Shown: one piece after another, positions 1 through 64,000 of the stretch | Layout of the letters: every line of letters begins with the position of its first letter | How positions within the stretch are numbered: the first letter of the stretch is position 1 | Source of the DNA: Candidatus Liptonbacteria bacterium | GTDB taxonomy: Bacteria > Patescibacteriota > Minisyncoccia > UBA6257 > JACOXY01 | DNA: 64,000 bases | Reading direction: 5' to 3' | NCBI GenBank assembly: GCA_016182095.1 | Contig: JACOXY010000011.1 | Span: 67,794 to 131,793 of the forward strand | Program-made: the position numbers and the translations under genes | The notes under the pieces: generated by a model | Seen by the model: only the letters and a program-made list of their open reading frames with translations | The model's database searches: none | Told to the model about the DNA's origin: nothing

Positions 1-486
1 CTCTCCAATGCCAATAGTCGTGCACGCCCACTCGCCGACTCCATCTACTGTCAAAATCGCGGCTTTTTCAAACGGAGAACAAAAAAATGATGCGGCCGCA
101 TGCGATAAATGATGCGTCGAAAATAAAATTTTTCCGGGGTTAATCCCTAATTCTTTCGAGATTAAGGCCCTAATCCAAATTTTGGATATAAACAAGCTCT
201 TCACGGCTTTAACAAAAACATGCGGCGTCCAGGGAAAAGTTAAAAATAATGTTTTGAAAATTCTTTCAAGCTTAAAAAATGGTTTTTCATAAAAAATAAC
301 ATAATCAATTTTATCCGTGCTCACGAGAGCTTCTTCCATAACAAAATTAATAGCCATCTTGGGAAAGCTGTAATCGTGTTTAACTCTCGAAAAACGCTCT
401 TCTTCGCTCATAGCGACGGGCCTACCATCAATTAAAAGAGCCGCCGCTGAGTCATGATAAAAAAAAGAAAGTCCCAATATTGTCAT
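1..486 (-). CDS. carbamoyltransferase (NodU/CmcH family), N-terminal part; the gene runs off the left edge
   Basis: My own reverse-strand translation from ATG at 486 gives MTILGLSFFYHDSAAALLIDGRPVAMSEEERFSRVKHDYSFP...KMAINFVMEEALVSTDKIDY. This matches the carbamoyltransferase N-terminal consensus. It is absent from the ORF track because the window truncates it. Confidence 0.6.
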   Translation of the reverse strand, partial: MTILGLSFFYHDSAAALLIDGRPVAMSEEERFSRVKHDYSFPKMAINFVMEEALVSTDKIDYVIFYEKPFFKLERIFKTLFLTFPWTPHVFVKAVKSLFISKIWIRALISKELGINPGKILFSTHHLSHAAASFFCSPFEKAAILTVDGVGEWACTTIGIGE

Positions 487-542
487 ATAATGATCTTTTA
501 GAGTACAATTAATTATTATCCGAGTGTGGACAGTGAGCAACT

Positions 543-1613
543 ATGAAATCTATATTGAATAAAAAAACGTTCGGGAAAATCTTAATTTTCTCTATAACTT
601 CCCTCGCCGGGTTTATTTTTTTGGAAATCATGATATATGTAATCACTCCGCAAAAGACCATGTATTATGACAAAGTTAATACTGAACCAACTCGTGAATT
701 ATATCAATATAACGCCGGAAAGCCGCCCAAAGTAAAATCCGGTCTTAATGTTAGTGGGCTTTCCGATATTTATCACGAATACAACATGGATATCCAAACC
801 GATCAGTTTGGATTTAGGCGCGAAAAGACAGATCCCCTGAAGCCAACCGTCATTATTTTGGGCGATTCGCAAACTTTTGGTTTTGGAGTCTTGAATCCCG
901 AAGCTTACCCGAATTTGTTGGATGAAATGGATAACTCATGCCAAATTGTAAATGCCGGCAAGCCTGGAGCGGGGTTAAATCATTACGTTTACTACCTGAA
1001 AGAAATGCTTGCATCCAAAAACTTTAAAAATATCAAACAAATTATCATTGGATTGAACATGCCCGGCAACGATTGGAACGAAATGGTCAGTTTGTCCAAA
1101 AAAATTGATCCTGAACTTTCACAGTTCATACCTGATTCGACAGAATTCTTGGGAAAAAAGAAATCTCTTTCTTCAAGGGCGCAAGAGCTGCTTTTTTACT
1201 CCCAAGCATACACATTCATGAGATTTGTTGTCGCCCCCAGATTAAAGCATTTTGTTCTTGGGTTTACGGATTTGGCCAAAGCCGAACAGGAAGAGTATGA
1301 AAAGACCGGCCCGGCTGTCGAAACTTTAATCAAGCTCATGCAATCGGCAACCAAAGAAAAAAAAATTGACATAATCTTCATATTCTTTCCCGAAAGACCG
1401 CACTACTTTAAAAAACCCCTGACTTATATAAAAAATCTTCAAAGCTTTATGAATGAGAATGGCATAAAATATTTGGATCTTATACCCCAATTTAAAGAGT
1501 CATACACAAAAATTGATGACTTTTGGCTACCAATAGACGGCCACTTTAATGCTTCGGGGCATAAATTTATGGCCGAGGCCATAAATAAAGCGAATATAAT
1601 TTCTTGCAGATAA
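543..1613 (+). CDS. SGNH/GDSL-like hydrolase with N-terminal membrane anchor
   Basis: N-terminal TM helix; GDS block (ILGDSQTFGFG); C-terminal DGHFN, a D-x-H-like block. Confidence 0.45.
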   Translation: MKSILNKKTFGKILIFSITSLAGFIFLEIMIYVITPQKTMYYDKVNTEPTRELYQYNAGKPPKVKSGLNVSGLSDIYHEYNMDIQTDQFGFRREKTDPLKPTVIILGDSQTFGFGVLNPEAYPNLLDEMDNSCQIVNAGKPGAGLNHYVYYLKEMLASKNFKNIKQIIIGLNMPGNDWNEMVSLSKKIDPELSQFIPDSTEFLGKKKSLSSRAQELLFYSQAYTFMRFVVAPRLKHFVLGFTDLAKAEQEEYEKTGPAVETLIKLMQSATKEKKIDIIFIFFPERPHYFKKPLTYIKNLQSFMNENGIKYLDLIPQFKESYTKIDDFWLPIDGHFNASGHKFMAEAINKANIISCR

Positions 1614-1646
1614 GAAGTTGGTGTGGTGCAGTTTTTTACTGTCAAT

Positions 1647-1874
1647 CTAAAATTCTTTTTTAATACTTCCGAGGTCATCGCCCCACTTGCCTTTAGCAGT
1701 CCAGTTTGTCGCTTCCCCGGACGCGAAATCATTTTTTATTATTCGGTAGGGTAATGCAAAAATACCGAAAATCAAATAATAAAACAGAGTAAGCAAAACC
1801 GAAGAAATAAAATCTCCCAGTAAGAAAGCGAATTTAAACCAAAGCTCTTTAATTTTGAGCAATATTCCCTTCAT
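1647..1874 (-). CDS. small membrane protein, SxtJ-like partner of carbamoyltransferases
   Basis: 75 aa with two TM helices; sits immediately upstream of a DUF5989-like gene and near the carbamoyltransferase. Confidence 0.35.
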   Translation of the reverse strand: MKGILLKIKELWFKFAFLLGDFISSVLLTLFYYLIFGIFALPYRIIKNDFASGEATNWTAKGKWGDDLGSIKKEF

Positions 1875-2066
1875 TTAAAATAGGGTGTAAATAAATGGTC
1901 CCAATGACGAACTTTGGGCGAAAATTATCACCAAAAAGAAAATTGTCAAAAAGAAAACCATCGGAATCATCCACCACATTTTGTTTTCCCATAAAAACTC
2001 AAGTAGGGCCGCGATGATAGATGAACGCAATTTAATTGTTTGGATTATTTCCTTGAATTTTTTCAC
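1875..2066 (-). CDS. DUF5989/SxtK-like small membrane protein
   Basis: 63 aa with one TM; the C-terminal SSLGPFIYTLF matches the APFIYTLF signature of the family that accompanies carbamoyltransferases. Confidence 0.45.
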   Translation of the reverse strand: MKKFKEIIQTIKLRSSIIAALLEFLWENKMWWMIPMVFFLTIFFLVIIFAQSSSLGPFIYTLF

Positions 2067-2258
2067 TTTTTAATGTTAGCAAATTTTTTAGTCATCGGCA
2101 AATAGCGTCAAGATTTACAAAAATTTTCAGCAGCCCTTCTGGTCATGTGGTTGATTTAACCATAACAATTTTCCCACTATTAATAATTTTTATGCAGCAC
2201 AAAAACAACTCTGACAGCTTGCAAAAAGCATCATTAAAAGCAATACTATTTACGCGAC

Positions 2259-4523
2259 ATGAACCCCGCGCGCAAAATAACAGTAATAGCCATAACAATT
2301 AGCGCAACCTCCCTCCTATTTTATTTACGCGGGACAATTTACGCGAGTTTTTTAGAACGGATAAAAATCATAAGCCCAGAATTACATTTTAATATCACAA
2401 GAGCCGAAGCTTCCCTCAAAAAAACCGCCAATCTGTTACATTTCCCTTATTGGTTTAGAAAAACAAGGCTTCCGGTATATAACTTATACATAGACGAGAA
2501 AGATATTTATAAAATAAGTAGCATCCTGCCTAACTATGATCCGGAAGCAAAAACAGGAGCGAGTCCGGAAAATTTTGCTTTTATTGATGGTTTTTTTGCC
2601 TCGGGTGATTATCGTGACAAAATTGAAGTGCGATTTCGCGGGCACAGGCCGGTACATTGGGAAAGCGCCAAAAGATCGCTGCTAATTAAATTTCCCAAAG
2701 ACCGACTGTTTGAAAAAATGAGGTCAATCGACCTGATAGCGCCAATAACTAAAGAATATGCCGCGCTGGAAATAGTTAATAACTATAGATTAAAAGAAAT
2801 GGGGCTAGTCCCAACCAATCTATTTTTAGTTTGGTTAAAAATTAATGGTGGGGACGCGGGTATCTACCTAGCAAAAGAAAGGTACTCGGCGGAATGGCTG
2901 GAGAAAAATGGCTTACCGCCTAATAGCGAAGTCTTTTCGCAAACGGGGTTGGATTCGAGCTGGAGCAGAGATATTTATGAACAAAAGGAGTCTTTCGCGG
3001 AATTGGACACCCTGTTTTCGCTCTTAAGAGAAACGGATGATGTTTTTTATAAAAATATAGGCAATATTTTGGATTTAAATAAAATATACAGAGCTATAGC
3101 ATTTAATGTTATCGCCGGGGGAACGCATTCGCAGGGCCAGAATTTAAATTTTCTTTTTAATGGCGCGACCGGGAAGCTGGAGCCGCTCCTCGAAGATACC
3201 GCCATTTTCTACGGGCGGAACAATAAAGAGCCAGTCGAGGTTTATAACGAAATAAACGTATTCTCCAGACGCATATTATCTAATGAAAATTATTATAATG
3301 ACTATAAAAAGGTATTACGCGAAATTTTATCTTCAATTTCTTTAGAAAAAGACCTCGCGCTGTTTGATACTTTGCAAAGCCAAATTATTGTCGAATTATA
3401 TAAGGATCAAGCAAAATATTATCCTGACTTTGTTTTTAAAGAAGTTTTTCAAGAACAAAGAACCAGCATTATTGACAATTACCAAGTCGCGCAAAAATTG
3501 GCGGAGGCAAAAGAATTGCCGGTTTTTAGTGCTGAAGATTTTTCCAAAACAACCGCACAACTTGTTGAAGGCGGCGAATTTTCAAATTTTTTTGATATTT
3601 CAAAAACAGGCGAGGAGTTCATAGCTGCCAATCCGCAGTTCTTTCTCTCTTATTCAACTTCAACTCGCGATCCCATAGGCAACTTAACGCTTAAAACCGG
3701 AACATATGCTTTTAGGAAAAATGTTGTGATTCCGGCAAATTTTAATTTTGTGATAGAACAGGGAACGCACTTATTTTTAGCCAGTGGAGTTTCTATAGTA
3801 TCTTACAGCCCCATAAAAGCAATCGGATCTGCCGAAAAACTAATCATCGTGGAGCGCCTTTACCCCAAAAACGCATGGGGCTCTATCGCGGTTATAAACA
3901 CCAAAGAATCAAGCAGACTTGAGAATATAATAATTAGCGGCGGGTCGTCGTCGGAAGAAATTAATGGCGTAACATTTACAGGAATGCTCGCGGCTCACGG
4001 CGCGCCAATATTCATTGAGAACGCGATATTTTCTCTGGACGCTGACGATGATGCCTTGAACGTTAAACAAACAACCGGGGCAGTAAAAAATTCAAAATTT
4101 TACGATACCGTGGGCGACGCGATTGACCTTGATATGACAAGTAACTTTGTAATAGAAAATAATAAATTTTTTAACATTGGAACCGGACCCGAAGGCGGCG
4201 ACGCTATTGATATTTCTTTCGGAGATCCGTTTATAAACAAAAATATGATAGATAAATGCTCTGATAAGGGCGTGAGTGTCGGCGAAAAGTCTTTTCCTGA
4301 AATTACCGACAATATCATAAAAAAATGCGAAATCGGCATTGCGGTTAAGGACGAATCAAGGGCGCTAATAAAAAATAATTCAGTGTTAAATAACACTACC
4401 GGCATCGCTCTTTACCAAAAAAAATCCATATTCGGCGGCGGAACAGCTATCCTGGAAAACAACATTTTAAGCGGCAACTTAAACGATATCACCCAAGATA
4501 AGCAATCAATGATTGTGAGATAA
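2259..4523 (+). CDS. CotH-family protein with C-terminal right-handed parallel beta-helix repeats
   Basis: N-terminal signal-anchor; CotH-like blocks (VRFRGHRP...KRSLLIKF, LFLVWLKINGGDAGIYLAKERY); C-terminal repeated N/G/I-rich beta-helix turns (NNKFFNIGTG..., NNSVLNNTTGIAL...). Confidence 0.5.
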   Translation: MNPARKITVIAITISATSLLFYLRGTIYASFLERIKIISPELHFNITRAEASLKKTANLLHFPYWFRKTRLPVYNLYIDEKDIYKISSILPNYDPEAKTGASPENFAFIDGFFASGDYRDKIEVRFRGHRPVHWESAKRSLLIKFPKDRLFEKMRSIDLIAPITKEYAALEIVNNYRLKEMGLVPTNLFLVWLKINGGDAGIYLAKERYSAEWLEKNGLPPNSEVFSQTGLDSSWSRDIYEQKESFAELDTLFSLLRETDDVFYKNIGNILDLNKIYRAIAFNVIAGGTHSQGQNLNFLFNGATGKLEPLLEDTAIFYGRNNKEPVEVYNEINVFSRRILSNENYYNDYKKVLREILSSISLEKDLALFDTLQSQIIVELYKDQAKYYPDFVFKEVFQEQRTSIIDNYQVAQKLAEAKELPVFSAEDFSKTTAQLVEGGEFSNFFDISKTGEEFIAANPQFFLSYSTSTRDPIGNLTLKTGTYAFRKNVVIPANFNFVIEQGTHLFLASGVSIVSYSPIKAIGSAEKLIIVERLYPKNAWGSIAVINTKESSRLENIIISGGSSSEEINGVTFTGMLAAHGAPIFIENAIFSLDADDDALNVKQTTGAVKNSKFYDTVGDAIDLDMTSNFVIENNKFFNIGTGPEGGDAIDISFGDPFINKNMIDKCSDKGVSVGEKSFPEITDNIIKKCEIGIAVKDESRALIKNNSVLNNTTGIALYQKKSIFGGGTAILENNILSGNLNDITQDKQSMIVR

Positions 4524-4526
4524 AAT

Positions 4527-5267
4527 ATGAAAAATAACTTTTTAAGATTTGAGTTCAAATATTTGATACCTCGCTTTTTACTTGGAGACTTAAAAGGCGA
4601 CTTGGCAAAATTAAACTTTCAAGAAGATTCTGCCAATAATGCCGATGGTTTCTACCACGTGGCAAGCGTGTATTTTGACACTGTCACGCTCTCTGATTAT
4701 TCCGATAAAATCGGCGGTCTTTTAGCGAGAAAAAAATTGCGGGCAAGAATTTACAAAAAGAATGATGGAGAAGGCAGTGCGCCCGTTTGGTTGGAAATCA
4801 AAGAAAAGTATGATATGATGATCTCAAAAAAAAGAGTGGCTTTAAGCCTTACGGAGTGGCAAGAATTTTTACAGACTCCGCGCTTAGCTCGCCAAAATTT
4901 AAAATCACGCCTTTCAGAAAGCGAGACAAAAAACCTGGAAGAATTTATGTTTTGGATAGACCTGGAAAACAGAAGGCCTTATGTGCTGGTTGAATATAAG
5001 AGAAGCGCTTGGCACTTGTTAAGCGGCAAGGAAAAAATACGAATTACGCTGGATTATGACATTAAGGCGCAAAAGACAAAAAATTTGTTCGCTGATCCAA
5101 CGGCAAACGTTAGCCAAAATAATGCGGTCATAGAAATTAAATTCAGCGAAAAAATGCCGGCACAGATCGGTTCGTTGCTCGCAAAATACAATTTGGAACG
5201 CGTGGCGTACTCAAAATATGCTGAAAGCGTTGACTCAATAAGGAAATTTTATCCGGTGCCGCGTTAA
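4527..5267 (+). CDS. VTC-domain (polyphosphate-polymerase-like, CYTH-related) protein
   Basis: N-terminus RFEFKYLIP...YHVASVYFDT...LRARIYKK...WLEIKEKY matches the VTC domain pattern; immediately follows the CotH gene. Confidence 0.55.
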   Translation: MKNNFLRFEFKYLIPRFLLGDLKGDLAKLNFQEDSANNADGFYHVASVYFDTVTLSDYSDKIGGLLARKKLRARIYKKNDGEGSAPVWLEIKEKYDMMISKKRVALSLTEWQEFLQTPRLARQNLKSRLSESETKNLEEFMFWIDLENRRPYVLVEYKRSAWHLLSGKEKIRITLDYDIKAQKTKNLFADPTANVSQNNAVIEIKFSEKMPAQIGSLLAKYNLERVAYSKYAESVDSIRKFYPVPR

Positions 5268-5271
5268 ATCT

Positions 5272-5943
5272 ATGCTCAACTATTTTTCGTTTCAACCGCA
5301 AGAAATTAGCATGGCCGTGGTTATTTTTAATCTTTTCTTGGCGGCGATTATCTCGTTCGCGATAGCTTTTTTGCACAAATGGACGCGCGCGGGGCTCTCT
5401 TATTCCCAGTCTCTTTTCGCCACGCTGGTCATGTTGTGCGTTATAACAGCGGTTATTATTACCGTCGTGCAGAACAATGTCTTTGGCGCTCTGGGGTTAT
5501 TGGGAGCTTTTACTTTCATAAGATTTAGAACGATTATTAAAGAAACCAGGGATATTGCTTTCGTGTTTTTTGCTTTAGCTGAAGGCGTGGCGGCGGGACT
5601 TGGCCACTACGCAGTTGCGATAGTTTCAACTATATTCATTTCTTTTATTGTTTATTTGATATTTAAATATAAGCTGGGATCGGCAAGCGGCAAAAAATTA
5701 ATATTGCTTCTTACGGCCAGCGCTCCAATCGGAGAAGATTTGTTAAATGCGCGGCTTAGCGAAAACAATATAGCCGTTTCAATGATTAGTGGCAAGAAGC
5801 ACGACTCCATTCATGAGTATGTTTTTTATGTTCATGGAGAAAAATTAGCCGATATCCTGGACAAAGCGCTTAATGAAATGGCGCGCTCTCTGCAAATAAT
5901 AAACTACGAAATAGTAAGTAGCAGAGAGTCAATTGAATACTAA
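5272..5943 (+). CDS. DUF4956-family membrane protein
   Basis: Several TM helices plus the FIRFRTIIKETRDIAFVFFALAEG block; this is the known gene partner of VTC and CotH proteins. Confidence 0.5.
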   Translation: MLNYFSFQPQEISMAVVIFNLFLAAIISFAIAFLHKWTRAGLSYSQSLFATLVMLCVITAVIITVVQNNVFGALGLLGAFTFIRFRTIIKETRDIAFVFFALAEGVAAGLGHYAVAIVSTIFISFIVYLIFKYKLGSASGKKLILLLTASAPIGEDLLNARLSENNIAVSMISGKKHDSIHEYVFYVHGEKLADILDKALNEMARSLQIINYEIVSSRESIEY

Positions 5944-6895
5944 AACTTTTCAAAAAAACCATCGTGCGCCGGTTCTTACAATTCTCGCGATTTCGCTCAT
6001 CGCGATTGCGGCTATTATACTTAGCCAAAGCTCGCCCTCAAAGAATCGGAACTCTTGGAGTTTCGCTGTTATAGGGCATCCGCGGGCAAACGAAAATTTT
6101 GCTTCTAATCCCATTTTTATAGAAGCACTCAAAGAAGCCGAGAATCTTGGCGCGGAATTATTGTTTTTAAATGGAGACATGGTATTGGGCGGGCTTGAAT
6201 CTCTTGCGGGCATACAAAAAGAGTGGTCAGTTTTTGACAAGGATCTTAAAAATTTTAGCGGGGAAATTTACCACGCACCAGGAAACCACGACCTCTCGAC
6301 CACCCAAATGACCTCTTATTATCGTGAAAATCATCCCCTAAGCGGGAGTTTCTTGCATAAAGGAGTGCAGTTTATAATCTTCAATTCGGTGTTTCCGACC
6401 GAAGAGAGGGGTGGCAATATAAACGAAGAGGAGATTGCTTTTATCAGGCGGGAATTGGAGAAGTATGGCGACTCAATCCCGTTTATTTTTTTAATGCATC
6501 ATCCGCTGTGGGCAAACAACCTTTATCCGGCCCACAAAAAAGCGCTTGATGCCGTTGTGAATCTCGCAAATTTTTCAAAAAATAACTGGTGGGATAACGT
6601 ACATCCCCTGTTTGCAAAAAGGCGCGGCTTTATCATCAGCGGAGACGCTGGAACAAAAAATATTCCTTATACGTATTTTGAAAAAGATAGGGTTACATAC
6701 ATACTAAGCGGCATTTCTGCAAGTAGCTTGAAAGATAATGTTTTTTTACACTTAACTGTCGCGGGGGGCGACATCACCATAACTCCTCTTGCAACTAACC
6801 ACAACTTAATTACTTATGCCTTAAAATATTTCAAACAAGCAACCCTTAATCCCGAGTATGAAATAAACAAATTAAACGAAATTCTTTCCGATTAA
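5933..6895 (+). CDS. calcineurin-like metallophosphoesterase, membrane-anchored
   Basis: Motifs GDMVLGG, GNHD and HHP; N-terminal TM helix. Confidence 0.6.
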   Translation: MNTKTFQKNHRAPVLTILAISLIAIAAIILSQSSPSKNRNSWSFAVIGHPRANENFASNPIFIEALKEAENLGAELLFLNGDMVLGGLESLAGIQKEWSVFDKDLKNFSGEIYHAPGNHDLSTTQMTSYYRENHPLSGSFLHKGVQFIIFNSVFPTEERGGNINEEEIAFIRRELEKYGDSIPFIFLMHHPLWANNLYPAHKKALDAVVNLANFSKNNWWDNVHPLFAKRRGFIISGDAGTKNIPYTYFEKDRVTYILSGISASSLKDNVFLHLTVAGGDITITPLATNHNLITYALKYFKQATLNPEYEINKLNEILSD

Positions 6896-6952
6896 TTGCT
6901 GGGCTTAATTCAATAAATGTTTAAAAATAAACTTGGCGCGCGAAAAAATAGG

Positions 6953-7675
6953 TTATAATTTTTGGGAACGAACAATTATGTTTTGGGTAAAAAGACCTTT
7001 GCGAGAACCAGTTTCTATAAATAAGTAGAGGTTTATACACAAGACAACGGCTCGCCACAAAATAAACCTGCAAAGGGAAATTATGCCATGGGGCACCGGC
7101 CCCGCTTCCTTAAAAGTTATATTTTTAAACCCGGTCGCGCCAAGAACATGTCTCAAGCTTGAGGAAGTAAAACCAATACAGTGAGTAAAGTCGTAATAAC
7201 GATACCGCGCTCCAAAAGGACTCTCGGCGTTGGGGGTCTGGATTATTAAGACGCCCCCCTGACGCAAAGCGCCATAAATTAAATCTAGGACTTCAAAAAT
7301 TTCATCCTTTGTAAAATGCTCTATTACATCACGCGCTATTATACAATCAAATTTTTGCGATTTATCGCTTAAAAATGATTTAATGTCATCCTTACAAACT
7401 TTGACGTCCAGTTTCTTCGCCTCTTCAATAAGGCGCAGATCTTGGTCAATACCACGGGCATTATAAAACCCGATTAATTTTAACCAAAAAAGGAGTTCGC
7501 CGTTACCGCATCCCAAATCAAGGATGGATGCGTTTTTATCAATCGGTAAAAATCTGCTATAATAGCTATTCCAAACAGGAAATTGTTTTTTAATATTCTC
7601 CTTGCTTAAATCGCCTCTTTCAATCTTTAAATAGTGCTCAAAATATGCTTGGTAAGCTCGCTCGCGCCAATTCAT
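6953..7675 (-). CDS. class I SAM-dependent methyltransferase
   Basis: Motif I ILDLGCGNGELL; acidic motif II (IIARDVIEH). Confidence 0.6.
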   Translation of the reverse strand: MNWRERAYQAYFEHYLKIERGDLSKENIKKQFPVWNSYYSRFLPIDKNASILDLGCGNGELLFWLKLIGFYNARGIDQDLRLIEEAKKLDVKVCKDDIKSFLSDKSQKFDCIIARDVIEHFTKDEIFEVLDLIYGALRQGGVLIIQTPNAESPFGARYRYYDFTHCIGFTSSSLRHVLGATGFKNITFKEAGPVPHGIISLCRFILWRAVVLCINLYLFIETGSRKGLFTQNIIVRSQKL

Positions 7676-7723
7676 AAAATTTTATTTGCTTTAGATTTTT
7701 GTCTATATTAGTATGAGGTTATT

Positions 7724-8845
7724 ATGCCCGAGAAAAAACTTACAGTGGCGTATTTCGGGAATTATGATCCCCTTTATACCCGAGTCAGAACCGTTATTAA
7801 AGGTTTACGGAAAAATAACGTAAAAGTTATAGAATGCCGAAGCAATCACCGAAACCGCTTAAGACGGCTCGCGATTCTTGCTGTTAATTACTTTAAAATA
7901 CAAGGCAAGATAGACGCGATTCTAGTTTCCGAAGGTGGCCAGTCTTACGTCCCACTCGCCAAAATACTATCTTTTCTTACGCGAAAACCTCTTATATTTG
8001 ACGCGTTTATTTCATACTACCACGTTAAGGCAATTGACACGAGTGATGTGCGCCCCGATTCTATAAAGGGGAGATTTTTTTACTATCGCGATAAAATAAG
8101 CTGTCTTTTGGCGGATAAAGTGCTCTTGGATACCAAAGAGCACGCGGAGTATTTTTGCAAAGAATTCGGCTTGCCGCGGTCAAAATTTGAAATAGTACCC
8201 GTTGGGTCAGATGAAGATTTTTTTTATCCGGAGAAAAGCTGGGCTCGCAAAAAGGGCGGGGACTTTGTCGTTTTCCTTGTTTCAAGTTACTACCCTCTCC
8301 ACGGCGTAGATTATGTAGTCCGAGCCGCTAAAATTCTTGAAAAATACAGCGATATAAAATTTTTAATTATTGGGGACGGGATAACAAAACAAAAAGTTCT
8401 TTCATTAGCCAACGACCTGAACGTAAAAAATATTATTTTTAGAGGATCGGTTTACCCCGACGTCTTGCCTGATTTTATGGCAAGCGCCGATGTCTGCCTG
8501 GGACAATTCGGGGGCACGGAACAGGGGCACATGGTAGTGCCGGCAAAAGTATATGATGCTTTGGCCATGGCAAAACCAGTCATAACCGGAAACGGCATGG
8601 CGGCGAAAACAATGTTTAAGCATCAAGAACACCTCTTGTTTTGCCCTTTTGCTGACGCAGAAACCATTGCCAACACCATTGTGGCGCTAAAGACCGATAA
8701 GGAACTGCGGGACCAGTTAGCCGCGAATGGACATAAGTTTTTTAAAGAAAACTTTAATTTGCAAAAAGTAGGCAGCATGGTGCGTGCCATAATAGAAAAA
8801 CAGATTGACCGTAGCAAGGCGACCTATTCGCACAATAACTCATAG
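7724..8845 (+). CDS. glycosyltransferase family 4 (GT-B)
   Basis: GT4-like C-terminal domain, E..LLFCPFADAE... Confidence 0.55.
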   Translation: MPEKKLTVAYFGNYDPLYTRVRTVIKGLRKNNVKVIECRSNHRNRLRRLAILAVNYFKIQGKIDAILVSEGGQSYVPLAKILSFLTRKPLIFDAFISYYHVKAIDTSDVRPDSIKGRFFYYRDKISCLLADKVLLDTKEHAEYFCKEFGLPRSKFEIVPVGSDEDFFYPEKSWARKKGGDFVVFLVSSYYPLHGVDYVVRAAKILEKYSDIKFLIIGDGITKQKVLSLANDLNVKNIIFRGSVYPDVLPDFMASADVCLGQFGGTEQGHMVVPAKVYDALAMAKPVITGNGMAAKTMFKHQEHLLFCPFADAETIANTIVALKTDKELRDQLAANGHKFFKENFNLQKVGSMVRAIIEKQIDRSKATYSHNNS

Positions 8846-9675
8846 ATGCCATTCAAGGGATCTTCAAAGAGGATAGATGGGCGGTAGCCGAAACGCCGAA
8901 AAAGCGCGACGCATCCACCGCGCATTTCATTATTATGAATGGCCAAAAAAATAACTGGATGATGTTTGAACAGCAATTCTTTGGCGCCGCTTAACACAAG
9001 CAATTCTGCGCCCTCCACGTCTATCTTTAAAAAATTAGGAACAATCTTCCCATTTTTTACGAATTCATCCAAAGAAACGGTTTTGACCTTGGTTAATTGT
9101 GGAACGTTAGTTATCATCCCCAAAGAATTTCCGGCGCTTTCAGAGAAAAACTGCTCTCCTTCTGTTTCGGCTACGGCGCATTCAACCACAACAACATTAC
9201 TGATGTTGTTTAATCCTGTGTGCTTTTTCAAAAGCTGCACATTCCGTGATAAAGGCTCAAACGCAAAAACTTTCCCGCCCGGGCCAACCAGTTGAGAAAA
9301 AAGAAGAGAGTAAAACCCAACATGCGCGCCAATATCAAAAACAGTATCTCCTCTCTTTATGAGGCCCTGAAATAATTTTTGGTTCTTGGGTTCATAAGAT
9401 CCCAGCCAATAGCCATTAACACCAGAGCCTTTTACCCACTTTTTGCCCCTAAGAGGCCCTTGCAAAATCCGCAGCACCCAAGTATCCGGAATAAAATTCA
9501 AAAAAAACCTGGTAATCCCGCCCAAGAATGATTTTTGTGGCAACCTTGAAAAATTAACCATATAAATCTGGCTATTTTTATATGCCTTGTTTTGTGATTT
9601 AATGGTAAAACAACAGCATGAAAACGCAAGCAATCCAAAAAAAATATCGCCTTGCCATACTACTCTCACATCCAA
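8824..9675 (-). CDS. FkbM-family methyltransferase; the likely true start is near 9561
   Basis: VFDIGAHVGFYSLLFS...VFAFEP block. The first ~38 codons overlap the divergent neighbour, and Met39 (MVNFSRL) is a better start. Confidence 0.5.
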   Translation of the reverse strand: MDVRVVWQGDIFFGLLAFSCCCFTIKSQNKAYKNSQIYMVNFSRLPQKSFLGGITRFFLNFIPDTWVLRILQGPLRGKKWVKGSGVNGYWLGSYEPKNQKLFQGLIKRGDTVFDIGAHVGFYSLLFSQLVGPGGKVFAFEPLSRNVQLLKKHTGLNNISNVVVVECAVAETEGEQFFSESAGNSLGMITNVPQLTKVKTVSLDEFVKNGKIVPNFLKIDVEGAELLVLSGAKELLFKHHPVIFLAIHNNEMRGGCVALFRRFGYRPSILFEDPLNGIYELLCE

Positions 9676-12065
9676 TTCATTATCTGGTTGATTTCTATCA
9701 AGAACTCCATCGTGATACAGATATTGAAACCATGGTTTATTTTTGTTCTGATTTTGGGATAAGAGCCGGTTATGATTCTACTTTTAACCAAAGAGTTAGA
9801 TGGTATGATGATTCTATCTTAGACGGTTTGCCACATAAATTTTTAAAAAATTTTTCTCCGCGTTCATCAGTTGGCGGATTTTTTAGCATTATAAATCCTG
9901 GAATTGTTCAAGAACTTAAAAATGGAAAATTTGACGCAATTTTGATCCACAGCTACACCCAATGCACCAGCTGGATGGCGTGGCACGCCGCGCAAAAACT
10001 GGGCATTCCCATTCTTTTTAGAGGAGAGTCCTTTCTTTTAAATAAAAGACCCAGGGTCACGCTAAAACTTAAAGATGTATTAGTGCGCCTATTTTTTAAA
10101 AAAGTGTTCGCATTTTTAGCAATCGGTTCATTAAACAAAGAGTATCTTAAGGCATACGGCGCGAGCGAACACCGCATCATATCGGCGCCATATGTCGCGG
10201 CTCCGCCGAGAAAAGATGAATTCGGGGAGGTCGCGGCTCTAAAAGAATCTCTGGGCATTAATAAAGATGATGTAGTTATATTAAGCATCGGCAAACTTAT
10301 ACCCCGAAAGGGACCAATGGATCTTGTTCGCGCTTTTGAGCTTTTAACTAGTGGCTATGCCCCCCGCCTTCGCCAAGGCTTCGGAGGGCAAGCAAACCCC
10401 AAACCCCGCTTGTTGTTTGTTGGCGACGGCCCAGAAAGAGAAAAAATAGAAAACTACTCAAAAGAGAAAAATCTCCGCGTCATTTGCGTCGGATTTATGC
10501 CACCCGAGAAACTGCCGCTTTACTATTCAATAGCCGACATATTCGCGCTCCCGTCCTACTTTGAAACTTGGGGCTTGGTCATAAACGAGGCCATGTCATA
10601 TGGGTTGCCAATCGTAACAACCAAAATGACCGGGGCCGCCTACGATATTGTGCGCGAAGGAGAAAACGGATTTGTTCATCAAGAAGGAGACATTGATTTG
10701 CTAAAGGTCCAAATTGAAAAATTGGTTACTAATCCTGAATTAAGAAAAAAATTTGGAGCTGCTTCCCTTAAAATAATATCGCATTGGAGCTATGTAGAAT
10801 GCGCGGAGGGCTTTAAAAAGGCAATGGAAAGGGCGGGCATGAACGTTGTGGTTATTGATCCGGGGTCGCAGCATTTAAGCGAAAGCGCGATAGCTTTCAA
10901 AAAAGCGGGTATTTTAAGAAAGTACCTAACGGGAATATTTTACGATCATCAAAAATTTCCTTTTAGACTCTTAAAACTTTTGCCGCAACCGGCAAACGCC
11001 CGGCTCGAATACTATTTAAAAAAAAGGGAGAGGTCCGGACTTAAATTCAATGAGGTAAAAACTTTTGGCTTTTACGAATGGGTTTACCTTTTGGGGAAAA
11101 AGGTGTTCCCGGGCCAAGCAGAGAAGCTCATCGGATTAAAAAATGAAAGATTCGGGATTGCGGCAAGCAATTTCAACCAAAAAACCCGTCCCAGAATAGT
11201 TTTTGCTCCGCTTACTTCGGCTTTAAGGGTTTTTGGGTCGGCAGAAAAAATCGGCGCCTTCCGCATACTTGACCAATTCATTGGACATCCTCTGAACTTA
11301 AATAAAGCGCTCGAAAAAGAAGTCGCCCAAAATCCCCGCTTAAAAAATGTAATAAAAGATTTTTCTTCCGAAAAAAGTTTAGAACTCTGTCGACGAGAAA
11401 TAGAAATGGCGGATTTAATTATTACCGGGTCGGAATTCGCCAAAAAGACTTTGATAGAAAACAGGGTTCCTGACTCTAAAATAGCGGTGGTGCCATATGG
11501 AGCCGACATTGAAATGTTCCAGCCACGCGAGAATAAACAAATCGGCTCTGAACTTAAATTATTGTTTGTTGGAAATATAAGCGTGCGCAAGGGCTCTCAC
11601 TATCTTTTGGAGGCAGTGAGAGAATTAAGACTAAAAGGTCATAAGATTAAGCTCATTATGGCGGGACCTATGGAAAATAACTGGTTTTTACGGCAATATG
11701 GCGATTGCTTTGCCTGGATTCCGCCCCTACCCAGATCCAAAATGACAAATATCTATAAAGAAGCGGATGTCTATGTTTTCCCTTCGCTTTTTGAGGGATC
11801 ATCGCTATCCATTTATGAAGCTATGGCGGCCGGATTGCCGATTATTACAACCTACGAAAGCGGCTCCGTGGTGCGCGATGGGAAGGACGGTTTTATCATC
11901 CCCTCAAAAGATCTTGATGAGCTAAAGAAAAAAATTCTTTTCTTTCTAAACAATCCCGATGCAATTGAGACGATGGGTGAGAGCGCGCGCAAAAGAGCGG
12001 AAGAATATACCTGGGAAAGATATTATAATACTCTGATAGAAACTATCAGAGCAAAATTAACCTAA
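9618..12065 (+). CDS. tandem two-domain GT4 glycosyltransferase fusion
   Basis: Two separate GT4 C-terminal signatures: EAMSYGLPIVTT...EGENGF and YEAMAAGLPIITT...DGKDGF. Confidence 0.6.
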   Translation: MKTQAIQKKYRLAILLSHPIHYLVDFYQELHRDTDIETMVYFCSDFGIRAGYDSTFNQRVRWYDDSILDGLPHKFLKNFSPRSSVGGFFSIINPGIVQELKNGKFDAILIHSYTQCTSWMAWHAAQKLGIPILFRGESFLLNKRPRVTLKLKDVLVRLFFKKVFAFLAIGSLNKEYLKAYGASEHRIISAPYVAAPPRKDEFGEVAALKESLGINKDDVVILSIGKLIPRKGPMDLVRAFELLTSGYAPRLRQGFGGQANPKPRLLFVGDGPEREKIENYSKEKNLRVICVGFMPPEKLPLYYSIADIFALPSYFETWGLVINEAMSYGLPIVTTKMTGAAYDIVREGENGFVHQEGDIDLLKVQIEKLVTNPELRKKFGAASLKIISHWSYVECAEGFKKAMERAGMNVVVIDPGSQHLSESAIAFKKAGILRKYLTGIFYDHQKFPFRLLKLLPQPANARLEYYLKKRERSGLKFNEVKTFGFYEWVYLLGKKVFPGQAEKLIGLKNERFGIAASNFNQKTRPRIVFAPLTSALRVFGSAEKIGAFRILDQFIGHPLNLNKALEKEVAQNPRLKNVIKDFSSEKSLELCRREIEMADLIITGSEFAKKTLIENRVPDSKIAVVPYGADIEMFQPRENKQIGSELKLLFVGNISVRKGSHYLLEAVRELRLKGHKIKLIMAGPMENNWFLRQYGDCFAWIPPLPRSKMTNIYKEADVYVFPSLFEGSSLSIYEAMAAGLPIITTYESGSVVRDGKDGFIIPSKDLDELKKKILFFLNNPDAIETMGESARKRAEEYTWERYYNTLIETIRAKLT

Positions 12066-12067
12066 TT

Positions 12068-12400
12068 TCTAATTATTCTCCGCCCCAGCCAGAGGCTGGT
12101 CAGCCTCAGGCCGAAAAGGCGGATCTGCCTCAGGCACGATAATTGACCTAAATAATTACCAATGCCTAATGTCTATGGGTTAAGGTTAGGAAGCCAGTTT
12201 GGTAAAAAGTCTTTGGGTTAAGTTTCCAAAAACCAACTACTTAACCCCCAAACTAAACCGGCATCTTAACCTTAACCTCTTAACCATTTATTAAACCGGC
12301 ATCTTAACCCTTACCTGAATGCTTTTTTAGAATAATTAGGTTAATTCTTCGGCCTTGCTCAGGATGGTGAGCCTGCCGAACCATTAAAGTAATTAGAATA
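12068..12400. repeat. structured intergenic element with terminal inverted repeats and internal GGTTAAGG/CTTAACC stems
   Basis: ctaattattct near 12070 pairs with agaataattag near 12336; internal complementary blocks gggttaaggttagg and cttaaccttaacc; aaccggcatcttaacc occurs twice. Confidence 0.35.
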
Positions 12401-12405
12401 GATTT

Positions 12406-13161
12406 ATGCGGAGTAAATTTTTTTTATTCGTTAAGTGGCTCTTATTCCCCGGATTGGACGTTTCTACGCGCAAAAGAATGAAATTCAAGAAATATTTAGT
12501 GGAAGGCGATATTTTAACTTTGGATGCAGGGTGCGGGAACGGAGCTTTCAGCTTTGCCGCCGCCCAAAAAGGAAACAGAGTTATCGGGATTGACTTTGAC
12601 AAGGAAAAGCTTGGGAGGTGTGAAATATTCAGGGATTATTTGAAAATCAATCCCAAACAATGCCAGTTTAAAGTTTTTAATCTTTATGAACTTCCGAAAT
12701 TAAATCTAATTTTTGACCAGATAATCTGCTTTGAAACTCTGGAACACCTCGCGGAAGATGAAAGGGTGATAAGAATTTTTGCCGAGATCATAAAACCTGG
12801 CGGCATTCTGCATCTTTGCACGCCGAGAAAAAATCGCAAACTAATGTATGGGGAGAAAATGAGTGAAAAACAAGATGGCGGGCATGTGCGGCTTGGTTAT
12901 GAATTTGAAAACTTTAAAACAATGCTTGAAAAAAGTGGGATTTCTATTGTAAAATCCGATAAAGCAGTTGGCTTTTTTGGTTTAATAATCTTAAACATTG
13001 TCCAGTGGATTGGCCTTTCCCCACTCACAAAAGGTCTGCCTAAAATAACCAAGGATGTGTTAAGCGCTTTAATTCTTTTGCCATTATACCCCCTAACTTT
13101 TTTTGATAATCTTATCCCGTCACAAAATTTAAATATTTATGTCCGCGCTATTAAAGCTTAA
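12406..13161 (+). CDS. class I SAM-dependent methyltransferase
   Basis: Motif I LDAGCGNGAFS; motif II IICFETLEH. Confidence 0.55.
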   Translation: MRSKFFLFVKWLLFPGLDVSTRKRMKFKKYLVEGDILTLDAGCGNGAFSFAAAQKGNRVIGIDFDKEKLGRCEIFRDYLKINPKQCQFKVFNLYELPKLNLIFDQIICFETLEHLAEDERVIRIFAEIIKPGGILHLCTPRKNRKLMYGEKMSEKQDGGHVRLGYEFENFKTMLEKSGISIVKSDKAVGFFGLIILNIVQWIGLSPLTKGLPKITKDVLSALILLPLYPLTFFDNLIPSQNLNIYVRAIKA

Positions 13162-14554
13162 ACACCTGATACTTGGCACAATAATTGGAGCATCCCTTGG
13201 CGTCCTTATAATCCCTGCTATTTCCATATTTTTTGCGCAAGAGCGCCTGTTGTCTTTATTAATAATGATCCCCTTCGCGCTGCTTCTTGCCCTGCCGCCG
13301 CTTCTTGCAATTTACAAAAAAGAATTTGATCCATTTGAACCAATCTATCTTTGGATTATATTATATGCGTTTCTTTATTTATTAAAACCACTCACCCATG
13401 TCATAACTGGTGTAGGTTTTAGATATGGCGGAGAATATCTAAACGAGGCCCTTTTAATTGCAATAGTCGGCCTCGCATTTTTTTACCTTGGTTACTTTTG
13501 GGGTGTGGGTAAAAAAATAGCTGAAAAATTACCTGTTGTTGCCAAAGAAATCTCACTAAAAAAATTAAGATGGATTGCTTGGGCTTTAATTTTATTAGGA
13601 TTTTGGGGTCTACATACCTATATCCAAATTTCCGGGGGTTGGTTTGAGTTTTGGTCAAAGCCGCATGGATTTGGCGGTAAAGCCAGCATAACAACGGCCT
13701 ATATTTACCAGCTTCCGGAACTTATGATAGTTGGCTTCATTTTATTATTTTTCGCGGTTGTTACCTCTGGTAAAATATCACGAGTTAAAAATCTCTTACT
13801 GCTTAGCATTGCAGGCGCGGGGGGGGTGGGTCTTTACACTTTAATATGGGGGAGTCGCACTAACTTTTCCTGGCTGCTAATATCGTGCGTAGTTCTGTAT
13901 TACGCAAGCAAGAAAAGGCGCCCGTCTCTTGGAGCTTCTTTCACAGTGCTTATATTCCTATTTTTAGCATTGATCACTATCCCCACCTATAGAGGATATG
14001 TATATTTTGGCGGAGATTTTCAAAAAATTTTAGATATGGGCAACTACACCAGATCTTTGAGGCAGGCATTCGGCAATCCAACAGATGAGTTCGGATCATA
14101 CCTTGCTGAAGTGGCTCTTGTTCCCGAAGATGTTCCATACGACTATTTTGCCCTACATCGCCAATTGATCTACCATCCAATCCCACGTCTCATTTGGCCC
14201 GATAAGCCTCCGCTTTTCAACAGAAATTGGGATTCATTTTTAGCAAAAAGCCATTTAAGCTGGGGGGCGGCCGAATCTCTTTTGGGCGATTTTTACGCGC
14301 AGCTGGGAATTTGGGGTATTATGATCGGCACTTTTATATCTGGCGTGCTCTGGAAAACCATTTATTGGTATTTCAAGCGCGATGAAAATAACATGGGCGC
14401 GATGATTATATTTGCCGTGGTACTTCCCAATATGTTCACCTACCTCGCGCAAGGAAGCGCTATTGCGATCTTAAAATGGCTACCGTACATGATGCCGAGT
14501 ACCGTCCTCGCTATTTTTCTAAGCAGAAAAATTGGAAGAAGTGCCAAATCCTGA
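13139..14554 (+). CDS. Wzy-like polytopic membrane protein (oligosaccharide repeat-unit polymerase-like)
   Basis: About 10-12 predicted TM helices with a large loop, sitting in a glycan locus. Confidence 0.4.
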   Translation: MSALLKLKHLILGTIIGASLGVLIIPAISIFFAQERLLSLLIMIPFALLLALPPLLAIYKKEFDPFEPIYLWIILYAFLYLLKPLTHVITGVGFRYGGEYLNEALLIAIVGLAFFYLGYFWGVGKKIAEKLPVVAKEISLKKLRWIAWALILLGFWGLHTYIQISGGWFEFWSKPHGFGGKASITTAYIYQLPELMIVGFILLFFAVVTSGKISRVKNLLLLSIAGAGGVGLYTLIWGSRTNFSWLLISCVVLYYASKKRRPSLGASFTVLIFLFLALITIPTYRGYVYFGGDFQKILDMGNYTRSLRQAFGNPTDEFGSYLAEVALVPEDVPYDYFALHRQLIYHPIPRLIWPDKPPLFNRNWDSFLAKSHLSWGAAESLLGDFYAQLGIWGIMIGTFISGVLWKTIYWYFKRDENNMGAMIIFAVVLPNMFTYLAQGSAIAILKWLPYMMPSTVLAIFLSRKIGRSAKS

Positions 14555-14564
14555 ACCCCAAATG

Positions 14565-15131
14565 CTAAACAGATTGTAAATGCTCCTTAATGCCAGCGAG
14601 TAAAAATACGCCGGCGAAACTTATAAGCGCAGTGGTGACAACAATGGGCAAACGAGCCGGACCGGCTGGATTATTGGGGACGGCCGCTCTTTCGGTGATT
14701 ATAGGCAGACCTTCTAACGCCCTATCCAATCCTTGGGTTTTCGCAAGAACGCGATAACTATTAAAATTTGGATAAAATTGTACAGTTTTTTCTGACAGTA
14801 GGTTTGCTAAGCGCGCCGATATATTGGGGTTTTCCGAGCGAATTCTTATTATGATGATATTTGTGCTATAGTCATAAACAATTTTTTTGCCAAATACAGT
14901 ATCAGCCAAATCAGCGTTCTCCTTGAAAACCGCTCTTTCTATTTCTTCGCCATTTAAGGTTTCATAGATGAGGCCAAGCACGCTAGCATTTCCAGAATAA
15001 ATCTTTGCGTGAGCGTCGTAAAAATCGGGGCTGTTGTAAACAATCACCACGGAAACTAGCACGGCAGACGTAACTACTCCGCCAATAAACCATCTATATT
15101 TTCTAAGAAGATTGGTGAGGGCTATTTCCAT
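14565..15131 (-). CDS. Wzz-like chain-length-determinant protein (small)
   Basis: Two TM helices flank a soluble domain; Pro-rich segment PNNPAGPARLP lies just before the second TM. Confidence 0.35.
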   Translation of the reverse strand: MEIALTNLLRKYRWFIGGVVTSAVLVSVVIVYNSPDFYDAHAKIYSGNASVLGLIYETLNGEEIERAVFKENADLADTVFGKKIVYDYSTNIIIIRIRSENPNISARLANLLSEKTVQFYPNFNSYRVLAKTQGLDRALEGLPIITERAAVPNNPAGPARLPIVVTTALISFAGVFLLAGIKEHLQSV

Positions 15132-16471
15132 AAACTTTGTTTTATCCCATGAAGCACAGAAGGAGCGGCAAGTCCCGCGATAACAGCATTAAACGGAATG
15201 GCAATCACATGATAGCGTGAGCCATTCGCAAACATCGGTCCATATATGAAAATGAAATAAAGCGACATCAATACCAAAATTACCGTGACTGGGTGCCTAG
15301 CAAGAACCTCCCCTCTTCTCTGCCATAGCATAGCGTAGCCAAACACAAGCATGATGGCATAGACGGCAAAATAAGCGATGTGATATAAGTGAAGGCCCAC
15401 CATAACTCCATAAACAGCCCGCGATTTTTCAAAAAAACCGAAAAACTGAGATTTATAACCGGCTCCGCGCATAGGAGAACCAAACAAACCTTTTGCCACA
15501 CTCTTCGCATGCGCATACGCGTATGCGAACGGATGTTCTGCAATAATACTAAATCCCAAATCAGTAATTGCGGCATCTCCTGTTTTCTGTGAAAGCGGAG
15601 CGGCGCTCTCGTCTCTAATAGAAAAAAGTTTTTCTTCTGCCTCTTTAGACGATAAACCATATGCTTCTTGAAGAGTCGCTCCGGCAAAACCATAGAAAAG
15701 ATTTTGGCCATTGCCGGCAAAAAGAAACGAGGTGCCATACATGGTTTCATTGCGCGCCATCCATGGGAATATTATTAAAAAGCCGGCTATGAAAAAAACA
15801 AGGGGTGCCAATGCGCTCACTGAAGTGCGCGCTGAAGATGGCGCAAAAAAACCACTCCATAAGACCAAAAAAAGGGCTATGGGGATTACATAGAGTAAAT
15901 ATATACCTACTTTGGCAACCATAAGTGCGAAGCCCAGAACAACGCCGGCCAAGGCAATAATTGCCCATGGGCGCCAATCTCGTAAGCCCCGATACTGTAA
16001 TGCTTTGTGTAGAAAATAAAGCGACAAAAAGTAAAACACAGAACCTAAGGGTTCGGTGGTCGTTCTATCTGCAAAGAGCGCGGAAACAGGGGAGGCGGCA
16101 TAAATAATACCCGCTACAATACCGGGGTATTTACCAAATAGGTCGGAGGCCAGTTTTGCCACAAACAGAACCAATGCAGATGTCGCAAGAATTTGAATAA
16201 AAAGTGGCAATCGCGGATCTGCTGAGCTAAACAGTTTATAAAATACACCCAAATAAAGTGGGTATCCCGGGACTCGAGAAATGTCGCCATTAAATGACTC
16301 GCCGCGAGAAAGTTCAATCCCGGCATTATGGTAATAGAACTCGTCAGTGCCCCTGGTTTCCCCTTTGATATAGGCAATCTCCGGATTAAGCCATACCGGC
16401 CAAAATAGTAAAAGGCGCATAGCAAGTGCGATTAGGAATAAGGCGATTAGGATTTTATTGCTACTGTTCAT
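15122..16471 (-). CDS. GT-C fold glycosyltransferase (ArnT/PMT-like, GT39/83)
   Basis: Polytopic membrane protein; first-loop TDEFYYHNAG resembles the GT-C DE motif; adjacent to a GtrA-like gene. Confidence 0.5.
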   Translation of the reverse strand: MNSSNKILIALFLIALAMRLLLFWPVWLNPEIAYIKGETRGTDEFYYHNAGIELSRGESFNGDISRVPGYPLYLGVFYKLFSSADPRLPLFIQILATSALVLFVAKLASDLFGKYPGIVAGIIYAASPVSALFADRTTTEPLGSVFYFLSLYFLHKALQYRGLRDWRPWAIIALAGVVLGFALMVAKVGIYLLYVIPIALFLVLWSGFFAPSSARTSVSALAPLVFFIAGFLIIFPWMARNETMYGTSFLFAGNGQNLFYGFAGATLQEAYGLSSKEAEEKLFSIRDESAAPLSQKTGDAAITDLGFSIIAEHPFAYAYAHAKSVAKGLFGSPMRGAGYKSQFFGFFEKSRAVYGVMVGLHLYHIAYFAVYAIMLVFGYAMLWQRRGEVLARHPVTVILVLMSLYFIFIYGPMFANGSRYHVIAIPFNAVIAGLAAPSVLHGIKQSLWK

Positions 16472-16497
16472 GCATTCAATTTAATCTTCAGAGTTCA

Positions 16498-16905
16498 TTA
16501 AATCAACTTGAAGGTATAATTCTTGTGACAGTAGAAACTGAAATTGGCAACTGCCATAAGCGCAAAGAAATTGGCAAGCATATACCAAATCCCAAAAAAT
16601 TCTACAAAAAGATACAGTAGCGCCTGATTTAAAGTTATGCTAATAAGAGCTATGCCGACAAAAATAGAAAATTGCGCCAAGATACGCCGACTTCGATCTT
16701 TAAAATTAAACATCTTATTAAGAACAAAGCTGACAATTATGCTGACAAGGTATGCGATAGCGGCTGAATAAAAATACCAAATACCGGCAAATTCTGTTAG
16801 CACATAAAGAACCACCAGATCCGCCACCACTGCAATCCCCGAAAAAAAAGCATAGCCAACATATAGACGCCAATTTTCTTTAATGATTCTTATAGCATAT
16901 TCCAT
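16498..16905 (-). CDS. GtrA-family polysaccharide-synthesis membrane protein
   Basis: 135 aa with 4 TM helices; GtrA-like YFFSGIAVVADLVVLYVLTE...FVLNKMFNF. Confidence 0.55.
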   Translation of the reverse strand: MEYAIRIIKENWRLYVGYAFFSGIAVVADLVVLYVLTEFAGIWYFYSAAIAYLVSIIVSFVLNKMFNFKDRSRRILAQFSIFVGIALISITLNQALLYLFVEFFGIWYMLANFFALMAVANFSFYCHKNYTFKLI

Positions 16906-17316
16906 AATAGAAGCGACGCCATATAAAAATTATAAGCAAATTTGTCGATATTATGAGTTAGATTTTTTTAAAAACCTCGCACGCCCAAACATGGGACCAA
17001 TGTTGCCGGCCCGCGGCAACATCCGACATCTGAACTTCCTTTTATTAGAAAATTCACCTATCCGGAAGAGACAATAATTTCATTGCATAAAATCATCGGC
17101 TTATCGGAAACGGGCATTGGTGGTTTTCGGCAACGAATAATCCGATTCTTGAAAACGACGTCTCGAGCCAGCCGTTGGTATAATATTTGCCATAATTTAT
17201 TCATTTTGCATTTTAAAATAACCTAAGTCAAGCTTAATTTAGCACGCTGATTTGCTATATAAACAAACATATGTTATTACTTAATTTAGTAGATAATAAT
17301 TTGTTACTGAGGTAAT

Positions 17317-17934
17317 ATGCTTATCGTTGAACATAGAGTCAACACAATTTCTGGATTAAAAAATGTTGCGCCCGAACATGGGGTTGAAATTGACATGCGC
17401 CACGACACGCGCAATGACCGTTTGTATTTAAGCCACGATGTTCTTGTGGGAGAAAAGCTTAACGCCACAGACGATCTTGACTCATACATGGCAAATTTTC
17501 ATCATGCGTTTGTGGTCTTCAACGTAAAAGAGGCCGGCATTGAACAGCGCTGTATTAACCTCGCGGCTAAATATGGCATTCCTAAGTCAAAATATTTTCT
17601 GCTTGATGTAGAATTTCCATACCTTTACCGCGCATCACGCAAAGAAGGGGTTCGTGAAATTGCAGTGCGCTATAGTGAAGCCGAGCCGATAGAAATGACT
17701 TTGGCGCAAAAGGGATTGGTGGACTGGGTTTGGATTGATACAAATACCACTCTTCCACTTGATAAAGCAACGGTGGAAAAACTAGGTGGCTTTAAGACAT
17801 GCCTTGTCGGTCCGGATCGCTGGAGCCGCCCCAATGACACAATCCCCTACTTACAGAAAATAAAAGAATTTGGGCTACCGCTTACCGCTATTATGGTAGG
17901 AAAAGAATATGTGCATTTGTGTGAAGGATTCTAG
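17317..17934 (+). CDS. glycerophosphodiester-phosphodiesterase-like (PI-PLC-like phosphodiesterase superfamily)
   Basis: VEHRVNT...GVEIDMRHDT.NDRLYLSHD matches the GDPD H-R/E-x-D/H-D pattern. Confidence 0.4.
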   Translation: MLIVEHRVNTISGLKNVAPEHGVEIDMRHDTRNDRLYLSHDVLVGEKLNATDDLDSYMANFHHAFVVFNVKEAGIEQRCINLAAKYGIPKSKYFLLDVEFPYLYRASRKEGVREIAVRYSEAEPIEMTLAQKGLVDWVWIDTNTTLPLDKATVEKLGGFKTCLVGPDRWSRPNDTIPYLQKIKEFGLPLTAIMVGKEYVHLCEGF

Positions 17935-17955
17935 AAAGCAGGTACAAAATTAATG

Positions 17956-17990
17956 ACCCGCGTTGCTCGAGCAATGCGGAGTTTTTTATT
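17956..17990 (+). terminator. rho-independent terminator
   Basis: Hairpin cccgcgttgctcgagcaatgcgg followed by ttttttatttt. Confidence 0.5.
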
Positions 17991-18176
17991 TTCGTGGCAA
18001 TTCTAAAAGAAATGATATGCCAAATTCTTTTAAGAAATCCATTATCATACTTTTATCCGGTCACAAACCAATTACAAACCCATTTTCATTTTTTACATTA
18101 TTTCGGTTGTAAAAAATTATTTTCCGTTTAATTTATCATTGCGCTTCTTGAAAAACTCATTTCACTATTTATAAGT

Positions 18177-20102
18177 TTAAAGGTCGTTTGTTTCTCTCCA
18201 TGCTCTGTTTTTTATAAAAACCAATGCCCAGGCCCTAGACCAGTGTATTTTGTTTTTTAAGAATAATTTTTTAATCTTTCCGGGCAGCGTATCGGAGATA
18301 GCGATTTCTTTTAACCATTTTGAAAACGGGAGGGTAAATCCCATTTTGGGACGATCCCAAATCGCTTCCGGCAAGACATCTTTCATTGCGGCAATTAGTA
18401 GTGGCTTATTTAATTTTTGGAAATCCGATCTCCCGGTACCGCTGTCAATGTTCGAGGGGTCGGACTTCCCTATATTGAGCTTAATTTCTGCTGGCAAAGA
18501 ACTTACATATTCTACCAGCAAATTATCTAAAAATGGAACTCTTATTTCAATTGAGTGGTGCATCGCCATAAAGTCGCTGTCTTTTAATAACTGGTTCTGC
18601 AGGTAGAATTTTAGTTCGAGATAAGAAAGCGCATCGGCAGGAGCGAGTTTATAAGTTTGTAAGTTTATAAGTTTGTAAGTTTCCGAGATGGAATCAATAA
18701 GGTCATTAACTTCTTTAACGCTGATATCTAAAATTTTCGCTACTTCGGCTGGTACAAATAAACCGCGGATTGCAAGATAAAACCGTAGCAAATCATTTTG
18801 GCAAAGGTAACCAAGTTTGGCATATTTATCGCTAAAAAATCCCAATGTTCGGGACATCGTAAGTCCAGCGGACTTATGGTGTCCAAAAATGGAGAGTCCA
18901 TTCTGCATTTTTCGCAACAGAGCCGCTCTTCTAAAATGATTATATCCAAAAAATATTTCATCAGCCCCCAAGCCAGACAAAACCGTTTTCAGGCCAGCTT
19001 TTTTAGCTGCCTCTGCTACAAAATAGGTATTCACCCCGTCAATAGTCGGCTCATCCATCGCTTCAAAAATGTCAGAGGTGGCATCTTCAAAATCTTGACG
19101 GGTTATTTTGTATTCATGATGATTGCTGCCGATTTGTTTAGCAATTAAATCTTGATACTTTTTTTCGGAAAACTCGGCCTCGTCAAAAGTAATTGAGAGC
19201 GTGGTAATGGGATTTTTTCGGGCTTTTGATGCCAGAATCGCCAAAACGCTGGAATCAACACCGCCAGAAAGAAACACTCCGAGCGGCGCGTCGCTTATCA
19301 TATGCAAGCGCACTGATTCTTCTAATAGTTCTCTTGTTCTCGCTATAATTTGTTCTTGTGTTTTAATGTTTTCTTGTTCTCTTGTTTTATTGAAGTAGTC
19401 CAATGGTTCATAGTATTTAACTTTCTTCACCGACAAATCTTTGCTTACTTCCAGATAATATCCAGCTTCCAGCCCACACACTCCCTCTAGAGTTGTTCGC
19501 GGCAGGGGCACGGACCCAAACAAAAGAAAACCAATCAGGGCTTGTTCATTTTTATTAGCAGTAACTAATCCGCTTTGTTTAATGGCTTTTACGGTAGAAG
19601 CAAAAACAAGATTTTCTTTATCACAATAATAATATAGTGGCTTAATGCCGTAACGATCTTTAACCAAAAAAAGTTTTCTACGGCCTTCGTCCCACAAACC
19701 AAAAGCAAACATGCCGCGGAGTTTCTTAAACGACTCCGCTCCCCACTCCACATAAGCAGCTAAAATTACTTCTGTATCTGTTTTGGTTTGAAACTGATGC
19801 CCTTTTCTTTCAAGCTCTTTTCGTAACTCAAGAAAATTATAAATTTCTCCATTGAAGGTGATGGACACCTGACGCCTGACACCTGACACCTTACACTGAT
19901 AGCGCATTGGCTGCTTACCAGCAGAAGACAGGTCAAGAATAGATAGCCGCGTATGGCTAATCGCCAAGCCATCTTCTGCACTCAAAAAAAAGCCCTCGTC
20001 ATCGGGCCCGCGCCGCTTTTGGATTGCATTCATCCTTGTTACCGCGCTCTTAAGTTCATATTCCTTCAATTCAACGCTGTAAATACCAGAAATCCCGCAC
20101 AT
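18177..20102 (-). CDS. asnB: asparagine synthase (glutamine-hydrolysing)
   Basis: MCGISGIY N-terminal nucleophile; FNGEIYNF; SGGVDSS PP-loop; carries an in-frame heptamer-repeat insertion. Confidence 0.8.
   Translation of the reverse strand: MCGISGIYSVELKEYELKSAVTRMNAIQKRRGPDDEGFFLSAEDGLAISHTRLSILDLSSAGKQPMRYQCKVSGVRRQVSITFNGEIYNFLELRKELERKGHQFQTKTDTEVILAAYVEWGAESFKKLRGMFAFGLWDEGRRKLFLVKDRYGIKPLYYYCDKENLVFASTVKAIKQSGLVTANKNEQALIGFLLFGSVPLPRTTLEGVCGLEAGYYLEVSKDLSVKKVKYYEPLDYFNKTREQENIKTQEQIIARTRELLEESVRLHMISDAPLGVFLSGGVDSSVLAILASKARKNPITTLSITFDEAEFSEKKYQDLIAKQIGSNHHEYKITRQDFEDATSDIFEAMDEPTIDGVNTYFVAEAAKKAGLKTVLSGLGADEIFFGYNHFRRAALLRKMQNGLSIFGHHKSAGLTMSRTLGFFSDKYAKLGYLCQNDLLRFYLAIRGLFVPAEVAKILDISVKEVNDLIDSISETYKLINLQTYKLAPADALSYLELKFYLQNQLLKDSDFMAMHHSIEIRVPFLDNLLVEYVSSLPAEIKLNIGKSDPSNIDSGTGRSDFQKLNKPLLIAAMKDVLPEAIWDRPKMGFTLPFSKWLKEIAISDTLPGKIKKLFLKNKIHWSRAWALVFIKNRAWRETNDL
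19864..19894. repeat. tandem heptanucleotide repeat inside asnB
   Basis: ggacacctgacgcctgacacctgacacctta encodes an extra VSGVRRQ block. Confidence 0.6.
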
Positions 20103-20133
20103 TTGTTAATTAAATCACCAAAATCAACAAATG

Positions 20134-20751
20134 TTAAGGTTGGGATGGAAGTTCATTTTTGATTTGATTTACGCCGCCATCATTGTAAACTTCCACGATT
20201 CTTATCCCAATGCGCCTCGCCTCTTCTATGTTTCCTGCAAATCTGTAAATATCAAACAGGCTGTACAGAAAAACCTGCCTGTCGGGACTCTGCTTTAAAC
20301 CAAACTCGTACAGCTGAATTGCTTTTTCATAGTAGCTAAAATTGCGGGTAGCCATAAACGCTTGCTGGTAAACACTCCCGAAACTAAAAATAACTTGGCT
20401 ATAGCTAAATCCCGTCCCGCGATCAATAATGGGCCTTCCCCATTCTTCGGCTTTCTGCACCAACTGGTCCACTAGCGCCACATTGGGTTGGGGCTTGTTT
20501 TTTTCTTGAACAATAATTTCAGAGAGAATACCCATATAATTTGAAACCAATTCTTCCTGCCCCACTGGAGAACGATATCCTAAAATACCGTCATAAACAG
20601 CATTAAACTGCGGAAGGGAAGACACCTGGGTTTGGCGGGCTTCAATATATTTTTGAGCTTTCCTTAACGGCAAAAACGAGCCGTAATATAGAAGCCACGC
20701 CAAAAAGACGGCGCTCGTAATCGAAATAATTTTTTTTAAGAGTGGGCTCAT
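20134..20751 (-). CDS. hypothetical membrane-anchored protein
   Basis: N-terminal TM helix only. Confidence 0.3.
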   Translation of the reverse strand: MSPLLKKIISITSAVFLAWLLYYGSFLPLRKAQKYIEARQTQVSSLPQFNAVYDGILGYRSPVGQEELVSNYMGILSEIIVQEKNKPQPNVALVDQLVQKAEEWGRPIIDRGTGFSYSQVIFSFGSVYQQAFMATRNFSYYEKAIQLYEFGLKQSPDRQVFLYSLFDIYRFAGNIEEARRIGIRIVEVYNDGGVNQIKNELPSQP

Positions 20752-20759
20752 ATATAAAA

Positions 20760-22226
20760 TTAGGATCTGGTTCCAAATTTGTAATTTGCAAACGCCAGAA
20801 ACAGAAAGAGATTTATATAAATAGGCAAAACATCAAAAAGAACCAGCCCCTGGATAAGATATCCTAGGGGCAGAGCAAAGATAATGGCCCTTTGAACCGT
20901 GAATTGTGTATTGGTGAGCATAGTCGCTATATTTTGTTTTTCGTTTTGATATTGATTCTTCTTAAGATTCTCGTCTTTTTGTTTTAATTTTTGCCAGCCA
21001 GTTGCAGTAAAAAATTGCGCATAAAAAACCGCAAACATAGCCACAAAACTAAGCAGACCCAATATGCCGCCAAAAATTAAATAATCAAAAAAGATGTTGT
21101 GCGCCCGGTCAAACCAAACAGTGTGAATAGGATTGTAATATTTTTCAAAAGCAATTGAAAAATTCTCCGGGCCCCATCCTAAAAGCGGACGCTCTTTCCA
21201 GGCTTCAATGGATTGTTGCCAAAGAACAAACCGCGTGCCTATGGTGGCGCCGCCAAAAGAAACGTCCAATATTCGATTTCCACCCTCTGCGCACCAAGGA
21301 GCCAAATTAATATATTGTCTGTAATAAACACCGAGGGAACCCAACGCAATAAGCGCGACTGCCGTGAGCAAAGCTGCCCTTCGCCAAAATTTTTGCGGCA
21401 TAGAAAACGCGAGATAGAAAAGCGCCGCGATAACACCGACGCCCAAACCCAAAAAGCCGCCTCTGGTTTGAGAAAAAGTTAAAAACACAAAAAAATAAAG
21501 TCCTAAAAGAATTAAAAACGGCAAATTCCACCTTTGCCAAATCTTAGAACGCCAGTCACCCGAGGCAATTAGAGAGCCGACATAAAAAAGAACGAAAATG
21601 GTATAAGTGCCTATATAAGCAGGATTACCAAGCGAACCGGCGAACCTATCGCAAAACGGGACGCTGACAAAGCCCTCAAGCTTAAAAGCTCCAGCCATCC
21701 CATAAAACATAACCAAAATTCCCGCAAAAACAGAAACTCTGAATAAATTTTTCCAGTCTTTTTCGCTTTTTAAAAACAAGAGAAGAAGAACAAAAAACAG
21801 ATAAAAGTGGAGCATTAAGAAGCTTCCTTCACCACGCTCAAAGTTGGACCAAAAAGAACCGCTGGGATTTATGCCGGTAAAGCCGGCAAGAGTAAAAATA
21901 GCGACAAAAAAGCTAACGGCAATGAAGAGCGGATTCTGGAATAAACCTGATACCTGATACCTGATACCTGATACTTTTTCCTCAAATCCCCACCCCAAAA
22001 TCGCAAACATAAGCGCCAGCTCAACTATAACTTTAAAAAAAGTGTATTTGCCGACTATAAAAGGGAAGAGGGTGCTAGGAGTAACAATAATAACCGCAAA
22101 AGGAGCCAGGTACAGTAAAATTTTGGAAATCTTAAAAAAATTTACAAGCATAGGGTTTAGGGTTTTAACTATACCCTTTTTAGAATTTATGAAGTATATC
22201 CCACTCGCCTTTTTCCGCCAAATCAA
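20760..22226 (-). CDS. O-antigen-ligase-like (Wzy_C) polytopic membrane protein
   Basis: Multiple TM helices; ERGEGSF and DRAHNIFFDYLIFGGILGLL (the WaaL-like H-N block). Confidence 0.5.
   Translation of the reverse strand: MIWRKKASGIYFINSKKGIVKTLNPMLVNFFKISKILLYLAPFAVIIVTPSTLFPFIVGKYTFFKVIVELALMFAILGWGFEEKVSGIRYQVSGLFQNPLFIAVSFFVAIFTLAGFTGINPSGSFWSNFERGEGSFLMLHFYLFFVLLLLFLKSEKDWKNLFRVSVFAGILVMFYGMAGAFKLEGFVSVPFCDRFAGSLGNPAYIGTYTIFVLFYVGSLIASGDWRSKIWQRWNLPFLILLGLYFFVFLTFSQTRGGFLGLGVGVIAALFYLAFSMPQKFWRRAALLTAVALIALGSLGVYYRQYINLAPWCAEGGNRILDVSFGGATIGTRFVLWQQSIEAWKERPLLGWGPENFSIAFEKYYNPIHTVWFDRAHNIFFDYLIFGGILGLLSFVAMFAVFYAQFFTATGWQKLKQKDENLKKNQYQNEKQNIATMLTNTQFTVQRAIIFALPLGYLIQGLVLFDVLPIYINLFLFLAFANYKFGTRS
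21945..21974. repeat. tandem heptanucleotide repeat (acctgat, 4 copies) inside the ligase-like CDS
   Basis: cctgatacctgatacctgatacctgatac encodes VSGIRYQVSG. Confidence 0.6.
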
Positions 22227-24543
22227 TCAGAACCTTCATGTCTTCTCGTAAATCTGGAAATTTAGCGAGATAATTTGCTACCAGAAGAAAATTCTCTTTA
22301 TCTTTTGCGTCTCTGAAATATGTGAGGGCTCTCCCATAATACGACAAATCAAAGGTTTGGCCTATGTCGCCCTTTAGGCTCTTCAGAACAAGTTCAACGA
22401 CCTTTTTTTCATTTCCAAAAACTGTGTACAGATAAATCATGTTATTGAAATCCGAACCAAAAAAATTCTGATATGGCGTTGCAAACTCGTCAATTTTTTT
22501 CAGGGCCGCTTTAGACTTCTCGTTTTCTCCCGCTATCGCATAAACAACCGCCGCATTCATGTAGCTCCGCGGAACTTTTGGATTCAGCGCAATCGCTTTC
22601 TCCGAGGTTTCCATCGCTTCTTTATATTTATTTTGCCCGGCAAGACTTAACGCTAAATGATAATAAACGTCTTGCCTCTTGGGAGCAAATTCCAACGCGT
22701 CGCGCATTAACTTTTCTATTTGAAGATTCAACTCAATTACTCGGGGGTCGTTCTCGTCATCGTAAGAACGGGCAATGGCTGATAGCATCTGCGCCTCTCT
22801 AATATGGAAACGGACGTCGTATGGCTCTCTCTCAACGATTTCCTGTATGGATTGAACCAATAAATCCGTAAGCTTAGAAAATTCCGGCGCCGAGAGTACA
22901 TTGGGATTATTAAAATAATCATCCATATAAATGTCATCTATGCCAAAACCGCGTATAGTCGCCTGCGCGTAGTTATAGGGAGATAAGGCTTTTTGAACTA
23001 ACTCATATGAGCGCTCAATGCTTGAGCCGCGCGGAGCAATTCTAAAAAGTTTCGCCTGGGCGTAAGGAATGACGTGAAGATAGTACAAGGACATTAAACC
23101 CAATAATCCGACCCCGGATGCCACAGATAGCAAAACAAATCTTTCATTCAAAGATGGGGGCTCGTTAGCTATGGTTTGAGTTTGCCGATCGCCATTAACA
23201 TAGGCAATAACAAACGCCAGAAGGCTAAAAAAGGCCATGTCAGAAAGTATTTGGTCAAATAAAAATAAGTTTTGAATAAAGTAGGCGCTAATTCCCGCTA
23301 TAAGTGTAAGCGCTAAAAGAAAATTTTCTTTGTAAATTCTTTTTAAAATAGCGCGAGTGAGCACAACGAAAAATCCCAAATAAACAATGAGTCCGATAAC
23401 ACCTTGCATAACCAAGAGATCAAAAATTTTGTTATGAGCGCGGTCCAACCAGGTATCGCCATAAAGCGAGAAATCTGGATCGTAATACTTCTCGTATGCG
23501 TTTAGGTAATTTTCCGGACCCCAGCCCAAAATAGGCCTTTCTTTAAAAGCTTCCCAGCTTACTTGCCAAGTTAATAAACGAAATGGGGCAGAGTCTTTAA
23601 ATGAAAAAAGGTTGGTGTTCGCGATTCTATTTAGCCCTGGAATTGCTTGCCATACTGGAGCATTTTTAGTTAGAAAAAATACCGCGGTAAAAATTACGAA
23701 AGCCACTATCAAATATCTGGCCATTTTTTTGAGTGGATAGGAAGAAAAATAAACATCTTTTTTGTAAAACGCCAAAATTGCCATAAATACTAAAAAGCCG
23801 ACCGTGGCACCCAAGATAGCCCCGCGAGTACCCGTTAAAAAAATAGTTAGCAATGACAGAATAACCAAGAAAAGGGTTAGGTAAAAACCATTCTTTTTAC
23901 CCGCTGGTATATAAAACTGAACAACACCAGCGCTTTCATTATGCTGTAAAAGACGCGAGGCCATAAAAAGACCGCCGAAAATCATAACAAATAACATATG
24001 AGTCGCGAGAAATGCCGGATTCCCAACTATGGCAGAAACTCTCTCCCCCGCGATATTGGTAGAACCAAAATACTGAAATGCCGAGTAAAGAGCGAGCATA
24101 AAGCCAGTGACTAAAAACGCGCTAAAGTAGTAGGCCCAATCTTTTTTTCCGAACGTTAGATATAAGAGCAAAAAGTAAACATAAAAATGCAGCGTCCCAA
24201 AAACACCTTCGCCGCGCTCCAAGGTTCCCCAAAAAGCGCGATAAGCATTGTCAGCAAAGAAAGAACTTACTATATAAGATAATAAAAACAAAAACAAAAA
24301 TATCGCAACCGGATTCTTTAAAAGAGTAGCGGCCCTATCCCATAAAACCCTTCTTTCGCTTTTAGAAATAAACGAGATATAGAAAAAAAACAAAGCTGCA
24401 ACTATTTCAACCGCGCTTCTAAAAAAAATAATCTTAGGCAAAGAATAGGGTAAAATAACGGCGCGGGAGAACACCAAAGCGGTAAGTGGGGTAATAAAGA
24501 GAGTTATTTTAAGCGCTAAACGCGTAAGCGAAGCCTTATACAT
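22180..24543 (-). CDS. O-antigen-ligase-like membrane protein with C-terminal TPR-like region (paralog of 20760..22226)
   Basis: ERGEGVF and DRAHNKIFDLLVMQGVIGLI; C-terminal helical repeats. Confidence 0.5.
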   Translation of the reverse strand: MYKASLTRLALKITLFITPLTALVFSRAVILPYSLPKIIFFRSAVEIVAALFFFYISFISKSERRVLWDRAATLLKNPVAIFLFLFLLSYIVSSFFADNAYRAFWGTLERGEGVFGTLHFYVYFLLLYLTFGKKDWAYYFSAFLVTGFMLALYSAFQYFGSTNIAGERVSAIVGNPAFLATHMLFVMIFGGLFMASRLLQHNESAGVVQFYIPAGKKNGFYLTLFLVILSLLTIFLTGTRGAILGATVGFLVFMAILAFYKKDVYFSSYPLKKMARYLIVAFVIFTAVFFLTKNAPVWQAIPGLNRIANTNLFSFKDSAPFRLLTWQVSWEAFKERPILGWGPENYLNAYEKYYDPDFSLYGDTWLDRAHNKIFDLLVMQGVIGLIVYLGFFVVLTRAILKRIYKENFLLALTLIAGISAYFIQNLFLFDQILSDMAFFSLLAFVIAYVNGDRQTQTIANEPPSLNERFVLLSVASGVGLLGLMSLYYLHVIPYAQAKLFRIAPRGSSIERSYELVQKALSPYNYAQATIRGFGIDDIYMDDYFNNPNVLSAPEFSKLTDLLVQSIQEIVEREPYDVRFHIREAQMLSAIARSYDDENDPRVIELNLQIEKLMRDALEFAPKRQDVYYHLALSLAGQNKYKEAMETSEKAIALNPKVPRSYMNAAVVYAIAGENEKSKAALKKIDEFATPYQNFFGSDFNNMIYLYTVFGNEKKVVELVLKSLKGDIGQTFDLSYYGRALTYFRDAKDKENFLLVANYLAKFPDLREDMKVLIDLAEKGEWDILHKF

Positions 24544-24727
24544 AATAACGCAATTATACCTTTTCTAAGATTAATTTCAAATTTTCACTACTCGACAAAC
24601 CAGATAGTAGAAATGCGAGTGAAGTTTTCCAAAAAATATGGTAATGCCGTCAATAAAATCCACAGGGATATTATTAGGTAAGTATTGGTGAAAAGAAATG
24701 CTCGCATTTTTACTACTTGGCAAATGC

Positions 24728-24752
24728 AAAAGAGGCCCCGGAGGGGCCTCTT
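24728..24752 (-). terminator. terminator hairpin downstream of the surface-protein gene
   Basis: Hairpin aaagaggccccggaggggcctcttt. Confidence 0.4.
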
Positions 24753-24781
24753 TGCATAAATTAACGCATTCTCAAGCTACG

Positions 24782-27700
24782 TTAATTTTCAATAGTAACG
24801 GTGTCAGACGGAAGAACGTTGACCAAGTGGCTGTTCGCCCAATCGGCCGTAGTTTCGTCGTGTCCCGCCACAGAGTAGTCAGACCAAATGAACGAATCGG
24901 ATGCGTCATGAGATATGGATGTCATACCAATATCTCCATAAGTACCGGTCACAGCCGAAGTTTCGGCTCTATGAAGGTTAGTAGAGATGCTGGAAGGAGT
25001 GGTACCACCCACCACGGAACCAACCGTAACTTGAACCTCATACTCCCTTGAGCTGCCTGCGGCAACCTCTTCGGGGGTAGAAAGCACTAAGTTTAGGTAA
25101 CCAGTGGAGTGTACTGTATCTATTGAATTGGTTGAAGTCGCGCCCGTTGCTGAAGTAGCTGTCCATGCCGACGCGAGAGTGAGGTTAGATGAACCGCCAA
25201 CTCTCTTAATCGACGCGTTAGAATCAGTCGCCGCAGTTATAGTCGCGTTTGTTACAGAGATCTTCAACTGTACTCTCTTCCAAGCCACCTGCCCGTCTCC
25301 ATTAGCCGCCACGGTAAACTTGATAACTTTCTTGGATCCTACGCCAACCGTATCAAGGCCGGAACCGGAAACTGTAAGGGTCGGCTTGACCTTATAGACG
25401 AGCTTCTGGTTGCCGCTCGCGGCGGTAATTGTAGTATCCTTGTTAGTCGCGCCTTGGGCCTCAAATCCGGCCGCCATTACGTGGGCGTAAAGATTTGTTC
25501 CAAAGTCCGCACCAGAACCGCTTTGGCCTATTGCCGGAACTACAGATTTTACAGTCAGGGTCTTGGATCCGTCTTTCGGAATAGCCCAGCCAAGATTCTC
25601 AACAACGGCAATTGATGAGGAAGCTCCGGAAGCCTGGATTGTATATCCGGAAACTGATCCGATCTGCACAGTTCCGTCGTAAAGCTTCAGAGTCGGAGAG
25701 TCATCTGCGGTTGTCGTTGTAGTTGCTGTAGCGCTGGTTGAGGAGTTCACCATAATGTGAAGCTTATTCACGGTCATTAACTCGTTCGTCGCTGTAAAGC
25801 GGAACTTAGCCAGAACTCTCTCTCCGCCAGCGAGCACAACGCCAGCTTCCGTATCGGAGTCATCAGCAGCTTTGATTACCGTGACATCTCCAACGGTGCT
25901 AACCGTAACCAAAACAGTACCGCCGGAATTTGTACCGAATCCGGTTTGAGTAGCGGTGTTGCCATCGCTGTCGGTCGCCGTAACATCAGTCGTTGTAGAA
26001 GCAATTTTAATCGCAAATATATCGTTGTTAGTGGCATCAGTTGCGACATTGCCTCGCACTGTAAGAGTCTTGGTTTCTCCAGCCGCAACGGAAATGTTTA
26101 GGCCAGTGAATGTTGAAGTTAAGTCAGACGAATTCAATGACTTAACGTCCGAAACCTTGGTCGCGCCATCATAGAGAGCAAGATTGGTTACTTCTCCCGA
26201 TGTAAGCGTGCCACTGGTAGCAGACGCTGTTATCTTTAAGGTGCTGATCTTTATCGTGTCAGCGGTTGCCTTAAAGCTGAATCCTACAAGATCCTTACCA
26301 GTGGAACCTTGAACCACGGTCTGTGATGAAGGGCTCGCAGAAAGCTGAATATCTAAGGTTGGAGCCTTAACAGTCATGGTGTTACCGGCAATAGTGCTGT
26401 TCGGCACTATGTCTGTAGTCGCCACAAACTGGTTATTGTCCAAATTCTTGATGTCGCTTCCTTGGAAAGCCAAAAGATACATCGTAATGCTGTCACCGGC
26501 ATCATTATCAGCATCAATATCAGCAGTTACCTTAAAGGTTTTGGATGATCCAGCTGCCATTGTAAATACGTCAGTAAATGTCTGGTCGGTTGAAGTTGTA
26601 ATGTCAACCGCGCTTGTTATAACACTGTTATTTGACGTATCCCAAACCTTGAGATCGTTGAATCCTTCGCCAGAGATCAACCCAGTTGTTGTGGCGTGGA
26701 ACCTCCAGTTTCTGATTTCAATTTGGTTCTTATTGGCAATGGTGAAGTTGTAAAGCTGCACATCTTGTCCGCGAAGCGCAATGTCGCTCTGGATTGGACC
26801 ATTAAAGGTAATGGTTACATCACCTCCGGTTAACGCAACCGTGTGCGTTTCACCCGTAGTATCCATACCGCCGATATCAACCTGAACATTAAAGCCGAAA
26901 GTTTTGCCCTTGGCTTGTACGTCCGCGGCTGAATCAAAATACATCATAATCGTATCTCCGGACTTAGCAGAACCGGCAATGTCAGCGTAGAGCTTAAATG
27001 TCTTTTGCTGGCCCTTTTCAATCTTAAGCGGTGAGCTCAAGGCTAAAGTAACCAAATCTTTGGCGCCAACTCCAGAAGCGCTCGCTACAGCCACATCATT
27101 CTGCTTCAAAACGAAGTTAGAAAGATTGCTGTTTGAAATTGATCCACCCTGGGTCATAGCCACAGACATAACCTCTACGTCTTCCGCCCCTGATACATCA
27201 AGACGGAATTCCGAAACTTGAACGTTCTTGGCTCCAACTGTTGTGCTGGAGAGCGAACCAACCTTTGTGGTCGTAGCAACACCAGCTGTAGAGCCTCCGA
27301 TTGTGAAGGAGTTGCCCTTCAAAGAACCGGAAACGCTCGGGGTGCCGACAGCCGCCATAAGTTCAAAATAGTCAACATTCCCAGCAGTCGCGCCGGTAGC
27401 GGTATCAACCGCAAGCCATAGCGTTCTGGTGCCGGCTACTTGAAGATTAAGGTTTACAAATGAAACTTCATGTGTGGTTGAGTTGACGCTCTTACCGGAA
27501 GTCAACCGGTTAGCTCCTTCATAAAGGTAAATGCCGGATGATTTAAAGTCGGTCGTTGCTCCAACTCCCTGCCTCTTGAATGTTAATTCATTCAAGGTTC
27601 CGTTTCCGGAAACAGTAAATTTCAAGACATTAAATGCTGAAGCGCCTTTTGGAACAGTCGCTCCCGCAGGATTATCTGAAGCCAATGCTAAGCTCAAGCC

Positions 27701-28201
27701 GGTTCCCGGCACAACAACAGGAGGAACTCCAGGTGTTACGCCGCCAACCGCGGCCAACGCACTGTATTTTGCTCGTGAAATAGGACCAAAGTATCCAACC
27801 GCCGGCGTAACGTTATTGGCGGCCTGCCACTTTGAAACTCCGCCTCTAGTGATTGGTCCAAAGTAGGAAGTTTCGTTCCCAGGTGAACCGGCTCCAGAAG
27901 CAGCAAGTTGATATCCCGCGCCATTCAGGTATTTTTGCAAGCACATGACATCATCTCCTGTAGAACCCACAGTGAGGCTGCGAGTAAAGTTACAAGAAAC
28001 GGCAGCGCTTCCGCCTGAACTAGCGTTTAGCTGTGCCTGTAAGGCCGCGATTTGAGCCAAAAGAGCCGAGATCTGCGCTTGCAAATCAGCGGTTGTCTGT
28101 GCGCTCACAGCAACCGGAACAAGCGCCGCAGCTCCTGAAAGCCAAAGCGTGGTAGTTACAGAAAGCACAGCTGATAAAGCTTTGCTTTTCGTTTTACTCA
28201 T
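24782..28201 (-). CDS. large secreted cell-surface protein (S-layer or adhesin-like) with peptidoglycan-binding domain and Ig-like beta-sandwich repeats
   Basis: Signal peptide; coiled-coil (AQTTADLQAQISALLAQIAALQAQL); PG_binding_1-like block (GDDVMCLQKYLNGAGY...FGPITRGGVSKWQ); long T/S/G/V-rich repeats; codon usage visibly GC-richer than neighbours. Confidence 0.55.
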   Translation of the reverse strand: MSKTKSKALSAVLSVTTTLWLSGAAALVPVAVSAQTTADLQAQISALLAQIAALQAQLNASSGGSAAVSCNFTRSLTVGSTGDDVMCLQKYLNGAGYQLAASGAGSPGNETSYFGPITRGGVSKWQAANNVTPAVGYFGPISRAKYSALAAVGGVTPGVPPVVVPGTGLSLALASDNPAGATVPKGASAFNVLKFTVSGNGTLNELTFKRQGVGATTDFKSSGIYLYEGANRLTSGKSVNSTTHEVSFVNLNLQVAGTRTLWLAVDTATGATAGNVDYFELMAAVGTPSVSGSLKGNSFTIGGSTAGVATTTKVGSLSSTTVGAKNVQVSEFRLDVSGAEDVEVMSVAMTQGGSISNSNLSNFVLKQNDVAVASASGVGAKDLVTLALSSPLKIEKGQQKTFKLYADIAGSAKSGDTIMMYFDSAADVQAKGKTFGFNVQVDIGGMDTTGETHTVALTGGDVTITFNGPIQSDIALRGQDVQLYNFTIANKNQIEIRNWRFHATTTGLISGEGFNDLKVWDTSNNSVITSAVDITTSTDQTFTDVFTMAAGSSKTFKVTADIDADNDAGDSITMYLLAFQGSDIKNLDNNQFVATTDIVPNSTIAGNTMTVKAPTLDIQLSASPSSQTVVQGSTGKDLVGFSFKATADTIKISTLKITASATSGTLTSGEVTNLALYDGATKVSDVKSLNSSDLTSTFTGLNISVAAGETKTLTVRGNVATDATNNDIFAIKIASTTTDVTATDSDGNTATQTGFGTNSGGTVLVTVSTVGDVTVIKAADDSDTEAGVVLAGGERVLAKFRFTATNELMTVNKLHIMVNSSTSATATTTTTADDSPTLKLYDGTVQIGSVSGYTIQASGASSSIAVVENLGWAIPKDGSKTLTVKSVVPAIGQSGSGADFGTNLYAHVMAAGFEAQGATNKDTTITAASGNQKLVYKVKPTLTVSGSGLDTVGVGSKKVIKFTVAANGDGQVAWKRVQLKISVTNATITAATDSNASIKRVGGSSNLTLASAWTATSATGATSTNSIDTVHSTGYLNLVLSTPEEVAAGSSREYEVQVTVGSVVGGTTPSSISTNLHRAETSAVTGTYGDIGMTSISHDASDSFIWSDYSVAGHDETTADWANSHLVNVLPSDTVTIEN

Positions 28202-28639
28202 TTTTCTAAAAAATTTATTTATTTTTAATACAAAATTTTCTCTGAAGACTTAATCCACTCGTATCGACCGACCGCCTAACTCTACGCCCACCCGAGGGCG
28301 AGAAACTTTACTTCCTCCCCGCCTTTGTGAGGATGGGCGGGAGGTAGATGGCGATTTAACGATAAAGATAAGTCTATGGTATCTATATGAACAGCTGACA
28401 ATTGCCACCTTTGACAAGCCTCGCCTCTCACGGGACCCTTGACAACTGTGAGCTAAAAACAAAATCGCTCGCTTTGAAGCGAGACGGCTACTAACGGCAA
28501 AGCAAATAACTGAAAACCAATAACCTTGTTAAAAGTTATATGTTCGCGGTTATAGATTGCGTTAGCCTGGCCTCACTCCAAGCTATTACAACTTTATTAT
28601 ATTCTGTTGTTAAAAGTAGGACAACAGTGGAAACTGTGC

Positions 28640-28675
28640 ATAAGTGAACAGAGTCCATAAGTGAACAGAGTCAAG
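28640..28675. repeat. tandem 17-bp direct repeat in the leader of the surface-protein gene
   Basis: cataagtgaacagagtc repeated twice. Confidence 0.5.
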
Positions 28676-28747
28676 TTGCCTACTGAATATAAAACGAATA
28701 AGCAGGGCTTTAGTTACAAGCCTATTTTAATAATCTGTATTTGATAT

Positions 28748-29518
28748 TTAAGCTTGCAGTTCTATGCTTGAGGTTTTAAGTTCGCGTGCCAAAAAATTAT
28801 TTTTGACGTGATAGTAGCTTGCCGGCCCGCCATTGCCGATTCTTTCTATAATCTGCCTGTCACAAAGTTTCTGCACATCATATCTCAAAGTTCTTTCGCT
28901 GACATCAGGGAATGCGGCAATCAAATCTTTCATTGCCGCTTTGCCCAATTGCCTGATTTTTTGAGCAATAAGCTCCTGCCTATCTTCTGCCACTATTGAC
29001 CCCGCCGATTGCAATGACTGGCTTTTTTTGTCTATTGCCGAATTACCTGGTATTGCCGGGACTGGGATGTTTTCCTTGCCGTTTTGCCTGATTAACTGGG
29101 GTGGAGCATCGTCCTTTTGCCGAATAATTGCCGCATTGCCGATATCTGCCTCAACATTCTTTGCCGTTTCTTTTATAACATCCGCTCCAAAATGCTCAAC
29201 AAAATTCCCGGAAAAGATATCGGCAATCGCAAGCCCAACCCTTTGTCTTTCCTTTTCTTCAATAAAGACCTTCCTAAGATTGGCAAACTGGCCATATAAA
29301 ATCTTCGCATGGTGATAATGTATTTCTCCGATTTCCTCTCCTAAAAAAATGAATTTTTCCAAAACATCTAACGCCTTTTCGGCCGCTTCAAGGTCATGAG
29401 CTGAAGCCGACTCAAGCAGATGCACACCATACGATTCTATTCTTGACTTTAAATCCTTCTGCTTGATAAAATGGCAAACCCTGAAAAGGGCCTGGGAAAT
29501 TTGTAGGCATTGCCGCAT
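28748..29518 (-). CDS. hypothetical DNA-binding protein with C-terminal winged helix
   Basis: C-terminal ERTLRYDVQKLCDRQIIERIGNGGPASYY is wHTH-like; the tracked N-terminal extension is Cys/Trp-rich and probably spurious. Confidence 0.3.
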   Translation of the reverse strand: MRQCLQISQALFRVCHFIKQKDLKSRIESYGVHLLESASAHDLEAAEKALDVLEKFIFLGEEIGEIHYHHAKILYGQFANLRKVFIEEKERQRVGLAIADIFSGNFVEHFGADVIKETAKNVEADIGNAAIIRQKDDAPPQLIRQNGKENIPVPAIPGNSAIDKKSQSLQSAGSIVAEDRQELIAQKIRQLGKAAMKDLIAAFPDVSERTLRYDVQKLCDRQIIERIGNGGPASYYHVKNNFLARELKTSSIELQA

Positions 29519-29531
29519 TGTCACACTGCGG

Positions 29532-30287
29532 CTATGAAAATACCAATACCAGAACAAGCAAGGCGGCAAATAGCAAGCCATTTTTAAGCAAGACTTTCGC
29601 CTCCAACAATTTTTCCTCATATAGCAAGTACATCCTCTGAGCAAAAAACCAAAAGAGGACGAGTATAGTTGTTGCGCCGAAAATACCAACTGGAAGCAAA
29701 GAGGCCACCCAAGCAATTTCCAAAACTACCAGAGAGGATGTGATTGCTAAAAAAAGCGCGTAGCCAAAACTTTTTTGAGAAACAAAATTATAAAACTGGG
29801 CAAAGAGAAGCATGGTGACAGTAGAAAAGATAAATATTGCCGGATAAAAATCTCCAGGAGAGATCAGCCAAAGAAACAGAAAAGCCAAAATAAAAAATAT
29901 AAGAGTTTGAAGCAAAACCAGCATCTCCTTGCGCCGCAAAAACACGAGCTCCTTAATGCCAAAAAGCAGAAACCAGGCAACAAATAGCGTAAGCGCCAAA
30001 GAATATTGGACTTGACTGTTAAACTCAATCAAAATTTTCCCGATATTGGCAAAACCAAGCCAAAGTTTCACGGCAACTGACGCGGCAAGGAGTAAAATAT
30101 ATGCCAAAAAAAGATCTAAGGCTCGCGATCCAGACTTAAAATACAGATAAAGAGAAGCTAAAATAAAAATCCAATAAGGCAGGAATTGCCAAATTAAAGC
30201 CAGAACAAGCGCCTTACCGAGTAAACCCGGTAGTAGTCTGCCGCTGTTGTGCCAAAATTTGCCGGTCAGATTAATTATGCCAAACAT
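29532..30287 (-). CDS. hypothetical polytopic membrane protein
   Basis: About 7 TM helices. Confidence 0.35.
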   Translation of the reverse strand: MFGIINLTGKFWHNSGRLLPGLLGKALVLALIWQFLPYWIFILASLYLYFKSGSRALDLFLAYILLLAASVAVKLWLGFANIGKILIEFNSQVQYSLALTLFVAWFLLFGIKELVFLRRKEMLVLLQTLIFFILAFLFLWLISPGDFYPAIFIFSTVTMLLFAQFYNFVSQKSFGYALFLAITSSLVVLEIAWVASLLPVGIFGATTILVLFWFFAQRMYLLYEEKLLEAKVLLKNGLLFAALLVLVLVFS

Positions 30288-30340
30288 AGACAGTTATACT
30301 TTAGCCACAACAAGAGATGAAAGAGATGGCGGCAGAGTTA

Positions 30341-32965
30341 CTACCGGGTAAAAACCAAGGAATCTTCTTTGAGATTGATTTTAATCTTATCACCATTCTT
30401 AATTTCACCGCGAATAATTCTGTCAGCCATCTTGTCAAGAATCATTTTCTGGATTAGCCGCTTTATTGGGCGCGCGCCATACTCCGGATCAAATCCTTTC
30501 TCGGCGAGATATTTTTTAGAAGCGTTATCAATATTAATCTTTATGTCTTTCAAGGCCAGTCGCTTTTTAACCAGCTCAAGCTGGATCTCAACAATCTCCT
30601 GAAGATCTTTCGGCCGTAGGGGGTTAAATATTATAATTTCATCAATACGATTCAGGAATTCCGGCCTAAACCCATCTTTTAAGGCGGTCATTATCCGGTC
30701 TTTATACTCCCCCTCTTCTGTTTTCAGTTTATCCTCCTCGGTAACGCTAAAACCCAGGTTAGACATGGCGTTGATAATCTCACTGCCAACATTAGAAGTC
30801 ATTATAATGATGGAGTTTTTGAAGTTTGTTGTTTTGCCTTTGCTATCGGTTAGTCGTCCATTATCCAGAACCTGCAAAAGCAGATTAAATACCTCCGGAT
30901 GCGCTTTTTCTATTTCATCAAATAAAATCAAGCTATATGGCTTGTGACGCACAATTTCAGTAAGATGGCCGCCCTCTTCATAGCCCACGTAGCCCGGAGG
31001 AGAACCAATGAGCTTAGAAACGGCATGGCGCTCCATGTATTCAGACATATCAACCCTGACCAAAGACTTTTCGTCATTAAACATAAATTCGGCAAGGGCC
31101 CTGGCAAGCTCGGTTTTGCCGACCCCGGTAGGCCCCAAGAACATAAAGGATCCTATTGGCTTATTCTCGTCAGAGAGACCAGCCCGCGCCCTGCGCAGAG
31201 CGCTTGAAACCGCGGCAATCGCCTCTTCTTGCCCAACAACCCGCTTCTTCAAGTCCTCGTCAATACGGGATAATTTTTGAGATTCCGACTCCAGCATTCT
31301 GTAAACCGGAATGCCGGTCCAACGCGAAACCACAGCAGCTATATCGTCTTCTCTCACGGCTTCCTTTAAAAATCCATCTCCCTTCCCGCCAAAATGCTTC
31401 TTTTCAAACACTTTTAGGTCTTTTTCGGCTTGAGGCAGTTCTCCATAGATAATCTGGGCAACGCGCTCAAGATTACCTTCTCTTTCGGCGGTTTCCGATT
31501 CGTGTTTTAAATTTTCCGCTTTGGCTTTCAGGTTATGAAAGTTTTCAAAACTGATTTTTTCGGCATGCCATTTGGCGGAAAGATCGTCGTTCTCGTCCTT
31601 TAATCCAGCAAGTTCCTTGTTAATTTCCCTGACCCTTTTCTGACTTTTCGGTTGTGCGGGCTCTTTTGACAACGCCTGTTTTTCTATTGTAAGCCGAGTT
31701 ATTCCCTTTCTTATTTTCTCAATGTCGCTTGGGGTGCTTTCTGTTTCCAGGCGCAGGGCGGCGGCCGCTTCATCAATCAAATCGACGGCCTTGTCAGGCA
31801 AAAACCTGTCGGATATGTAGCGGGCAGAAAGGTTAACAGCCGCGCTTAACGCCTCATCGGTTATGTGAATTCCATGGTGTAATTCGTATTTTTCCTTTAA
31901 GCCGCGCAGAATGGAAATCGCGTCTTCTAAGCTCGGCTCTTCAACGGTAATCGGCTGAAACCTGCGCTCTAAAGCCGGGTCCTTCTCTATATGGCGCTGA
32001 TATTCCTTTATGGTTGTGGCGCCAATAGCATGCAGTTCCCCTCTCGCGAGCGGCGGTTTTAAGAGATTTGAAGCATCAACTGCTCCTTCGGCCGCGCCGG
32101 CTCCCACGATCATATGTATTTCGTCAATAAAAAGAATAATTTTGCCGGCCGAATTCTGGATTTCTTTCATAAAAGCTTTTAGCCGATCTTCAAACTCGCC
32201 TCTAAATTTGGTTCCAGCGATCAAAGACCCAAGATCAAGCATGACAATTTCCTTGCCCTTTAGCGGCTCCGGAACATCACTCGCCACTATTTTTTGGGCC
32301 AAGCCTTCAACAATTGCCGTTTTGCCAACCCCCGGCTCGCCTATTAAAACGGGGTTGTTTTTAGTCCTTCTTGATAAAATCTGAATAACCCTTCGCAATT
32401 CTTCTTCCCTGCCTATCACCGGGTCAAGCTTGCCCTGCCTCGCGCGCTCCGTAAGATTTATGGCGTATTTTTCAAGAACTTGGAATTTTGACTCCGGTGT
32501 TTCGTCGGTAATGCGCATAGATCCCCTTAATTGCGCGAGAGTCCTCAAGACCGTTTCTTTGCGAAGACCGAATTTTTCAAGGATCGCCTTCCCCGATCCT
32601 GGCACCTCAAGCATGGAGAGAAGCATATGCTCGCAAGAAATATACTCATCTTTTTGCTGGGTAGCGATTTTTGCGGCCACGTCAAGTAATCTCATCAATT
32701 CTTGAGAAAGATAAAGCTGGCCCACGGAGGCGCTGGAAAGAATTTTAGGAAGTTTTTTGATTTCGTCCTCTATGGTTTTGCGAAGAAGATCAAGATTCGT
32801 TCCGCTTCGAGCTAAAATCGGCTGGACCAATGATTGGCTATCGGAAATTAAAGAAGCCAAAAGGTGGATTGACTTTAATTCACCATGATTTTCCGCAGAC
32901 GCCAAATCCTGCGCGTTTTGCAGAGCTTCTTGAGCTTTTATTGTAAAACGATGAAAATTGGGCAT
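30341..32965 (-). CDS. clpB: ATP-dependent chaperone ClpB
   Basis: Clp N domain; two AAA+ modules ([16 protein letters not shown]); coiled-coil M-domain. Confidence 0.9.
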
Positions 32966-33123
32966 ATTATTTTATTATTATAACACACTTTTTATACTTT
33001 TGCAACCAAGTACCGCCACTTCACGGGGAGAGATTTGCGGTTGCTTTCATTTATTATAACACCTAAAAGCCACCTTGCCATATCCAAATTCATTCAATAA
33101 GAAAAAAGGCGGGCTTTTGCCCG

Positions 33124-33363
33124 CTATGGTTTATTTTGACAAAGAACATATATCACTTTCGGAGTACGCTTTTCATGGTATTTACCACCATGAAATTCTA
33201 AGTATTGTTCTTCAACCACTCTTACATCAAGCAATTTCCATCCTGCGTTTAAATACTCGTTAGCGTGATCTTCGGAGTAAACTTCAGAAACTTGCGCCAC
33301 TCGTGAAAGTTCGGACGCGTCCATTGATACCTCAATAATTTTACTGTCTTTGAAAAGTATCAA
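33124..33363 (-). CDS. hypothetical small protein
   Basis: 79 aa followed by a terminator hairpin (ggcgggcttttgcccgc plus T-run). Confidence 0.25.
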   Translation of the reverse strand: MILFKDSKIIEVSMDASELSRVAQVSEVYSEDHANEYLNAGWKLLDVRVVEEQYLEFHGGKYHEKRTPKVIYVLCQNKP

Positions 33364-34801
33364 GCACAGAGATTACTTTGTCAATCTCCGCTTTTGTCGT
33401 GTATTTCCCGAGCGTAAACCGTACGCTTTGTTTGGCGCGTTCTTTGGAGTGTCCAAGCGCCTCTATCACATAAGAGGGTGTGAGCGCACGGGCGCGACAA
33501 GCCGACCCCGAAGAAGCCGCGATGCCTGCTAAATCAAGTTTGGTTAGAAAAAATTGGGATTCAATGCCTGGGAGATAGACATTAAGAAAATTGGGGAGCC
33601 GTTGTAACGTTCTGGCCGTTCTATCGCTTCGCTCGTTCAAGCCGTTTTTCGCTATAGCATTTAGAACGCCCAGAACGTCTGCGCCGTTGATTTCCGCATT
33701 CAGATAAATCTTTTTGATGCCCTGCCATAAATTTTCACGCAGTTTGGCGATGCGGACAGATTCCTTTTCGCGATTTTTTTGTGCGAGTTCAACAGCCTTA
33801 GCAAAGCCGACAACGAACGGAACGTTTTCGGTGCCACTGCGCAATCCAAACTCTTGGCCACCACCAGTTATGATGGGGTGTGGGGTATGGAGTATAGGGT
33901 TTAGTTTTTTTTCTGCACTATACCCTAAACCCTGGACCCCAGACCCTTGGCGCGCATATAGCGCGCCAATGCCTTTCGGTCCATAGATTTTGTGAGCCGA
34001 GATTGTCATTAAGTCCACTCCCAATTTCCCCACATCACAATCTAAATACTGCAGAGCCTGTGCCGCATCAGTATGAAACATCGGATATGTAGAAGAAAAA
34101 CTTGTTTCTAAGAAAAGTGTCTCGGAGCCTGAGCGGGCATGGTTGCCGCTTTTAGTGGCAGAGCGAGGGCGAGAGTCAAGCGGGTGAGCGATCGGCTGGG
34201 CGAGCGAAACCCCGTCTTTTCGTGAAACAAGTTTTTCTTCTCTGAACTTCCTGATTATCTCGGCAATTTGCGCAACAGGCTCTACTGTTCCAACCTCATT
34301 ATTCGCATACATAACCGAAACCAAAACAGTACGCTCGTTAAGCGCCGCTTCAAGTTTTTCCAAATTAACAATTCCGCTTTTGTCTACTGGAATATAAACA
34401 ACTTCAACCCCCTCACGTTCCAAATCCCGCGCGGTTTCCAAAACAGATTCATGCTCTATTCCCGAAACCACAATCCTGGGGTGTGGGGTGTGGGGTGTGG
34501 GGTGTGGTTTTTTGTTTCCGCTATACCCCATACCCGATACCCTATACCCTTTGGCAATTCCCCGAATTGCCAAATTATTCGCTTCTGTTGCGGATCCCGT
34601 AAAAATAATTTCATTAAAGTTAGCGCCAATCGCCTTGGCAATTGTTTCCCGCGACTCATCAAGCGCCGACATAGCTGCTTGCCCAAAAGAATGCAGAGAT
34701 CCCGTGTTCCCAAATTTCAATCCAAAATACGGCTCCATTGCTTTCTTCACAACCGGATCAATTGGAGTTGTAGAGGCGTAGTCAAGGTAGATGCGCTTCA
34801 T
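33341..34801 (-). CDS. iscS: cysteine desulfurase (IscS/NifS-like) carrying two in-frame insertions
   Basis: YLDYASTTP; SAHKIYGPKG PLP lysine; C-terminal SSGSAC. The tracked ORF carries an N-terminal extension; the likely start is MKRIYLDYAS at 34801. Confidence 0.8.
   Translation of the reverse strand: MKRIYLDYASTTPIDPVVKKAMEPYFGLKFGNTGSLHSFGQAAMSALDESRETIAKAIGANFNEIIFTGSATEANNLAIRGIAKGYRVSGMGYSGNKKPHPTPHTPHPRIVVSGIEHESVLETARDLEREGVEVVYIPVDKSGIVNLEKLEAALNERTVLVSVMYANNEVGTVEPVAQIAEIIRKFREEKLVSRKDGVSLAQPIAHPLDSRPRSATKSGNHARSGSETLFLETSFSSTYPMFHTDAAQALQYLDCDVGKLGVDLMTISAHKIYGPKGIGALYARQGSGVQGLGYSAEKKLNPILHTPHPIITGGGQEFGLRSGTENVPFVVGFAKAVELAQKNREKESVRIAKLRENLWQGIKKIYLNAEINGADVLGVLNAIAKNGLNERSDRTARTLQRLPNFLNVYLPGIESQFFLTKLDLAGIAASSGSACRARALTPSYVIEALGHSKERAKQSVRFTLGKYTTKAEIDKVISVLDTFQRQ
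33872..33950. repeat. G-rich insertion element #1, in-frame in iscS
   Basis: ggggtgtggggtatggagtatagggtttag...ctataccctaaaccctggaccccagaccc encodes GSGVQGLGYSAEKKLNPILHTPHP between the conserved ALYARQ and IITGGGQE. Confidence 0.6.
34476..34553. repeat. G-rich insertion element #2, in-frame in iscS
   Basis: (ggggtgt)x4 then a T-loop then ataccccatacccgataccctataccc; encodes VSGMGYSGNKKPHPTPHTPHP. Confidence 0.6.
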
Positions 34802-34862
34802 AAAATGAAGCGTCATATGTCCGGTATCAAGTATCACGTAAATGGAATTTTTATTTTCCCCA

Positions 34863-34896
34863 AACACATGACACATAACACATGACACATGACACT
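34863..34896. repeat. tandem heptamer (acacatg) repeat in the iscS upstream intergenic region
   Basis: acacatgacacataacacatgacacatgacac, flanked by caaacac and gtgtttg. Confidence 0.5.
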
Positions 34897-35464
34897 AAAA
34901 TAGTGTTTGCGGAAAAATAAATTCACTAAAAGCAAGTTTAACCTCCAGGCGGTTGCCGGTGTTCCTCTCGGGAACAATTAGGTGTCCGCGGCTTTTCGCC
35001 AATTCATATAAATCTTTAGTAATTTTCACATCATTAAGGCAGTACTCTTCCAGCTCTTTCCACCTGCCCTCTTTGTAAAATTTAATAGCTTCAAGTCCGT
35101 GGTTTGTTTTCCCAACCCCAAGATTCGCCTGCGCCAGAAGATCAAGCCCGATTCTTTGGCCGGCACTGGTTTCAATTTCATCCAAAAGATCAAGCCGGTT
35201 AATTTTCCATAGATCAAATTTAAAATGCTTAGCAAGCACCGGTATGTCAAAACGATTAATACTAAAGCCGATTATAAGGCCGGCGTTCTTCAGAAATGTT
35301 TCGAGGTTGGCCAGTTCGGTGTCTTTAAATGCCAAATACCTGCCCTCGTTATAAGAATAAACACCAACCAGCGAGACCTCTAATCTATCAATCCGATCGC
35401 GCCCCCCAACATCCGCGAAAGAATTTTTAGTTTCAATGTCTAAAACGACTGTATCAGGTATCAT
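34895..35464 (-). CDS. DEDD-type 3'-5' exonuclease-like (RNase H-like fold) protein
   Basis: N-terminal VLDIET... (DxE) exonuclease motif. Confidence 0.35.
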   Translation of the reverse strand: MIPDTVVLDIETKNSFADVGGRDRIDRLEVSLVGVYSYNEGRYLAFKDTELANLETFLKNAGLIIGFSINRFDIPVLAKHFKFDLWKINRLDLLDEIETSAGQRIGLDLLAQANLGVGKTNHGLEAIKFYKEGRWKELEEYCLNDVKITKDLYELAKSRGHLIVPERNTGNRLEVKLAFSEFIFPQTLF

Positions 35465-35467
35465 AAT

Positions 35468-35509
35468 AACTCCACGAATTTACGAATCTTGCGTATATAC
35501 GAATTTACA
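35468..35509. repeat. left inverted repeat flanking the GxxExxY gene
   Basis: aactccacgaatttacgaatcttgcgtatatacgaatttaca. Confidence 0.6.
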
Positions 35510-35912
35510 AGTCGTTAACAAGACGCTTGAAACGAACTCCGTCTTTTAAAAAATAAATTATAATTGCTAAATTGAGATTAACACTTTTAAGATAAGATGA
35601 TACTTGGTCTATGTGCACATACCCAAATTTTGACACTACCTTTAATTCTACTATTACTTTGCCATCCACTAAAAAATCAAAGAAATTTTTCCCAACATTC
35701 TCTCCTTGAAAATTTACTGGAGCGTATTTTTCTTTTTCAAATTTAATGCCCTTTGCCACAAGCGATTTAGCATAAGCCCTCTGATATACAACCTCTTTGT
35801 GTCCCCATCTCAATTCATTAAAAACATCATACGCTGAACCTATTATCTCAAAACTCAGTTCCGGATAAAGCAAATCTTGTCTCCGTAATTTTTGATTCGT
35901 ATATTCACCCAT
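35505..35912 (-). CDS. GxxExxY-family (PD-(D/E)XK-like) protein
   Basis: GSAYDVFNELRWGHKEVVYQRA...VIVELKV matches the GxxExxY pattern. Confidence 0.5.
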   Translation of the reverse strand: MGEYTNQKLRRQDLLYPELSFEIIGSAYDVFNELRWGHKEVVYQRAYAKSLVAKGIKFEKEKYAPVNFQGENVGKNFFDFLVDGKVIVELKVVSKFGYVHIDQVSSYLKSVNLNLAIIIYFLKDGVRFKRLVNDL

Positions 35913-35932
35913 ATTCGTAAATTCATGGAGTT
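35892..35932. repeat. right inverted repeat flanking the GxxExxY gene
   Basis: Its reverse complement aactccatgaatttacgaatatgggtgaatatacgaatcaa matches the left repeat. Confidence 0.6.
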
Positions 35933-36410
35933 ACACGTGGCGATCCGCTACCTTGCTCGCGGCGTAACTGTCCGGCTTGGTCTTGACCTCAAAATTATAA
36001 GCGCGTATCATGCCAACCACTTCCTGTATCATAGATTTGGTTGCGCCATTCTCTCCGATATCCGCGTGTATCTCAAAATCAAAATTTACGGCCCCCAGAC
36101 TTTTCAGTTCTCTAAGAACATTCTGCGCCACTTCTATAGACATCAAAACCTCATTTATAATTCTGTCGCGCAGAGTATAAAACTTTTTAATTTCCAGCCG
36201 ACGCCAAAAATAACGTCCACCATTACCTACGCGATGTACCACTACAGCAGTGACAAAGTCGGCGCTGTTGTCGGCCAAACGAAGCGAGTCGGAGCCAATG
36301 ATAACTTTATAAAAAAAATTTTGCTCCTGCGCCATAAAATCAACAATTGCTTTTGCCACTTCTGTAGCATCCAACTTTACCCCGAAAGAAGTGTTAAATA
36401 AGTTTTTCAT
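35931..36410 (-). CDS. YkuK/DUF458-like RNase-H-fold protein
   Basis: VIIGSDSLRL...FVTAVVVHRVGNGGRYFWRR block; the likely start is MKNLFNT. Confidence 0.35.
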   Translation of the reverse strand: MKNLFNTSFGVKLDATEVAKAIVDFMAQEQNFFYKVIIGSDSLRLADNSADFVTAVVVHRVGNGGRYFWRRLEIKKFYTLRDRIINEVLMSIEVAQNVLRELKSLGAVNFDFEIHADIGENGATKSMIQEVVGMIRAYNFEVKTKPDSYAASKVADRHV

Positions 36411-36513
36411 TATCCATAGACTAAAACAAACTGGGCAAATTTGCAACCAATTTGAGAATGAATAAAAAAAGAAGCCCGCCCAAGTTCTGTTTTGCAAAAC
36501 TCGGGCGGGCGAA

Positions 36514-36586
36514 TAGGCCCTGGGGGATTTGAACCACCGTCGGTCGCTTATAAGGCGACTGCTCTAACCAATTGAGCTAAGGGCCC
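36514..36586 (-). tRNA. tRNA with anticodon UAU (Ile2-type)
   Basis: Manual fold: acceptor GGGCCCT/AGGGCCT; D arm GCTC..GAGC; anticodon stem GTCGC/GCGAC with loop CTTATAA; T arm GGTGG-TTCAAAT-CCCCC. Confidence 0.55.
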
Positions 36587-36589
36587 AAA

Positions 36590-36663
36590 TAGCGCCGGCG
36601 GGATTTGAACCCACGGTCTCCGGCTTGAAAGGCCGGTGTCCTAGACCACTAGACGATGGCGCC
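36590..36663 (-). tRNA. tRNA-Glu (UUC)
   Basis: Anticodon stem CCGGC/GCCGG with loop CTTTCAA; T loop TTCAAAT. Confidence 0.7.
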
Positions 36664-36733
36664 GCAAACAGAAAGATGGCAATCGGGCTTGAACCGATGA
36701 CCCCCTGCTTATCCCTCACTTATGCGCTTAAAA
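36664..36733 (-). other. tRNA 3'-half-like fragment (perfect T arm plus acceptor 3' strand, no 5' half)
   Basis: ATCGG-TTCAAGC-CCGAT followed by TGCCATC. Confidence 0.4.
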
Positions 36734-36806
36734 AGCCAGAGGAGGGGCTTGAACCCTCGACCACTCGATTACAAATCGAGTACTCTACCAACTGAGCTAC
36801 TCTGGC
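36734..36806 (-). tRNA. tRNA-Thr (UGU)
   Basis: Acceptor GCCAGAG/CTCTGGC; anticodon stem CTCGA/TCGAG with loop TTTGTAA; T arm GAGGG-TTCAAGC-CCCTC. Confidence 0.7.
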
Positions 36807-36850
36807 ATTAGTGAGGGACTAGGCGCTCTACCGACTGAGCTATGCCAGCA
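36807..36850 (-). other. tRNA 5'-half-like fragment (acceptor plus D arm)
   Basis: GCTGGCA-TA-GCTC-AGTCGGTA-GAGC; its acceptor pairs 6/7 with the 3' fragment at 36664-36733. Confidence 0.4.
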
Positions 36851-36923
36851 TACCCCCGAGAGGATTTGAACCCCTGACTCCGCGGGTAGAAACCGCGAGC
36901 TCTGTCCACTGAGCTACGGGGGC
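36851..36923 (-). tRNA. tRNA-Arg (UCU)
   Basis: Acceptor GCCCCCG; anticodon stem CGCGG/CCGCG with loop TTTCTAC; T arm AGGGG-TTCAAAT-CCTCT. Confidence 0.65.
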
Positions 36924-37093
36924 AGAACCAAAAAAAGAGTGAATGCGGGAGGAGGGATTTGCCCACAACTCTCACTTCGCCGTCGCGAAGTTCGGTCGCG
37001 GGCCCGCCTCGCGATCGCGCGTGCTCGCGCGATAAGCTCCGGCATTCAAATCCCGCCCGCAGGCAAAGAAGTTTGCCTGCTCGGAAAAAGAAA

Positions 37094-37167
37094 TGCGGGA
37101 GGAGGGATTTGAACCCTCAAAATCAGGCTTTTAAGGCCAGCACGTATGCCAATTCCGTCACTCCCGC
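37094..37167 (-). tRNA. type-I tRNA with anticodon UAA (Leu-like), atypical
   Basis: Acceptor GCGGGAG/CTCCCGC; T arm GAGGG-TTCAAAT-CCCTC; anticodon loop CTTAAAA; only a 5-nt variable region and a 3-bp D stem. Confidence 0.45.
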
Positions 37168-37183
37168 AAAGTCACTCGCCCTC

Positions 37184-37460
37184 AGGAGTGTGAGATATGA
37201 ACATAAATCAAATTTAGAAGCCAAAAAATGAGGTGATTTCAAGGCACGACGACGAAATTGTATTCAGAGAATACATTGAGGAGGAGTAACGAAGAAAATC
37301 AGCCATTTTTTGGCTTCCCCTCGGGGGCGGGCGAATTTCCTAAATCTGCCTCGTTCATCGTCGGAGCTGTACTCTTTGAGTACTAATCTCCTCCTCGCGC
37401 CTCACATATTTAGTAAATTCGCTCCGCTAAATTGATTTTGTTCGTATCTCACACTCCTAT
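37184..37460. repeat. inverted-repeat-bounded element of about 275 bp (MITE-like or structured RNA)
   Basis: aggagtgtgagatatgaacataaatcaa (37184-37212) versus the reverse complement of attgattttgttcgtatctcacactcct (37430-37460); interior has several nested complementary blocks. Confidence 0.45.
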
Positions 37461-37728
37461 TTTCAACGAACTTCAATAAACTTCGTTATTATATCATGAA
37501 TTTTCTAAATTGCAAGCCAGGGTTCCTTGGGGCGCGGCCTTTCTTGCTACCTCTTATTTACCATGACATCTTTTATATTTCCTAGCGAAGCCACGCGAAA
37601 ATTTATTTTCGTGATGGCTGAGCGACGGAAATTCAAGAAATGCTGCAGCATTTCTGTTGCTTATTGACTAGCCCGCAGGGATTTTCTATATTAAGTGCAG
37701 AACCTTTCTCCATTATGGGGGGTAAACC

Positions 37729-37947
37729 ATGCCAAACATTGGTGCGTGGGAGAAATCAGTTGCTGAACGGTATAAACTGCATACATCATGGCTTATACCA
37801 TCATATCACGGAGAGAAATGTCCATGTTGTGGCAAAGTACGAAGGTACGAACACTACATCACCGACGTGGGAGTGTGTGTCTTCTGCTCCGCTGCTTGTA
37901 AAGATAGTGACAAGTGCCAACAATCAGCTCTCTTTGAAAAAGATTAA
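37729..37947 (+). CDS. small Cys-rich zinc-ribbon-like protein
   Basis: CPCCG...CVFCSAAC motifs; G-rich SD-like sequence upstream. Confidence 0.25.
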   Translation: MPNIGAWEKSVAERYKLHTSWLIPSYHGEKCPCCGKVRRYEHYITDVGVCVFCSAACKDSDKCQQSALFEKD

Positions 37948-38128
37948 ATCAGCTACGATTTTCCGGGCCTTACTCTGTGGAGAAGGGCCTTTTTCTTTAC
38001 TCCTACGCCCCCTAAAATATTTTGCATGGCAAAATATTCGGGCGATAATTTCGCCAATAGCGAAATGATTTAGCCATGACACCTCTGCTACTTCTTGAAA
38101 TTTGCCAAATACCACGGGGATCAAAAAC

Positions 38129-38158
38129 TTGACAGATTATATACTTCTATGCTATGAT
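38129..38158 (+). promoter_or_regulatory. sigma70-like promoter
   Basis: -35 TTGACA, 18-nt spacer, -10 TATGAT; AAGGAGG SD lies 22 nt downstream. Confidence 0.45.
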
Positions 38159-38193
38159 GTATTTAGAATTCGGGCAACTTAAGGAGGTGCCAG

Positions 38194-38316
38194 GTGAAGT
38201 CAATCTACCAAATCGTGGTCAGCAGAGATTTCGTGCTTTTCGCAAGAGATTTCCTTCTCCCAATGGTGGGGTTCGGAATTCTCTTCTTGTGGGTGATCCC
38301 CGCGATCGTCCGCTGA
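38194..38316 (+). CDS. 40-aa hydrophobic membrane peptide (GTG start)
   Basis: AAGGAGG then 6 nt then GTG; translation VKSIYQIVVSRDFVLFARDFLLPMVGFGILFLWVIPAIVR. Confidence 0.35.
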   Translation: MKSIYQIVVSRDFVLFARDFLLPMVGFGILFLWVIPAIVR

Positions 38317-38469
38317 TCTCGTGGATGTCCAGACCGTCTTGGCCGCCCGGCAATGCTGTGGCGGCCTTTCTTATCCCCATGACCCATGACACTTCTTATC
38401 CTTCGACTTCGCTCAGGATAAACGTTGCCAAAATGATTATTTTATGCTCCATGGCACTTCTTATATTTT

Positions 38470-39267
38470 TTACCTAACCCACCCCCGAATTAAATCCTTT
38501 GTTTCTTGCGGACCGTTAACCTGTGTTGCTTCTATCCCGGTATCTAAAGCCGCGTGATCATTGCCTCCTGGATAGAGCGCGTCTCCCACAAAAAGCATTT
38601 CGGAAATAGGAATCTGCAGAGCGCGCTCAATTTGCCGAACGCCGTACGCCTTATCAATGCCTTTTTTAGTAATGTCAATTGAGGTTAATCCGCCAGTCCT
38701 TACCTCAAATTCAGGGAGCAGTTCTCTTAATATTGTCGCGGCTTTTTCGCGAATAGCATTATTCGCCTTATTCCATTGTTTTTTATCCTCAATCGGCGCT
38801 TGTTGGCCGAGAGCGGAAAAGGTTACCTGGGTATCACGATCCTCAATAAGTTCGCCCCAAACCCTTTCCGGTTTTTTATAACCGGCTTTCTCTAAACTTT
38901 TAGCAAATGTTCCAAAAATTTTTGTCTTCTCCTCTGTGCTTAAAATATCGGCATAAACCTCTTTCCACTCTGTGTTCACATACTCAAAATATCTGGTGGC
39001 AGTGGTAGGAAACAGGTGCAGGCGATGAAGATTCTCTTTAGGACACAAAAGCCGACGCAAAAACTGCTCTTCAAACTGGCGCCACGAGCCCCCGCCTATC
39101 ACCGCCACATATTTTTCTTTCAAAAGACGGCAGATTAAATCCGCCATTTCCGCATCCATATCCGCCTTGCTTTCGGTTAAGGTTCCGTCCAGGTCAAAGA
39201 TGATAATTTTTTTATTAGAGAAATCCATCGTGATAAAATTTAAAATTGCTGCAAAAATTCTTCCCAA
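38470..39267 (-). CDS. HAD-superfamily hydrolase, Cof/IIB-like
   Basis: FDLDGTLT motif I; C-terminal VGDALYPGGNDHA motif IV. Confidence 0.55.
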   Translation of the reverse strand: MGRIFAAILNFITMDFSNKKIIIFDLDGTLTESKADMDAEMADLICRLLKEKYVAVIGGGSWRQFEEQFLRRLLCPKENLHRLHLFPTTATRYFEYVNTEWKEVYADILSTEEKTKIFGTFAKSLEKAGYKKPERVWGELIEDRDTQVTFSALGQQAPIEDKKQWNKANNAIREKAATILRELLPEFEVRTGGLTSIDITKKGIDKAYGVRQIERALQIPISEMLFVGDALYPGGNDHAALDTGIEATQVNGPQETKDLIRGWVR

Positions 39268-39971
39268 GAATGAACGCGCTTGCTCTCTGCTGGAGCTTTT
39301 GTATAAACGCAGAATGGATCAAATAAATATTTCTGCGGCACACTTATAAGCTCTTGAATTACGCTTGGTTCGTCGTCTATAAAATGAGTAACGTGAAGTT
39401 CTTTAGCTTTAATATCTTTATCCTTTTTCTCTTTCACAAAAAATGTATTCGTGGGGTCAAAGTATTGTGGCCAAAGATCGTGAAATTTTAGCGAAATCAT
39501 GGCGTATTCTGGTTCCCGGCGGCGAGAAATCAAATAGTAAGGTATTCCCAAAGACTTTATGTAATGCAAACCCTCCTTGGCGCCCCGCATTAAAGGTGTT
39601 TTCAGTGAAAGCGCGTGGTCACTGTAGAGCTTCGCCTGAAGAGCTTGATATAACGCTGGTTCTATTTTTGTTTCCATTATATCTGACGGCGTTTCGCTTG
39701 GATCGATTGTCAAGCCGTACTGCCCAGCAAGTTCTATTTTGGTTTTTGTGTGATCTAAAATCACACCGTCTAAATCCAGGCCTATAATTTTTTTGTTTAA
39801 GTTGTGCACAGCTTTGCTTATTATGCTTCTTATTTTATACTGATTTAAGTTTTTAGAAAAATGGGTATGTAAAAGTGAACCACTCTCCTGAATGGGAAAT
39901 TGAGAAAGAAGAATTTCTGCGGCGACTGGAATGTGGAGAAAGGACTTTTCGCGACAATCTTTGTCTGCCAA
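39240..39971 (-). CDS. HAD-like 5'(3')-deoxyribonucleotidase (NT5C-like)
   Basis: GLDLDGVILDH (DxDG) and FIDD blocks; the true start may be internal. Confidence 0.4.
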   Translation of the reverse strand: MADKDCREKSFLHIPVAAEILLSQFPIQESGSLLHTHFSKNLNQYKIRSIISKAVHNLNKKIIGLDLDGVILDHTKTKIELAGQYGLTIDPSETPSDIMETKIEPALYQALQAKLYSDHALSLKTPLMRGAKEGLHYIKSLGIPYYLISRRREPEYAMISLKFHDLWPQYFDPTNTFFVKEKKDKDIKAKELHVTHFIDDEPSVIQELISVPQKYLFDPFCVYTKAPAESKRVHSWEEFLQQF

Positions 39972-40576
39972 ACTTTAAAAACATAAAGCGTATTGTGCCG
40001 CTTCGATATCTTGAAAATATTACTGCCGCGCCAGTTCCCATGACAACCAAAATGCTGCTTAAATTTATCTCGCACATCAAGACTTTTGACGGCCAAAAAC
40101 CATTCTCTGATGTTTCTGTGGAGTTGCGCAAAGTTGACCCGCGACACCTCAAAATCGGTCAAAAGTTTATATACCGAGAAAATTACCAAAGCTTACTTGA
40201 AAGCCTCACCGGACTTTTTGGGCGGTTTGCCATTCCAAGCGGCATTTCCGAACTTGGAGCTTACTTTGTTTTCGGCGAAGACAAAGATGGCGTATCTGCA
40301 TTGGCATGTTACCTGCCGCCAATTATAGAACAGCACGAGGCTCACTTGGTAATTATGGATGGTATTCATCGCGATTATATAACCATGCAGATTGGTGGGA
40401 CTATAAACGCGGTAGTCGTTCGCGGAGTAAGGGTTTCATTCCCATGCGGCTTACATTCGTGGGAAGATGCTCTGGTCATCAGTTTGAACGAAAAGCCCAA
40501 AGATATCAACGAACGCTACTTTGAACTCAATAAAGAACTGTTCCGCGATTTGAAATATTATGGAATAGACGGATAA
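39875..40576 (+). CDS. hypothetical protein, weak ParB/Srx-like DGxHR motif (VIMDGIHRDY)
   Basis: The start overlaps the upstream gene; the likely start is near 40037 (MTTKML). Confidence 0.25.
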   Translation: MNHSPEWEIEKEEFLRRLECGERTFRDNLCLPNFKNIKRIVPLRYLENITAAPVPMTTKMLLKFISHIKTFDGQKPFSDVSVELRKVDPRHLKIGQKFIYRENYQSLLESLTGLFGRFAIPSGISELGAYFVFGEDKDGVSALACYLPPIIEQHEAHLVIMDGIHRDYITMQIGGTINAVVVRGVRVSFPCGLHSWEDALVISLNEKPKDINERYFELNKELFRDLKYYGIDG

Positions 40577-40613
40577 GGTAGAAATGCTATGCTTAAGCCA
40601 GCAAACATGATTT

Positions 40614-41240
40614 TTGCGAGGAATAAAATTGAAAACTCCGATTGATGTCGTGAAGCACATCGTAGAAATAAACGCGTGCGTCTCCCATATTGCCGTAAGT
40701 CCCTACAAAGCGCGCCCACATTTGCATGAAAGAAAAGTAAAAAAGGATTTTGTTAAGGAAGCCCTGCTCCATGAAACCAGAGATTATGTAGATTTCTTAA
40801 AACGCGAGAACGTGCTCCATAAAGAAGCGATAGAAAAAGAACTTTTGTCTTTAGCGCCAGATTGCAGGTTATCGGTACACTCTTACGCGGTAACCAGCAC
40901 CGCTCCACGCTTTTTGCATATCCCCCTGGTTGATTTCAAGCCGCCTCCTTCCGATAAAAACCTCAAAGCCATCCGCGAAGCCATGAAAGCGGTAGGTGAG
41001 AAAAGCGGAGTGATACTTATAAGCGGCGAATCTTACCATTACTATGGTTTTGAGCTTATGGAGCCGCACAATTGGCTGAAATTCATGTCGCGCCTACTAC
41101 TCTTAAATGACCCCATTACAAAAGAAACCCTGGTTGATTCTCGCTGGGTGGCACATCGCTTAATTGACGGCTTCGGAGCGTTACGTATTTCGCCCAAAGA
41201 AAATGGCGCACAGAACCCTTATGTAGTCGCGGAATTATAA
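40614..41240 (+). CDS. hypothetical protein
   Basis: No recognised motifs; co-oriented with dCMP deaminase. Confidence 0.3.
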   Translation: MRGIKLKTPIDVVKHIVEINACVSHIAVSPYKARPHLHERKVKKDFVKEALLHETRDYVDFLKRENVLHKEAIEKELLSLAPDCRLSVHSYAVTSTAPRFLHIPLVDFKPPPSDKNLKAIREAMKAVGEKSGVILISGESYHYYGFELMEPHNWLKFMSRLLLLNDPITKETLVDSRWVAHRLIDGFGALRISPKENGAQNPYVVAEL

Positions 41241-41359
41241 AAACAAACCCACCAATCGGTGGGTATTTACATCGCCATAAGCCAGAAAGCTCAAAAGCGG
41301 CCGGGTAAGCCGCCACCCTGGTCTTTGCAAACTTATAGGTGAAGTGATTAAATTAAGGC

Positions 41360-41899
41360 ATGAAGTATGGTGGCAAAAAGACAAAGAAGGTTGCTCGTCC
41401 TGATGTTAATGATTTTTGGTTGATGCAGGCGCTCTTTTATTCTACCAGGGGCACCTGTGATCGCTTGCGCACTGCCTGTCTTATTGTGGATGAACATAAC
41501 CATTTGATAAGCGCGGGCTATAACGGATCTCTGCCGGGCGCCGATCACTGCGATGATGTGGGGCATCTCATGATAGACGGTCACTGCATGCGCACTTTGC
41601 ACGCGGAAGAAAATGCCGTTTTACACAGCACAAAAAGCTTACGCGGCGCCACCGCTTATATGCTTGTAAGTCCTTGCCTGCTCTGCACCAAAAAACTTTT
41701 GAGTGTGGGCATCAAAAAAATTATCTGCGCTGAAGAGTTCAAAAACATACAAGGCAGAGATGTCGGCGCTAAGTTTATAAAAAATTTACTCGCAAAAAAC
41801 AATGTGCCAATTAAGTTTATAAATATAGATTTTACTGAAAAATTAAATCAATTTACACAAATCCTAAAGAGTCCCGGAGGATTCTTAAGATCCAATTAA
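41360..41899 (+). CDS. deoxycytidylate (dCMP) deaminase
   Basis: HAEENAV and PCLLCTKKL zinc-binding CDA motifs. Confidence 0.7.
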   Translation: MKYGGKKTKKVARPDVNDFWLMQALFYSTRGTCDRLRTACLIVDEHNHLISAGYNGSLPGADHCDDVGHLMIDGHCMRTLHAEENAVLHSTKSLRGATAYMLVSPCLLCTKKLLSVGIKKIICAEEFKNIQGRDVGAKFIKNLLAKNNVPIKFINIDFTEKLNQFTQILKSPGGFLRSN

Positions 41900-42026
41900 T
41901 CCCTCACTCAAGAAAGAGTTTGGGTTTCTGTCTGTAAAATAAAATGTTTTTGGTCGAGTAGTATTAAGTTGATAAATAAATTAAAAAATAAGAGAGGGCG
42001 GATAATGCTCTTTCTTGAGTGAGGGA
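41898..42026 (+). promoter_or_regulatory. long-range perfect 20-bp inverted repeat bridging the dCMP-deaminase stop and the ftsK SD/start
   Basis: aatccctcactcaagaaagag (41898-41918) pairs with ctctttcttgagtgagggat (42007-42026); the right arm overlaps GAGG and the ATG. Confidence 0.45.
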
Positions 42027-44158
42027 TGGGGCGCAAGAAAAAACATGAAGAAGAAAACGAGGAAGGGGGCCTGTTAAACATGGAAATCGGGCATTTTTTT
42101 GAACTTCACCCAGACGCCAAAAAAAGCGTGGTAGCGGTGCTTTTCGCAGCCATAGCGATTATTTTAATTTTATCCAGCCTAGGCAAGGCCGGACCGGCAG
42201 GAAATGCCATCTTCCAAAGCTTAAGTTATCTCTTTGGGTGGGGATACTACTTGGCTCCCGTGACGATGTTCCTCGCGGCGTTTATATTTCTAATAACCAA
42301 GAGGCAAAGAGTCTTGGGCATTACAATCTTCGGATCGTTTCTGCTTTTTCTCTCAAGCTTGGGCATTATTGATATAGTTTCCCCAAAAAGCGGCGGCCTT
42401 TTGGGTTCCATAATTGGAATTATTGAGGCTCCATTCGGTTATATGGCGGCGCTCGTTCTAACTGGAGCATTTTTTATCGCTTCCCTTATCGCAACCCTGA
42501 ATACTCCCATAAAAATAAAAAACCCTTTCGCTCGCGGCAATGTCTCTTCCGAGGATGAAGTACTAACTCCCGAAGAAGAGGAGAATATTGAAGCCCACGA
42601 AAAAGACGACGCGGAGTCAGAAGAGGATGGAGAGGAAGCAGAAGATGAAGAAGAGGAGGCGCGGGCAGATGAAGAGAATGCAAAACAAGGGCGCGGATTA
42701 TTCGGCAGAAGAAAAAAATCGGGGCTCGCGGCAATAAGCGGAGATTATACGCCCCCACCGCTTTCACTCCTTAAAACTTCTACCGAAAAACCGACTTCTG
42801 GAGATTTAAGAGCGAACGCCAATATTATTAAAAGAACATTGGAGTCGTTCGGCATTGCCGTTGAGATGGGAGAAATAAATGTTGGGCCAAAAGTAACTCG
42901 CTATACGCTAAAGCCTGCCGAAGGAGTAAAGATCTCAAAAATAAACGCCTTAAATCAAGATTTGGCGTTAGCGCTCGCGGCTCACCCCATAAGAATAGAA
43001 GCCCCCATCCCTGGAAAATCTTTGGTTGGCATTGAAGTGCCCAACAAAGCCGCGGCCGTAGTGCGACTTGGAAGTCTCATGAACTATAAAGAGTTTAGCG
43101 ATGGCGGCATGCTTGATTTTGTTTTGGGAAGAGATGTGACAGGAAATCCAGTTTTCTCTGATATTGCCAAAATGCCGCATTTATTAGTGGCTGGCGCAAC
43201 CGGTTCGGGGAAGTCGGTTATGCTGCATACTTTGATTTTGTGTCTGCTTTATAAAAATTCTCCCGAAACTTTGCGCATGATAATGATTGACCCGAAGAGA
43301 GTGGAGCTTTCTGTGTACAACGGCATGCCGCACCTAATAGCTCCGGTCGTGACAGACGGGAAAAAAACCGTTGCGGTTTTTCGATGGACTATAAGCGAAA
43401 TGGAAAGGCGCTATGGACTTCTTGAGGCCGCCGGGAGCCGCGACATCAAAAGCTTTAATGTGCAGAATAAAAAGGAGGCCTTGCCATATATTGTAATAAT
43501 TATTGATGAGCTGGCAGACCTTATGGCAGCCTATGGCAGAGAAATTGAGGGGTCAATCGTGCGCATTGCCCAAATGGCGCGCGCAACAGGAATTCATCTT
43601 ATAGTGGCAACCCAACGTCCGTCAGTCGAAGTAATAACCGGGTTAATTAAGGCAAACATAACCACCAGAATAGCACTCCAAGTCGCAAGCCAAGTTGACT
43701 CCAGAACCATTCTTGACTCCGCGGGAGCCGAAAAACTTTTAGGAGGCGGCGATTTGCTTTTTATATCTGCCGAGTTTTCAAAACCAAAAAGAATCCAGGG
43801 CGCCTACGTGAGCGAAGACGAAATCAGAATTGTTGCGAATTTTATAAGAGAGAAAAATAGCGACCTGAAAAATGACGAGGAAATTGAATTCGCTAATCAA
43901 TCCACACACGAAATAGGAAACGACAAAGATGTATTTGACGAGTTCTCCGAAGATGGCAACGAAGAAGACTTGATGTATGGAGACGCGGTAGAAGTTGTGA
44001 GAGAGGCGGGCAAGGCTTCCGCCTCGCTCTTACAGCGCCGCCTTAAAGTCGGCTACGCCAGGGCCGCCCGCCTGCTTGATATTATGGAGGCGCGAGGTAT
44101 CATAGGACCGGGGGACGGAGCGAAACCACGCGAGGTATATTTAAACGAAGAAGTGTAG
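42026..44158 (+). CDS. ftsK: DNA translocase FtsK/SpoIIIE
   Basis: 4 N-terminal TM helices; acidic linker; Walker A GATGSGKS; C-terminal gamma wHTH. Confidence 0.85.
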   Translation: MGRKKKHEEENEEGGLLNMEIGHFFELHPDAKKSVVAVLFAAIAIILILSSLGKAGPAGNAIFQSLSYLFGWGYYLAPVTMFLAAFIFLITKRQRVLGITIFGSFLLFLSSLGIIDIVSPKSGGLLGSIIGIIEAPFGYMAALVLTGAFFIASLIATLNTPIKIKNPFARGNVSSEDEVLTPEEEENIEAHEKDDAESEEDGEEAEDEEEEARADEENAKQGRGLFGRRKKSGLAAISGDYTPPPLSLLKTSTEKPTSGDLRANANIIKRTLESFGIAVEMGEINVGPKVTRYTLKPAEGVKISKINALNQDLALALAAHPIRIEAPIPGKSLVGIEVPNKAAAVVRLGSLMNYKEFSDGGMLDFVLGRDVTGNPVFSDIAKMPHLLVAGATGSGKSVMLHTLILCLLYKNSPETLRMIMIDPKRVELSVYNGMPHLIAPVVTDGKKTVAVFRWTISEMERRYGLLEAAGSRDIKSFNVQNKKEALPYIVIIIDELADLMAAYGREIEGSIVRIAQMARATGIHLIVATQRPSVEVITGLIKANITTRIALQVASQVDSRTILDSAGAEKLLGGGDLLFISAEFSKPKRIQGAYVSEDEIRIVANFIREKNSDLKNDEEIEFANQSTHEIGNDKDVFDEFSEDGNEEDLMYGDAVEVVREAGKASASLLQRRLKVGYARAARLLDIMEARGIIGPGDGAKPREVYLNEEV

Positions 44159-44159
44159 T

Positions 44160-44232
44160 AACTCCACGAATTTACGAATCTAGCTAATATACGAATTTAT
44201 CCGACGTGAACCAATAGATTCGTATATACGCT
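44160..44232. repeat. solo palindromic copy of the GxxExxY-flanking repeat
   Basis: aactccacgaatttacgaatctagctaatatacgaattta...agattcgtatatacg. Confidence 0.55.
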
Positions 44233-44260
44233 AGGATTCGCCATATTCGCGGACTTCCAA

Positions 44261-44896
44261 ATGGACAAAGATTTTAAAACATTATTCAACGAAACCCTGC
44301 ACAACTACGGAGTTGGTATTGCTAAGTTAAGCGAAACAACCGGGATCCCGGAACGCTATCTTGAAGCAATGCGTTCGGGCAATTTGGGGAGTTTGCCGCC
44401 CGCTCCTTACGTGCGCGGTTATTTAAATAAAATCGGCAATCTTGCGGGCGTAAATGGTGAAGAATTGTGGACTGCCTTCAAAAAGGATGAGCAGACAAAA
44501 ACTTCCGGCTCGGAAGATCGCCTTCCGGAAAATAGATTCTCTCTGCAAAAAATCAATAAGGGAAGGGTTGTGGGCTTGGCGGTGCTTGTATTGCTTTTCG
44601 CTTACGGATTATTCCGATTTGACGTGATCGTCGGCAAACCGCTTTTACAAATATCCGCTCCAGTGGAAGCCCTTTTCTTAAGCAACGAAGAGATCTTTGA
44701 ATTGAGCGGGCTTGCGGAATCAAGAGATAAGCTCACGGTAAATGGAGAAAATATAATTATTAACGAGGACGGTTCTTTTAATAAGAAATGGAAGCTAACT
44801 CCCGGAATAAATATTTTGGAATTTAAGGTGAAAAGATTTCTCGGGCTTGAGACATGCCACTACATCTTTGTTGTTGCCGTAGAGACCAGGGTGTAG
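44261..44896 (+). CDS. RodZ-like HTH membrane protein
   Basis: N-terminal HTH (GIAKLSETTGIPERYLEAMRSGN...YVRGYLNKIGNLAGV); single TM; C-terminal domain. Confidence 0.4.
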   Translation: MDKDFKTLFNETLHNYGVGIAKLSETTGIPERYLEAMRSGNLGSLPPAPYVRGYLNKIGNLAGVNGEELWTAFKKDEQTKTSGSEDRLPENRFSLQKINKGRVVGLAVLVLLFAYGLFRFDVIVGKPLLQISAPVEALFLSNEEIFELSGLAESRDKLTVNGENIIINEDGSFNKKWKLTPGINILEFKVKRFLGLETCHYIFVVAVETRV

Positions 44897-44949
44897 TAAT
44901 ATCAATAAACATAAATAAAAAATAAAAGATTAAAAATCAAAAATTAAGA

Positions 44950-44968
44950 TTGTTCGCCAAAGGCGAAC
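44950..44968 (+). promoter_or_regulatory. palindromic candidate operator (SOS box-like) upstream of recA
   Basis: tGTTCGCCaaaGGCGAACt, about 45 nt upstream of the recA ATG. Confidence 0.35.
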
Positions 44969-45014
44969 TCCATAATTTTAATCTTTGATATTTAATTTTT
45001 AATTTAGCTGTACT

Positions 45015-46034
45015 ATGTCCAAACAAAAAGACGTAAGCGACAAGAAATCAGAGATTAAGGATCAAGCGCAAGAACTAAATAAGTTGATGTCTTCTCTGCA
45101 AGAGAAATTCGGCGAAGGCGCCATAATGAAGCTCGGAGAGATTAAGCATGTTAATGTGAGCATTATCCCGACTGGGTCGTTTTCTCTGGACCTTGCCCTC
45201 GGTGTCGGCGGCCTGCCAAAGGGCAGGATAGTTGAGATCTTCGGGCCGGAATCATCCGGCAAAACAACGTTAGCGCTAAATGTAGTGGCTCAAGCGCAAA
45301 AGAAAGGCGGCAAGGCGGCGTTTATAGACGCGGAACATGCCATGGATCCGGAATACGCCAAAAAATTGGGGGTCAAAGTTGACGAACTCTTGATTTCCCA
45401 ACCGGACAGCGGAGAGGAGGCGTTAAATATCCTGGAAAGCTTGGTGCGCTCCGGCATCATTGACGTTGTAGTGGTTGATTCTGTCGCGGCCCTAACCCCG
45501 CAAAAAGAAATTGAGGGAGAGATGGGGGCGCAGTTTATGGGGCTTCAGGCGCGAATGATGTCGCAGGCGCTCCGTAAACTTACGGCAATTTCCGCCAAAT
45601 CAGGCACCATGGTAATTTTTATAAATCAATTGCGAGAAAAAATAGGCATAATGTTCGGAAATCCAGAAACCACTCCCGGAGGCCGGGCTCTTAAATTTTA
45701 TTCTTCGGTCAGGATTGACGTGAGACGCGCCGCTTGGGTTAAAAAAGGAGAAGAGGTGGTCGGAAGCAGGGTTAAGGTAAAAGTGGTAAAAAATAAAGTT
45801 GCCCCGCCATTTAAGCAAACTGAATTTGATATTATGTTTGGAGAAGGTATTTCCTATGAGGGCGATATTTTAAATACTGCCGTGGGAAAAGGCGCCATAA
45901 CAAAATCCGGCGCGAGCTACAGCTTTGAGGGAGAAAAAATAGGCCATGGGTATGAGGCCGCTAAAGAAAAATTGAAGGAAGACAGGAAGCTTTTGAATGA
46001 AATCAAAAAGAAAATTGTCGCCCTGGCTGGTTAA
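45015..46034 (+). CDS. recA: recombinase RecA
   Basis: GPESSGKTT Walker A; conserved RecA core. Confidence 0.9.
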
Positions 46035-46049
46035 AATTGCTGGCAAAAA

Positions 46050-46074
46050 TAAAGAGGCCGAGGGGGCCTCTTTT
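46050..46074. terminator. bidirectional terminator
   Basis: aaagaggccgagggggcctcttttt. Confidence 0.5.
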
Positions 46075-46667
46075 TACATGTAGGAAAGTTTACTGACTTC
46101 TACTTGCATAAAACCCATTGCTTCTAATTTAGTCTTGGTATTTCTGTCTTTCGCCCAAACTCTTCCTGCCGCCGGCAAGTAAAGTTCCGGCACTACAAGC
46201 TGAACGGAGTGTCCATCTCGAGCGTGCTTAAGCCAATTAGCGCGACTCCACGACGGCTTAAAGATGAGCCGTTTTTCATAATCACTCGTTTCTCTATTGC
46301 CATTACAATTGTTAATTGCAATATGCCACTGTGCAAAATCCATAAAAATACCATCCGCACTACTGAAAGAAAATAGCGCTCCGTTTATGAATCTTCGCCC
46401 CTTACGATATGCATATTTGTAAACGCCGTCTTCCCACCAATTATCTTGATATCCTGTAAGCCGCAAGTCGTCTTCTGTCTTGCCAACAGCCATAAAAAGA
46501 GGATAAAAACCTACCTCCCTCTTAAGCCAAAAATATGCCCCCTTAAAATCAGGGTCGGCATGTCGGGGATTTGGTTTCGCTATCCCAAAAGAAACGCTAT
46601 CTAAAGGACGGCAGTGATGAAAGAGAAGCATGATCCCTCCTTGTGGGCTACCGAGATTATATAACAA
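46074..46667 (-). CDS. hypothetical protein
   Basis: Unassigned W/Y-rich soluble protein. Confidence 0.3.
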   Translation of the reverse strand: MLYNLGSPQGGIMLLFHHCRPLDSVSFGIAKPNPRHADPDFKGAYFWLKREVGFYPLFMAVGKTEDDLRLTGYQDNWWEDGVYKYAYRKGRRFINGALFSFSSADGIFMDFAQWHIAINNCNGNRETSDYEKRLIFKPSWSRANWLKHARDGHSVQLVVPELYLPAAGRVWAKDRNTKTKLEAMGFMQVEVSKLSYM

Positions 46668-46714
46668 AAATTATACCTTGTAAACTGCAATTATTATTTA
46701 TTAGAGTGAGCCGT

Positions 46715-46764
46715 GGACAAAACATAAAAGTTCTCCAAAAGTTTCGCAACCAGTATCAGGCCGG
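46715..46764. repeat. left copy of a ~50-bp direct repeat (duplicate of the folD 3' end)
   Basis: aaaagttctccaaaagtttcgcaaccagtatcaggccggtaccgtgggg. Confidence 0.6.
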
Positions 46765-46776
46765 TACCGTGGGGAA

Positions 46777-47034
46777 CTAATAAGTACTGCTGGTTCTCCG
46801 ATTAATTTCGGTCACTTCAATCAGCTTTAAATCAATGCGGATATCATAAAAAATCCGATAGTTGCCAACCCGCCTACGCCATGAGTTTTCTTGTCCGCCA
46901 AGCTTCTCTATATCTCCCGAGTATGGATCTTTTGATAATTCGTCCAATGCATTCACAATTCTACCTTTATCATTCTTTGGGAATCTACTGAGGTGCTTTT
47001 TAGCGCTTTTGGCTACGTGAACCGCGAAGCTCAT
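46777..47034 (-). CDS. RelE/ParE-family type II toxin
   Basis: ...WRRRVGNYRIFYDIRIDLKLIEVTEINRR matches the RelE/ParE C-terminus. Confidence 0.55.
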   Translation of the reverse strand: MSFAVHVAKSAKKHLSRFPKNDKGRIVNALDELSKDPYSGDIEKLGGQENSWRRRVGNYRIFYDIRIDLKLIEVTEINRRTSSTY

Positions 47035-47227
47035 GCTGAAGATCGACAAGCGTTACAAAGTCGCCTCTTTTGAGCTCTTTTCTGCCTCGCTCAACTGCTT
47101 TTTTTTCTTTTGCAGTTAAATGTGTCACGGGAATAGAGCGCTCCAACAATTTCTCATACTCTTTGCGAGGCAAAACAATTAAGTCGCCGTCTTTGGTAAG
47201 TTTTTTGGGTATTGTAATTATTGTCAT
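47000..47227 (-). CDS. cognate antitoxin (small DNA-binding protein)
   Basis: 75 aa directly upstream of, and overlapping, the toxin gene. Confidence 0.4.
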   Translation of the reverse strand: MTIITIPKKLTKDGDLIVLPRKEYEKLLERSIPVTHLTAKEKKAVERGRKELKRGDFVTLVDLQHELRGSRSQKR

Positions 47228-47281
47228 GATTTAAAAGTACCACGTAAAAATATAAAAATCAATGAAGTTTGTAATTTCGTA

Positions 47282-48130
47282 CTATTTTGCAATTTCGCAA
47301 AGTTTATAAAAGTTCTCCAAAAGTTTCGCAACCAGTATCGGGCCGGTACCGTGAGGGGTGGGAGTATAGGAAATAGGGTTTAGGCTAAAGCCCGATGGGC
47401 TCGCCCGTCTAGGGGTTTGGGGTTTAGGGTCTAGTGAAGAAGAATCAAAGTCACCTTTGCCGTTGTCGTAGCCAAAGTCAATAACGACCGCTTCTTCGTT
47501 CAACATGTCTGGCTTTATAATACCGGCTTTACCAACACCAGAAATTACGAGGTTGGCTTCCTTTAAGAGCAAGAAGTCGCTTCCTTCGTCAAAGAGAATA
47601 ATTTCTTTCGCTTTGCCTTGAAGCCACACCGATATCGGTTTCCCGACCAAAAACCCCAAGCCGACTACTGCAACCTTGCTAGTTGATAGGGTATAGCCAA
47701 TAACCAATAGTATATCCTGTAAAGTACCGACGGCAGGGGGCAAAACCGGATTCCGGCCGGTATAAAACGCTCCGAGCGTGCGCTCGCCCAAAACATCCAC
47801 GTCCTTCTCGCGCGGGATAACATTTAAAATATAGTGCTTCTTCACGTGCTCCGGAAGCGGGAGCTGAACTATTATCCCCCCGCAAGTCCTATGATTTGCG
47901 ATTTTTAAAACTTCTTCGCGTAATTCGTCATTCTTTACTGTTTCCGGGAACTCATACAAACGGAAGTCTATGCCCAGCTCTTTAGCGGCTTTTTCTTTTT
48001 GTTTTATAAAACTCTTTGATGCCTCATCGTCGTCAACAAGCACGGCAGCCAAAAAATTTTTGGGTTTGGGCTGTGCCTTCAGTTTTTCTAAAATATTTTC
48101 TGCTATCTGTTTTCCATTTATAATTGCCAT
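47282..48130 (-). CDS. folD: bifunctional methylene-THF dehydrogenase/cyclohydrolase FolD carrying an in-frame insertion
   Basis: N-terminus MAIINGKQIAE...; C-terminal TPTPHGTGPILVAKLL matches the TPVPGGVGPMT consensus; the 47308-47357 repeat and the 47355-47432 insertion both lie inside the CDS. Confidence 0.75.
   Translation of the reverse strand: MAIINGKQIAENILEKLKAQPKPKNFLAAVLVDDDEASKSFIKQKEKAAKELGIDFRLYEFPETVKNDELREEVLKIANHRTCGGIIVQLPLPEHVKKHYILNVIPREKDVDVLGERTLGAFYTGRNPVLPPAVGTLQDILLVIGYTLSTSKVAVVGLGFLVGKPISVWLQGKAKEIILFDEGSDFLLLKEANLVISGVGKAGIIKPDMLNEEAVVIDFGYDNGKGDFDSSSLDPKPQTPRRASPSGFSLNPISYTPTPHGTGPILVAKLLENFYKLCEIAK
47355..47432. repeat. G-rich insertion element, in-frame in folD
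   Basis: ggggtgggagtataggaaatagggtttagg...ggggtttggggtttagggtctag encodes LDPKPQTPRRASPSGFSLNPISY. Confidence 0.55.
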
Positions 48131-48275
48131 AGTATTAAATTGCTCATTTTAGGACTTCCGATGCCTCAAATATTATCTTAAGTTTTTGGACATCGGAAGT
48201 CCAGAAATTATTTTGCCTCGCCCCTCCAGCAATGGAGAAGCGAGGCATCGGCCGGATCATCTGTTTTAATATGCG

Positions 48276-48674
48276 CTATAATCTACCCTTAACTGTCCGA
48301 GGGCGAATCGCAAACTGAATTACATTCCCGCTTTTTGGCAGGGGAAGGTCGGCGATATCGACTTTTCTCATTGCATTATAAAAAATTAGATACTGCCGCG
48401 GATCGCGACTGTTGCGCAGAAGCCGCAAACGCAAATGTTTGGGGCTAACTCCTAAATCAATTTTGAAGTCGTGGTAGTCCAGAATCCAGGCCGTGGCAAA
48501 AGCCAACTGATCGTCATTCTCCACAATTTTTAAATAATTAAGCATGGCCATTGCGCCTTCCCTTGAAACGAGCCCTTGAGCAGAAGATGGTAGGGCATCG
48601 CCCAATTCCGTGGAGGCAACGCCTGCGTGAACTGTCCTATTCAGTTCTCTAAGATGGACTTTTTTAAATAACAC
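48276..48674 (-). CDS. hypothetical protein
   Basis: No recognised motifs. Confidence 0.3.
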   Translation of the reverse strand: MLFKKVHLRELNRTVHAGVASTELGDALPSSAQGLVSREGAMAMLNYLKIVENDDQLAFATAWILDYHDFKIDLGVSPKHLRLRLLRNSRDPRQYLIFYNAMRKVDIADLPLPKSGNVIQFAIRPRTVKGRL

Positions 48675-48817
48675 CCCTTACTCCGTTTTATTAAAATGAC
48701 TCGCTACAACCAGTAATTCATTTTTATCCTCAGTTGTCAAGCGCTTCTACGAGGACGGGCCTCGTAGAGACCTAAACACAACAACAAATCCCGCAGAAAG
48801 GCGGGGTTTAATTTGGG

Positions 48818-48850
48818 TTTGATTTATGTTCGTATCTCACACTCCTATAT
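48818..48850. repeat. third copy of the ttcgtatctcacactcctat repeat
   Basis: tttgatttatgttcgtatctcacactcctatat. Confidence 0.5.
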
Positions 48851-49177
48851 CGCCGTGAAAAGATTTGAGCATACCCAGCCGCCATACTTCATATCAAGCA
48901 AAAACTGCTTTGTATCACGGTTGTCAAAATCAAAATAATCTTTATCTTTCTCTTCTTGTATTTTGCCACCAAGAAAAATGCCGTCTGTAAAGAGAAGTTT
49001 TAGCGAGCTGCCTGTATAGCAGCTATTTTTGTCTCTATAGGGCGCAACCGGTAAAATTTTCACGCACTCATAGGCAGCTTCCACTTGAGGAACTTTAGGA
49101 AAATTTATTTGTCTGTAAACAAAATAGGAAGTGAGAAGTAAAAAAATTAAGAGCAGCATCCGCAAGCGGAACCTCAA
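48845..49177 (-). CDS. hypothetical secreted or membrane-anchored protein
   Basis: N-terminal hydrophobic signal. Confidence 0.3.
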   Translation of the reverse strand: MRFRLRMLLLIFLLLTSYFVYRQINFPKVPQVEAAYECVKILPVAPYRDKNSCYTGSSLKLLFTDGIFLGGKIQEEKDKDYFDFDNRDTKQFLLDMKYGGWVCSNLFTAI

Positions 49178-49488
49178 GTTAGACTCCTTTTATTTGACTC
49201 TTGTTTAAGTATGGCACATAACCCAATATCACCAAAACTAAAAAAGAGGCCGCGTGGCCCCTCATATCAGCTCAAGAAAATACACCCCCACAAATGCAAA
49301 GAAGACATAATTACAGCAATCATCAAAAACAAGCCAAAACTTACAAAAAACCAGGCCAGCAATGTTGATCCCTGATCCCGCGCCCGACCATCCCATAATA
49401 TGCGCCCTGGACTGTTCTTCCCTAAAAAATAATGATAGACAATCAAGCAAGCGCCCAACAACAAAATCAATTGTAATATGATGACCAC

Positions 49489-50799
49489 CTATCTTCTCCT
49501 TGCTAACGTTAGAACTGATTTCTTTATATCTGAAGAGTTGTTTGTAGTCAAGGCCATGTACATCAGCCGCGCAATATCGCGCATTTCTTTTTCCTTCATG
49601 CCGCGAGTAGTAACTGCCGGAGTGCCCAATCGCAACCCCGACGGCTTAAGGGGTGAGGTGTCGCCAGGAACGGTATTGCGATTCGCGATGATGCCAACTT
49701 TCTCCAGTTTCTTTTCAGCTGTCGCACCATCCAAGGCAACCCTTCGACTTGGTTCGGCTACGCTCACCACAGGTCGCTCATGGTCTAATTCTGATTGCCT
49801 TAAGTCAATCAGAATTAGGTGCGTATCCGTGCCGCCCGTTACTAAATAAAAACCCAATCTTGTAAGCTCATCCGCGAGTGCTTTAGCGTTTTTTATAATC
49901 TGCGCCTGATACTTTTTGAAGCTCGGCTGGGGCGCTTCGTAAAAAGCAATGGCCTTCGCCGCCGTCACGTTATTGTGCGGGCCGCCCTGAAGCCCGGGGA
50001 AAACAGCCCTGTCAATTGCTTCGGCAATGCTCAACTTGGTGACTTCGTAAGTCCTTGAAGACTTACGAAGTCTAAGCATTGGGTCTTTGCGCGCGAATAT
50101 CACTGCGCCTCTTGGACCACGAAGTGTTTTATGCGTAGTCGTCATCACCACATCCGCGTGTGGGAAGGGCGAGGGGTGGAGATCGGCCGCGACAAGTCCG
50201 GCAATGTGCGAGATGTCAGCCACATGATAAGCGCCGACTTTTTTGGCAATTTCGCCAAATCTTTTGAAATCAATAGCTCGCGGATAGGCGGTAAAGCCGG
50301 ACACGATAATTTTTGGTTTTTCTTTTTCAGCCAGTCGCCCCACCTCATCGTAGTTAATCCAGCCGTCTTTCCCCGTTACATATTGCGCCGACCTCCAAAA
50401 CTTTCCCGTCAAAGAAACGTGGTGCCCGTGCGTTAAGTGCCCGCCGGATGAGAGGGCCATACCCATTAAGGTATCGTTAGGATTCATGAGAGCGGCATAG
50501 ACTTCAAAATTCGCCGGAGAGCCGGAATAGGGCTGGACATTCACCGCCCACTCCTCGGGGTTAAGCCCAAAAAGATTCAAGGCGCGTTCTTTGGCAAGAT
50601 TTTCAATCTCATCATAGTATTGATTCCCAGGATAGTAGCGCCTCCCCGGGTACCCTTCAGAGTATTTATTGGTGAGCTCCGAACCCAGCGCTTCCAGAAC
50701 ATCCTTTGAAACAAAATTTTCCGACGCTATCAGGTTAATCGTCTCTTTCTGCCGCTTTTGCTCCAATTTAATAAGTTTTTGAATTTTTTTATCTTTCAT
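49489..50799 (-). CDS. glyA: serine hydroxymethyltransferase
   Basis: GSELTNKYSEGYPG and TTTHKTLRGPRG PLP-lysine blocks; start taken at MKDKKIQ. Confidence 0.85.
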   Translation of the reverse strand: MKDKKIQKLIKLEQKRQKETINLIASENFVSKDVLEALGSELTNKYSEGYPGRRYYPGNQYYDEIENLAKERALNLFGLNPEEWAVNVQPYSGSPANFEVYAALMNPNDTLMGMALSSGGHLTHGHHVSLTGKFWRSAQYVTGKDGWINYDEVGRLAEKEKPKIIVSGFTAYPRAIDFKRFGEIAKKVGAYHVADISHIAGLVAADLHPSPFPHADVVMTTTHKTLRGPRGAVIFARKDPMLRLRKSSRTYEVTKLSIAEAIDRAVFPGLQGGPHNNVTAAKAIAFYEAPQPSFKKYQAQIIKNAKALADELTRLGFYLVTGGTDTHLILIDLRQSELDHERPVVSVAEPSRRVALDGATAEKKLEKVGIIANRNTVPGDTSPLKPSGLRLGTPAVTTRGMKEKEMRDIARLMYMALTTNNSSDIKKSVLTLARRR

Positions 50800-50877
50800 G
50801 AGCATAATCCTCATTAACAAATAACGTCCGAATGCTCCCGATATTCGTGGCATCCGGATATAATTCGCAAATTCGAA

Positions 50878-51819
50878 TTATATTAACGACAATATAGTTT
50901 TTGCAAGCTTATCGGGGTCGTGGCGTATAAGCTCGCGATTGCGCAAAAAATCTCCGACAATGGGGGTTGGTTTTGGCGGCAAATCACCGTGGCTTATTAA
51001 AAGCGATTTTTCTTCCGCGTATTTTTTGAGTCTTGCAAGCGAGGGCATCTTATTATTTATAATCACATAATCAAGAGACTCTCCGCCGATGGCATCGCTA
51101 ATCACTTTTATAAAATCTTCGGCGCTAAACCCGTTAGTCTCGCCGAATTTGGTCATCAAATTTACAATATAAATTTTCTTGGCTTTTGACGCCCGAAGCG
51201 CCTCTTTCATTCCGGCAACCAGCAAGTTGGGCATAATGCTTGTGAATAAATCACCGGGTCCGATAATTACCGCGCGAGCGTCTAAAATGGCTTTTTTGGC
51301 TTTGGGGTTAATTTGGGCGCCGGGCCTAAGCCAAACCTTTTTAATTTTTAGCCGCCCATCATGGTTTGGTATGTCAATGTTTGTTTCGCCCTTAATAAGG
51401 GTGCCATCCTCCAATGAGGCGTAAAGTTTTGAATTATTCAGTGTTACGGGAATCACCCTCCCGTCAACCGACAAAATTTTAGAAGCTTCGTGAATCGCGC
51501 TCGCAAAGTCACCGGTAATTCGCTCTAAGGCCGTTATCATCAGGTTGCCAAAGTTGTGCCCGGTAAGTCCCGCGCCTTTATTGAAGCGAAAATTAAAAAG
51601 ATCCGAGAGGATTTTGTTATCGGATCTGGATAGCGCCACCAGTGCGCGCCGGATATCGCCGGGCGGCAAAATGCCAAATTCTTCCCGCAAAATTCCGGTA
51701 GAGCCGCCATCGTCGGACATATTAACCACAGCAGCCAGATCAGTACTGTAATTTTTGAGTCCGGATAACACGGTAAAGACCCCGGTGCCGCCGCCTATTA
51801 CAACGATTTTCTTTTTCAT
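50878..51819 (-). CDS. YvcK/CofD-family (UPF0052) protein
   Basis: VVIGGGTG and GPGDLFTSIMPNLLV blocks. Confidence 0.65.
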   Translation of the reverse strand: MKKKIVVIGGGTGVFTVLSGLKNYSTDLAAVVNMSDDGGSTGILREEFGILPPGDIRRALVALSRSDNKILSDLFNFRFNKGAGLTGHNFGNLMITALERITGDFASAIHEASKILSVDGRVIPVTLNNSKLYASLEDGTLIKGETNIDIPNHDGRLKIKKVWLRPGAQINPKAKKAILDARAVIIGPGDLFTSIMPNLLVAGMKEALRASKAKKIYIVNLMTKFGETNGFSAEDFIKVISDAIGGESLDYVIINNKMPSLARLKKYAEEKSLLISHGDLPPKPTPIVGDFLRNRELIRHDPDKLAKTILSLI

Positions 51820-52051
51820 TCCGTTAGAAGCAGGCCACGCTTGCGTGACCGTGCAAATTTAGTTAAATAGTAAAAGTTTTTTAATCCTGTTAAATCTCGT
51901 TCGATAATAAACTCTATTGAGTTGCTTCTGTCTGGATTCGTCACTACCAGTATAATCGCGTTTTATTAATTTTGCGAGCCGCTTCCCGCTCCAAGTTGCA
52001 GGTCGAGCAACGAAAAAGGCCGCGTGAGTACGCAGCCACAAGTTTCAATTT

Positions 52052-52496
52052 TTATAAAATCCTGAGTTTTTCAAACCAATATTTCCACACTGGCTCCATA
52101 GTCAGATGCTTCATTTCACTGGGCGCATACCACCCAATAGCTTTTGCCGCTTCAGCATTTTTAAGTACCACACCTTCGGCTTCTACCGAATACAGATACC
52201 AATAATGAGACGAGACGCCTACCCTGCATAAGTTCCAAGCATAAGTTCCAAGGAACCTCTTCTCCAAATAAAAAAGCAATTCTCTGTATCTTTAGGCCAC
52301 TTTCTTCGCAAATCTTGCGGCAAAGCGCCCCCTCCACAGTTTCATCATCACCAATATGACCAGCAACCGCAGCAAAACCAAACGGTTCCATGTCTCTATC
52401 CATTAAAAGATACTTCCCATTTCTCATAATTACAGCGCCAACCGAATAATGCATCGGTTCGCCTTTTTGATTTCGTGTTAGCTTTGGTTCAGCCAT
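52052..52496 (-). pseudogene. NUDIX hydrolase gene disrupted by a 13-bp tandem duplication
   Basis: Nudix box GHIGDDETVEGALCRKICEESGL in the upstream ORF; the C-terminus continues in the other frame; gcataagttccaa is duplicated at 52225-52250. Confidence 0.5.
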
Positions 52497-52506
52497 TATC
52501 TTCTTC

Positions 52507-53184
52507 TTACTTTTTCTTCAGAACAAGTTTGTATGGCAGAATATCAACATTTAGCGTTTCCGGAGTGCGTTCAAGGGGAATTTCTAAATAACCAATATGC
52601 TTGTCGTCTTCATCAACGAGTTCGACTGGTCGACTATAGAAAGGAGTGGTATAGCAATGACCACTTTTCAAAATCTGCGCGATTTCATAAGAACGGTTTA
52701 CCTCCCACTTATATTCATCTTTGATGTCTCGGAAAACGCCATCTAGTCCGATATTATAAGCTTCGACGCTATTTTCCGCGGCTCGTAAAGCTGAAACAGT
52801 TTCGGCATAAAGCCAATAGCGCAATTCGTTTTTCTTCTCCCAGTCTCCCCTCTCAACTTTAAATTGTGGAACTAGCTGGATAAAGCGCGTGATCGCATAG
52901 TTGAACTCTCCAAGATAAGCTCCTTCATAGCCATATTTAGCACCAGTTTCATAGATCGCCATGGCGAGATGCCATTCCGGTTCAACACCAACCAAGTTTG
53001 GGTCCGCGAGTATATCTCTTAAATTACCGGCAACCCCGACAAAAACCCGACCATAAATCTTGCGCAAAGAAAAGTTGTTTGTTATTTCTGCCGCGACACT
53101 TCTTGCAAGCGGCTCAAGGGCTGCATCAATAACTTCTCTATCGGTTGACTTGCCGTCAGTCTTCTTGCTTGGAACGTAAGGCAT
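52507..53184 (-). CDS. hypothetical protein
   Basis: No recognised motifs. Confidence 0.3.
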   Translation of the reverse strand: MPYVPSKKTDGKSTDREVIDAALEPLARSVAAEITNNFSLRKIYGRVFVGVAGNLRDILADPNLVGVEPEWHLAMAIYETGAKYGYEGAYLGEFNYAITRFIQLVPQFKVERGDWEKKNELRYWLYAETVSALRAAENSVEAYNIGLDGVFRDIKDEYKWEVNRSYEIAQILKSGHCYTTPFYSRPVELVDEDDKHIGYLEIPLERTPETLNVDILPYKLVLKKK

Positions 53185-53545
53185 CTGCTTTCCTTTTTAT
53201 TTTTAACACTTCAAATTCTGATAAAAACTTAACATGGAACAAAAAAAAAGGCAAGTCTTGCAAAAACCCCTCACATATTGCGCAGCAACATTACGACATT
53301 CGCAATAATATTGGAATGTTGTTTAGAATACCCACGCACCTATTTCATATTTCATCTTCTACTTTGCTTGGTTTTGAGTGCGAAAGCGCCTGCGGCTTTA
53401 GCATTGCTAAAATAATATTTTACATCAAATAAGTGCGGGGTTCTGTTGCTTACAACTATATTTTGTTTATAAAAGCTCCAAAATATAGGTCAAGCAACGA
53501 AAAAAGAAGCCCTGTGCGGCTTCTTTGGCAAACGAATAACGAATT

Positions 53546-54244
53546 TTATACAACTCCCTTGCATTCACAAACATCTTTGTGGCACTTTTCACATTCATAT
53601 GGATATAAATTCCAGACCGCGCCCTCAACGCTAATTTCAAGGCGGGTCGCCAGAGCAAAAATCCATGAAGCAACATCCGCCATCTCATTGCATATGCCGC
53701 TCCAATTCCCATGCCGGTCTTCCTCACTTATTTCTCCCCACTCTTCAGAAACATGGGCGGCAATTTGGATGGGCATAATTCGAGCATTCTGCTGCTTATA
53801 CAGTCTGGCATGAAGAGATTGATGATCTGAAATAGAGAATGGTTCACGATTTGCATGATCGCGTCGCAGTCTGCGAAGTATGCTCTCTTTTTCTTCTTTG
53901 GAAATATCCGGATGTTCAACTCCACAGGTGCAATTTTGCTCGCGAAGGCAATGGCCACAGACGCCCGGGTATTTATGCCAAAGCGCCTCTTGCAAAACAA
54001 TTCTTTTTCTGCTTGCGAACGCGTTCCACCATGAGTAAATTCTTGGAAGCTGTGCCAAAAAATCTCTTCGATAATCTTTCCGCGCAATTTCCATAAGCTT
54101 AGATATTTCTTCTCCCAGACGGCGAAACAAGGCATCATCGCTGTATTTTTTATTAACTTTGCCGTAAATATAGCCAAACATCTCCTGATAGCCGGAAAGT
54201 GTTTTCGGCCGGATAAGCGCGACCGCGGAATCTCGCTGCGTCAT
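53546..54244 (-). CDS. tandem MazG/DCTPP1-like NTP pyrophosphatase protein with CxxC clusters
   Basis: EEWGEISEE...EMADVASWIFALATRLEI...WNLYPYECEKC; an earlier repeat ends in HKYPGVCGHC. Confidence 0.4.
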   Translation of the reverse strand: MTQRDSAVALIRPKTLSGYQEMFGYIYGKVNKKYSDDALFRRLGEEISKLMEIARKDYRRDFLAQLPRIYSWWNAFASRKRIVLQEALWHKYPGVCGHCLREQNCTCGVEHPDISKEEKESILRRLRRDHANREPFSISDHQSLHARLYKQQNARIMPIQIAAHVSEEWGEISEEDRHGNWSGICNEMADVASWIFALATRLEISVEGAVWNLYPYECEKCHKDVCECKGVV

Positions 54245-54329
54245 TTCGGGGTCCTTTTTAGATTATTCTACCCTTTTTATACCTTAATATAATCAAAAAA
54301 ACAACCAATAAGACTGTTTTTTATTTGGG

Positions 54330-54402
54330 GGTGCCCAACGAGGATCGAACTCGTATCAGGAGTTCCACAAACTCCGGTGTTAACCATTACACCATGGGCA
54401 CC
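54330..54402 (-). tRNA. tRNA-His (GUG)
   Basis: Extra 5' G; anticodon loop TTGTGGA; T arm CGAG-TTCGATC-CTCG. Confidence 0.7.
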
Positions 54403-54503
54403 ATATTTTTCTTTATCCTCTCATAACATAACTATACTTGCAAACCCAACGCTCTGTGACAGAACGTCGGGTTTGCACAAGAAAAAATCCGTATCCCAGG
54501 TTT

Positions 54504-54839
54504 TTAAACTGAAAACGAAGTGCCGCAGCCACAGGAGCTTTTGGCGTTAGGATTATGGAATATGAAGCTACTTTGAGCTATGGTGGATTTGAAATCTATC
54601 TCGCACCCCATGAGGTATACAAAACTTTTACGGTCAATCACGAGATGAACCTCTCCGCCAGTTGAAAGCGTATATTTCCCCACCCGGTCGTGTGGATTTG
54701 CGGCATCCGCGGTTTCCATATGATATGAAAGCCCGGAACATCCCCCTCCCACTATCTTAATCCGCATGAATTGTTTTTGTTCTCTTGTCAGAACTTCTTT
54801 GATTTTTTGCAAAGCCGCTTCGGTTACTACCAATGACAT
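54504..54839 (-). CDS. HesB/IscA-family Fe-S assembly protein
   Basis: C-terminal CGCGTSF. Confidence 0.7.
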   Translation of the reverse strand: MSLVVTEAALQKIKEVLTREQKQFMRIKIVGGGCSGLSYHMETADAANPHDRVGKYTLSTGGEVHLVIDRKSFVYLMGCEIDFKSTIAQSSFIFHNPNAKSSCGCGTSFSV

Positions 54840-54868
54840 TTGACGCTCCTCTTTTTTACATGAGCCTC

Positions 54869-55267
54869 TTATAGCATAAAAGAATTCGGCAAATAAGCAA
54901 AGAAGTGACGATATGCTATCGCGAAAAACACACAGCCGGCAAATATCACCGCGATCAAAACCGCGCTCGCGGTAATATCTTTACTAATCCTAATTAACTC
55001 GTGGCGTTCCGGATGGATGCGCTCCAGAGCCCGCTCAAAGGCAGTATTAATAAGTTCAGTTATAAAAATTAACGCGAGCGAGAGCGCCAAAAATAAAATC
55101 TCATAATTTTCCAAAGGCCAAAAAAAATATCCAAATATGGGAATAATGGGGCTTGCCCACATCTCCATGCGAAAACTTTGGTCATGCTTGTAGGCAAGCC
55201 GAAGACCGCGAAAAGCATTCATAAAACTATTTATAATTTTTTTAAACATAAAATAATTATGCAACAT
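54869..55267 (-). CDS. diacylglycerol/undecaprenol kinase (DgkA family)
   Basis: 3 TM helices; ELINTAFERALERIHPERHELIRISKD. Confidence 0.5.
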   Translation of the reverse strand: MLHNYFMFKKIINSFMNAFRGLRLAYKHDQSFRMEMWASPIIPIFGYFFWPLENYEILFLALSLALIFITELINTAFERALERIHPERHELIRISKDITASAVLIAVIFAGCVFFAIAYRHFFAYLPNSFML

Positions 55268-55340
55268 AAAATCAGCTTTATAAAGCTGATTTTATGTTGG
55301 GCATACCGCCCAAAGTTGCCTGCACTAAACTAGCCGAAGT

Positions 55341-55411
55341 GTGCCGCAGGGCAGAATCGAACTGCCTTCAATCGCTCTTCAGGCGAGTGCTTTACCATTA
55401 AGCTACTGCGG
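55341..55411 (-). tRNA. tRNA-Phe (GAA)
   Basis: Acceptor GCCGCAG/CTGCGGC; anticodon loop CTGAAGA; T arm GGCAG-TTCGATT-CTGCC. Confidence 0.7.
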
Positions 55412-55541
55412 CATATTAAATTGTTGAGTGTATCCTACACTAATTTTTTAAATCCTTCAATACTTTGTACTTTACAAAAAATTTTTAGGTGATACGCTAC
55501 GGATAGTTAATTGAATTGAAAAAAACAATAGGGGTTTTCGG

Positions 55542-56363
55542 ATGAAGTCATTGACAACGCTAATCTGCGCAATGGTTATCATGGTTTTCGCAAGTAGCGC
55601 TTCCGCCTACTACGAGTCAGAACAGTGCCACGGTGATTTTGAAGTTCTTTTGAAGCAGGGGCTCGACAGGGTGGCGTGGATTGAACCAAAAGAACTTTTC
55701 GCGCTTAAAACAGAAATCCAGAAAATCAGCACTGTTGAGGGAAGTCGTACGGCGATAGTTTTGTATGGCAAAACCATTCCGGCGGCTTATCTAATTGGAT
55801 GGAATGTGTTAAGCGGCGAAGAACCGAATAAATATGTGACACCAGAAGCTCGGGCTGTGTTCCAAAAAACAGCTTATCAAAAAATTACGCGCGTCATTTG
55901 TCCGCAACACCGAACGGGTTGGGATTTGAAGGGGTTATCTTCCACAATACAAGAGGTAGCTTTTTGGTGGGGACTCTATCAAGATACGGAATATTCTCTT
56001 GCCTTTAACAAAGCCCTAAAGAAAAGATTTGACGAGTTGTGGAACCCGTTTTTCAAAAGCTATAGTGAAGAGAAAAAGCAATGGCCATACACAATAGCGA
56101 ACTCATTGGGTGTATATACTGACACTACTTTTACAGTCTTAAAAATTTCCATTTACATCAACGTTGCCCTTTGGGATGGCGATGGCGCAACTTATGAGCC
56201 GACCTTCACCGAACTTCAGGGGCGCAAAACTTATCTAAAAGAATTTCATTTTACGAAAAATATCTCTGGCGACAGAAGAAAATTAAGAGAAGCGCTTGAC
56301 GAGTTGGGCGCGAAATACGCCGATACAATTTTTGAAACTTTCAAAAACGAACTTACAAAATAA
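55542..56363 (+). CDS. hypothetical secreted protein
   Basis: Signal peptide ending ASSASA. Confidence 0.35.
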   Translation: MKSLTTLICAMVIMVFASSASAYYESEQCHGDFEVLLKQGLDRVAWIEPKELFALKTEIQKISTVEGSRTAIVLYGKTIPAAYLIGWNVLSGEEPNKYVTPEARAVFQKTAYQKITRVICPQHRTGWDLKGLSSTIQEVAFWWGLYQDTEYSLAFNKALKKRFDELWNPFFKSYSEEKKQWPYTIANSLGVYTDTTFTVLKISIYINVALWDGDGATYEPTFTELQGRKTYLKEFHFTKNISGDRRKLREALDELGAKYADTIFETFKNELTK

Positions 56364-56389
56364 GCGCTCCAGCGCTTATTTTTTGACTT

Positions 56390-57572
56390 GTGTCCAGTAT
56401 TCTTGAAATAGTGCGAACCGTTTTCGCCGCCTGCGGCGGCGAGGAAAGCCCCCCGCGAAAAATCCGAAAGGCAGCGGAGCCGCACCGATGACAATTTCAA
56501 GTTTTTCTTTGGCGGCAATTTAATTATGAATTTAATTCAATTAAAAATCAAACATAATAAAAAGAAAAAACCCGCTAGGTCCGAAGACATAGCGGGAAGC
56601 AGTTGGTCTGCTCAGTCCTTGCTACTTGGCACCGTTCAAGCTGTGCCGGAGTTCACGCACCCACTCGCTTCTCTCGCGAGCACGCCGCACTTCGGCGTTG
56701 TGCTCCTTGGTGTGGTATGCAATGTCTCGCCGTGCGTTCTTGACGAGCTGGGTACGGTACTGCTTGCCCGAGAGCCGCTGTGGCATCGTAGGTGTGTGCA
56801 GGCAGTCGAACTCGACGCTTTCCGCGAGCTGATCGATCATGAAGCTCTTGAGGCCTTCGTGATCTTTGGTGGGCGGAACCCACTTTCCCGCTTGCTTGAG
56901 CATGGCGATGTAAGCTCGCCCGGTCTTCTCGTTCTTCTCGCCATACTTCTTGCTCGAGCGAACTTCGTCATCGAAGGCCTTCTTGGCCTCTCTCTCCGCC
57001 CGTGCGTTACTCCACTTTTCGACTTCGGCGAGACGCTTCTTGGCCGTCTCGATTGCGTCGAGGTGGTAGTTGCTGGGTCGGAATTCATCGGGGATTGGCG
57101 CATCGAGCGAATCGTCGCGCATCTCGATGAGAGCGCCGAAGGCGCGAGCGCACTTCATGGCGAACTCCGAGAACGTTACCTGCTTCCCGTCGTTCAGGTC
57201 TGCTGTGTATCCTGTCGGCATCGGTTTCTCCTTTCCTTTCGGATGTTTGGGTTTTCAATGGGAAAACGGCCTTTTGCCGCTATCCCGAACCATTATTCCT
57301 GCTACAAGTATAGCAATATTTATATGGAATGTCAAGAGCAAACAAAAAATCAGCATTTCTGCTGTTTTTCTGGTTTAAATCTTATGTATTTTACGATTAA
57401 AAATTTTTCCGTTCCCCAAATTCAAAATATGGTTCGCGCCGATATTTTTCTTCGGGTTCTTCTGCGGTTTTTATCGGTGTGGCTCCACCGCCTTTCGGAT
57501 TTTTCGCGGGGGGCTTTCCTCGCCGCCGCAGGCGGCGAAAACGGTTCGCACTATTTCAAGAATACTGGACAC
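56390..57572. mobile_element. GC-rich element of about 1.2 kb bounded by ~85-100 bp terminal inverted repeats
   Basis: Left TIR gtgtccagtattcttgaaatagtgcgaaccgttttcgccgcctgcggcggcgaggaaagccccccgcg...; right TIR is its reverse complement at 57490-57572; the interior is visibly GC-richer than the host. Confidence 0.45.
56622..57221 (-). CDS. hypothetical protein carried by the TIR element
   Basis: 199 aa, K/E/A/R-rich with normal composition; the overlapping + frame is L/R-rich antisense. Confidence 0.35.
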   Translation of the reverse strand: MPTGYTADLNDGKQVTFSEFAMKCARAFGALIEMRDDSLDAPIPDEFRPSNYHLDAIETAKKRLAEVEKWSNARAEREAKKAFDDEVRSSKKYGEKNEKTGRAYIAMLKQAGKWVPPTKDHEGLKSFMIDQLAESVEFDCLHTPTMPQRLSGKQYRTQLVKNARRDIAYHTKEHNAEVRRARERSEWVRELRHSLNGAK

Positions 57573-57576
57573 CTTA

Positions 57577-58015
57577 GGAAAAGGCAAGCTAGAGGAAGCC
57601 GCCTCGCTTCGCTCGGCGGCCATTTCGTATTGAATTTTGGGGGCAAAAACGAATTGGCGGTTTCGTTTGGGGGACGGAAAAATTTTTAATCAATTTTAGT
57701 TCAACAAAACTATGCGTTATGTAATCTATGCTCGCAAATCAACGGAAGATGACGACAGGCAAGTGCTTTCGATTGAAGCTCAACTCGTTGAGCTTTCTGA
57801 ATTTGCCGCCAAAGAAAAACTTGAAATTGTCGCCTCTTTTCAAGAGGCAAAAACTGCAAAAGAACCCGAAGAAAAACATCGGCGCGAACCATATTTTGCG
57901 AAACCGCCAATTCGTTTTTGCCCCCAAAATTCAATACGAAATGGCCGCCGAGCGAAGCGAGGCGGCTTCGAAATGGCCGCCGAGCGAAGCGAGGCGGCTT
58001 CCTCTAGCTTGCGTT
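57577..58015. mobile_element. second TIR-bounded remnant holding a truncated serine-recombinase N-terminus
   Basis: TIRs gaggaagccgcctcgcttcgctcggcggccatttcgtattgaattttgggggcaaaaacgaattggcggtttcg with its reverse complement at 57903-58015 (32-bp tandem duplication on the right). The internal ORF opens MRYVIYARKSTEDDDRQVLSIEAQ (resolvase-like) and is cut after about 55 aa. Confidence 0.45.
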
Positions 58016-58026
58016 TTTCTAAAGTG

Positions 58027-58098
58027 TCCCCTCGGAGGGAATCGAACCCCCATTAAAAGGTTAGAAACCTTCCGTTCTATCCGTTGAACTACGAGGGG
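58027..58098 (-). tRNA. second tRNA-Arg (UCU) copy
   Basis: Acceptor CCCCTCG/CGAGGGG; anticodon stem GAAGG/CCTTT with loop TTTCTAA; T arm GGGGG-TTCGATT-CCCTC. Confidence 0.5.
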
Positions 58099-58172
58099 TG
58101 GTCGGAGCGCCGAGAATCGAACTCGGACCTTATGCTCCCAAAGCATATATACTACCACTATACTACGCTCCG
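58099..58172 (-). tRNA. tRNA-Pro (UGG) with encoded CCA
   Basis: Acceptor CGGAGCG/CGCTCCG; anticodon stem TATGC/GCATA with loop TTTGGGA; ends ACCA; abuts tRNA-Arg with no spacer. Confidence 0.6.
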
Positions 58173-58328
58173 ATAATTACTAATGGGGCAGGGCATATAT
58201 ATTTCCCCGTAGCAAGCTTCGCTTTGCTTAGGGGCTACCACTATACTACAGCCAGAAACACACTTAAATTACCATAAAAACAGGCACTAAACAATCATCA
58301 TCATTAAAATACTGCCGGTAAGGCAGTA

Positions 58329-59183
58329 TTACAAAATGCTTTTCAGAAAAAGCGGGTGGTCCACTTGGATAAAGTCAATTCCGGCGGTAAGTAAAAACTT
58401 AAGAGGGATATACTGCCAGGGCGGCGGGATCACCAGAGAATCCACAAAAAATTTAACTCCGCGCTCATGCAAAAACGCAACATCGCGGTGAAGCGCGAGC
58501 GGGAAGCGAATGCTTATAATTTCCGGGTATCGCTGAAACATAGATTTAACAAGCCGAACATCGCTCCACTTCTTGATGCCCACCATCACAATCAGATCGG
58601 GATATTCTGTTTTCATGCGCGCCACTGATTTTAATTCTGCTCTGTTGTTGACATAAAAAATTACATCATTAAACGAACCAAAAATACTTATCCAGTGCGC
58701 CAAATATTCTACGGCATCACTCTTAAAATCAACCACCAGTACGGCCCTACCTTGTGTTTCGCGATATATATCAAAAAATGAAGGCAAAAGCTCCCGACTA
58801 TTTTTTAGGCGCACTCGCATAGTTTCTCCTGGGGCGAGGTCCTTTAAATTGCCGCTGTGATCGGTTGTGCGATCTAAGGAGTGATCATGGAGGCAGTAGA
58901 GAATATAGTCGCTACCATACCGAACATCAACTTCTATCACCGGAATACCGGCCCGTATCGCTTGACGCGCCGCTTCGGCTGAATTTTCCGGAACACCAAA
59001 CCCGTTGCCGCGATGCGCAACCACAAACGTTTGCCGGCATTCAGCATCACGGATACACCCGGCTATTTCTTTCGCAGTCGCCATGTTTTTTTGGTTAGAG
59101 CGAGGAAAGTAAAAAGAGCAGGCGGGGAAAAAGCATAGCAAAAAAAGCATGGCGGCGGCGCGGGGCATTATCACGCAGACCAT
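58329..59183 (-). CDS. glycerophosphodiester phosphodiesterase, secreted
   Basis: VVAHRGNGFGVPENS...IEVDVRY...LHDHSLDRTT. Confidence 0.65.
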   Translation of the reverse strand: MVCVIMPRAAAMLFLLCFFPACSFYFPRSNQKNMATAKEIAGCIRDAECRQTFVVAHRGNGFGVPENSAEAARQAIRAGIPVIEVDVRYGSDYILYCLHDHSLDRTTDHSGNLKDLAPGETMRVRLKNSRELLPSFFDIYRETQGRAVLVVDFKSDAVEYLAHWISIFGSFNDVIFYVNNRAELKSVARMKTEYPDLIVMVGIKKWSDVRLVKSMFQRYPEIISIRFPLALHRDVAFLHERGVKFFVDSLVIPPPWQYIPLKFLLTAGIDFIQVDHPLFLKSIL

Positions 59184-59400
59184 CCTTCATTTCAATGAAA
59201 GGCTAATATTAGTATATCGTGACGCCAAAACAGCCGCAATCTTAACCCAAAGCCAAGATTTGCCGGGTAGCAGAAGTTCGATTGGCTTTGTTTTGGGCCA
59301 TTAGCGCTGCTTATCGAACTTTCATTGCCCGGTTTGCTTTTGCATTTTAATCAAGATAGAGTGAAAGCAGTATAGTTCACATAAAGCAAGAGGGAGTCAC

Positions 59401-60825
59401 GTGAGACAAGAGTATAACTTGAAAACAAGCGGGATTTGGCTTGCAACGACGGTTCTTGTTATGCTGTTTTGCAATGTGGCGGAATCGGCTCCTACTATAT
59501 CAGAATACTTTTTACAAACGGGAAAAGTTGAGAATTTTGATTCAAAGACTATAGAGCCAGTTATTACAATTCACGGCAGCCGAATCATTGGATCGTATGT
59601 TTGGGGAATACGTGGCAAGACAATTCAAAATAAGAACGGGGTGGATAACGAGAAATCCCTGCCCAGCGTGAAGCCACAGAGCCCCAATACAAGAAAAGCT
59701 ACTCCAACAAGCATCTATGAAGATGCTGTGGAAAAACTATGGCCAACAACCATCTTGGGGGTCGCGAACGAGAAAAAGAATGAGTGGATCTTATATGATC
59801 CCAATTTCCGTTATTTTGAGCAGACCGCAATAATCAACAACTTCTGGCTTGAATTCGAGCCGCTCCCCTATTCAAGATATAGCCCGCGCACCGAAGAGGT
59901 GATGTCAGAATTAGTAAAGGATGCCTTCACCGAACCCCTTAAGTTCGCGCTCCAGAACCAATCGCGCCAATTGGAAGCGCGAAATCTCTTCAGAAAATGG
60001 GGAAAGGGAATGTCGTCATTCCGGCTCGATATGCCATCGTCCACCAATGAGTTCACCTTTGAAACGCCCTCGTACCAGCGCAACCTTGACCCATTTGAAG
60101 AAGCAAAGAGCGAGGCAAGATTTGAATGTAGCAACTTGAAGGGAGACGCGGCGGTTATTTTCGACAGAAAATTGCGGTGCTCGGAGCGGCAAAATGAGAT
60201 TGCTATTTTGGAGTCCCAAATTTACACGTTGCGCGCAAGACCTGAATTGGACGGCAATATCTACACCGCAAGCAGCGGACTCACTCTTGTCATGTGGCCC
60301 AATGTCAATTTCAAATATCGCGCGTATGAGATAGAGCTTTCGTATTTCTACCCTTATACGCTCACTGGCGGCGGATCACAGCCGGCAAAGTTTTTGCCTG
60401 ATATCAGAGATAAAATTTTTAACGAAAGGGACGTAGCGGAGAGAATTCAGCTTGATATACAGAAAACTTTTACGGAACATTTTGTATTGGCTGGAAATTA
60501 CAGGTACGAGAGCATTGCGGGGCAAAGTACCGTTGGTATCGGACCAAAATTATTTCTCTTCCCATATCTTGCCGCTGTAAGCGGCGATCTGAACGTCAAT
60601 ACAATGAAGCCATTTGTCACGGCCGACATGGGGCGCGTTGTGGGAGCGTCATATATTTTGGGGGTACGGGGAACTGCATTGGAAAATAATAAAAAAGATA
60701 AATGGGAAGGGCAGGCATTCTTCACCATAAGTAAGGTGTGGGGGGCCTATCCGCCAGAAACAAGTTTCTTTAAAGATATAGGATTAGAAAATATAAAAAG
60801 AAAATTATCACATTTCTTGTGGTAA
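59401..60825 (+). CDS. hypothetical secreted protein
   Basis: N-terminal signal peptide. Confidence 0.35.
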   Translation: MRQEYNLKTSGIWLATTVLVMLFCNVAESAPTISEYFLQTGKVENFDSKTIEPVITIHGSRIIGSYVWGIRGKTIQNKNGVDNEKSLPSVKPQSPNTRKATPTSIYEDAVEKLWPTTILGVANEKKNEWILYDPNFRYFEQTAIINNFWLEFEPLPYSRYSPRTEEVMSELVKDAFTEPLKFALQNQSRQLEARNLFRKWGKGMSSFRLDMPSSTNEFTFETPSYQRNLDPFEEAKSEARFECSNLKGDAAVIFDRKLRCSERQNEIAILESQIYTLRARPELDGNIYTASSGLTLVMWPNVNFKYRAYEIELSYFYPYTLTGGGSQPAKFLPDIRDKIFNERDVAERIQLDIQKTFTEHFVLAGNYRYESIAGQSTVGIGPKLFLFPYLAAVSGDLNVNTMKPFVTADMGRVVGASYILGVRGTALENNKKDKWEGQAFFTISKVWGAYPPETSFFKDIGLENIKRKLSHFLW

Positions 60826-60899
60826 AAAATATCCCCGCCGCATCTTCATGGATGTTCGCGGGGATTTTGTTTGTTTAAAATCTCTTGGAGATGGCTCCT

Positions 60900-62006
60900 T
60901 TATTTTAGGGTTCTTTCAAAATGCCGAACAATCAAAAAATCAAGAGTGGATGGCATTCCCGGCAAAAGAAAGGGTCCCCAGAACTCAAATAACGGAATAG
61001 GAACAAAAAGGGCGAGGCCCGCGCTATAATGGCCATCAAGCCAAAACGAGTAATCGCGGAGCCAAAAAATCGGAATTTTAATAACAGCGAGTTTCCATGT
61101 GGGCCGATTGGCAGCTTCCCAAAGCTTCTTTGTGAATCTATGAGGAATAACACTATCAAGAATATTGCTCACCAAAAGCGCCGATTCGGGATTGATGTTT
61201 TTCGCTACGCTAAGCGGATCAATATGCTTTAGCTCGGCTCTTAGAATTTTAAGGGCCTCGTCTTCGGCAATGCCAAACTTTTTAAAAATTTCCTCACGAA
61301 TTCTTTCAATCCCCGACTCCGCGGAGCTCATTAAAATGCCCGCTAAATCGCCGCCAGTCGTAATGCCCACGGTGCTCTGAAAAATTTCCGGATGCGCGCC
61401 GCTTAAATAATAAGCCGATATTCCGCCCAGACTAACTCCCGAAATTCCTATTCTAGAGTAAGAGTTTGCTTCTTTTAATTTCGTGATTATGTTCAAATAA
61501 TCATTGTAGCGAGTTTCAAAGGTATCAGCGACAACTTTCGCGAACCCCTCAAATTCCGTTTTTGTAAAGCGCTCTTTCCGATCAAGCAGCGTTAAATCAA
61601 AAATTGTAAATTTCGCCAGAAATCTAACAACGTCAAACCCCCTTTCCGCCAAAGTTCTAGCAGGCCAATCCGTAGAAATACTCTCTCCCTTGCCGGGAAG
61701 AAGTACGGCTAATTTGGCGTTATTCTTCTTTGATTTAAAAAATTCTCCAAAAATAATGTCGTTCCTGTTTATGCCGGTTATCTTTTCTGACTTATAAACA
61801 AAAAGGAGGTCTTCTCGCTCTGTGCTCTCTCCCATAACGGCTAATGCGATTTCTCCCGGTAAAAGTTCCGGAATTTTTGCCATTAAATATCTTTTGGCGA
61901 CTTCGGATCCTTGGCCGGGCAAGCTTTTGCCGGAAATCAACCCCGAACATCCAGCCGAAAAAACACAGGCAATAATAAAAGCAGATTTTCTCACATTGCC
62001 CACCAC
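60900..62006 (-). CDS. alpha/beta-hydrolase (esterase/lipase) lipoprotein
   Basis: Lipobox FSAGC; GISGVSLGG nucleophile elbow. Confidence 0.55.
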   Translation of the reverse strand: MVGNVRKSAFIIACVFSAGCSGLISGKSLPGQGSEVAKRYLMAKIPELLPGEIALAVMGESTEREDLLFVYKSEKITGINRNDIIFGEFFKSKKNNAKLAVLLPGKGESISTDWPARTLAERGFDVVRFLAKFTIFDLTLLDRKERFTKTEFEGFAKVVADTFETRYNDYLNIITKLKEANSYSRIGISGVSLGGISAYYLSGAHPEIFQSTVGITTGGDLAGILMSSAESGIERIREEIFKKFGIAEDEALKILRAELKHIDPLSVAKNINPESALLVSNILDSVIPHRFTKKLWEAANRPTWKLAVIKIPIFWLRDYSFWLDGHYSAGLALFVPIPLFEFWGPFLLPGMPSTLDFLIVRHFERTLK

Positions 62007-62167
62007 TTTAATTATGACAAGTATCCATTATCAGTATATCAGGTAATGGCGGCACGACTAGCCATTTTTCTTTTTGATTAAAATTTTTTAAACATCATTT
62101 AAATTCATTTGGCAATTAGCATTTCCCGTGATAGTCTGAGAAAAGCAATAACAAAAGAGGCAAAAAG

Positions 62168-63979
62168 GTGAAAAAGAAAAATCTGCTATGGAGTATTTTT
62201 GTTTGGATTTTGGTAGCACTCGGCATACTCGTGATTTTCAGAGGCATGGATCATAAAGCTAGGTCAACGGAAGTCAGCCAAAACGTACTTTTCAAACAAG
62301 CTGAAGCCAAAAAAATAGAAAGGCTGGCTTTAATTGAACCGAATATTGTTGAATTTTCAGATGGATTCTATACATATCGCACTAGAGTTATAGTCCAAGA
62401 TCCTCGTTTTTTAGAATTGATTGATGAATTAAGAAAGAGCGGAAGCGCTGTGAATATTATCCCGGAACCGGTAAGTTGGCTTTTGGTAATATTTAGCTGG
62501 GGACCCACGCTTTTATTTCTCGGGGTGTTGATTTATTTCATGCGACGCTCATCGTCCCTTGGTAGAGGTGCTGGAGGATATATCGGATTCGGAAAATCAA
62601 AAGCCAAGCTTTTTTCTCCCAACGACCAAAAAATAACATTTGCCGATGTGGCGGGGGTAGATGAAGCCAAAGAAGAGCTTCAGGAAATCATTGACTTTTT
62701 AAAGGATCCACAAAAGTTCACGCGGCTTGGCGGGAAAATGCCCAAAGGCGTGCTTCTCATTGGCCCTCCAGGAACAGGGAAAACCCTTCTTGCCCGCGCG
62801 GTTGCCGGAGAAGCAGGCGTTCCATTTTCCTCAATCTCTGGATCGGACTTTGTAGAGATGTTTGTGGGCGTTGGAGCGTCAAGAGTGCGAGATCTATTTA
62901 TTGAGAGCAAAAAAAATCCTCCTTGTATTATATTTATTGACGAACTTGATGCTGTTGGAGGTCACAGGGGAGTTAATACACATGATGAAAAGGAACAAAC
63001 ATTAAATCAGCTGCTTGTTGAAATGGACGGTTTTGATGGGACCCAGGGCGTTATCGTGATAGCCGCGACTAACAGGCCCGACACCCTTGATCCAGCCATT
63101 CTTAGGCCGGGAAGATTTGATAGGCAGGTGATCGTTCCCAAACCGGACATAAAAGGACGAGAGGCGATAATTAGGGTTCATACCAAAAAAGTGCCTCTCA
63201 CACCCGACATTGACTTTCATGTATTGGCTCAAAAAACTCCGGGTTTCGCCGGCGCTGATTTGGGAAATATGGTAAATGAAGCCACTATTTTGGCGGCAAA
63301 AAATGGTAAACACGCAGTAGATGAATCTGATTTTGATCGCGCCATTGACAAAGTAACAATGGGGAAGGAAAGAAAGAATAAAGATTTCATGTCTCCGGAA
63401 GAGAAAAAAAATACCGCCTACCATGAAGCGGGGCATGCGCTGGTGGCAATTTTAACAGAAGGAGCTGAAATAGTTGATAAGGTAACAATTATCCCGCGCG
63501 GCATGGCGCTCGGCTTAACCCACCAAATCGGTGAAGACAAATTAAGCTATAGCGAATCATACGCCAAGGGGAAATTGAGAATTATAATGGGCGGACAAGC
63601 TGCGGAGATCGTAAAATTTGGAGAGAGGACAAGTGGGGCCGGAAACGATATAAGCATCGCAACCGACCTGGCGCAAAAAATGATTCGCGAATGGGGCATG
63701 TCGGAAGTTCTTGGCCCTCAAAACATTGCCTCTTCAGGAAAGCTTTCCATGAAAGAGAGATTTTTATCAGGCGGCGAAAATAAAAGCGCCGGGACTAACC
63801 TTGAAAACTTGGCTGATTCCGAAGTAAATCAACTCCTAAGACAGAGTTTGGAAGATGCCAAGGAGCTCATCCAAACTAACTTTGCTATTCTCACAGAAAT
63901 GGCCCAAGAACTCCTAGTAAAAGAAACGCTCGTTAGAAAAGAACTTGAGAGATATTATGAATTGGTAAAATCCAAGTAA
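62168..63979 (+). CDS. ftsH: ATP-dependent zinc metalloprotease FtsH
   Basis: 2 TM helices; GPPGTGKT Walker A; HEAGHA zinc motif. Confidence 0.9.
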
Positions 63980-64000
63980 ATAAATGGCTCCGAATATCGG

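What the first reader, a model, noticed from the sequence alone, without database searches (positions are those of the whole stretch)
2259..6895. CotH + VTC + DUF4956 three-gene module with a membrane metallophosphoesterase inside a glycan locus
A secreted CotH-family (atypical kinase-like) protein fused to a beta-helix domain is followed, co-oriented and tightly spaced, by a VTC (polyphosphate-polymerase-like) domain protein, a DUF4956 membrane protein and a calcineurin-like phosphoesterase. The CotH/VTC/DUF4956 association is a recurring neighbourhood of unknown function. Its placement among glycosyltransferases and methyltransferases suggests extracytoplasmic phosphorylation or polyphosphate-linked modification of a surface glycan.
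Basis: partly seen in the sequence, partly recalled or inferred. Interest (0 to 1): 0.6.

Follow-up and report, generated by a model that had tools for sequence, protein, structure and literature searches.

The report
Candidate polyphosphate export and glycan-modification operon
A candidate-phylum bacterium carries a tightly packed operon pairing a yeast-type polyphosphate-making enzyme and its constant membrane partner with a surface-exposed kinase-like protein; the gene association is already reported but uncharacterised, and may be an unrecognised way for bacteria to deliver phosphate polymer to the cell surface.

Summary
Four co-oriented genes sit at 2259-6895 with gaps of 3 nt, 4 nt and an 11-nt overlap:
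- CotH + beta-helix (Pfam E 1.5e-9 and 6e-14)
- VTC (E 8e-37)
- DUF4956 (E 6.5e-12)
- a divergent metallophosphoesterase (E 2e-6)

The host is a Candidatus Liptonbacteria (CPR) genome. The genes lie in a glycan locus that is not a pel locus.

In 86 loci the core is VTC plus DUF4956: 82 have both, and in 80 DUF4956 is directly downstream. CPR genomes add an anchored CotH-beta-helix fusion. FCB-group diderms add a periplasmic-adaptor-like gene and T9SS-secreted CotH proteins. The phosphoesterase occurs only here and in one close relative.

The VTC protein keeps the Vtc4 residues checked. DUF4956 is modelled as 5 TM helices plus a cytoplasmic ACT-like domain, with an invariant IRFRT..K...D motif at the inner membrane face. 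The CotH domain has His290 where Bacillus CotH has its catalytic Asp. The Asn and the metal-binding Asp are kept.

Best reading, inferred and not shown: polyphosphate is made, exported, and used by the CotH enzyme on a surface glycan. The triad is already reported as Pel accessory genes, so this is a new variant of a known, uncharacterised association.

The parts
2259..4523 (+). Gene 1: membrane-anchored CotH-like domain fused to a right-handed beta-helix (754 aa)
   Evidence: ORF. Pfam CotH, Beta_helix and NosD. AF2 model with pLDDT 81.8. Foldseek top hit is B. cereus CotH 5jda, E 3.7e-12, TM-score 0.78 on the target.
2277..2327 (+). N-terminal hydrophobic signal-anchor (about residues 7-23, preceded by R5 and K6)
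   Evidence: Best 15-residue Kyte-Doolittle mean is 2.17, starting at residue 7. 48 of 50 long homologues have an N-terminal segment of 1.6 or more.
2427..3548 (+). CotH-like (atypical kinase fold) domain, residues about 57-430
   Evidence: The representative search with this segment gave 849 representatives at E<=1e-3 and 46 at E<=1e-30.
3126..3197 (+). Active-site stretch HSQGQN...LLED. His290 takes the place of the Bacillus catalytic Asp. Asn295 and Asp313 (the DFG-like metal-binding Asp) are retained.
   Evidence: Translation. H290 and D313 are invariant in alignment A1. Aligned to B. cereus FDGFVHN...WDYD. Among 150 representatives, His occurs in 127 and Asp in none.
3669..4520 (+). C-terminal parallel beta-helix (CASH/NosD-like) domain, residues about 471-754
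   Evidence: Pfam Beta_helix, NosD and Pect-lyase. Fold matches to PL6 alginate lyases, NosD, the AlgG epimerase, GH87 and RbmB. 84 of 85 long subfamily members carry it.
4527..5267 (+). Gene 2: soluble Vtc4-type VTC (triphosphate-tunnel, polyphosphate-polymerase-like) protein, 246 aa
   Evidence: Pfam VTC E 8e-37. The family profile hits the yeast Vtc4 catalytic domain 3g3q at E 7e-13. The counterparts of K200, R264, R266, Y359, R361, R373, E426, S457 and K458 are invariant or nearly so. No hydrophobic segment.
5272..5943 (+). Gene 3: DUF4956 membrane protein, 5 TM helices plus a C-terminal ACT-like domain (223 aa)
   Evidence: Pfam DUF4956. AF2 model with pLDDT 82.7, helices 14-38, 46-66, 70-88, 92-110 and 113-132, and a beta-alpha-beta-beta-alpha-beta domain at 141-216. 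The C-terminal domain matches ACT domains and the MgtC C-terminal domain 2lqj. Positive-inside counts give N-out, C-in.
5518..5553 (+). Invariant motif I83-R84-F85-R86-T87..K90..D94 at the cytoplasmic end of TM3 and start of TM4
   Evidence: Translation. I83, R84, F85, R86 and D94 are invariant in both a 30-sequence and a 61-sequence alignment; T87 is invariant in the 61-sequence one and nearly so in the 30-sequence one; K90 is nearly invariant in the 30-sequence one only.
5933..6895 (+). Gene 4: membrane-anchored, divergent metallophosphoesterase (320 aa). A lineage-specific addition.
   Evidence: Pfam Metallophos E 2e-6, covering profile positions 19-142 only. TM segment at residues 12-30. 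GD, GNHD and HH motifs are present; motif I reads GHPR and motif V reads SGDAG (sequence, conserved in L001). Found only in the window and L001.
6953..13161 (.). Adjacent glycan-modification genes (context): a methyltransferase, GT4, an FkbM methyltransferase, a double GT4 and a methyltransferase
   Evidence: Pfam results. The same order is found in relative L001.

Best explanation
This is a four-gene operon of a Liptonbacteria (CPR) bacterium. It is built around a conserved two-protein unit: a soluble Vtc4-type polyphosphate polymerase (VTC) and its constant membrane partner DUF4956.

Proposed mechanism:
1. VTC docks on the cytoplasmic face of an oligomer of DUF4956, at or near the invariant IRFRT..K...D motif and the ACT-like domain.
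2. VTC polymerises polyphosphate from ATP.
3. The chain is passed across the membrane, as the eukaryotic VTC complex does into the vacuole. The membrane component here is not homologous to the yeast one.
4. On the outer face, the membrane-anchored CotH-like enzyme is held on a polysaccharide by its beta-helix. It uses the exported polyphosphate as phosphoryl donor, or attaches it, to modify the surface glycan made by the neighbouring glycosyltransferase and methyltransferase genes.
5. The anchored metallophosphoesterase trims or recycles the polymer in this lineage.

Shown here: the domain identities, retention of the Vtc4 residues checked, the membrane topology, the His-for-Asp change, and the strict gene linkage.

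Inferred: polymerase activity, export, the phosphoryl donor, the acceptor, and the role of the phosphoesterase.
For: Operon and host:
- The four genes are packed like an operon.
- The VTC protein is 100% identical to a protein of a Candidatus Liptonbacteria MAG.

VTC looks like an active enzyme:
- The VTC family profile matches the Vtc4 catalytic domain at E 7e-13, and the tunnel residues aligned are conserved.
- VTC has no TM segment or signal sequence.

VTC and DUF4956 form a constant pair:
- DUF4956 is next to VTC in 82 of 86 loci and directly downstream in 80, with a median gap of 6 nt.
- The loci span Patescibacteria, Ignavibacteriota, Bacteroidota, Calditrichota, Latescibacterota, Acidimicrobiales and Bacillota.
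- This mirrors yeast Vtc4, whose catalytic domain is coupled to a TM channel that translocates the product (PMC12668673).
- DUF4956 is modelled as 5 TM helices plus an ACT-like domain, N-out and C-in. Its only invariant charged cluster lies at the cytoplasmic membrane face.

The recurrent partners are all extracytoplasmic, which points to a product delivered outside:
- Anchored CotH-beta-helix proteins in CPR genomes.
- CotH proteins with T9SS sorting domains in the FCB group.
- Lipoprotein phytase-like beta-propellers.
- The anchored phosphoesterase in this window.
- In diderms, an N-terminally anchored periplasmic-adaptor (HlyD/MFP)-like gene sits directly upstream of VTC in 28 of 50 loci with full flanks. 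It is mutually exclusive with the CPR-type fusion.

The CotH domain looks functional rather than decayed:
- It keeps the basic residue 139, Asn295 and Asp313, and carries an invariant His290.

Linkage and glycan context:
- The beta-helix resembles polysaccharide lyases and epimerases.
- CotH-beta-helix homologues taken as independent starting points all have VTC and DUF4956 downstream, in Wzx-type glycan loci.

Genetics in another species:
- In S. intermedius, deleting the CotH or the DUF4956 homologue changes Pel levels and lowers aggregation (PMC12345266).
Against: - No biochemical evidence exists for any bacterial VTC, DUF4956 or secreted CotH.
- DUF4956 has no sequence similarity to the yeast VTC membrane domain, and no solved relative of its TM part exists. 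A channel role is by analogy only.
- A 5-TM monomer cannot be a pore, so oligomerisation has to be assumed.
- The S. intermedius VTC deletion (SIR_1593) had no reported aggregation phenotype, and the DUF4956 mutant made more, not less, Pel.
- 17 of 50 full loci have no CotH within 7-10 kb, so CotH is not obligatory for the pair.
- Canonical CotH uses ATP. Use of polyphosphate as donor has never been shown.
- The loop carrying His290 is modelled with low confidence (pLDDT below 50).
- The catalytic-Asp assignment in B. cereus rests on the 23-residue spacing of B. subtilis D228 and D251 and on the DxxxxN logic, because the primary paper could not be read.
Confidence: 0.4

Rival explanations
1. 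Polyphosphate is exported, but the CotH(His)-beta-helix protein is not a phosphotransferase. VTC-DUF4956 extrudes polyphosphate as an anionic matrix or counter-ion component. The CotH-like domain has lost its catalytic Asp and acts as a polyphosphate- or nucleotide-binding module. Together with the beta-helix, it tethers the polymer to the surface glycan.
For: - The canonical catalytic Asp is absent in all 150 nearest representatives.
- 19 of those 150 also have Asn in place of the metal-binding Asp.
- The known association is with the cationic Pel polymer.
- Polysaccharide deacetylase and DegT aminotransferase genes, which can yield cationic sugars, recur in CPR loci.
Against: - His290, Asn295 and Asp313 are strongly conserved (127, 140 and 119 of 150). 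That is more typical of a catalytic site than of a binding scaffold.
- VTC-linked CotH proteins of Bacillota and the FCB group keep the full canonical D..N..D set.
Confidence: 0.2
2. There is no export. VTC makes cytoplasmic polyphosphate as a store or stress polymer at the membrane. DUF4956 is an MgtC-like anchor or regulator whose ACT domain senses a metabolite. The linkage to CotH and glycan genes reflects co-regulation, for example by phosphate status, rather than a shared substrate.
For: - The architecture (5 TM plus ACT) and a weak Pfam hit resemble MgtC/YhiD, which are regulatory membrane proteins.
- ACT domains are ligand sensors.
- The only bacterial polyphosphate synthases known so far, PPK1 and PPK2, make cytoplasmic polyphosphate.
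- One third of the loci lack CotH.
Against: - This does not explain why every recurrent partner is extracytoplasmic: anchored or T9SS CotH, lipoprotein phytase-like proteins and the anchored phosphoesterase.
- It does not explain why diderms add a periplasmic-adaptor-like gene directly upstream.
- It does not explain the one-to-one linkage of the His-type CotH fusion with the pair.
Confidence: 0.2
3. CotH is an ATP-dependent protein Ser/Thr kinase that regulates or modifies proteins of the glycan machinery. This is the suggestion made for the Pel loci. VTC and DUF4956 serve phosphate homeostasis alongside it.
For: - Bacillus CotH is a protein kinase.
- This hypothesis is stated in PMC7112168.
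Against: - The domain is predicted to lie outside the membrane, where ATP is not normally available.
- The catalytic Asp is replaced in this subfamily.
- Fusion to a polysaccharide-type beta-helix points to a glycan ligand rather than a protein one.
Confidence: 0.1
4. The VTC protein is not a polymerase. It is a triphosphate-tunnel hydrolase or cyclase acting on a nucleotide or short polyphosphate, and DUF4956 transduces that signal.
For: VTC belongs to the CYTH/triphosphate-tunnel superfamily, whose members have varied activities. This rests on general knowledge of the superfamily and was not tested here.
Against: - The match is to the VTC family itself (E 8e-37), and the Vtc4 residues checked are kept, including the Lys200 and Ser457-Lys458 counterparts.
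- NCBI names the exact protein 'polyphosphate polymerase domain-containing'.
Confidence: 0.1

Closest known systems
Accessory genes of Gram-positive pel loci: cotH, polyphosphate polymerase, DUF4956 (and DUF4832). See Whitfield et al. 2020, PMC7112168; in S. intermedius these are SIR_1594, SIR_1593 and SIR_1592, PMC12345266.
   Same: The same three families are contiguous and co-oriented in an exopolysaccharide context. CotH is secreted, and DUF4956 is described as an MgtC-like TM domain plus an ACT domain. Function is unknown.
   Different: - The host is a CPR bacterium.
- No pel genes and no DUF4832 were detected among the ORFs scanned across the window.
- CotH is fused to a beta-helix rather than FN3, and carries His instead of the catalytic Asp.
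- A metallophosphoesterase is added.
- The mBio paper reports not finding the synteny outside pel loci. Here it was found in more than 25 non-pel glycan loci.
Eukaryotic VTC complex (Vtc4 catalytic subunit with the Vtc1/2/3 membrane domains)
   Same: The catalytic VTC tunnel domain is homologous and the residues checked are conserved. It is obligatorily coupled to a membrane component. In yeast, synthesis is coupled to translocation, and lumenal polyphosphatases act on the emerging chain.
   Different: - The bacterial protein has no SPX domain and no fused TM domain (246 aa).
- The membrane partner DUF4956 is unrelated in sequence to the yeast TM domain.
- Activity and export are untested.
Bacillus CotH spore-coat protein kinase (PDB 5jd9 and 5jda)
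   Same: Same fold (Foldseek E 3.7e-12). The catalytic-loop Asn and the DFG-like Asp are conserved.
   Different: - The catalytic Asp (B. subtilis D228) is replaced by an invariant His.
- The protein is membrane-anchored and extracytoplasmic, and is fused to a polysaccharide-type beta-helix.
- There is no sporulation context.
C. perfringens NELoc-2 block and the Planococcus maritimus plasmid block (VTC, DUF4956, CotH, hypothetical, HEAT-repeat, glycosyltransferase)
   Same: The VTC-DUF4956-CotH linkage next to glycosyltransferases.
   Different: - The gene order differs: CotH lies downstream.
- The Planococcus CotH keeps the canonical Asp; the NELoc-2 CotH was not checked.
- In the 2010 annotation the DUF4956 gene was called 'tubulin/FtsZ GTPase'.
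MgtC/YhiD family membrane proteins
   Same: 5 TM helices plus a C-terminal ACT-like domain. The fold matches the M. tuberculosis MgtC C-terminal domain 2lqj. JGI labels homologues 'YhiD'.
   Different: - The Pfam MgtC score is below the family cutoff (18.1 against 31.4 bits).
- The defining conserved motif here (IRFRT..K...D) belongs to DUF4956.
- DUF4956 is always paired with VTC.

Membership tests
CotH kinase family (PF08757; Bacillus CotH) | Profile match above the curated threshold | tested here: met
   38.2 bits against a cutoff of 23.8, E 1.5e-9, residues 124-388.
CotH kinase family (PF08757; Bacillus CotH) | CotH atypical kinase fold | tested here: met
   The AF2 model matches 5jda at E 3.7e-12, with a TM-score of 0.78 normalised to the target.
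CotH kinase family (PF08757; Bacillus CotH) | Catalytic Asp (B. subtilis D228, the D of DxxxxN) | tested here: not met
   The position is His290. It is invariant in A1, His in all 29 beta-helix-type sequences and His in 127 of 150 representatives, with no Asp among them. The mapping relies on the D228-D251 spacing.
CotH kinase family (PF08757; Bacillus CotH) | Metal-binding Asp (B. subtilis D251) and catalytic-loop Asn | tested here: met
   Asp313 is invariant in A1 and Asn295 is conserved.
CotH kinase family (PF08757; Bacillus CotH) | ATP-dependent Ser/Thr protein kinase activity | not testable with these tools
   Needs biochemistry.
Vtc4-type polyphosphate polymerase (VTC domain PF09359) | Profile match above the threshold over the full domain | tested here: met
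   127.5 bits against 23, profile positions 2-233 of 235.
Vtc4-type polyphosphate polymerase (VTC domain PF09359) | Catalytic and tunnel residues of yeast Vtc4 (K200, R264, R266, Y359, R361, R373, E426, S457, K458) | tested here: met
   The counterparts are K11, R72, R74, Y157, R159, R172, E203, S229 and K230. All are invariant or nearly invariant in A2 and align to 3g3q. The yeast residue numbers are recalled from the Vtc4 literature and matched to the printed alignment.
Vtc4-type polyphosphate polymerase (VTC domain PF09359) | SPX domain and fused C-terminal TM domain of the eukaryotic subunit | tested here: not met
   The protein is 246 aa with a single domain and no hydrophobic segment.
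Vtc4-type polyphosphate polymerase (VTC domain PF09359) | Polyphosphate synthesis from ATP coupled to translocation | not testable with these tools
   Needs reconstitution.
DUF4956 (PF16316) | Profile match above the threshold | tested here: met
   45.9 bits against 30.6. At least 3963 homologue clusters were found with the family profile.
MgtC family (PF02308) | Profile match above the threshold | tested here: not met
   18.1 bits against a cutoff of 31.4. Only the architecture and the C-terminal fold are similar.
Calcineurin-like metallophosphoesterase (PF00149) | Profile match above the threshold | tested here: met
   28.7 bits against 21.5, but covering only profile positions 19-142 of 191.
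Calcineurin-like metallophosphoesterase (PF00149) | Five metal-binding motifs: DxH, GD, GNH(D/E), H and GHxH | tested here: inconclusive
   GD (FLNGD), GNHD and HH are present. Motif I reads IGHPR with no Asp, and motif V reads SGDAG with no His (sequence, conserved in L001). The motif definitions come from general knowledge of the superfamily.
Gram-positive Pel accessory module (cotH, PPP, DUF4956, DUF4832 next to pelDEADAFG) | Contiguous cotH, VTC and DUF4956 | tested here: met
Gram-positive Pel accessory module (cotH, PPP, DUF4956, DUF4832 next to pelDEADAFG) | Adjacency to pel genes and to DUF4832 | tested here: not met
   No Pel-family or DUF4832 Pfam hit in any of the 37 window ORFs scanned across the window.

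The most novel reading that the evidence does not exclude
VTC plus DUF4956 is a widespread polyphosphate synthase-translocase that works independently of PPK. It would be a functional analogue of the eukaryotic VTC complex, built with a non-homologous membrane partner, and would extrude polyphosphate to the cell surface. Secreted CotH-family enzymes would then use that polymer instead of ATP as phosphoryl donor. Here the enzyme is a His-for-Asp variant fused to a glycan-binding beta-helix, possibly working through a phospho-His intermediate. The targets would be surface glycans, which would be phosphorylated or polyphosphorylated. This would explain how extracytoplasmic kinases are fuelled, and would identify a third route of polyphosphate synthesis in bacteria.
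Probability: 0.3. Interest if true: 0.85.

Novelty: new variant of a known kind. Interest (0 to 1): 0.6.

Why it matters
Only PPK1 and PPK2 are recognised as polyphosphate synthases in prokaryotes. PPK-independent extracellular polyphosphate has just been reported, with no enzyme assigned (bioRxiv 10.64898/2026.08.04.742738).

A Vtc4-type enzyme that keeps the Vtc4 residues checked, is always paired with one membrane protein, and is always surrounded by extracytoplasmic phospho-enzymes is a concrete, testable candidate for such a route. It could also explain where secreted CotH kinases get their phosphate.

The pair occurs in cultivable Bacillota and Bacteroidota, so the hypothesis can be tested there. 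For CPR bacteria it would point to a phosphate-modified surface glycan.

The His-for-Asp CotH-beta-helix subfamily (46 representatives at E<=1e-30) is a distinct, undescribed enzyme class.

Tried and rejected
- Single-sequence PDB search with VTC found nothing. The family profile was needed.
- NCBIfam has no model for the VTC or DUF4956 proteins.
- The promoter and terminator scan of 1500-7800 was close to shuffled expectation and gave no operon boundaries.
- The DUF4956 profile against PDB sequences gave only noise, so no link to the yeast VTC TM domain could be made. Foldseek matched only the ACT-like domain.
- The primary CotH structure paper (Nguyen et al. 2016) is not held. The catalytic-residue mapping uses secondary citations and residue spacing.
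- The idea that the metallophosphoesterase is a conserved fourth member was rejected. Iterative search of 3526 ORFs from 86 loci found it only in the window and L001.
- The idea that the His substitution marks all VTC-linked CotH proteins was rejected. The FCB-group CotH proteins and both Bacillota examples checked keep Asp.
- A pel-locus identity for this region was rejected: no Pel or DUF4832 families were found.
- Papers mentioning DUF4956 in B. thetaiotaomicron and S. mutans give only transcriptome table entries.
- The CotH mention in the Zetaproteobacteria stalk-gene paper is unrelated to VTC.

Full report
**What is in the sequence**

Four + strand ORFs occupy 2259-6895. They are separated by 3 nt, 4 nt and an 11-nt overlap.

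Pfam places them above curated thresholds:
- 2259-4523: CotH (E 1.5e-9) plus Beta_helix/NosD (E 6e-14).
- 4527-5267: VTC (E 8e-37, full length).
- 5272-5943: DUF4956 (E 6.5e-12), with a sub-threshold MgtC hit.
- 5933-6895: Metallophos (E 2e-6, partial profile).

Downstream are methyltransferases and GT4 glycosyltransferases, followed by PMT_2, two Wzy_C genes and AsnB. Upstream, on the opposite strand, are DUF5989, a small membrane ORF and a carbamoyltransferase. The rest of the window is housekeeping, including ClpB, FtsK and tRNAs.

The VTC protein is 100% identical to a protein of a Candidatus Liptonbacteria MAG. The host is therefore a CPR/Patescibacteria bacterium.

**How conserved the neighbourhood is**

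Relatives of the VTC protein at 77%, 50% and 38% identity all have CotH-beta-helix upstream and DUF4956 downstream. They sit in different glycan contexts: teichoic-type Glyphos_transf, GT4, an ABC exporter and DegT.

A scan of one genome per species returned 220 VTC relatives, and I analysed the best 80. Iterative profile searches were run on 3526 ORFs from all 86 loci held. Results:
- DUF4956 is present in 82 loci.
- It is directly downstream of VTC on the same strand in 80, with a median gap of 6 nt.
- The metallophosphoesterase is found only in the window and its closest relative, L001.

Clustering the neighbours shows two mutually exclusive architectures.

*Type A*, mostly Patescibacteria:
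- Gene order is CotH-beta-helix, VTC, DUF4956.
- The block is embedded in glycan biosynthesis genes: GT4, methyltransferases, epimerases, DegT, an ABC exporter, deacetylase, GT2, carbamoyltransferase and Capsule_synth.

*Type B*, in Ignavibacteriota, Bacteroidota, Calditrichota and Latescibacterota:
- An N-terminally anchored HlyD/periplasmic-adaptor-like gene sits directly upstream of VTC-DUF4956.
- It is often followed by CotH proteins with T9SS sorting domains, or by a lipoprotein phytase-like beta-propeller.

Counts for the 50 loci with at least 7 kb on both sides:

| Feature | Loci |
|---|---|
| CotH anywhere in the locus | 33 |
| CotH flanking the pair | 25 |
| Adaptor-like gene flanking VTC | 28 |
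| Neither a flanking CotH nor an adaptor-like gene | 5 |

I also ran the reverse test. Starting from three CotH-beta-helix homologues, all three have VTC and DUF4956 immediately downstream. They lie in Wzx-type loci with NeuB, CMP-sugar synthetase, DegT and radical SAM genes.

RefSeq-annotated Firmicutes plasmids show the same triad next to glycosyltransferases.

**The individual proteins**

*VTC.* A family profile matches the yeast Vtc4 catalytic domain at E 7e-13. The counterparts of the residues I recall as lining the Vtc4 tunnel are invariant or nearly so: K11, R72/R74, Y157/R159, R172, E203 and S229/K230. The protein has no hydrophobic segment. It has no SPX domain and no TM domain.

*DUF4956.* The family is large, with at least 3963 clusters.
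- An AF2 model (pLDDT 82.7) gives five TM helices and a C-terminal beta-alpha-beta-beta-alpha-beta domain.
- That domain matches ACT domains and the MgtC C-terminal domain.
- Positive-inside counts give N-out, C-in.
- The invariant motif I83-R84-F85-R86-T87..K90..D94 therefore lies at the cytoplasmic end of TM3.
- The TM part has no solved relative and no sequence similarity to the yeast VTC membrane domain.

*CotH-beta-helix.*
- It has an N-terminal hydrophobic anchor, as do 48 of 50 long homologues.
- The AF2 model (pLDDT 81.8) matches B. cereus CotH at E 3.7e-12.
- The C-terminal half matches polysaccharide lyases and epimerases and NosD.

Aligned to B. cereus CotH, Asn295 and Asp313 correspond to the catalytic-loop Asn and the WD(YD) metal-binding Asp. 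Position 290 corresponds to the Asp of FDGFVHN. By its 23-residue spacing, that Asp is B. subtilis D228, whose mutation inactivates the kinase. In the window protein this position is His.

This is a subfamily trait:
- All 29 beta-helix-type sequences in the loci have His.
- The FCB-type CotH proteins (30 of the aligned sequences carry Asp there) and the two Bacillota CotH proteins checked keep Asp.
- Among the 150 best of 849 representatives, 127 have His and none has Asp. Asn295 is kept in 140 and Asp313 in 119. 84 of 85 long members carry the beta-helix.

The loop itself is modelled with low confidence.

*Metallophosphoesterase.* It has a TM anchor at residues 12-30. The GD, GNHD and HH motifs are present, but motifs I and V are degenerate.

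**Most likely mechanism**

The strict pairing of a soluble Vtc4-type polymerase with one membrane protein parallels the eukaryotic VTC complex. There, the catalytic domain feeds the nascent chain through a channel made by its own TM domains, and lumenal polyphosphatases act on it (PMC12668673).

Every recurrent accessory partner found here is extracytoplasmic, and diderm lineages add a periplasmic-adaptor-like protein.

I therefore propose that VTC and DUF4956 synthesise polyphosphate and move it across the cytoplasmic membrane. The anchored CotH(His)-beta-helix enzyme would then use or attach this polymer on the surface glycan encoded by the surrounding genes. The phosphoesterase would be a lineage-specific trimming or recycling enzyme.

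Only the domain identities, residue conservation, topology and linkage are shown. Activity, export, donor and acceptor are inferred. I give the whole model 0.4.

Rival readings:
- Export with a non-catalytic tethering CotH (0.2).
- Cytoplasmic polyphosphate with an MgtC-like regulator (0.2).
- An ATP-dependent protein kinase, as proposed for Pel loci (0.1).
- A non-polymerase tunnel enzyme (0.1).

Points that weaken the model:
- The S. intermedius VTC mutant had no reported aggregation phenotype, and the DUF4956 mutant made more Pel.
- One third of the loci have no CotH.
- DUF4956 must oligomerise to form any pore.

**Comparison with what is known**

The triad has already been described as accessory genes of Gram-positive pel loci (PMC7112168). 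It has been partly tested genetically in S. intermedius (PMC12345266). It is also visible in C. perfringens NELoc-2 (PMC2879425). No function has been assigned.

I found no paper in the held library that characterises a bacterial VTC or DUF4956. A 2026 preprint still lists only PPK1 and PPK2 for prokaryotes, while reporting PPK-independent extracellular polyphosphate in B. cereus, which it says lacks a VTC4 homologue.

The present locus differs from the published cases in several ways:
- The host is a CPR bacterium.
- The context is a non-pel glycan locus.
- CotH is fused to a beta-helix.
- His replaces the catalytic Asp.
- A phosphoesterase is added.

The statement that the synteny is not found outside pel loci does not hold for the genomes sampled here.

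**Verdict**

It is a new variant of a known but uncharacterised gene association, with a clear and testable hypothesis attached. Interest is 0.6.

The most novel reading not excluded is a PPK-independent polyphosphate synthase-exporter that fuels extracytoplasmic CotH phosphotransferases. I give it a probability of about 0.3, with high interest if true.

Noticed in passing
window 36513-36587 (-): A tRNA-Ile with anticodon TAT sits in a cluster of five tRNA genes (Ile, Glu, Thr, Arg, Leu). To my knowledge most bacteria instead use a modified CAT anticodon to read AUA.
   Followed up: no
window 1-2066 (-): A divergently transcribed unit lies upstream of the operon. It comprises DUF5989 (1875-2066, E 4e-15), a 75-aa membrane ORF (1647-1874) and the N-terminus of a carbamoyltransferase (1-540). 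A GDSL-like + strand gene (543-1613) lies between them.
   Followed up: partly
L018, L027-L029, L032, L043, L062 (about 300-18800): In Ignavibacteria the block is: adaptor-like gene, VTC, DUF4956, CotH (1181 aa, T9SS), CotH (about 570 aa, T9SS). It lies next to glycan-degrading genes (GH16-malectin-T9SS, GH3) and a PorV-like outer-membrane protein. This is a degradative rather than a biosynthetic glycan context.
   Followed up: partly
L036, L038, L039, L051, L055, L061, L070, L077 (gene next to DUF4956): A lipoprotein with SdiA-regulated/phytase-like beta-propeller domains directly flanks DUF4956 in seven of these eight loci and lies near it in the eighth (L061). It is another exported, possibly phosphate-ester-directed partner.
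   Followed up: partly
L086 (Planococcus maritimus plasmid NZ_CP059541, 4470-12824) and L087 (Pseudobutyrivibrio xylanivorans pNP95, 3848-14201): The triad is plasmid-borne in Bacillota. The Planococcus block (VTC, DUF4956, CotH, hypothetical, HEAT repeat, glycosyltransferase) has the same order as C. perfringens NELoc-2.
   Followed up: partly
representative proteins (for example P0230, P0257, P0273): 19 of 150 subfamily representatives have Asn instead of the metal-binding Asp313. A few have no His at position 290. These may be inactive paralogues.
   Followed up: no
window 24782-28201 (-): A 1139-aa protein whose only recognisable domain is an N-terminal peptidoglycan-binding domain. Several further ORFs (13139-14554, 14565-15131, 17317-17934, 29532-30287, 39240-39971) have no Pfam match.
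   Followed up: no

Follow-up and report, generated by a model that had tools for sequence, protein, structure and literature searches.

Tandem repeats of heptanucleotide units have long been noticed in bacteria, where they have gone unexplained and have been regarded as a feature of large genomes, located between genes. The STRRs of cyanobacteria are reportedly tandem repeats of 7-nt sequences. Among other short bacterial repeats, Rickettsia palindromic elements (RPEs) are non-autonomous sequences that conserved proteins accommodate in frame in their surface loops, and REP/BIME sequences are intergenic hairpins within operons. Heptanucleotides have been described as the most abundant class of long simple sequence repeats (SSRs), and a polymerase-slippage idea has been put forward to account for them (Mrazek 2007, as relayed in PMC4679880). 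One heptamer, TAACTGA, forms direct repeats of two to six copies in Beggiatoaceae, Cyanobacteria, and Bacteroidetes and encodes LSVISYQ in its sole open orientation (MacGregor 2015, PMC4679880). Because TAACTGA has forward-strand stops in all three frames, its arrays can lie in ORFs only in the reverse orientation. G-quadruplex-forming heptamers of the types GGGNATC and GGGGAYT have been described in Xanthomonas and Nostoc, and a preference for four units has been published for heptamer repeats (Rehm et al. 2015, PMC4692102).

We analyzed a 64,000-nt stretch of a Candidatus Liptonbacteria genome (the window), in which an asnB gene lies within a gene cluster for cell-envelope glycans (Wzy_C x2, GtrA, and PMT_2). 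Six features of this region are as follows:

18177 to 20102, minus strand: AsnB-family glutamine amidotransferase gene, 641 aa (ORF), host of the first array
19864 to 19896, minus strand: imperfect heptanucleotide array (GTGTCAG)x4.7 in asnB (TRF, period 7, 88% matches)
18646 to 18682, minus strand: octanucleotide array (ACTTAYAA)x4.6 in asnB, in frame, encoding ETYKLINLQTYKL, second variable loop (TRF)
19359 to 19392, minus strand: degenerate period-8 array in asnB, in frame, third variable loop, its variability taken from an AsnB consensus (TRF, 4.2 copies, 80% matches)
20760 to 22151, minus strand: Wzy_C (PF04932) O-antigen-ligase-family gene with its ATG at 22151, host of the second array
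21945 to 21974, minus strand: perfect heptanucleotide array (GTATCAG)x4.3 in the ligase-like gene (TRF, period 7, 100% matches)

On the coding strand, the asnB array reads GTGTAAG GTGTCAG GTGTCAG GCGTCAG GTGTC. It is translated in frame as CKVSGVRRQVS, in a loop between QPM and ITFNGEIYN. A preliminary description of this DNA had taken the tract to be extra sequence relative to distant homologs, and alignment with the solved AsnB-family structures 1ct9 and 7ylz agrees, placing 4 to 6 additional residues between QP[ML] and NGEIYN. The ligase array lies near the 5' end of its gene, at about codon 60 of 463, and encodes VSGIRYQVSG in frame, in a short loop flanked by two hydrophobic segments. When translation starts at the ATG at 22151, the product is 463 aa long and corresponds to the public protein P0241; the mechanical ORF (20760 to 22226) reaches a TTG at 22226.

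Both tracts are thus real, in frame on the minus strand, and built from one unit family, GTRTCAG, as had been reported. The similarity of the peptides VSGVRRQ and VSGIRYQ in two unrelated genes had also been pointed out. The observation stands, both peptides being encoded by that family, but the likeness adds no independent evidence. Over 21 nt, the reading of a 7-nt unit traverses all three frames, so that similar units give the same cyclic 7-residue peptide wherever they are in frame. Only one strand is stop-free, because the other has TGA in every frame.

Period-7 arrays were far more frequent than expected by chance. The motif ACCTGAYACCTGAY, with at most 2 mismatches, matched the window 10 times compared to 0.53 times expected, and none of 100 shuffles reached 10. 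At a score of at least 12, the window contained five period-7 arrays (second-order Markov simulation: mean 0.04, maximum 1 in 100 runs) and 0 to 1 arrays for each other period within 4 to 12. Period 7 also dominated among the tandem periods of related Parcubacteria loci, with five arrays in 12.6 kb of locus L002 and six in 7.9 kb of L003. Across 33 loci encoding AsnB in the CPR, there were 25 arrays of period 7 and 12 of period 8, versus 0 to 1 for other periods. Array length was bimodal, with a mode at 24 to 33 nt (about 4 units) in the CPR and in other phyla. These properties, namely head-to-tail 7-nt units, an excess of period 7, and roughly four units, are those of heptanucleotide SSRs and STRRs. 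The predominantly intergenic location of STRRs was not found, however, as 53 of the 60 CPR arrays lay inside ORFs of at least 120 aa. In other phyla, (GTRTCAG)n arrays were mostly intergenic or at gene ends. An independent Logan assembly was 100% identical over window positions 15177 to 23102, and the arrays are therefore no artifact of one assembler.

Both arrays were also present in the closest relative found (GCA_964616565.1), at the same sites and with the same copy number. The ligase array of the relative is (GTATCAA)x4.3, compared to (GTATCAG)x4.3 in the window, with only 4 differences in 33 nt, all at the same unit position in each of the four units. The presence of GTATCAA in all four units of the relative indicates concerted evolution. 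In asnB, the two arrays have the unit AGGTGTC and their length in common, carry independent single-unit substitutions, and are identical at 33 of 39 nt. Between the two genomes the ligase gene is 75.6% identical overall and 56% identical at third codon positions. Nucleotide identity of the arrays (85 to 88%) exceeded the gene average (73 to 76%), which could reflect constraint instead of homogenization.

In many other CPR orthologs, the same protein loops contain 7- or 8-nt arrays of unrelated units. The first AsnB loop has a baseline of 8 aa, and at least 10 loci have a loop of 12 to 22 aa encoded by period-7 DNA; net expansion over the baseline ranges from 12 to 42 nt, and some values are not multiples of 21. 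The second AsnB loop carries arrays of 7, 8, or 9 nt, with identical units in three pairs (window and L131, L002 and L124, and L128 and L134). Specifically, L131 has the ACTTAYAA unit at the site of the window's 18646 to 18682 array. The ligase loop likewise contains arrays in many orthologs. None of 83 AsnB loci was frameshifted. We therefore regard both tracts as probable heptanucleotide SSR arrays of the STRR or long-SSR type, close to the published TAACTGA repeats, about four units long and tolerated in frame in permissive loops, and as probable members of a set of arrays that extends across this Liptonbacteria genome and related Parcubacteria.

It had also been proposed that the tracts are candidate contingency loci. 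On that reading, slipped-strand events that add or remove a single 7-nt unit would toggle the ligase-like gene, and perhaps asnB, and thereby vary the cell surface. The premise is correct in that a one-unit change would shift the frame. Furthermore, the ligase array is perfect and close to the 5' end, both genes sit in a surface-glycan cluster, the typical setting of contingency genes, and the literature on Haemophilus SSRs takes up heptanucleotide SSRs as well (PMC2651432). Nevertheless, the arrays are not long perfect tracts, with just about 4 units and with imperfect units in asnB, and copy number and frame are the same in a relative whose genes are only 73 to 76% identical. Orthologous arrays of many lineages are all in frame, none of the 83 AsnB loci is frameshifted, and the two assemblies are identical. 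Nor is this kind of array restricted to dispensable surface or host-interaction genes, as others lie within a cysteine desulfurase gene and between genes. A flank-anchored metagenome scan for copy-number variants gave 0 matches, there being no other contig with these flanks to compare. Phase variation of the asnB and ligase arrays is not supported, and we consider it highly unlikely; judged from their sequences, the arrays appear to be stably inherited and not to act as an on/off switch.

Arrays in the region of the cysteine desulfurase gene (iscS) and beyond it include paired forms:

34477 to 34550, minus strand: in-frame hairpin pair inside the cysteine desulfurase gene, encoding GYRVSGMGYSGNKKPHPTPHTPHP (TRF, fold)
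33873 to 33947, minus strand: second, more degenerate hairpin copy in the same gene, encoding GSGVQGLGYSAEKKLNPILHTPHP (TRF, alignment)
34864 to 34895, minus strand: intergenic heptanucleotide array, (ACACATG)x4.6 on the plus strand and GTGTCAT on the iscS sense strand (TRF)
34819 to 34840, minus strand: degenerate partner arm of the intergenic hairpin upstream of iscS (motif match, fold)
44913 to 45005, no strand assigned: AT-rich intergenic hairpin with period-7 arms (AAATAAA and TTTTAAT) and a GC hairpin nested in its loop (TRF, fold)

The ACACATG tract, which had been called related, is indeed of the same kind; it forms one hairpin arm between the stop of an upstream RNase_H_2-like gene and the iscS start. 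On the plus strand, the pair at 34477 to 34550 consists of (TGGGGTG)x4.4, a T-rich loop, and (CTATACC)x4.3. It is read through in frame within a conserved protein. The two iscS copies can be aligned colinearly for about 76 nt, a stretch that takes in the loop plus a few bases on the flanks, and 66 of 102 columns are invariant in a two-sequence alignment. Their likeness, loop included, hints at copying between loci.

These hairpins bear on the possibility that the tracts are selfish mini-elements, in which preformed arrays of ~30 nt or hairpins of ~76 nt would be copied by a transposition-like or ectopic-conversion process and kept where in frame. The colinearity of the iscS copies is consistent with such copying, as are the near-identical hairpins at both iscS sites of L205 and a CCCTATA-type unit found in iscS hairpin arms (window, L207, and L209) and, as a single array, in L002 AsnB. 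The net insert sizes of 21 to 33 nt equal typical array lengths and, in other phyla, 17% of the arrays near (GTRTCAG)n have one-mismatch units, compared to 1.5% expected. The occurrence of the GTRTCAG family in two genes of the window, 2 kb apart, counts against an in-situ SSR view. However, the units of CPR arrays vary widely, with only 41 of 54 arrays accounted for by the 25 commonest units and no unit present more than 4 times. Dispersed copies with a shared consensus and defined ends were not found among single arrays and are approached only by the two iscS hairpins. No terminal repeats, target duplications, shared flanks, or associated enzyme were seen for single arrays. Orthologous arrays swap the unit in all copies while site and length are kept, which fits in-situ homogenization. 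One unit has a counterpart in the native sequence of its site, AAAAATT in the array-free L129 corresponding to (AAAATTA)n in L145. We judge copying of preformed elements to be unlikely. The preliminary suggestion of in-frame selfish insertions was right in that the tracts are read in frame within conserved proteins, but they look like SSRs arising in situ rather than a mobile element with fixed ends.

Alternatively, the arrays could be selected as RNA or DNA structures or protein-binding sites, such as a G-quadruplex, an intercistronic hairpin, or a binding site for a translational regulator. Strong folds were obtained for the paired arrays (-57.5 kcal/mol, z = -8.0; -35.9 kcal/mol, z = -6.6), the latter value belonging to the sense strand of the iscS-upstream hairpin, compared to -16.1 kcal/mol for the other strand. 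A hairpin upstream of iscS occurs in five genomes despite unrelated units, and the site-2 hairpin of iscS recurs in the window, L205, L207, L208, and L209. Four G4 tracts are present in (TGGGGTG)x4.4, as in the published G4-forming heptamers (PMC4692102), and array DNA is more conserved than its host genes. On the other hand, the asnB and ligase arrays have neither a partner arm nor a significant fold (z about 0 for asnB), the favored hairpin strand is inconsistent between loci and between genomes, and the site-2 hairpin of L204 is only weak. Single arrays had no match in Rfam. Template-switch repair can maintain palindromes without selection. A selected nucleic acid function is, in our estimation, very improbable.

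If the tracts are SSR arrays, their origin and homogeneity would lie in DNA-level repeat dynamics, with replication or repair slippage and intra-array conversion as candidate processes. In compact CPR genomes, most arrays would fall within genes. They may survive only where three things hold, namely that the coding strand is the one free of stops, that the overall length is divisible by three, and that the loop is structurally permissive; survivors would be inherited as additional loop residues, and the encoded peptide is probably neutral. In-frame change would then be confined to three-unit steps (21 nt) or to length-neutral conversion, which would explain stable copy number together with turnover of unit sequence. 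Pure integer-unit slippage from the present baseline cannot cover all cases, because net expansions are not always multiples of 21. Stepwise growth from one to four units in an ORF also passes through frameshifted intermediates, so that birth of an array would need a multi-unit event or a compensating indel, neither of which was observed.

It is conceivable, though we doubt it, that a dedicated or at least non-classical process lays down about four 7-nt units in one event, builds or maintains inverted partner arms, operates across many bacterial phyla, and is a principal source of new protein loops in the CPR, with orthologous loops rewritten time and again by unit turnover at constant length. 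For such a process, adding three units (21 nt) to one already present would keep the frame, although net loop gains are not always multiples of 21 nt.

The repeat class itself is already known. What is new is the setting, in which CPR arrays lie mostly in genes, at orthologous sites, and sometimes as in-frame hairpin pairs (iscS). The arrays offer a concrete source, at the level of DNA, for the many insertions that are specific to one lineage or another among CPR proteins, and hundreds of orthologous arrays form a tractable comparative system for the 7-nt step and the four-unit size. For annotation, tracts of this kind in CPR genes do not by themselves point to phase variation, nor must unrelated proteins with similar repeat peptides have a function in common.

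Compared to known systems, the arrays share with the contingency SSRs of Haemophilus and Neisseria a unit that is not a multiple of three within a surface-glycan ORF, near the 5' end in the ligase case. They differ in having ~4 units, an imperfect asnB tract, and a copy number conserved across species. The hairpin pairs of iscS and the intergenic hairpins resemble RPEs and REP/BIME sequences, whereas the single arrays lack both palindromic structure and any consensus outside the unit, and the hairpin arms themselves consist of tandem 7-nt units that vary from genome to genome. The four G4 tracts of (TGGGGTG)x4.4 recall the GGGNATC and GGGGAYT repeats; those, however, are under-represented in coding DNA and lie near ORF ends (PMC4692102), and the GTRTCAG arrays have no G-tract sequence.

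The TAACTGA repeats come closer in sequence. Their open-strand TTATCAG is one base from GTATCAG, their cyclic 7-mer LSVISYQ parallels VSGIRYQ, and L132 has (ATCAGTT)n inside the gene upstream of AsnB, at the position of the ligase ortholog. The units of the ligase and asnB arrays are not exactly TAACTGA, TACCTGA and CACCTGA being one and two mismatches away. In the TAACTGA family related heptamers are rare as direct repeats, whereas here many unrelated units coexist with no single unit dominating the genome. Moreover, most TAACTGA sets are found immediately upstream of start codons and were proposed to be regulator binding sites (PMC4679880), and their intragenic copies are at protein termini, whereas the arrays here are internal to conserved enzymes. 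The long SSRs (Mrazek et al. 2007) and cyanobacterial STRRs (Mazel et al. 1990) are also close, and reportedly (summaries in PMC4679880 and PMC4692102) they likewise consist of tandem 7-nt units in short arrays, many per genome, with varied units and with period 7 far above neighboring periods. As described there, they occur in large genomes (Nostoc, Burkholderia, Xanthomonas, and actinobacteria) and mainly in non-coding DNA. In contrast, the host here is a CPR bacterium with a small genome, and CPR arrays lie predominantly in ORFs (53 of 60), in frame and at orthologous loop positions.

The preliminary description had placed heptamer tracts in an asparagine-synthase-family gene and in an O-antigen-ligase-like gene. 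Both were recovered there, and a tandem-repeat finder (TRF) confirmed a period of 7. Identical public proteins assign the window to a MAG of Candidatus Liptonbacteria (Parcubacteria, CPR). Both host genes are part of a cluster for cell-envelope glycans that also contains GtrA, PMT_2, and another Wzy_C gene. Two period-8 arrays were also found in asnB.

Tandem arrays in asnB and the ligase gene
18177-20102, minus strand: AsnB-family glutamine amidotransferase gene (asnB), 641 aa
19864-19896, in a minus-strand gene: asnB array, period 7, 4.7 copies, 88% matches (TRF)
18646-18682: in-frame period-8 array in an asnB variable loop (TRF), unit ACTTACAA, with the same unit and site in L131, another AsnB locus
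19359-19392: in-frame period-8 array in another asnB variable loop (TRF)
20760-22151 (counted from ATG), minus strand: Wzy_C/O-antigen-ligase-family gene (ligase)
21945-21974, in a minus-strand gene: ligase array, period 7, 4.3 copies, 100% matches (TRF)

Period 7 was strongly overrepresented. A degenerate two-unit pattern matched 10 times against 0.53 expected. Strong period-7 arrays numbered five in the window and averaged 0.04 in simulation, and every other period from 4 to 12 had zero or one. An independent Logan assembly carried the window's sequence across the array region. When metagenome contigs were scanned for copy-number variants with both ligase flanks and a variable gap, no contig matched, and hence there was no second allele to compare.

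On the coding strand, the asnB unit GTGTCAG encodes CKVSGVRRQVS directly before ITFNGEIYN, where VSGVRRQ had been noted, and the ligase unit GTATCAG encodes VSGIRYQVSG. The units are one base apart, which bears out the earlier remark that one repeat family encodes similar peptides in two genes. Because 7 and 3 have no common factor, 21 nt of a heptamer array are read in all three phases, and any in-frame array of one unit therefore yields an identical cyclic heptapeptide. The opposite-strand unit contains TGA, which therefore turns up in all three frames and leaves a single orientation viable inside a gene. MacGregor made the same orientation argument for TAACTGA repeats, which encode LSVISYQ when read in the open direction (PMC4679880). 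The peptide similarity is thus a matter of arithmetic and is no evidence for selection or shared function.

We then compared the window with GCA_964616565.1 (L206), the closest relative found. Between the two, ligase identity is 78% for protein and 75.6% for DNA, AsnB identity is 70% and 72.9%, respectively, and third codon positions agree at about 56% in both genes. At this divergence, L206 has kept both arrays, at the same sites and lengths as in the window. The ligase array is (GTATCAG)x4.3 in the window and (GTATCAA)x4.3 in L206; the 33 nt differ at four positions and no others, one per unit and always at the same unit position. Parallel changes in all four units, spaced 7 nt apart and accompanied by no further difference, are the pattern that concerted tandem-array evolution yields. 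The asnB array has about five AGGTGTC units in both genomes, with private single-unit substitutions in each (33 of 39 nt identical). The tracts had been proposed as contingency (phase-variation) loci, since gain or loss of one unit shifts the frame. Copy number that is unchanged at this divergence is evidence against a hypervariable switch, and a frameshift at AsnB was seen in 0 of 83 loci. As far as these comparisons indicate, the contingency interpretation is not supported.

Other heptamer arrays in the window form hairpins, most of them in or near iscS. The acacatg tract that the preliminary description had placed upstream of this gene was found as an array with a degenerate partner arm.

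Repeats in and around iscS and an intergenic hairpin
33341-34801, minus strand: cysteine desulfurase gene (iscS)
33873-33947, in the minus-strand iscS gene: in-frame inverted heptamer-array pair (TRF and inverted-repeat search)
34477-34550, in the minus-strand iscS gene: in-frame inverted heptamer-array pair (TRF and inverted-repeat search)
34091-34241: third in-frame iscS insertion, 151 nt, with perfect 18-nt terminal inverted repeats AGAAGAAAAACTTGTTTC / GAAACAAGTTTTTCTTCT
34864-34895: (ACACATG)x4.6 array upstream of iscS (TRF)
34819-34840: degenerate partner arm of the upstream array (TRF and inverted-repeat search)
44905-45006: intergenic AT-rich hairpin, its arms of period 7 (AT-rich pair at 44913-45005; TRF and inverted-repeat search), its loop containing a nested GC hairpin GTTCGCCAAAGGCGAAC

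The two iscS array pairs, insertions of about 76 nt each, align colinearly, including the loop; the 151-nt element is of a different class. Orthologous proteins in many lineages of the CPR, to which the window genome belongs, have insertions at both sites, with peptides like GYRVxGLGYS..KK..LNPKPYTLNP. Near-identical hairpins occupy both sites in the syntenic locus L205, the GGGTWTA/TAWACCC unit family is common to the window, L207, and L209, the L208 hairpin is built of an AT-rich unit, and that of L204 is weak. Five genomes were examined upstream of iscS (the window, L204 at 9887-10000, L207, L208, and L209), and in each the intergenic region that follows an RNase_H_2-like gene (34802-34897 in the window) contains a stable hairpin. 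Its arms are 7- to 8-nt periodic in four of the five, with unrelated units. On the sense strand, the window hairpin includes an in-frame upstream ATG at 34817 but not the annotated iscS start at 34801.

Folding energies differed strongly between strands at two window hairpins. The hairpin at 34477-34550, whose plus strand reads (TGGGGTG)x4.4 with four G4 tracts, folds at -57.5 kcal/mol on that strand versus -29.9 on the mRNA strand, and the iscS-upstream hairpin at -35.9 versus -16.1 kcal/mol; the asymmetry arises because of G:U pairs. A steady asymmetry of this kind would have pointed to an RNA intermediate; we rejected that reading, since the favored strand varies between loci and genomes, and neither RNA function nor an RNA intermediate of the hairpins is concluded. 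The AT-rich hairpin folds at -26.7 kcal/mol (z -6.5). The inverted-repeat search found no partner arm for either focal array. RNA structure was likewise dismissed, as neither has a significant fold: z is near 0 at the asnB array, and the sense-strand z of only -2.4 at the ligase array is contributed by the flanks. An Rfam scan for known RNA families matched tRNAs alone.

Further repeats were seen elsewhere. Arrays of about four copies of ACGAATTT occur at 35474-35508 and 44166-44199, the latter belonging to an inverted repeat at 44167-44230, and the ACGAA unit family also forms the iscS-upstream hairpin of L204. At 57937-58000, a 32-nt GC-rich unit (CGAAATGGCCGCCGAGCGAAGCGAGGCGGCTT x2) is perfectly duplicated in tandem, adjoining two tRNA genes (58027-58172).

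To place the arrays in a wider context, we compared syntenic Parcubacteria loci (L002, L003, and L204-L209) and 80 AsnB loci from metagenomes. Period 7 dominates there too (five arrays in 12.6 kb of L002, six in 7.9 kb of L003). Period 8 ranks next: among the 33 closest AsnB loci, there are 25 period-7 arrays, 12 period-8 arrays, and almost none of other periods. Across the Parcubacteria/CPR loci, 53 of 60 arrays lie inside open reading frames (ORFs) of at least 120 aa, clustering in variable loops of the host proteins. The AsnB loop between QP[ML] and FNGEIYN has 8 residues in many orthologs and 12 to 22, encoded by period-7 DNA, in at least 10 lineages, with widely differing units (GTGTCAG, CTATACC, AAATATC, AAATTGA, AAAATTA, AAAGTCA, and GCAAATG). 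GTGTCAG and the ATATCAA of L133/L134 differ solely by three transitions; common descent of these orthologous arrays was considered and not established. An AlphaFold2 model of AsnB from a 29-sequence alignment was too poor for loop placement (mean pLDDT 49), so we used sequence alignment to 1ct9 and 7ylz. Against these solved AsnB-family structures, the array falls in a turn between two conserved segments and is extra sequence, as had been suggested, of 4 to 6 residues. Another AsnB loop is occupied in some lineages by arrays of period 7, 8, or 9 and in others by palindromic elements; some units are common to the pairs window/L131, L002/L124, and L128/L134. The ligase loop carries arrays in many orthologs.

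In-frame palindromic elements in AsnB orthologs occupy loops that elsewhere carry heptamer arrays. They occur in the window (about 18410-18470, residues about 545-563, KSDPSNIDSGTGRSDFQK), L003, L125, L126, L135, L136, and L206, typically encoding GKSDLPNI...RSDFQ and RTSDVP (e.g., GGGAAGTCCGACCTCCC...GGAGGTCGGACTTCC); with the search settings used, no inverted repeat was detected in the window's copy. At the ligase loop, the Logan contig L003 terminates exactly within a (CTCAAAT)x4 array (positions 1-28), which suggests that heptamer arrays can break short-read assemblies.

Similar arrays also occur in other phyla. With one genome per species, a scan for (GTRTCAG)3 matched at least 120 contigs; those listed include Acidobacteriota, Planctomycetota, Chloroflexota, Bacteroidota, Desulfobacterota, Cyanobacteria, and others. 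Among the matches listed, there were 236 period-7 arrays against at most seven of any other period, mostly intergenic or at gene ends. GTRTCAG as a specially favored universal unit was not retained, since the matches may reflect the general abundance of heptamers. Also among the matches listed, (AGGTNTC)n is often followed within 10 to 100 nt by (GANACCT)n, with a noncomplementary central base (e.g., L013, L038, L062, and L085), and some genomes (L009, L019, and L104) hold 7 to 10 heptamer arrays within 8 kb.

At the DNA level, the arrays are tandem repeats. They are inherited at fixed sites and homogenized within the array, and permissive loops tolerate them in frame. They may have originated by slippage or conversion. 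Inside ORFs, viable changes would be limited to three-unit (21-nt) steps or length-neutral conversion, and such limits would produce stable length with drifting units. However, AsnB loop gains are sometimes other than multiples of 21 nt, and stepwise birth inside an ORF would require frameshifted intermediates. A four-unit mode is present in noncoding DNA too, and array DNA is better conserved than the host gene. In view of these points, a burst-like or dedicated process is conceivable, as is copying from one locus to another.

The earlier label of selfish insertion is only partly apt. The tracts belong to the known bacterial class of heptanucleotide simple-sequence repeats (SSRs). According to Mrazek (2007), as cited in PMC4679880, heptanucleotides are the most common longer-SSR class in many bacterial genomes, and 7 nt was proposed to be the stretch touched by the polymerase during slippage. 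Our literature search found no published description of heptamer repeats in CPR. TAACTGA repeats lie chiefly upstream of start codons, with intragenic copies at protein termini (PMC4679880), and their open-strand unit, TTATCAG, is one base off the GTATCAG of the ligase array. The G-rich heptamers of Xanthomonas and Nostoc favor arrays of four units and are underrepresented in coding DNA (PMC4692102). The four-unit preference was reproduced here as a length mode of 24 to 33 nt, both in CPR and among 120 listed contigs from other phyla. CPR arrays differ from those of other phyla by location, not kind. Their setting, intragenic, in frame, and conserved at orthologous sites, is unusual and typical of this CPR lineage.

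What the first reader, a model, noticed from the sequence alone, without database searches (positions are those of the whole stretch)
35468..35932. GxxExxY gene bracketed by ~40-bp inverted repeats, with a cargo-less palindromic copy downstream of ftsK
aactccacgaatttacgaat...atatacgaattta (35468-35509) and its reverse complement (35892-35932) bracket the GxxExxY CDS exactly. At 44160-44232 the two repeat arms occur back-to-back with no cargo. Either this is a palindromic intergenic element into which the GxxExxY gene inserted, or it is a small mobile unit carrying this PD-(D/E)XK-like protein. It lies right beside the tRNA cluster.
Basis: seen in the sequence. Interest (0 to 1): 0.55.

Follow-up and report, generated by a model that had tools for sequence, protein, structure and literature searches.

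The report
Hairpin cassette carrying a GxxExxY nuclease
A small nuclease gene sits inside a 40-bp inverted-repeat "hairpin cassette" with an empty copy 8.7 kb away; the same design surrounds this gene family in many uncultured microbes, and close relatives hold different cassettes at the same two gene junctions, which points to a poorly described kind of selfish DNA akin to the intervening sequences of ribosomal RNA genes.

Summary
Four copies of a ~41-nt motif (TAACTCCACGAATTTACGAATCTnGCGTATATACGAATTTA) occur in the window. Two inverted copies bracket the GxxExxY ORF. Two lie back to back between ftsK and a rodZ-like gene.

It is not a local oddity. The motif occurs in at least 118 genome stretches, mostly Patescibacteria. 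In 88 of 102 convergent arm pairs the arms are less than 60 nt apart. All seven loci with a 380-535-nt gap enclose a GxxExxY gene. Of 79 GxxExxY homologues found by protein alone, 60 have flanking inverted repeats, against 9 of 150 neighbouring ORFs.

The arms are arrays of 3-5 short units, usually (A)CGAAT, with fixed polarity, even around homologues below 36% identity.

In relatives, the same two junctions hold a GxxExxY gene, a 23S-rRNA-IVS-type four-helix-bundle gene, a decayed copy of that gene, or an empty hairpin. This pattern disagrees with the host gene tree.

Best reading: a loaded and an empty copy of a selfish palindromic cassette. It resembles rRNA intervening sequences and MITEs. 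Its RecB/Cas4-like nuclease probably acts on the arrays. That mechanism is inferred, not shown. The tRNA neighbourhood is incidental.

The parts
35893..35933 (-). Arm c2. This is the 5' arm of the loaded cassette, read on the coding (minus) strand. It has four (A/G)(C/T)GAAT units spaced 8, 10 and 8 nt. Its first three bases, TAA, are the stop codon of the upstream RNaseH_like gene.
35505..35912 (-). GxxExxY / PDDEXK_3 ORF, the cargo. The longest ORF is 135 aa. The probable true start is the TTG at 35873 (122 aa), with GGAG 7 nt upstream. The residues E40, D79, E89-x-K91, Q103 and Y107 are intact.
35467..35507 (+). Arm c1. This is the 3' arm of the loaded cassette, the inverted copy of c2. Its inner end overlaps the GxxExxY stop codon. 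Its complement (GGAGTTA) ends 3 nt before the ATG of the downstream gene, so the junction reads GGAGTTAttATG.
44159..44199 (+). Arm c3 of the empty cassette. It matches c1 at 39 of 41 positions and starts 1 nt after the ftsK stop codon.
44200..44213. Loop of the empty cassette. The similarity to the c1 side of the loaded copy continues about 12 nt past the arm (family D4). This is weak evidence that the loop is a remnant of the cargo's 3' end.
44214..44258 (-). Arm c4 of the empty cassette. It is the most diverged copy and ends 2 nt before the ATG of the rodZ-like gene.
35931..36497 (-). Upstream neighbour at slot A: an RNaseH_like (PF04308) gene. Gene callers give 159 aa.
34895..35464 (-). 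Downstream neighbour at slot A: an RNase_H_2 / 3'-5' exonuclease-like gene (189 aa). It was used to find the same slot in relatives.
42026..44158 (+). Upstream neighbour at slot B: ftsK.
44261..44896 (+). Downstream neighbour at slot B: a rodZ-like HTH_25 gene. It was used to find the same slot in relatives.

Best explanation
The window holds one loaded and one empty copy of a palindromic 'array-hairpin cassette'. This is a small selfish DNA element.

Anatomy:
- Each arm is an array of 3-5 direct 7-10-nt units. Here the unit is (A)CGAAT, spaced 8, 10 and 8 nt.
- The two arms are inverted copies of each other.
- The loop is either short or filled exactly by one small gene. Here that gene is a GxxExxY protein, a minimal RecB/Cas4-like PD-(D/E)XK nuclease.
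- Cassettes sit precisely between the stop codon of one gene and the start codon of the next.
- The cargo points the same way as the host operon, so it is probably expressed by read-through transcription.

Shown:
- The gene family and the inverted (A)CGAAT arrays go together across deep divergence.
- Empty copies far outnumber loaded ones.
- Relatives carry different cassettes at the same two junctions (GxxExxY, four-helix-bundle 23S_rRNA_IVP, decayed, or empty). The pattern disagrees with the host gene tree.
- A loaded cassette can decay to an empty one by internal deletion.

Inferred:
- The nuclease, probably as a dimer, recognises the arrays in DNA and makes the break that lets the cassette be copied.
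- Copying would be homing-like, with repair from a loaded copy using the arms or flanking genes as homology. Alternatively it could be transposition-like.
- Empty hairpins would be its non-autonomous derivatives, as MITEs are to transposons or REPINs to RAYT.
For: (1) The motif is widespread.
My estimate of the chance expectation is about 6-30.
- Most are Patescibacteria. Others are Omnitrophota, Saccharibacteria and two 'Pacearchaeota' MAGs.
- Several MAGs carry it on many contigs.

(2) The gap between arms is bimodal.
- 88 of 102 pairs have a gap under 60 nt, and none has 150-300 nt.
- Seven loci have 380-535 nt, and every one encloses a GxxExxY ORF.

(3) The protein-first test agrees.
- 60 of 79 GxxExxY loci have flanking inverted repeats at z>4, against 9 of 150 neighbouring ORFs.

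(4) CGAAT is enriched in the flanks with fixed polarity.
- It occurs about twice per 85-nt flank, 25-40 times the background.
- It is almost only in one polarity: sense strand upstream, antisense downstream.
- This holds for homologues below 36% identity.
- Unit cores are 95% identical between arms and spacers 78%.

(5) Cargo and arm type go together.
- Eight four-helix-bundle cassettes have other unit cores.

(6) Slot comparison in relatives.
- Slot A holds GxxExxY in two genomes and 23S_rRNA_IVP in two.
- Slot A also holds empty array hairpins with other cores in two genomes. One genome has a degenerate 194-nt spacer there.
- Slot B holds an empty ACGAAT-type hairpin in two genomes, an intact IVP gene in one, and the same arms with an internally deleted IVP gene in one.
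- The host tree is ((window, L212), (L213, L214)). Cassette type groups (window, L213) and (L212, L214).

(7) Arms change together.
- The window and L207 copies appear orthologous (cargo 62% identical, flanking gene 70%).
- Between them, ACGAAT/ATTCGT became ACAAAT/ATTTGT in both arms.

(8) Extra copies of a cassette's own arm lie elsewhere in the same locus in 7 of 41 cases. The cross-locus control gave 2 of 123.

(9) The cargo looks like an active DNA nuclease.
- E18, E40, D79, E89, K91 and Y107 are invariant and Q103 is nearly so.
- The AlphaFold model has pLDDT 88.9.
- The best PDB folds are Cas4 SSO0001, LHK-Exo, lambda exonuclease and MGME1.
- Many family members are two-domain tandem proteins, which fits action as a dimer.

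(10) The cargo points the same way as both neighbours in 47 cases and opposite to both in 1.

(11) No RNA-strand signature was found.
- Arm mismatches compatible with G-U pairing number 67 on the sense strand and 56 on the antisense strand. Transversions number 188.
Against: - No nuclease activity, DNA binding or transposition has been shown for any GxxExxY protein. The only survey in the searched literature lists the family's function as unknown.
- No target-site duplication or excision footprint was seen.
- I found no junction lacking any cassette, so insertion boundaries are not defined.
- Empty hairpins within one genome differ in spacers and loops. That looks less like recent copy-and-paste than like long-kept units under motif-level constraint.
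- The alternative cargo, a four-helix bundle, is not an enzyme. A nuclease therefore cannot be essential to the cassette design as such.
- Clean replacement at the same slot could result from ordinary homologous recombination between relatives, without any element-encoded activity.
- The locus sets are biased. L001-L118 were chosen by the DNA motif. L119-L198 were chosen by peptide patterns of this subfamily.
- Distant GxxExxY genes show less. The Treponema one has only a single 11-nt inverted repeat, and the Persicobacter one has at most a weak one.
- MAG taxonomy may include mis-binned contigs.
Confidence: 0.5

Rival explanations
1. The hairpin works at the RNA level, like a 23S rRNA intervening sequence. 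The arms pair in the operon transcript into a stem of about 35-40 bp. RNase III cuts this stem, or it stabilises the neighbouring cistrons. The insert is thereby made harmless and the loop mRNA is released. The GxxExxY gene is a passenger whose function is unrelated to the arms.
For: - The predicted RNA fold closes the 491-nt cassette with the arm-arm stem (z = -4.7).
- The cargo is co-oriented with the operon in 47 of 48 informative cases.
- Cassettes lie between co-directional genes in 33 of 39 cases and fill the stop-to-start gap exactly.
- The alternative cargo is the S23p/PF05635 protein of true rRNA intervening sequences. In those, a stem of terminal inverted repeats is cut by RNase III (PMC4990558).
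- Compensatory changes occur in both arms.
Against: - A double-stranded RNA stem needs no particular sequence. Yet the (A)CGAAT unit and its polarity persist around homologues below 36% identity.
- Unit cores are better conserved than spacers.
- There is no excess of G-U-compatible mismatches on the transcribed strand, and transversions dominate.
- Similar inverted arrays lie in frame inside a coding sequence, where RNase III cleavage would destroy the mRNA.
- There is no Rfam match.
Confidence: 0.2
2. The palindromes are host or independent elements. The GxxExxY gene is a free-standing homing endonuclease gene that invades them. The nuclease cuts empty hairpins at or near their centre, and repair from a loaded copy inserts the gene into the loop. 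The hairpins themselves spread by some other means.
For: - The cargo fills the loop exactly.
- Loaded and empty copies with nearly identical arms coexist in one genome.
- The gene is present in some relatives and absent in others at the same junction.
- PD-(D/E)XK homing endonucleases are known, for example I-Ssp6803I (my own knowledge).
- The arms would give about 40 bp of homology on each side.
Against: - The only transition observed directly runs from loaded to empty, by internal deletion.
- Arm type and cargo type co-vary across the whole family. This is equally expected if gene and arms are one unit.
- It does not explain how the hairpins reach new junctions.
- It does not explain why a non-enzymatic four-helix-bundle gene occupies the same position.
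Confidence: 0.15
3. The repeats are ordinary regulatory sequence: operators for a DNA-binding regulator, a translational coupling device that hides the next gene's ribosome-binding site, or a terminator. The GxxExxY gene merely lies between two such sites.
For: - In the window, the outer stem pairs CTCC after the upstream stop codon with the GGAG that precedes the downstream ATG.
- Arrays of short direct repeats resemble operator or iteron sites.
Against: - No T-run follows the arms.
- Only 2 of 39 hairpins lie between convergent genes.
- The GGAG pairing is not general.
- The same motif occurs in several phyla, next to unrelated genes.
- Relatives carry unrelated unit sequences at the same junction. 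That is not expected for a conserved operator of the neighbouring genes.
Confidence: 0.05

Closest known systems
Intervening sequences (IVS) of bacterial 23S rRNA genes carrying an S23p / PF05635 ORF (Leptospira, Coxiella, Brucella, Xanthomonas relatives; PMC4990558)
   Same: - The size is 400-500 bp.
- Terminal inverted repeats form a long stem around one small ORF of about 120 aa.
- The distribution is sporadic and suggests horizontal transfer, and the way they move is unknown.
- In relatives of this genome, the very same two junctions carry PF05635 genes between array-type arms.
   Different: - Here the element lies between protein-coding genes, not in rRNA helix 25 or 45.
- The cargo is a PD-(D/E)XK nuclease, not a four-helix bundle.
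- The arms are arrays of a conserved short unit with fixed polarity.
- RNase III processing is untested here, and the mismatch pattern gives no RNA-strand signal.
REP / REPIN elements and their RAYT transposases (my own knowledge)
   Same: - Short palindromic repeats lie outside genes and within operons, often in many copies per genome.
- A single enzyme gene is bracketed by inverted copies of the same repeat.
- Empty units far outnumber the enzyme-bearing one.
   Different: - The enzyme is a roughly 125-aa RecB/Cas4-like PD-(D/E)XK nuclease, not a Y1 (HUH) transposase.
- The arms are multi-unit arrays, not a tetranucleotide plus a stem.
- The element occurs across phyla, and cassettes are replaced between close relatives. 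REPIN-RAYT systems are largely inherited vertically.
MITEs and their autonomous parent transposons (my own knowledge)
   Same: - There are terminal inverted repeats.
- A loaded form and shorter empty forms exist.
- One case of derivation by internal deletion was seen directly (L212 against L214).
   Different: - No target-site duplication was seen.
- No recognised transposase is present.
- Empty copies within a genome differ in spacers and loops while keeping the unit cores.
Free-standing and intron-borne homing endonuclease genes, including the PD-(D/E)XK enzyme I-Ssp6803I (my own knowledge)
   Same: - A small nuclease gene is present or absent at one fixed site among relatives.
- Homology on both sides could template its copying.
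   Different: - There is no intron or intein.
- The site is itself a repeated palindrome.
- Cutting of the empty site is untested.
Rickettsia palindromic elements (RPE) (my own knowledge)
   Same: - These are short palindromic selfish repeats, tolerated in intergenic DNA and in frame inside coding sequences.
- The window's NifS-like gene carries inverted 8-nt arrays in frame.
   Different: - RPEs carry no ORF and have no array architecture.
- Whether the in-frame arrays here belong to the same element class is not established.

Membership tests
GxxExxY protein (TIGR04256) / PDDEXK_3 (PF13366) | The profile HMM score is above the curated cut-off | tested here: met
   TIGR04256 scores 98 bits against a cut-off of 35. 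PF13366 scores 93.4 bits against a cut-off of 22.
GxxExxY protein (TIGR04256) / PDDEXK_3 (PF13366) | GxxExxY motif, plus the PD-(D/E)XK catalytic residues (D, then ExK) and a RecB-type QxxxY | tested here: met
   The motif is G37-x-x-E40-x-x-Y43. D79, E89 and K91 are invariant. Q103 is nearly invariant and Y107 invariant in 43 sequences.
GxxExxY protein (TIGR04256) / PDDEXK_3 (PF13366) | PD-(D/E)XK nuclease fold | tested here: met
   The AlphaFold2 model has pLDDT 88.9 and order of elements H-H-E-E-E-H-E-E. The best Foldseek PDB hits are Cas4 SSO0001, LHK-Exo, lambda exonuclease and MGME1, at TM about 0.5 and E = 1e-4 to 1e-3.
GxxExxY protein (TIGR04256) / PDDEXK_3 (PF13366) | Nuclease activity and its substrate | not testable with these tools
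   There is no solved structure by sequence search. The only survey found lists the function as unknown.
23S rRNA intervening sequence (IVS) | Inserted in a 23S (or 16S) rRNA helix | tested here: not met
   Both copies lie between protein-coding genes. No rRNA match was found in the region.
23S rRNA intervening sequence (IVS) | Terminal inverted repeats forming a stem around one small ORF | tested here: met
23S rRNA intervening sequence (IVS) | The ORF belongs to the S23p / PF05635 family | tested here: not met
   The window's cargo is PF13366. PF05635 genes do occupy the same junctions in relatives and other array-flanked positions.
23S rRNA intervening sequence (IVS) | Excised from the transcript by RNase III | not testable with these tools
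   The indirect test gave no excess of G-U-compatible mismatches on the sense strand (67 against 56, p = 0.37).
MITE / TIR transposon | Terminal inverted repeats | tested here: met
MITE / TIR transposon | Target-site duplication flanking the element | tested here: inconclusive
   No direct repeat is visible outside the arms in the window. No junction lacking a cassette was found to define the boundaries.
MITE / TIR transposon | Many copies per genome, plus a longer autonomous relative with the same ends | tested here: inconclusive
   The 64-kb window has two sites with the same ends, one loaded. Other MAGs carry the motif on many contigs. Whether the cargo is the mobilising enzyme is unknown.
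MITE / TIR transposon | A recognised transposase in the autonomous copy | tested here: not met
   The only hits are PF13366 and TIGR04256, with no transposase family.
REPIN-RAYT system | Palindromic repeats outside genes, with the enzyme gene bracketed by inverted repeat copies | tested here: met
REPIN-RAYT system | The enzyme is a Y1 (HUH) tyrosine transposase | tested here: not met
   The cargo is a PD-(D/E)XK nuclease.
Homing endonuclease gene | The nuclease gene is present or absent at one fixed site among relatives | tested here: met
   At slot A, the window and L207 have the gene. L205 and L218 have empty hairpins. L208 and L210 have another cargo.
Homing endonuclease gene | The enzyme cuts the allele that lacks it | not testable with these tools
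   This needs biochemistry.
Intrinsic terminator | A G+C-rich stem followed by a T-run | tested here: not met
   There is no terminator-like site at either cassette. The nearest is at 36474-36510.
Known anti-phage defence or phage gene families | A match to PADLOC or PHROG models, or presence on viral contigs | tested here: not met
   GxxExxY has no PADLOC or PHROG hit. IMG/VR holds no motif match and no close relatives of this protein.

The most novel reading that the evidence does not exclude
PF13366 (GxxExxY) and PF05635 (23S_rRNA_IVP) are two large families of small proteins with no established function. On this reading they are the alternative cargoes of one pan-phylum class of mobile 'array-hairpin cassettes'. 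The arms are arrays of a short unit read by the cargo protein. The cassettes home into, or replace one another at, the exact gap between a stop codon and the next start codon. They are also tolerated in rRNA helices and in variable protein loops. The classic rRNA intervening sequences would then be the rRNA-resident subset of this class, and the GxxExxY nuclease would be a new minimal mobility enzyme.
Probability: 0.35. Interest if true: 0.85.

Novelty: new variant of a known kind. Interest (0 to 1): 0.68.

Why it matters
- **A testable role for a large family.** The GxxExxY family has about 26,500 cluster representatives at 50% identity. The one survey found in the searched literature lists its function as unknown. 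A consistent genomic design gives it a testable role: inverted (A)CGAAT arrays around the gene, empty derivatives, and cassette turnover at fixed junctions.
- **A link to an old puzzle.** The same junctions in relatives hold the S23p-type gene of rRNA intervening sequences. The origin and mobility of those sequences have been unclear since the early 1990s (PMC4990558). That question therefore becomes approachable by comparative genomics and simple biochemistry.
- **Practical consequences.** These hairpins break short-read assemblies. Contigs L201-L204 end at the cassette. The hairpins also blur start-codon calls in Patescibacteria genomes.

Tried and rejected
- **Known RNA family:** the Rfam scan of 34800-37300 at E<=1 found only the tRNAs and noise.
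- **Terminator or promoter:** no T-run follows the arms. Promoter-like hits are not specific to the arms.
- **tRNA-targeted integration:** rejected. A gene and a terminator separate the cassette from the tRNAs, and related cassettes are not next to tRNAs.
- **Phage or defence origin:** the motif and close relatives are absent from IMG/VR. GxxExxY has no PADLOC or PHROG match.
- **Apparent PheS-GxxExxY fusion in L070:** this is an artefact of a masked run of N.
- **Exact look-up of the 135-aa ORF:** it found nothing because gene callers use the TTG start.
- **RNA-strand test:** counts of G-U-compatible mismatches gave no signal.
- **Search for a junction with no cassette, to define insertion boundaries and target-site duplications:** all seven slot-A genomes and all four slot-B genomes hold some cassette or a degenerate spacer.
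- **Literature:** searches for GxxExxY, PDDEXK_3, PF13366, TIGR04256, PF05635 and TIGR02436 found no description of this design in the held library. Subscription journals are not covered.
- **Cultured organisms:** four plasmid records carry distant GxxExxY genes. The Treponema one has a single 11-nt inverted repeat and the Persicobacter one has at most a weak repeat. Generality beyond the sampled subfamily is therefore open.
Full report
**1. What is in the window**

Reading 35200-36200 and 44000-44400 and aligning the four candidate arms shows a motif of about 41 nt, TAACTCCACGAATTTACGAATCTnGCGTATATACGAATTTA. It occurs four times:
- c1 at 35467-35507 (+)
- c2 at 35893-35933 (-)
- c3 at 44159-44199 (+)
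- c4 at about 44214-44258 (-)

How alike the arms are:
- The outer 21 nt of c1 and c2 are 95% complementary.
- c1 and c3 differ at 2 of 41 positions.
- c4 is the most diverged copy.

A degenerate pattern that fits all four arms, GAATNTN{1,2}CGAATN{7,9}ATATACGAAT, hits only these four places in 64 kb. It hit nothing in 100 shuffles.

Each arm is itself a short array, with units like ACGAAT at spacings of 8, 10 and 8 nt.

Arms c2 and c1 bracket a 135-aa ORF on the minus strand (35505-35912).
- The ORF is a clear GxxExxY / PDDEXK_3 protein (TIGR04256 98 bits, PF13366 93 bits).
- The ATG of the longest ORF lies inside c2.
- Gene callers on identical contigs start at the TTG at 35873, which has GGAG 7 nt upstream.

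The arms leave no spare intergenic DNA:
- The TAA of c2 is the stop codon of the upstream RNaseH_like gene.
- The complement of c1 ends 3 nt before the ATG of the downstream exonuclease-like gene.
- c3 starts right after the ftsK stop codon.
- c4 ends 2 nt before the rodZ-like ATG.

The source is a Candidatus Liptonbacteria MAG.

**2. The motif elsewhere**

I estimate that 6-30 would be expected by chance, allowing for A+T-rich genomes.
- Most are Patescibacteria of many candidate phyla.
- Others are Omnitrophota, Saccharibacteria and two 'Pacearchaeota' MAGs.
- Some MAGs carry the motif on many contigs.

An nhmmer profile of the arms found 269 arm hits in these loci plus the window. Of 102 convergent pairs:
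- 88 have the arms less than 60 nt apart.
- Two have 60-150 nt between them.
- None has 150-300 nt.
- Eight entries (seven loci) have 380-535 nt.
- Three entries (two loci) have 680-1020 nt.
- One is beyond 2.5 kb.

Every one of the seven loci encloses a GxxExxY ORF. An eighth locus, L070, has its left side masked by N. Its apparent fusion to pheS is an artefact.

So the usual form is the empty hairpin, and the only recurrent cargo of this arm family is GxxExxY.

**3. The reverse test, starting from the protein**

A metagenome scan with an alignment of eight GxxExxY proteins gave 537 confirmed stretches. 80 loci were kept, at 32-53% identity to the query. I aligned the 110 nt around each start with the reverse complement of the 110 nt around each stop.
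- 60 of 79 loci scored z>4 against shuffles.
- Only 9 of 150 neighbouring ORFs in the same loci did so.

The arms differ between loci, but all are arrays of 3-5 direct units. The unit is the same in both arms of one cassette. Examples are ACGAAT, ACAAAT, ACTAAT, CACGAATT, ACGAAA, CTCTAAT and CACAGAG.
- The periods are mostly 8 and 10 nt.
- Unit cores are 95% identical between arms and spacers 78%.

In these protein-selected loci:
- CGAAT occurs about twice per 85-nt flank, 25-40 times the background.
- It occurs almost only in one polarity: sense strand upstream, antisense downstream.
- This holds for homologues below 36% identity.

A plain stem would not need a conserved unit or a fixed polarity. 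I therefore infer that something reads the unit sequence.

**4. Other cargoes**

Screening all fetched loci for ORFs with strongly inverted flanks gave 54 ORFs, 39 of them GxxExxY. The rest included:
- four PF05635 '23S rRNA-intervening sequence protein' genes (four-helix bundle),
- one small GIY-YIG gene,
- several ribosomal protein genes that simply have an empty hairpin on each side.

The PF05635 genes also sit between inverted unit arrays. Their cores are different: TGAAAT, ATGAATT, TCAAATC and CGATAATT.

**5. The same junctions in relatives**

I used the flanking proteins to find orthologous loci.

| Genome (locus) | Slot A: RNaseH_like / exonuclease | Slot B: ftsK / rodZ-like |
|---|---|---|
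| Window | GxxExxY, ACGAAT arms | empty ACGAAT hairpin |
| GCA_964616565 (L205, L212), the closest relative (84% on the exonuclease) | empty 83-nt hairpin of TGACA/TGTCA units | intact 120-aa PF05635 gene, CGAAC-unit arms |
| SRR22387965 (L207, L213) | GxxExxY, ACAAAT arms | empty hairpin that aligns along its length with the window's |
| SRR25621603 (L217, L214) | degenerate 194-nt spacer | same CGAAC arms as L212, gene internally deleted |
| L208 | PF05635 gene, CTAGCGA arms | not sampled |
| L210/L211 | PF05635 gene, CCTGACAC arms | not sampled |
| L218 | empty hairpin with another core | not sampled |

In L214 about 95 nt of the 5' end of the PF05635 gene remain, now containing stop codons, plus the last 12 nt or so.

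RodZ-like and FtsK identities give the host tree ((window, L212), (L213, L214)). Cassette type groups the window with L213 and L212 with L214. At least two replacements or transfers, or a long-lived polymorphism, are needed to explain this.

The window and L207 cassettes look orthologous.
- The cargo is 62% identical and the flanking gene 70%.
- Their arms align unit by unit.
- ACGAAT/ATTCGT changed to ACAAAT/ATTTGT in both arms.

**6. Where and how the cassettes sit**
- Empty hairpins lie between co-directional genes in 33 of 39 scorable cases.
- Stop codons lie within about -3 to +15 nt of the arm, and start codons mostly within 0-20 nt.
- The GxxExxY gene points the same way as both neighbours in 47 cases and opposite to both in 1. 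This fits expression by read-through, or selection on orientation.
- Extra copies of a cassette's own arm lie elsewhere in the same few kilobases in 7 of 41 loci. The cross-locus control gave 2 of 123.

**7. The protein**
- In 43 sequences, E18, E40, D79, E89, K91 and Y107 are invariant and Q103 is nearly so. This gives the E...D...ExK...QxxxY pattern of RecB/Cas4-type nucleases. The assignment of that pattern to RecB/Cas4 nucleases is from my own knowledge.
- The AlphaFold2 model is confident (pLDDT 88.9).
- Its best PDB matches are Cas4 SSO0001, LHK-Exo, lambda exonuclease and MGME1. tRNA-splicing endonucleases and Hjc match more weakly.
- No solved relative was found by sequence.
- The family is large: 26,517 representatives at E<=1e-3. 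Many are proteins of about 265 aa with two GxxExxY domains.
- It is absent from PADLOC and PHROGs, and from IMG/VR at this level of similarity.

**8. DNA level or RNA level**

For an RNA role:
- The RNA fold of the whole cassette closes with the arm-arm stem (z = -4.7).
- The empty element folds as a hairpin on either strand.

Against a purely RNA role:
- Arm mismatches show no excess of G-U-compatible changes on the sense strand (67 against 56) and are mostly transversions (188).
- The unit sequence and its polarity are conserved far beyond what pairing needs.
- Similar inverted arrays lie in frame inside the NifS-like coding sequence.

I therefore prefer a DNA-level reading, without excluding RNase III processing as a way the insert is tolerated.

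**9. Interpretation**

Shown:
- The design exists and is strongly tied to the GxxExxY family.
- Empty forms dominate.
- One transition from loaded to empty by internal deletion was seen.
- Cassettes turn over at fixed junctions, out of step with host phylogeny.

Inferred:
- The nuclease reads the arrays and makes the break that drives copying, either homing-like or transposition-like.
- Empty hairpins depend on the nuclease in trans.

Not explained:
- why the arms are arrays,
- how the cassette lands exactly between a stop and a start codon,
- the absence of target-site duplications,
- what the non-enzymatic four-helix-bundle cargo does.

**10. Comparison with known systems**

The closest known things are:
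- the ORF-bearing intervening sequences of 23S rRNA genes (PMC4990558),
- REPIN-RAYT systems,
- MITEs,
- free-standing homing endonuclease genes.

The element fails at least one defining feature of each:
- it is not in rRNA,
- it has no Y1 transposase,
- it has no recognised transposase or target-site duplication,
- it has no intron or intein.

I file it as a new variant of the palindromic selfish-element kind, not as a member of any of them. No paper in the held library describes this design. Subscription literature and database curators' notes could not be checked.

**11. Caveats**
- L001-L118 were selected by the DNA motif. L119-L198 were selected by peptide patterns of this subfamily.
- The nhmmer threshold was lenient, so low-scoring arm hits may be noise.
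- The z-scores use simple shuffles. The neighbouring-ORF control addresses composition.
- MAG taxonomy can be wrong.
- Distant GxxExxY genes in cultured Treponema and Persicobacter show only a short or weak inverted repeat.

Noticed in passing
window 33874-33948, 34477-34551 and 34091-34241 (all inside the 515-aa NifS-like ORF 33341-34888, minus strand); L210 2363-2431: Inverted arrays of 8-nt units lie in frame inside the coding sequence. One example is GGGGTGTG GGGTATGG ... CCATACCC. They fall in variable, insertion-prone stretches of the protein and give peptides such as HPTPHTPHP. An ortholog (L210) has a different inverted array (TAGAATG units) at another variable position. The design resembles the intergenic cassettes and recalls Rickettsia palindromic elements.
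   Followed up: partly
window 56390-58029: This is a dense nest of long inverted repeats. It includes 105 nt at 95%, 71 nt at 100% and 61 nt at 95%. A perfect 32-nt tandem duplication lies at 57937-58000. The nest sits directly beside tRNA-Arg and tRNA-Pro (58026-58172).
   Followed up: no
window 37184-37212, 37436-37458, 48818-48846: There are three copies of a 23-29-nt sequence, AGGAGTGTGAGATATGAACATAA. Two are inverted 229 nt apart, just beside tRNA-Leu. The third lies 11.6 kb away.
   Followed up: no
window 44920-45005: Another long hairpin of about 85 nt fills the gap between the rodZ-like gene and recA. It is A+T-rich and has a G+C-rich centre. Its sequence is unrelated to the ACGAAT arms.
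   Followed up: no
window 46724-46774 and 47306-47356; 47361-47444: A 51-nt direct repeat (96% identical) has its copies 582 nt apart. Directly repeated GGGGTTT/GGGTTTAG units lie inside the 282-aa ORF 47282-48130 (minus strand).
   Followed up: no
window 36513-36587: ARAGORN calls a tRNA-Ile with anticodon TAT. From my own knowledge, most bacteria decode AUA with a lysidine-modified CAT tRNA, so this may be worth checking.
   Followed up: no
L032 3352-4456 (MAG MFD01112.bin.2.16): Two identical ACGAAT-type arms, with over 25 nt of identical flank on each side, are in inverted orientation around about 1 kb. That stretch holds no GxxExxY gene. The only family hit is a T4SS_pilin-like ORF on the opposite strand. 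This may be a larger composite or a different cargo.
   Followed up: partly
protein representatives P0284-P0300 and others: Many of the best-scoring GxxExxY family members are proteins of about 260-275 aa with two GxxExxY domains in tandem. These are either real pseudo-dimers or read-through of adjacent cassettes.
   Followed up: no
L201-L204 (Logan contigs of the same organism): Short-read contigs carrying the exonuclease gene end 9-42 nt upstream of its start, which is at the hairpin arm. The cassette evidently breaks assemblies.
   Followed up: no
L087 4078-4365: A 95-aa GIY-YIG nuclease gene is flanked by a 40-nt inverted repeat that is not of the array type (TGTCATCCCGGCGAAGACCGGGATCC...). 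This is another small nuclease nested in a hairpin.
   Followed up: partly
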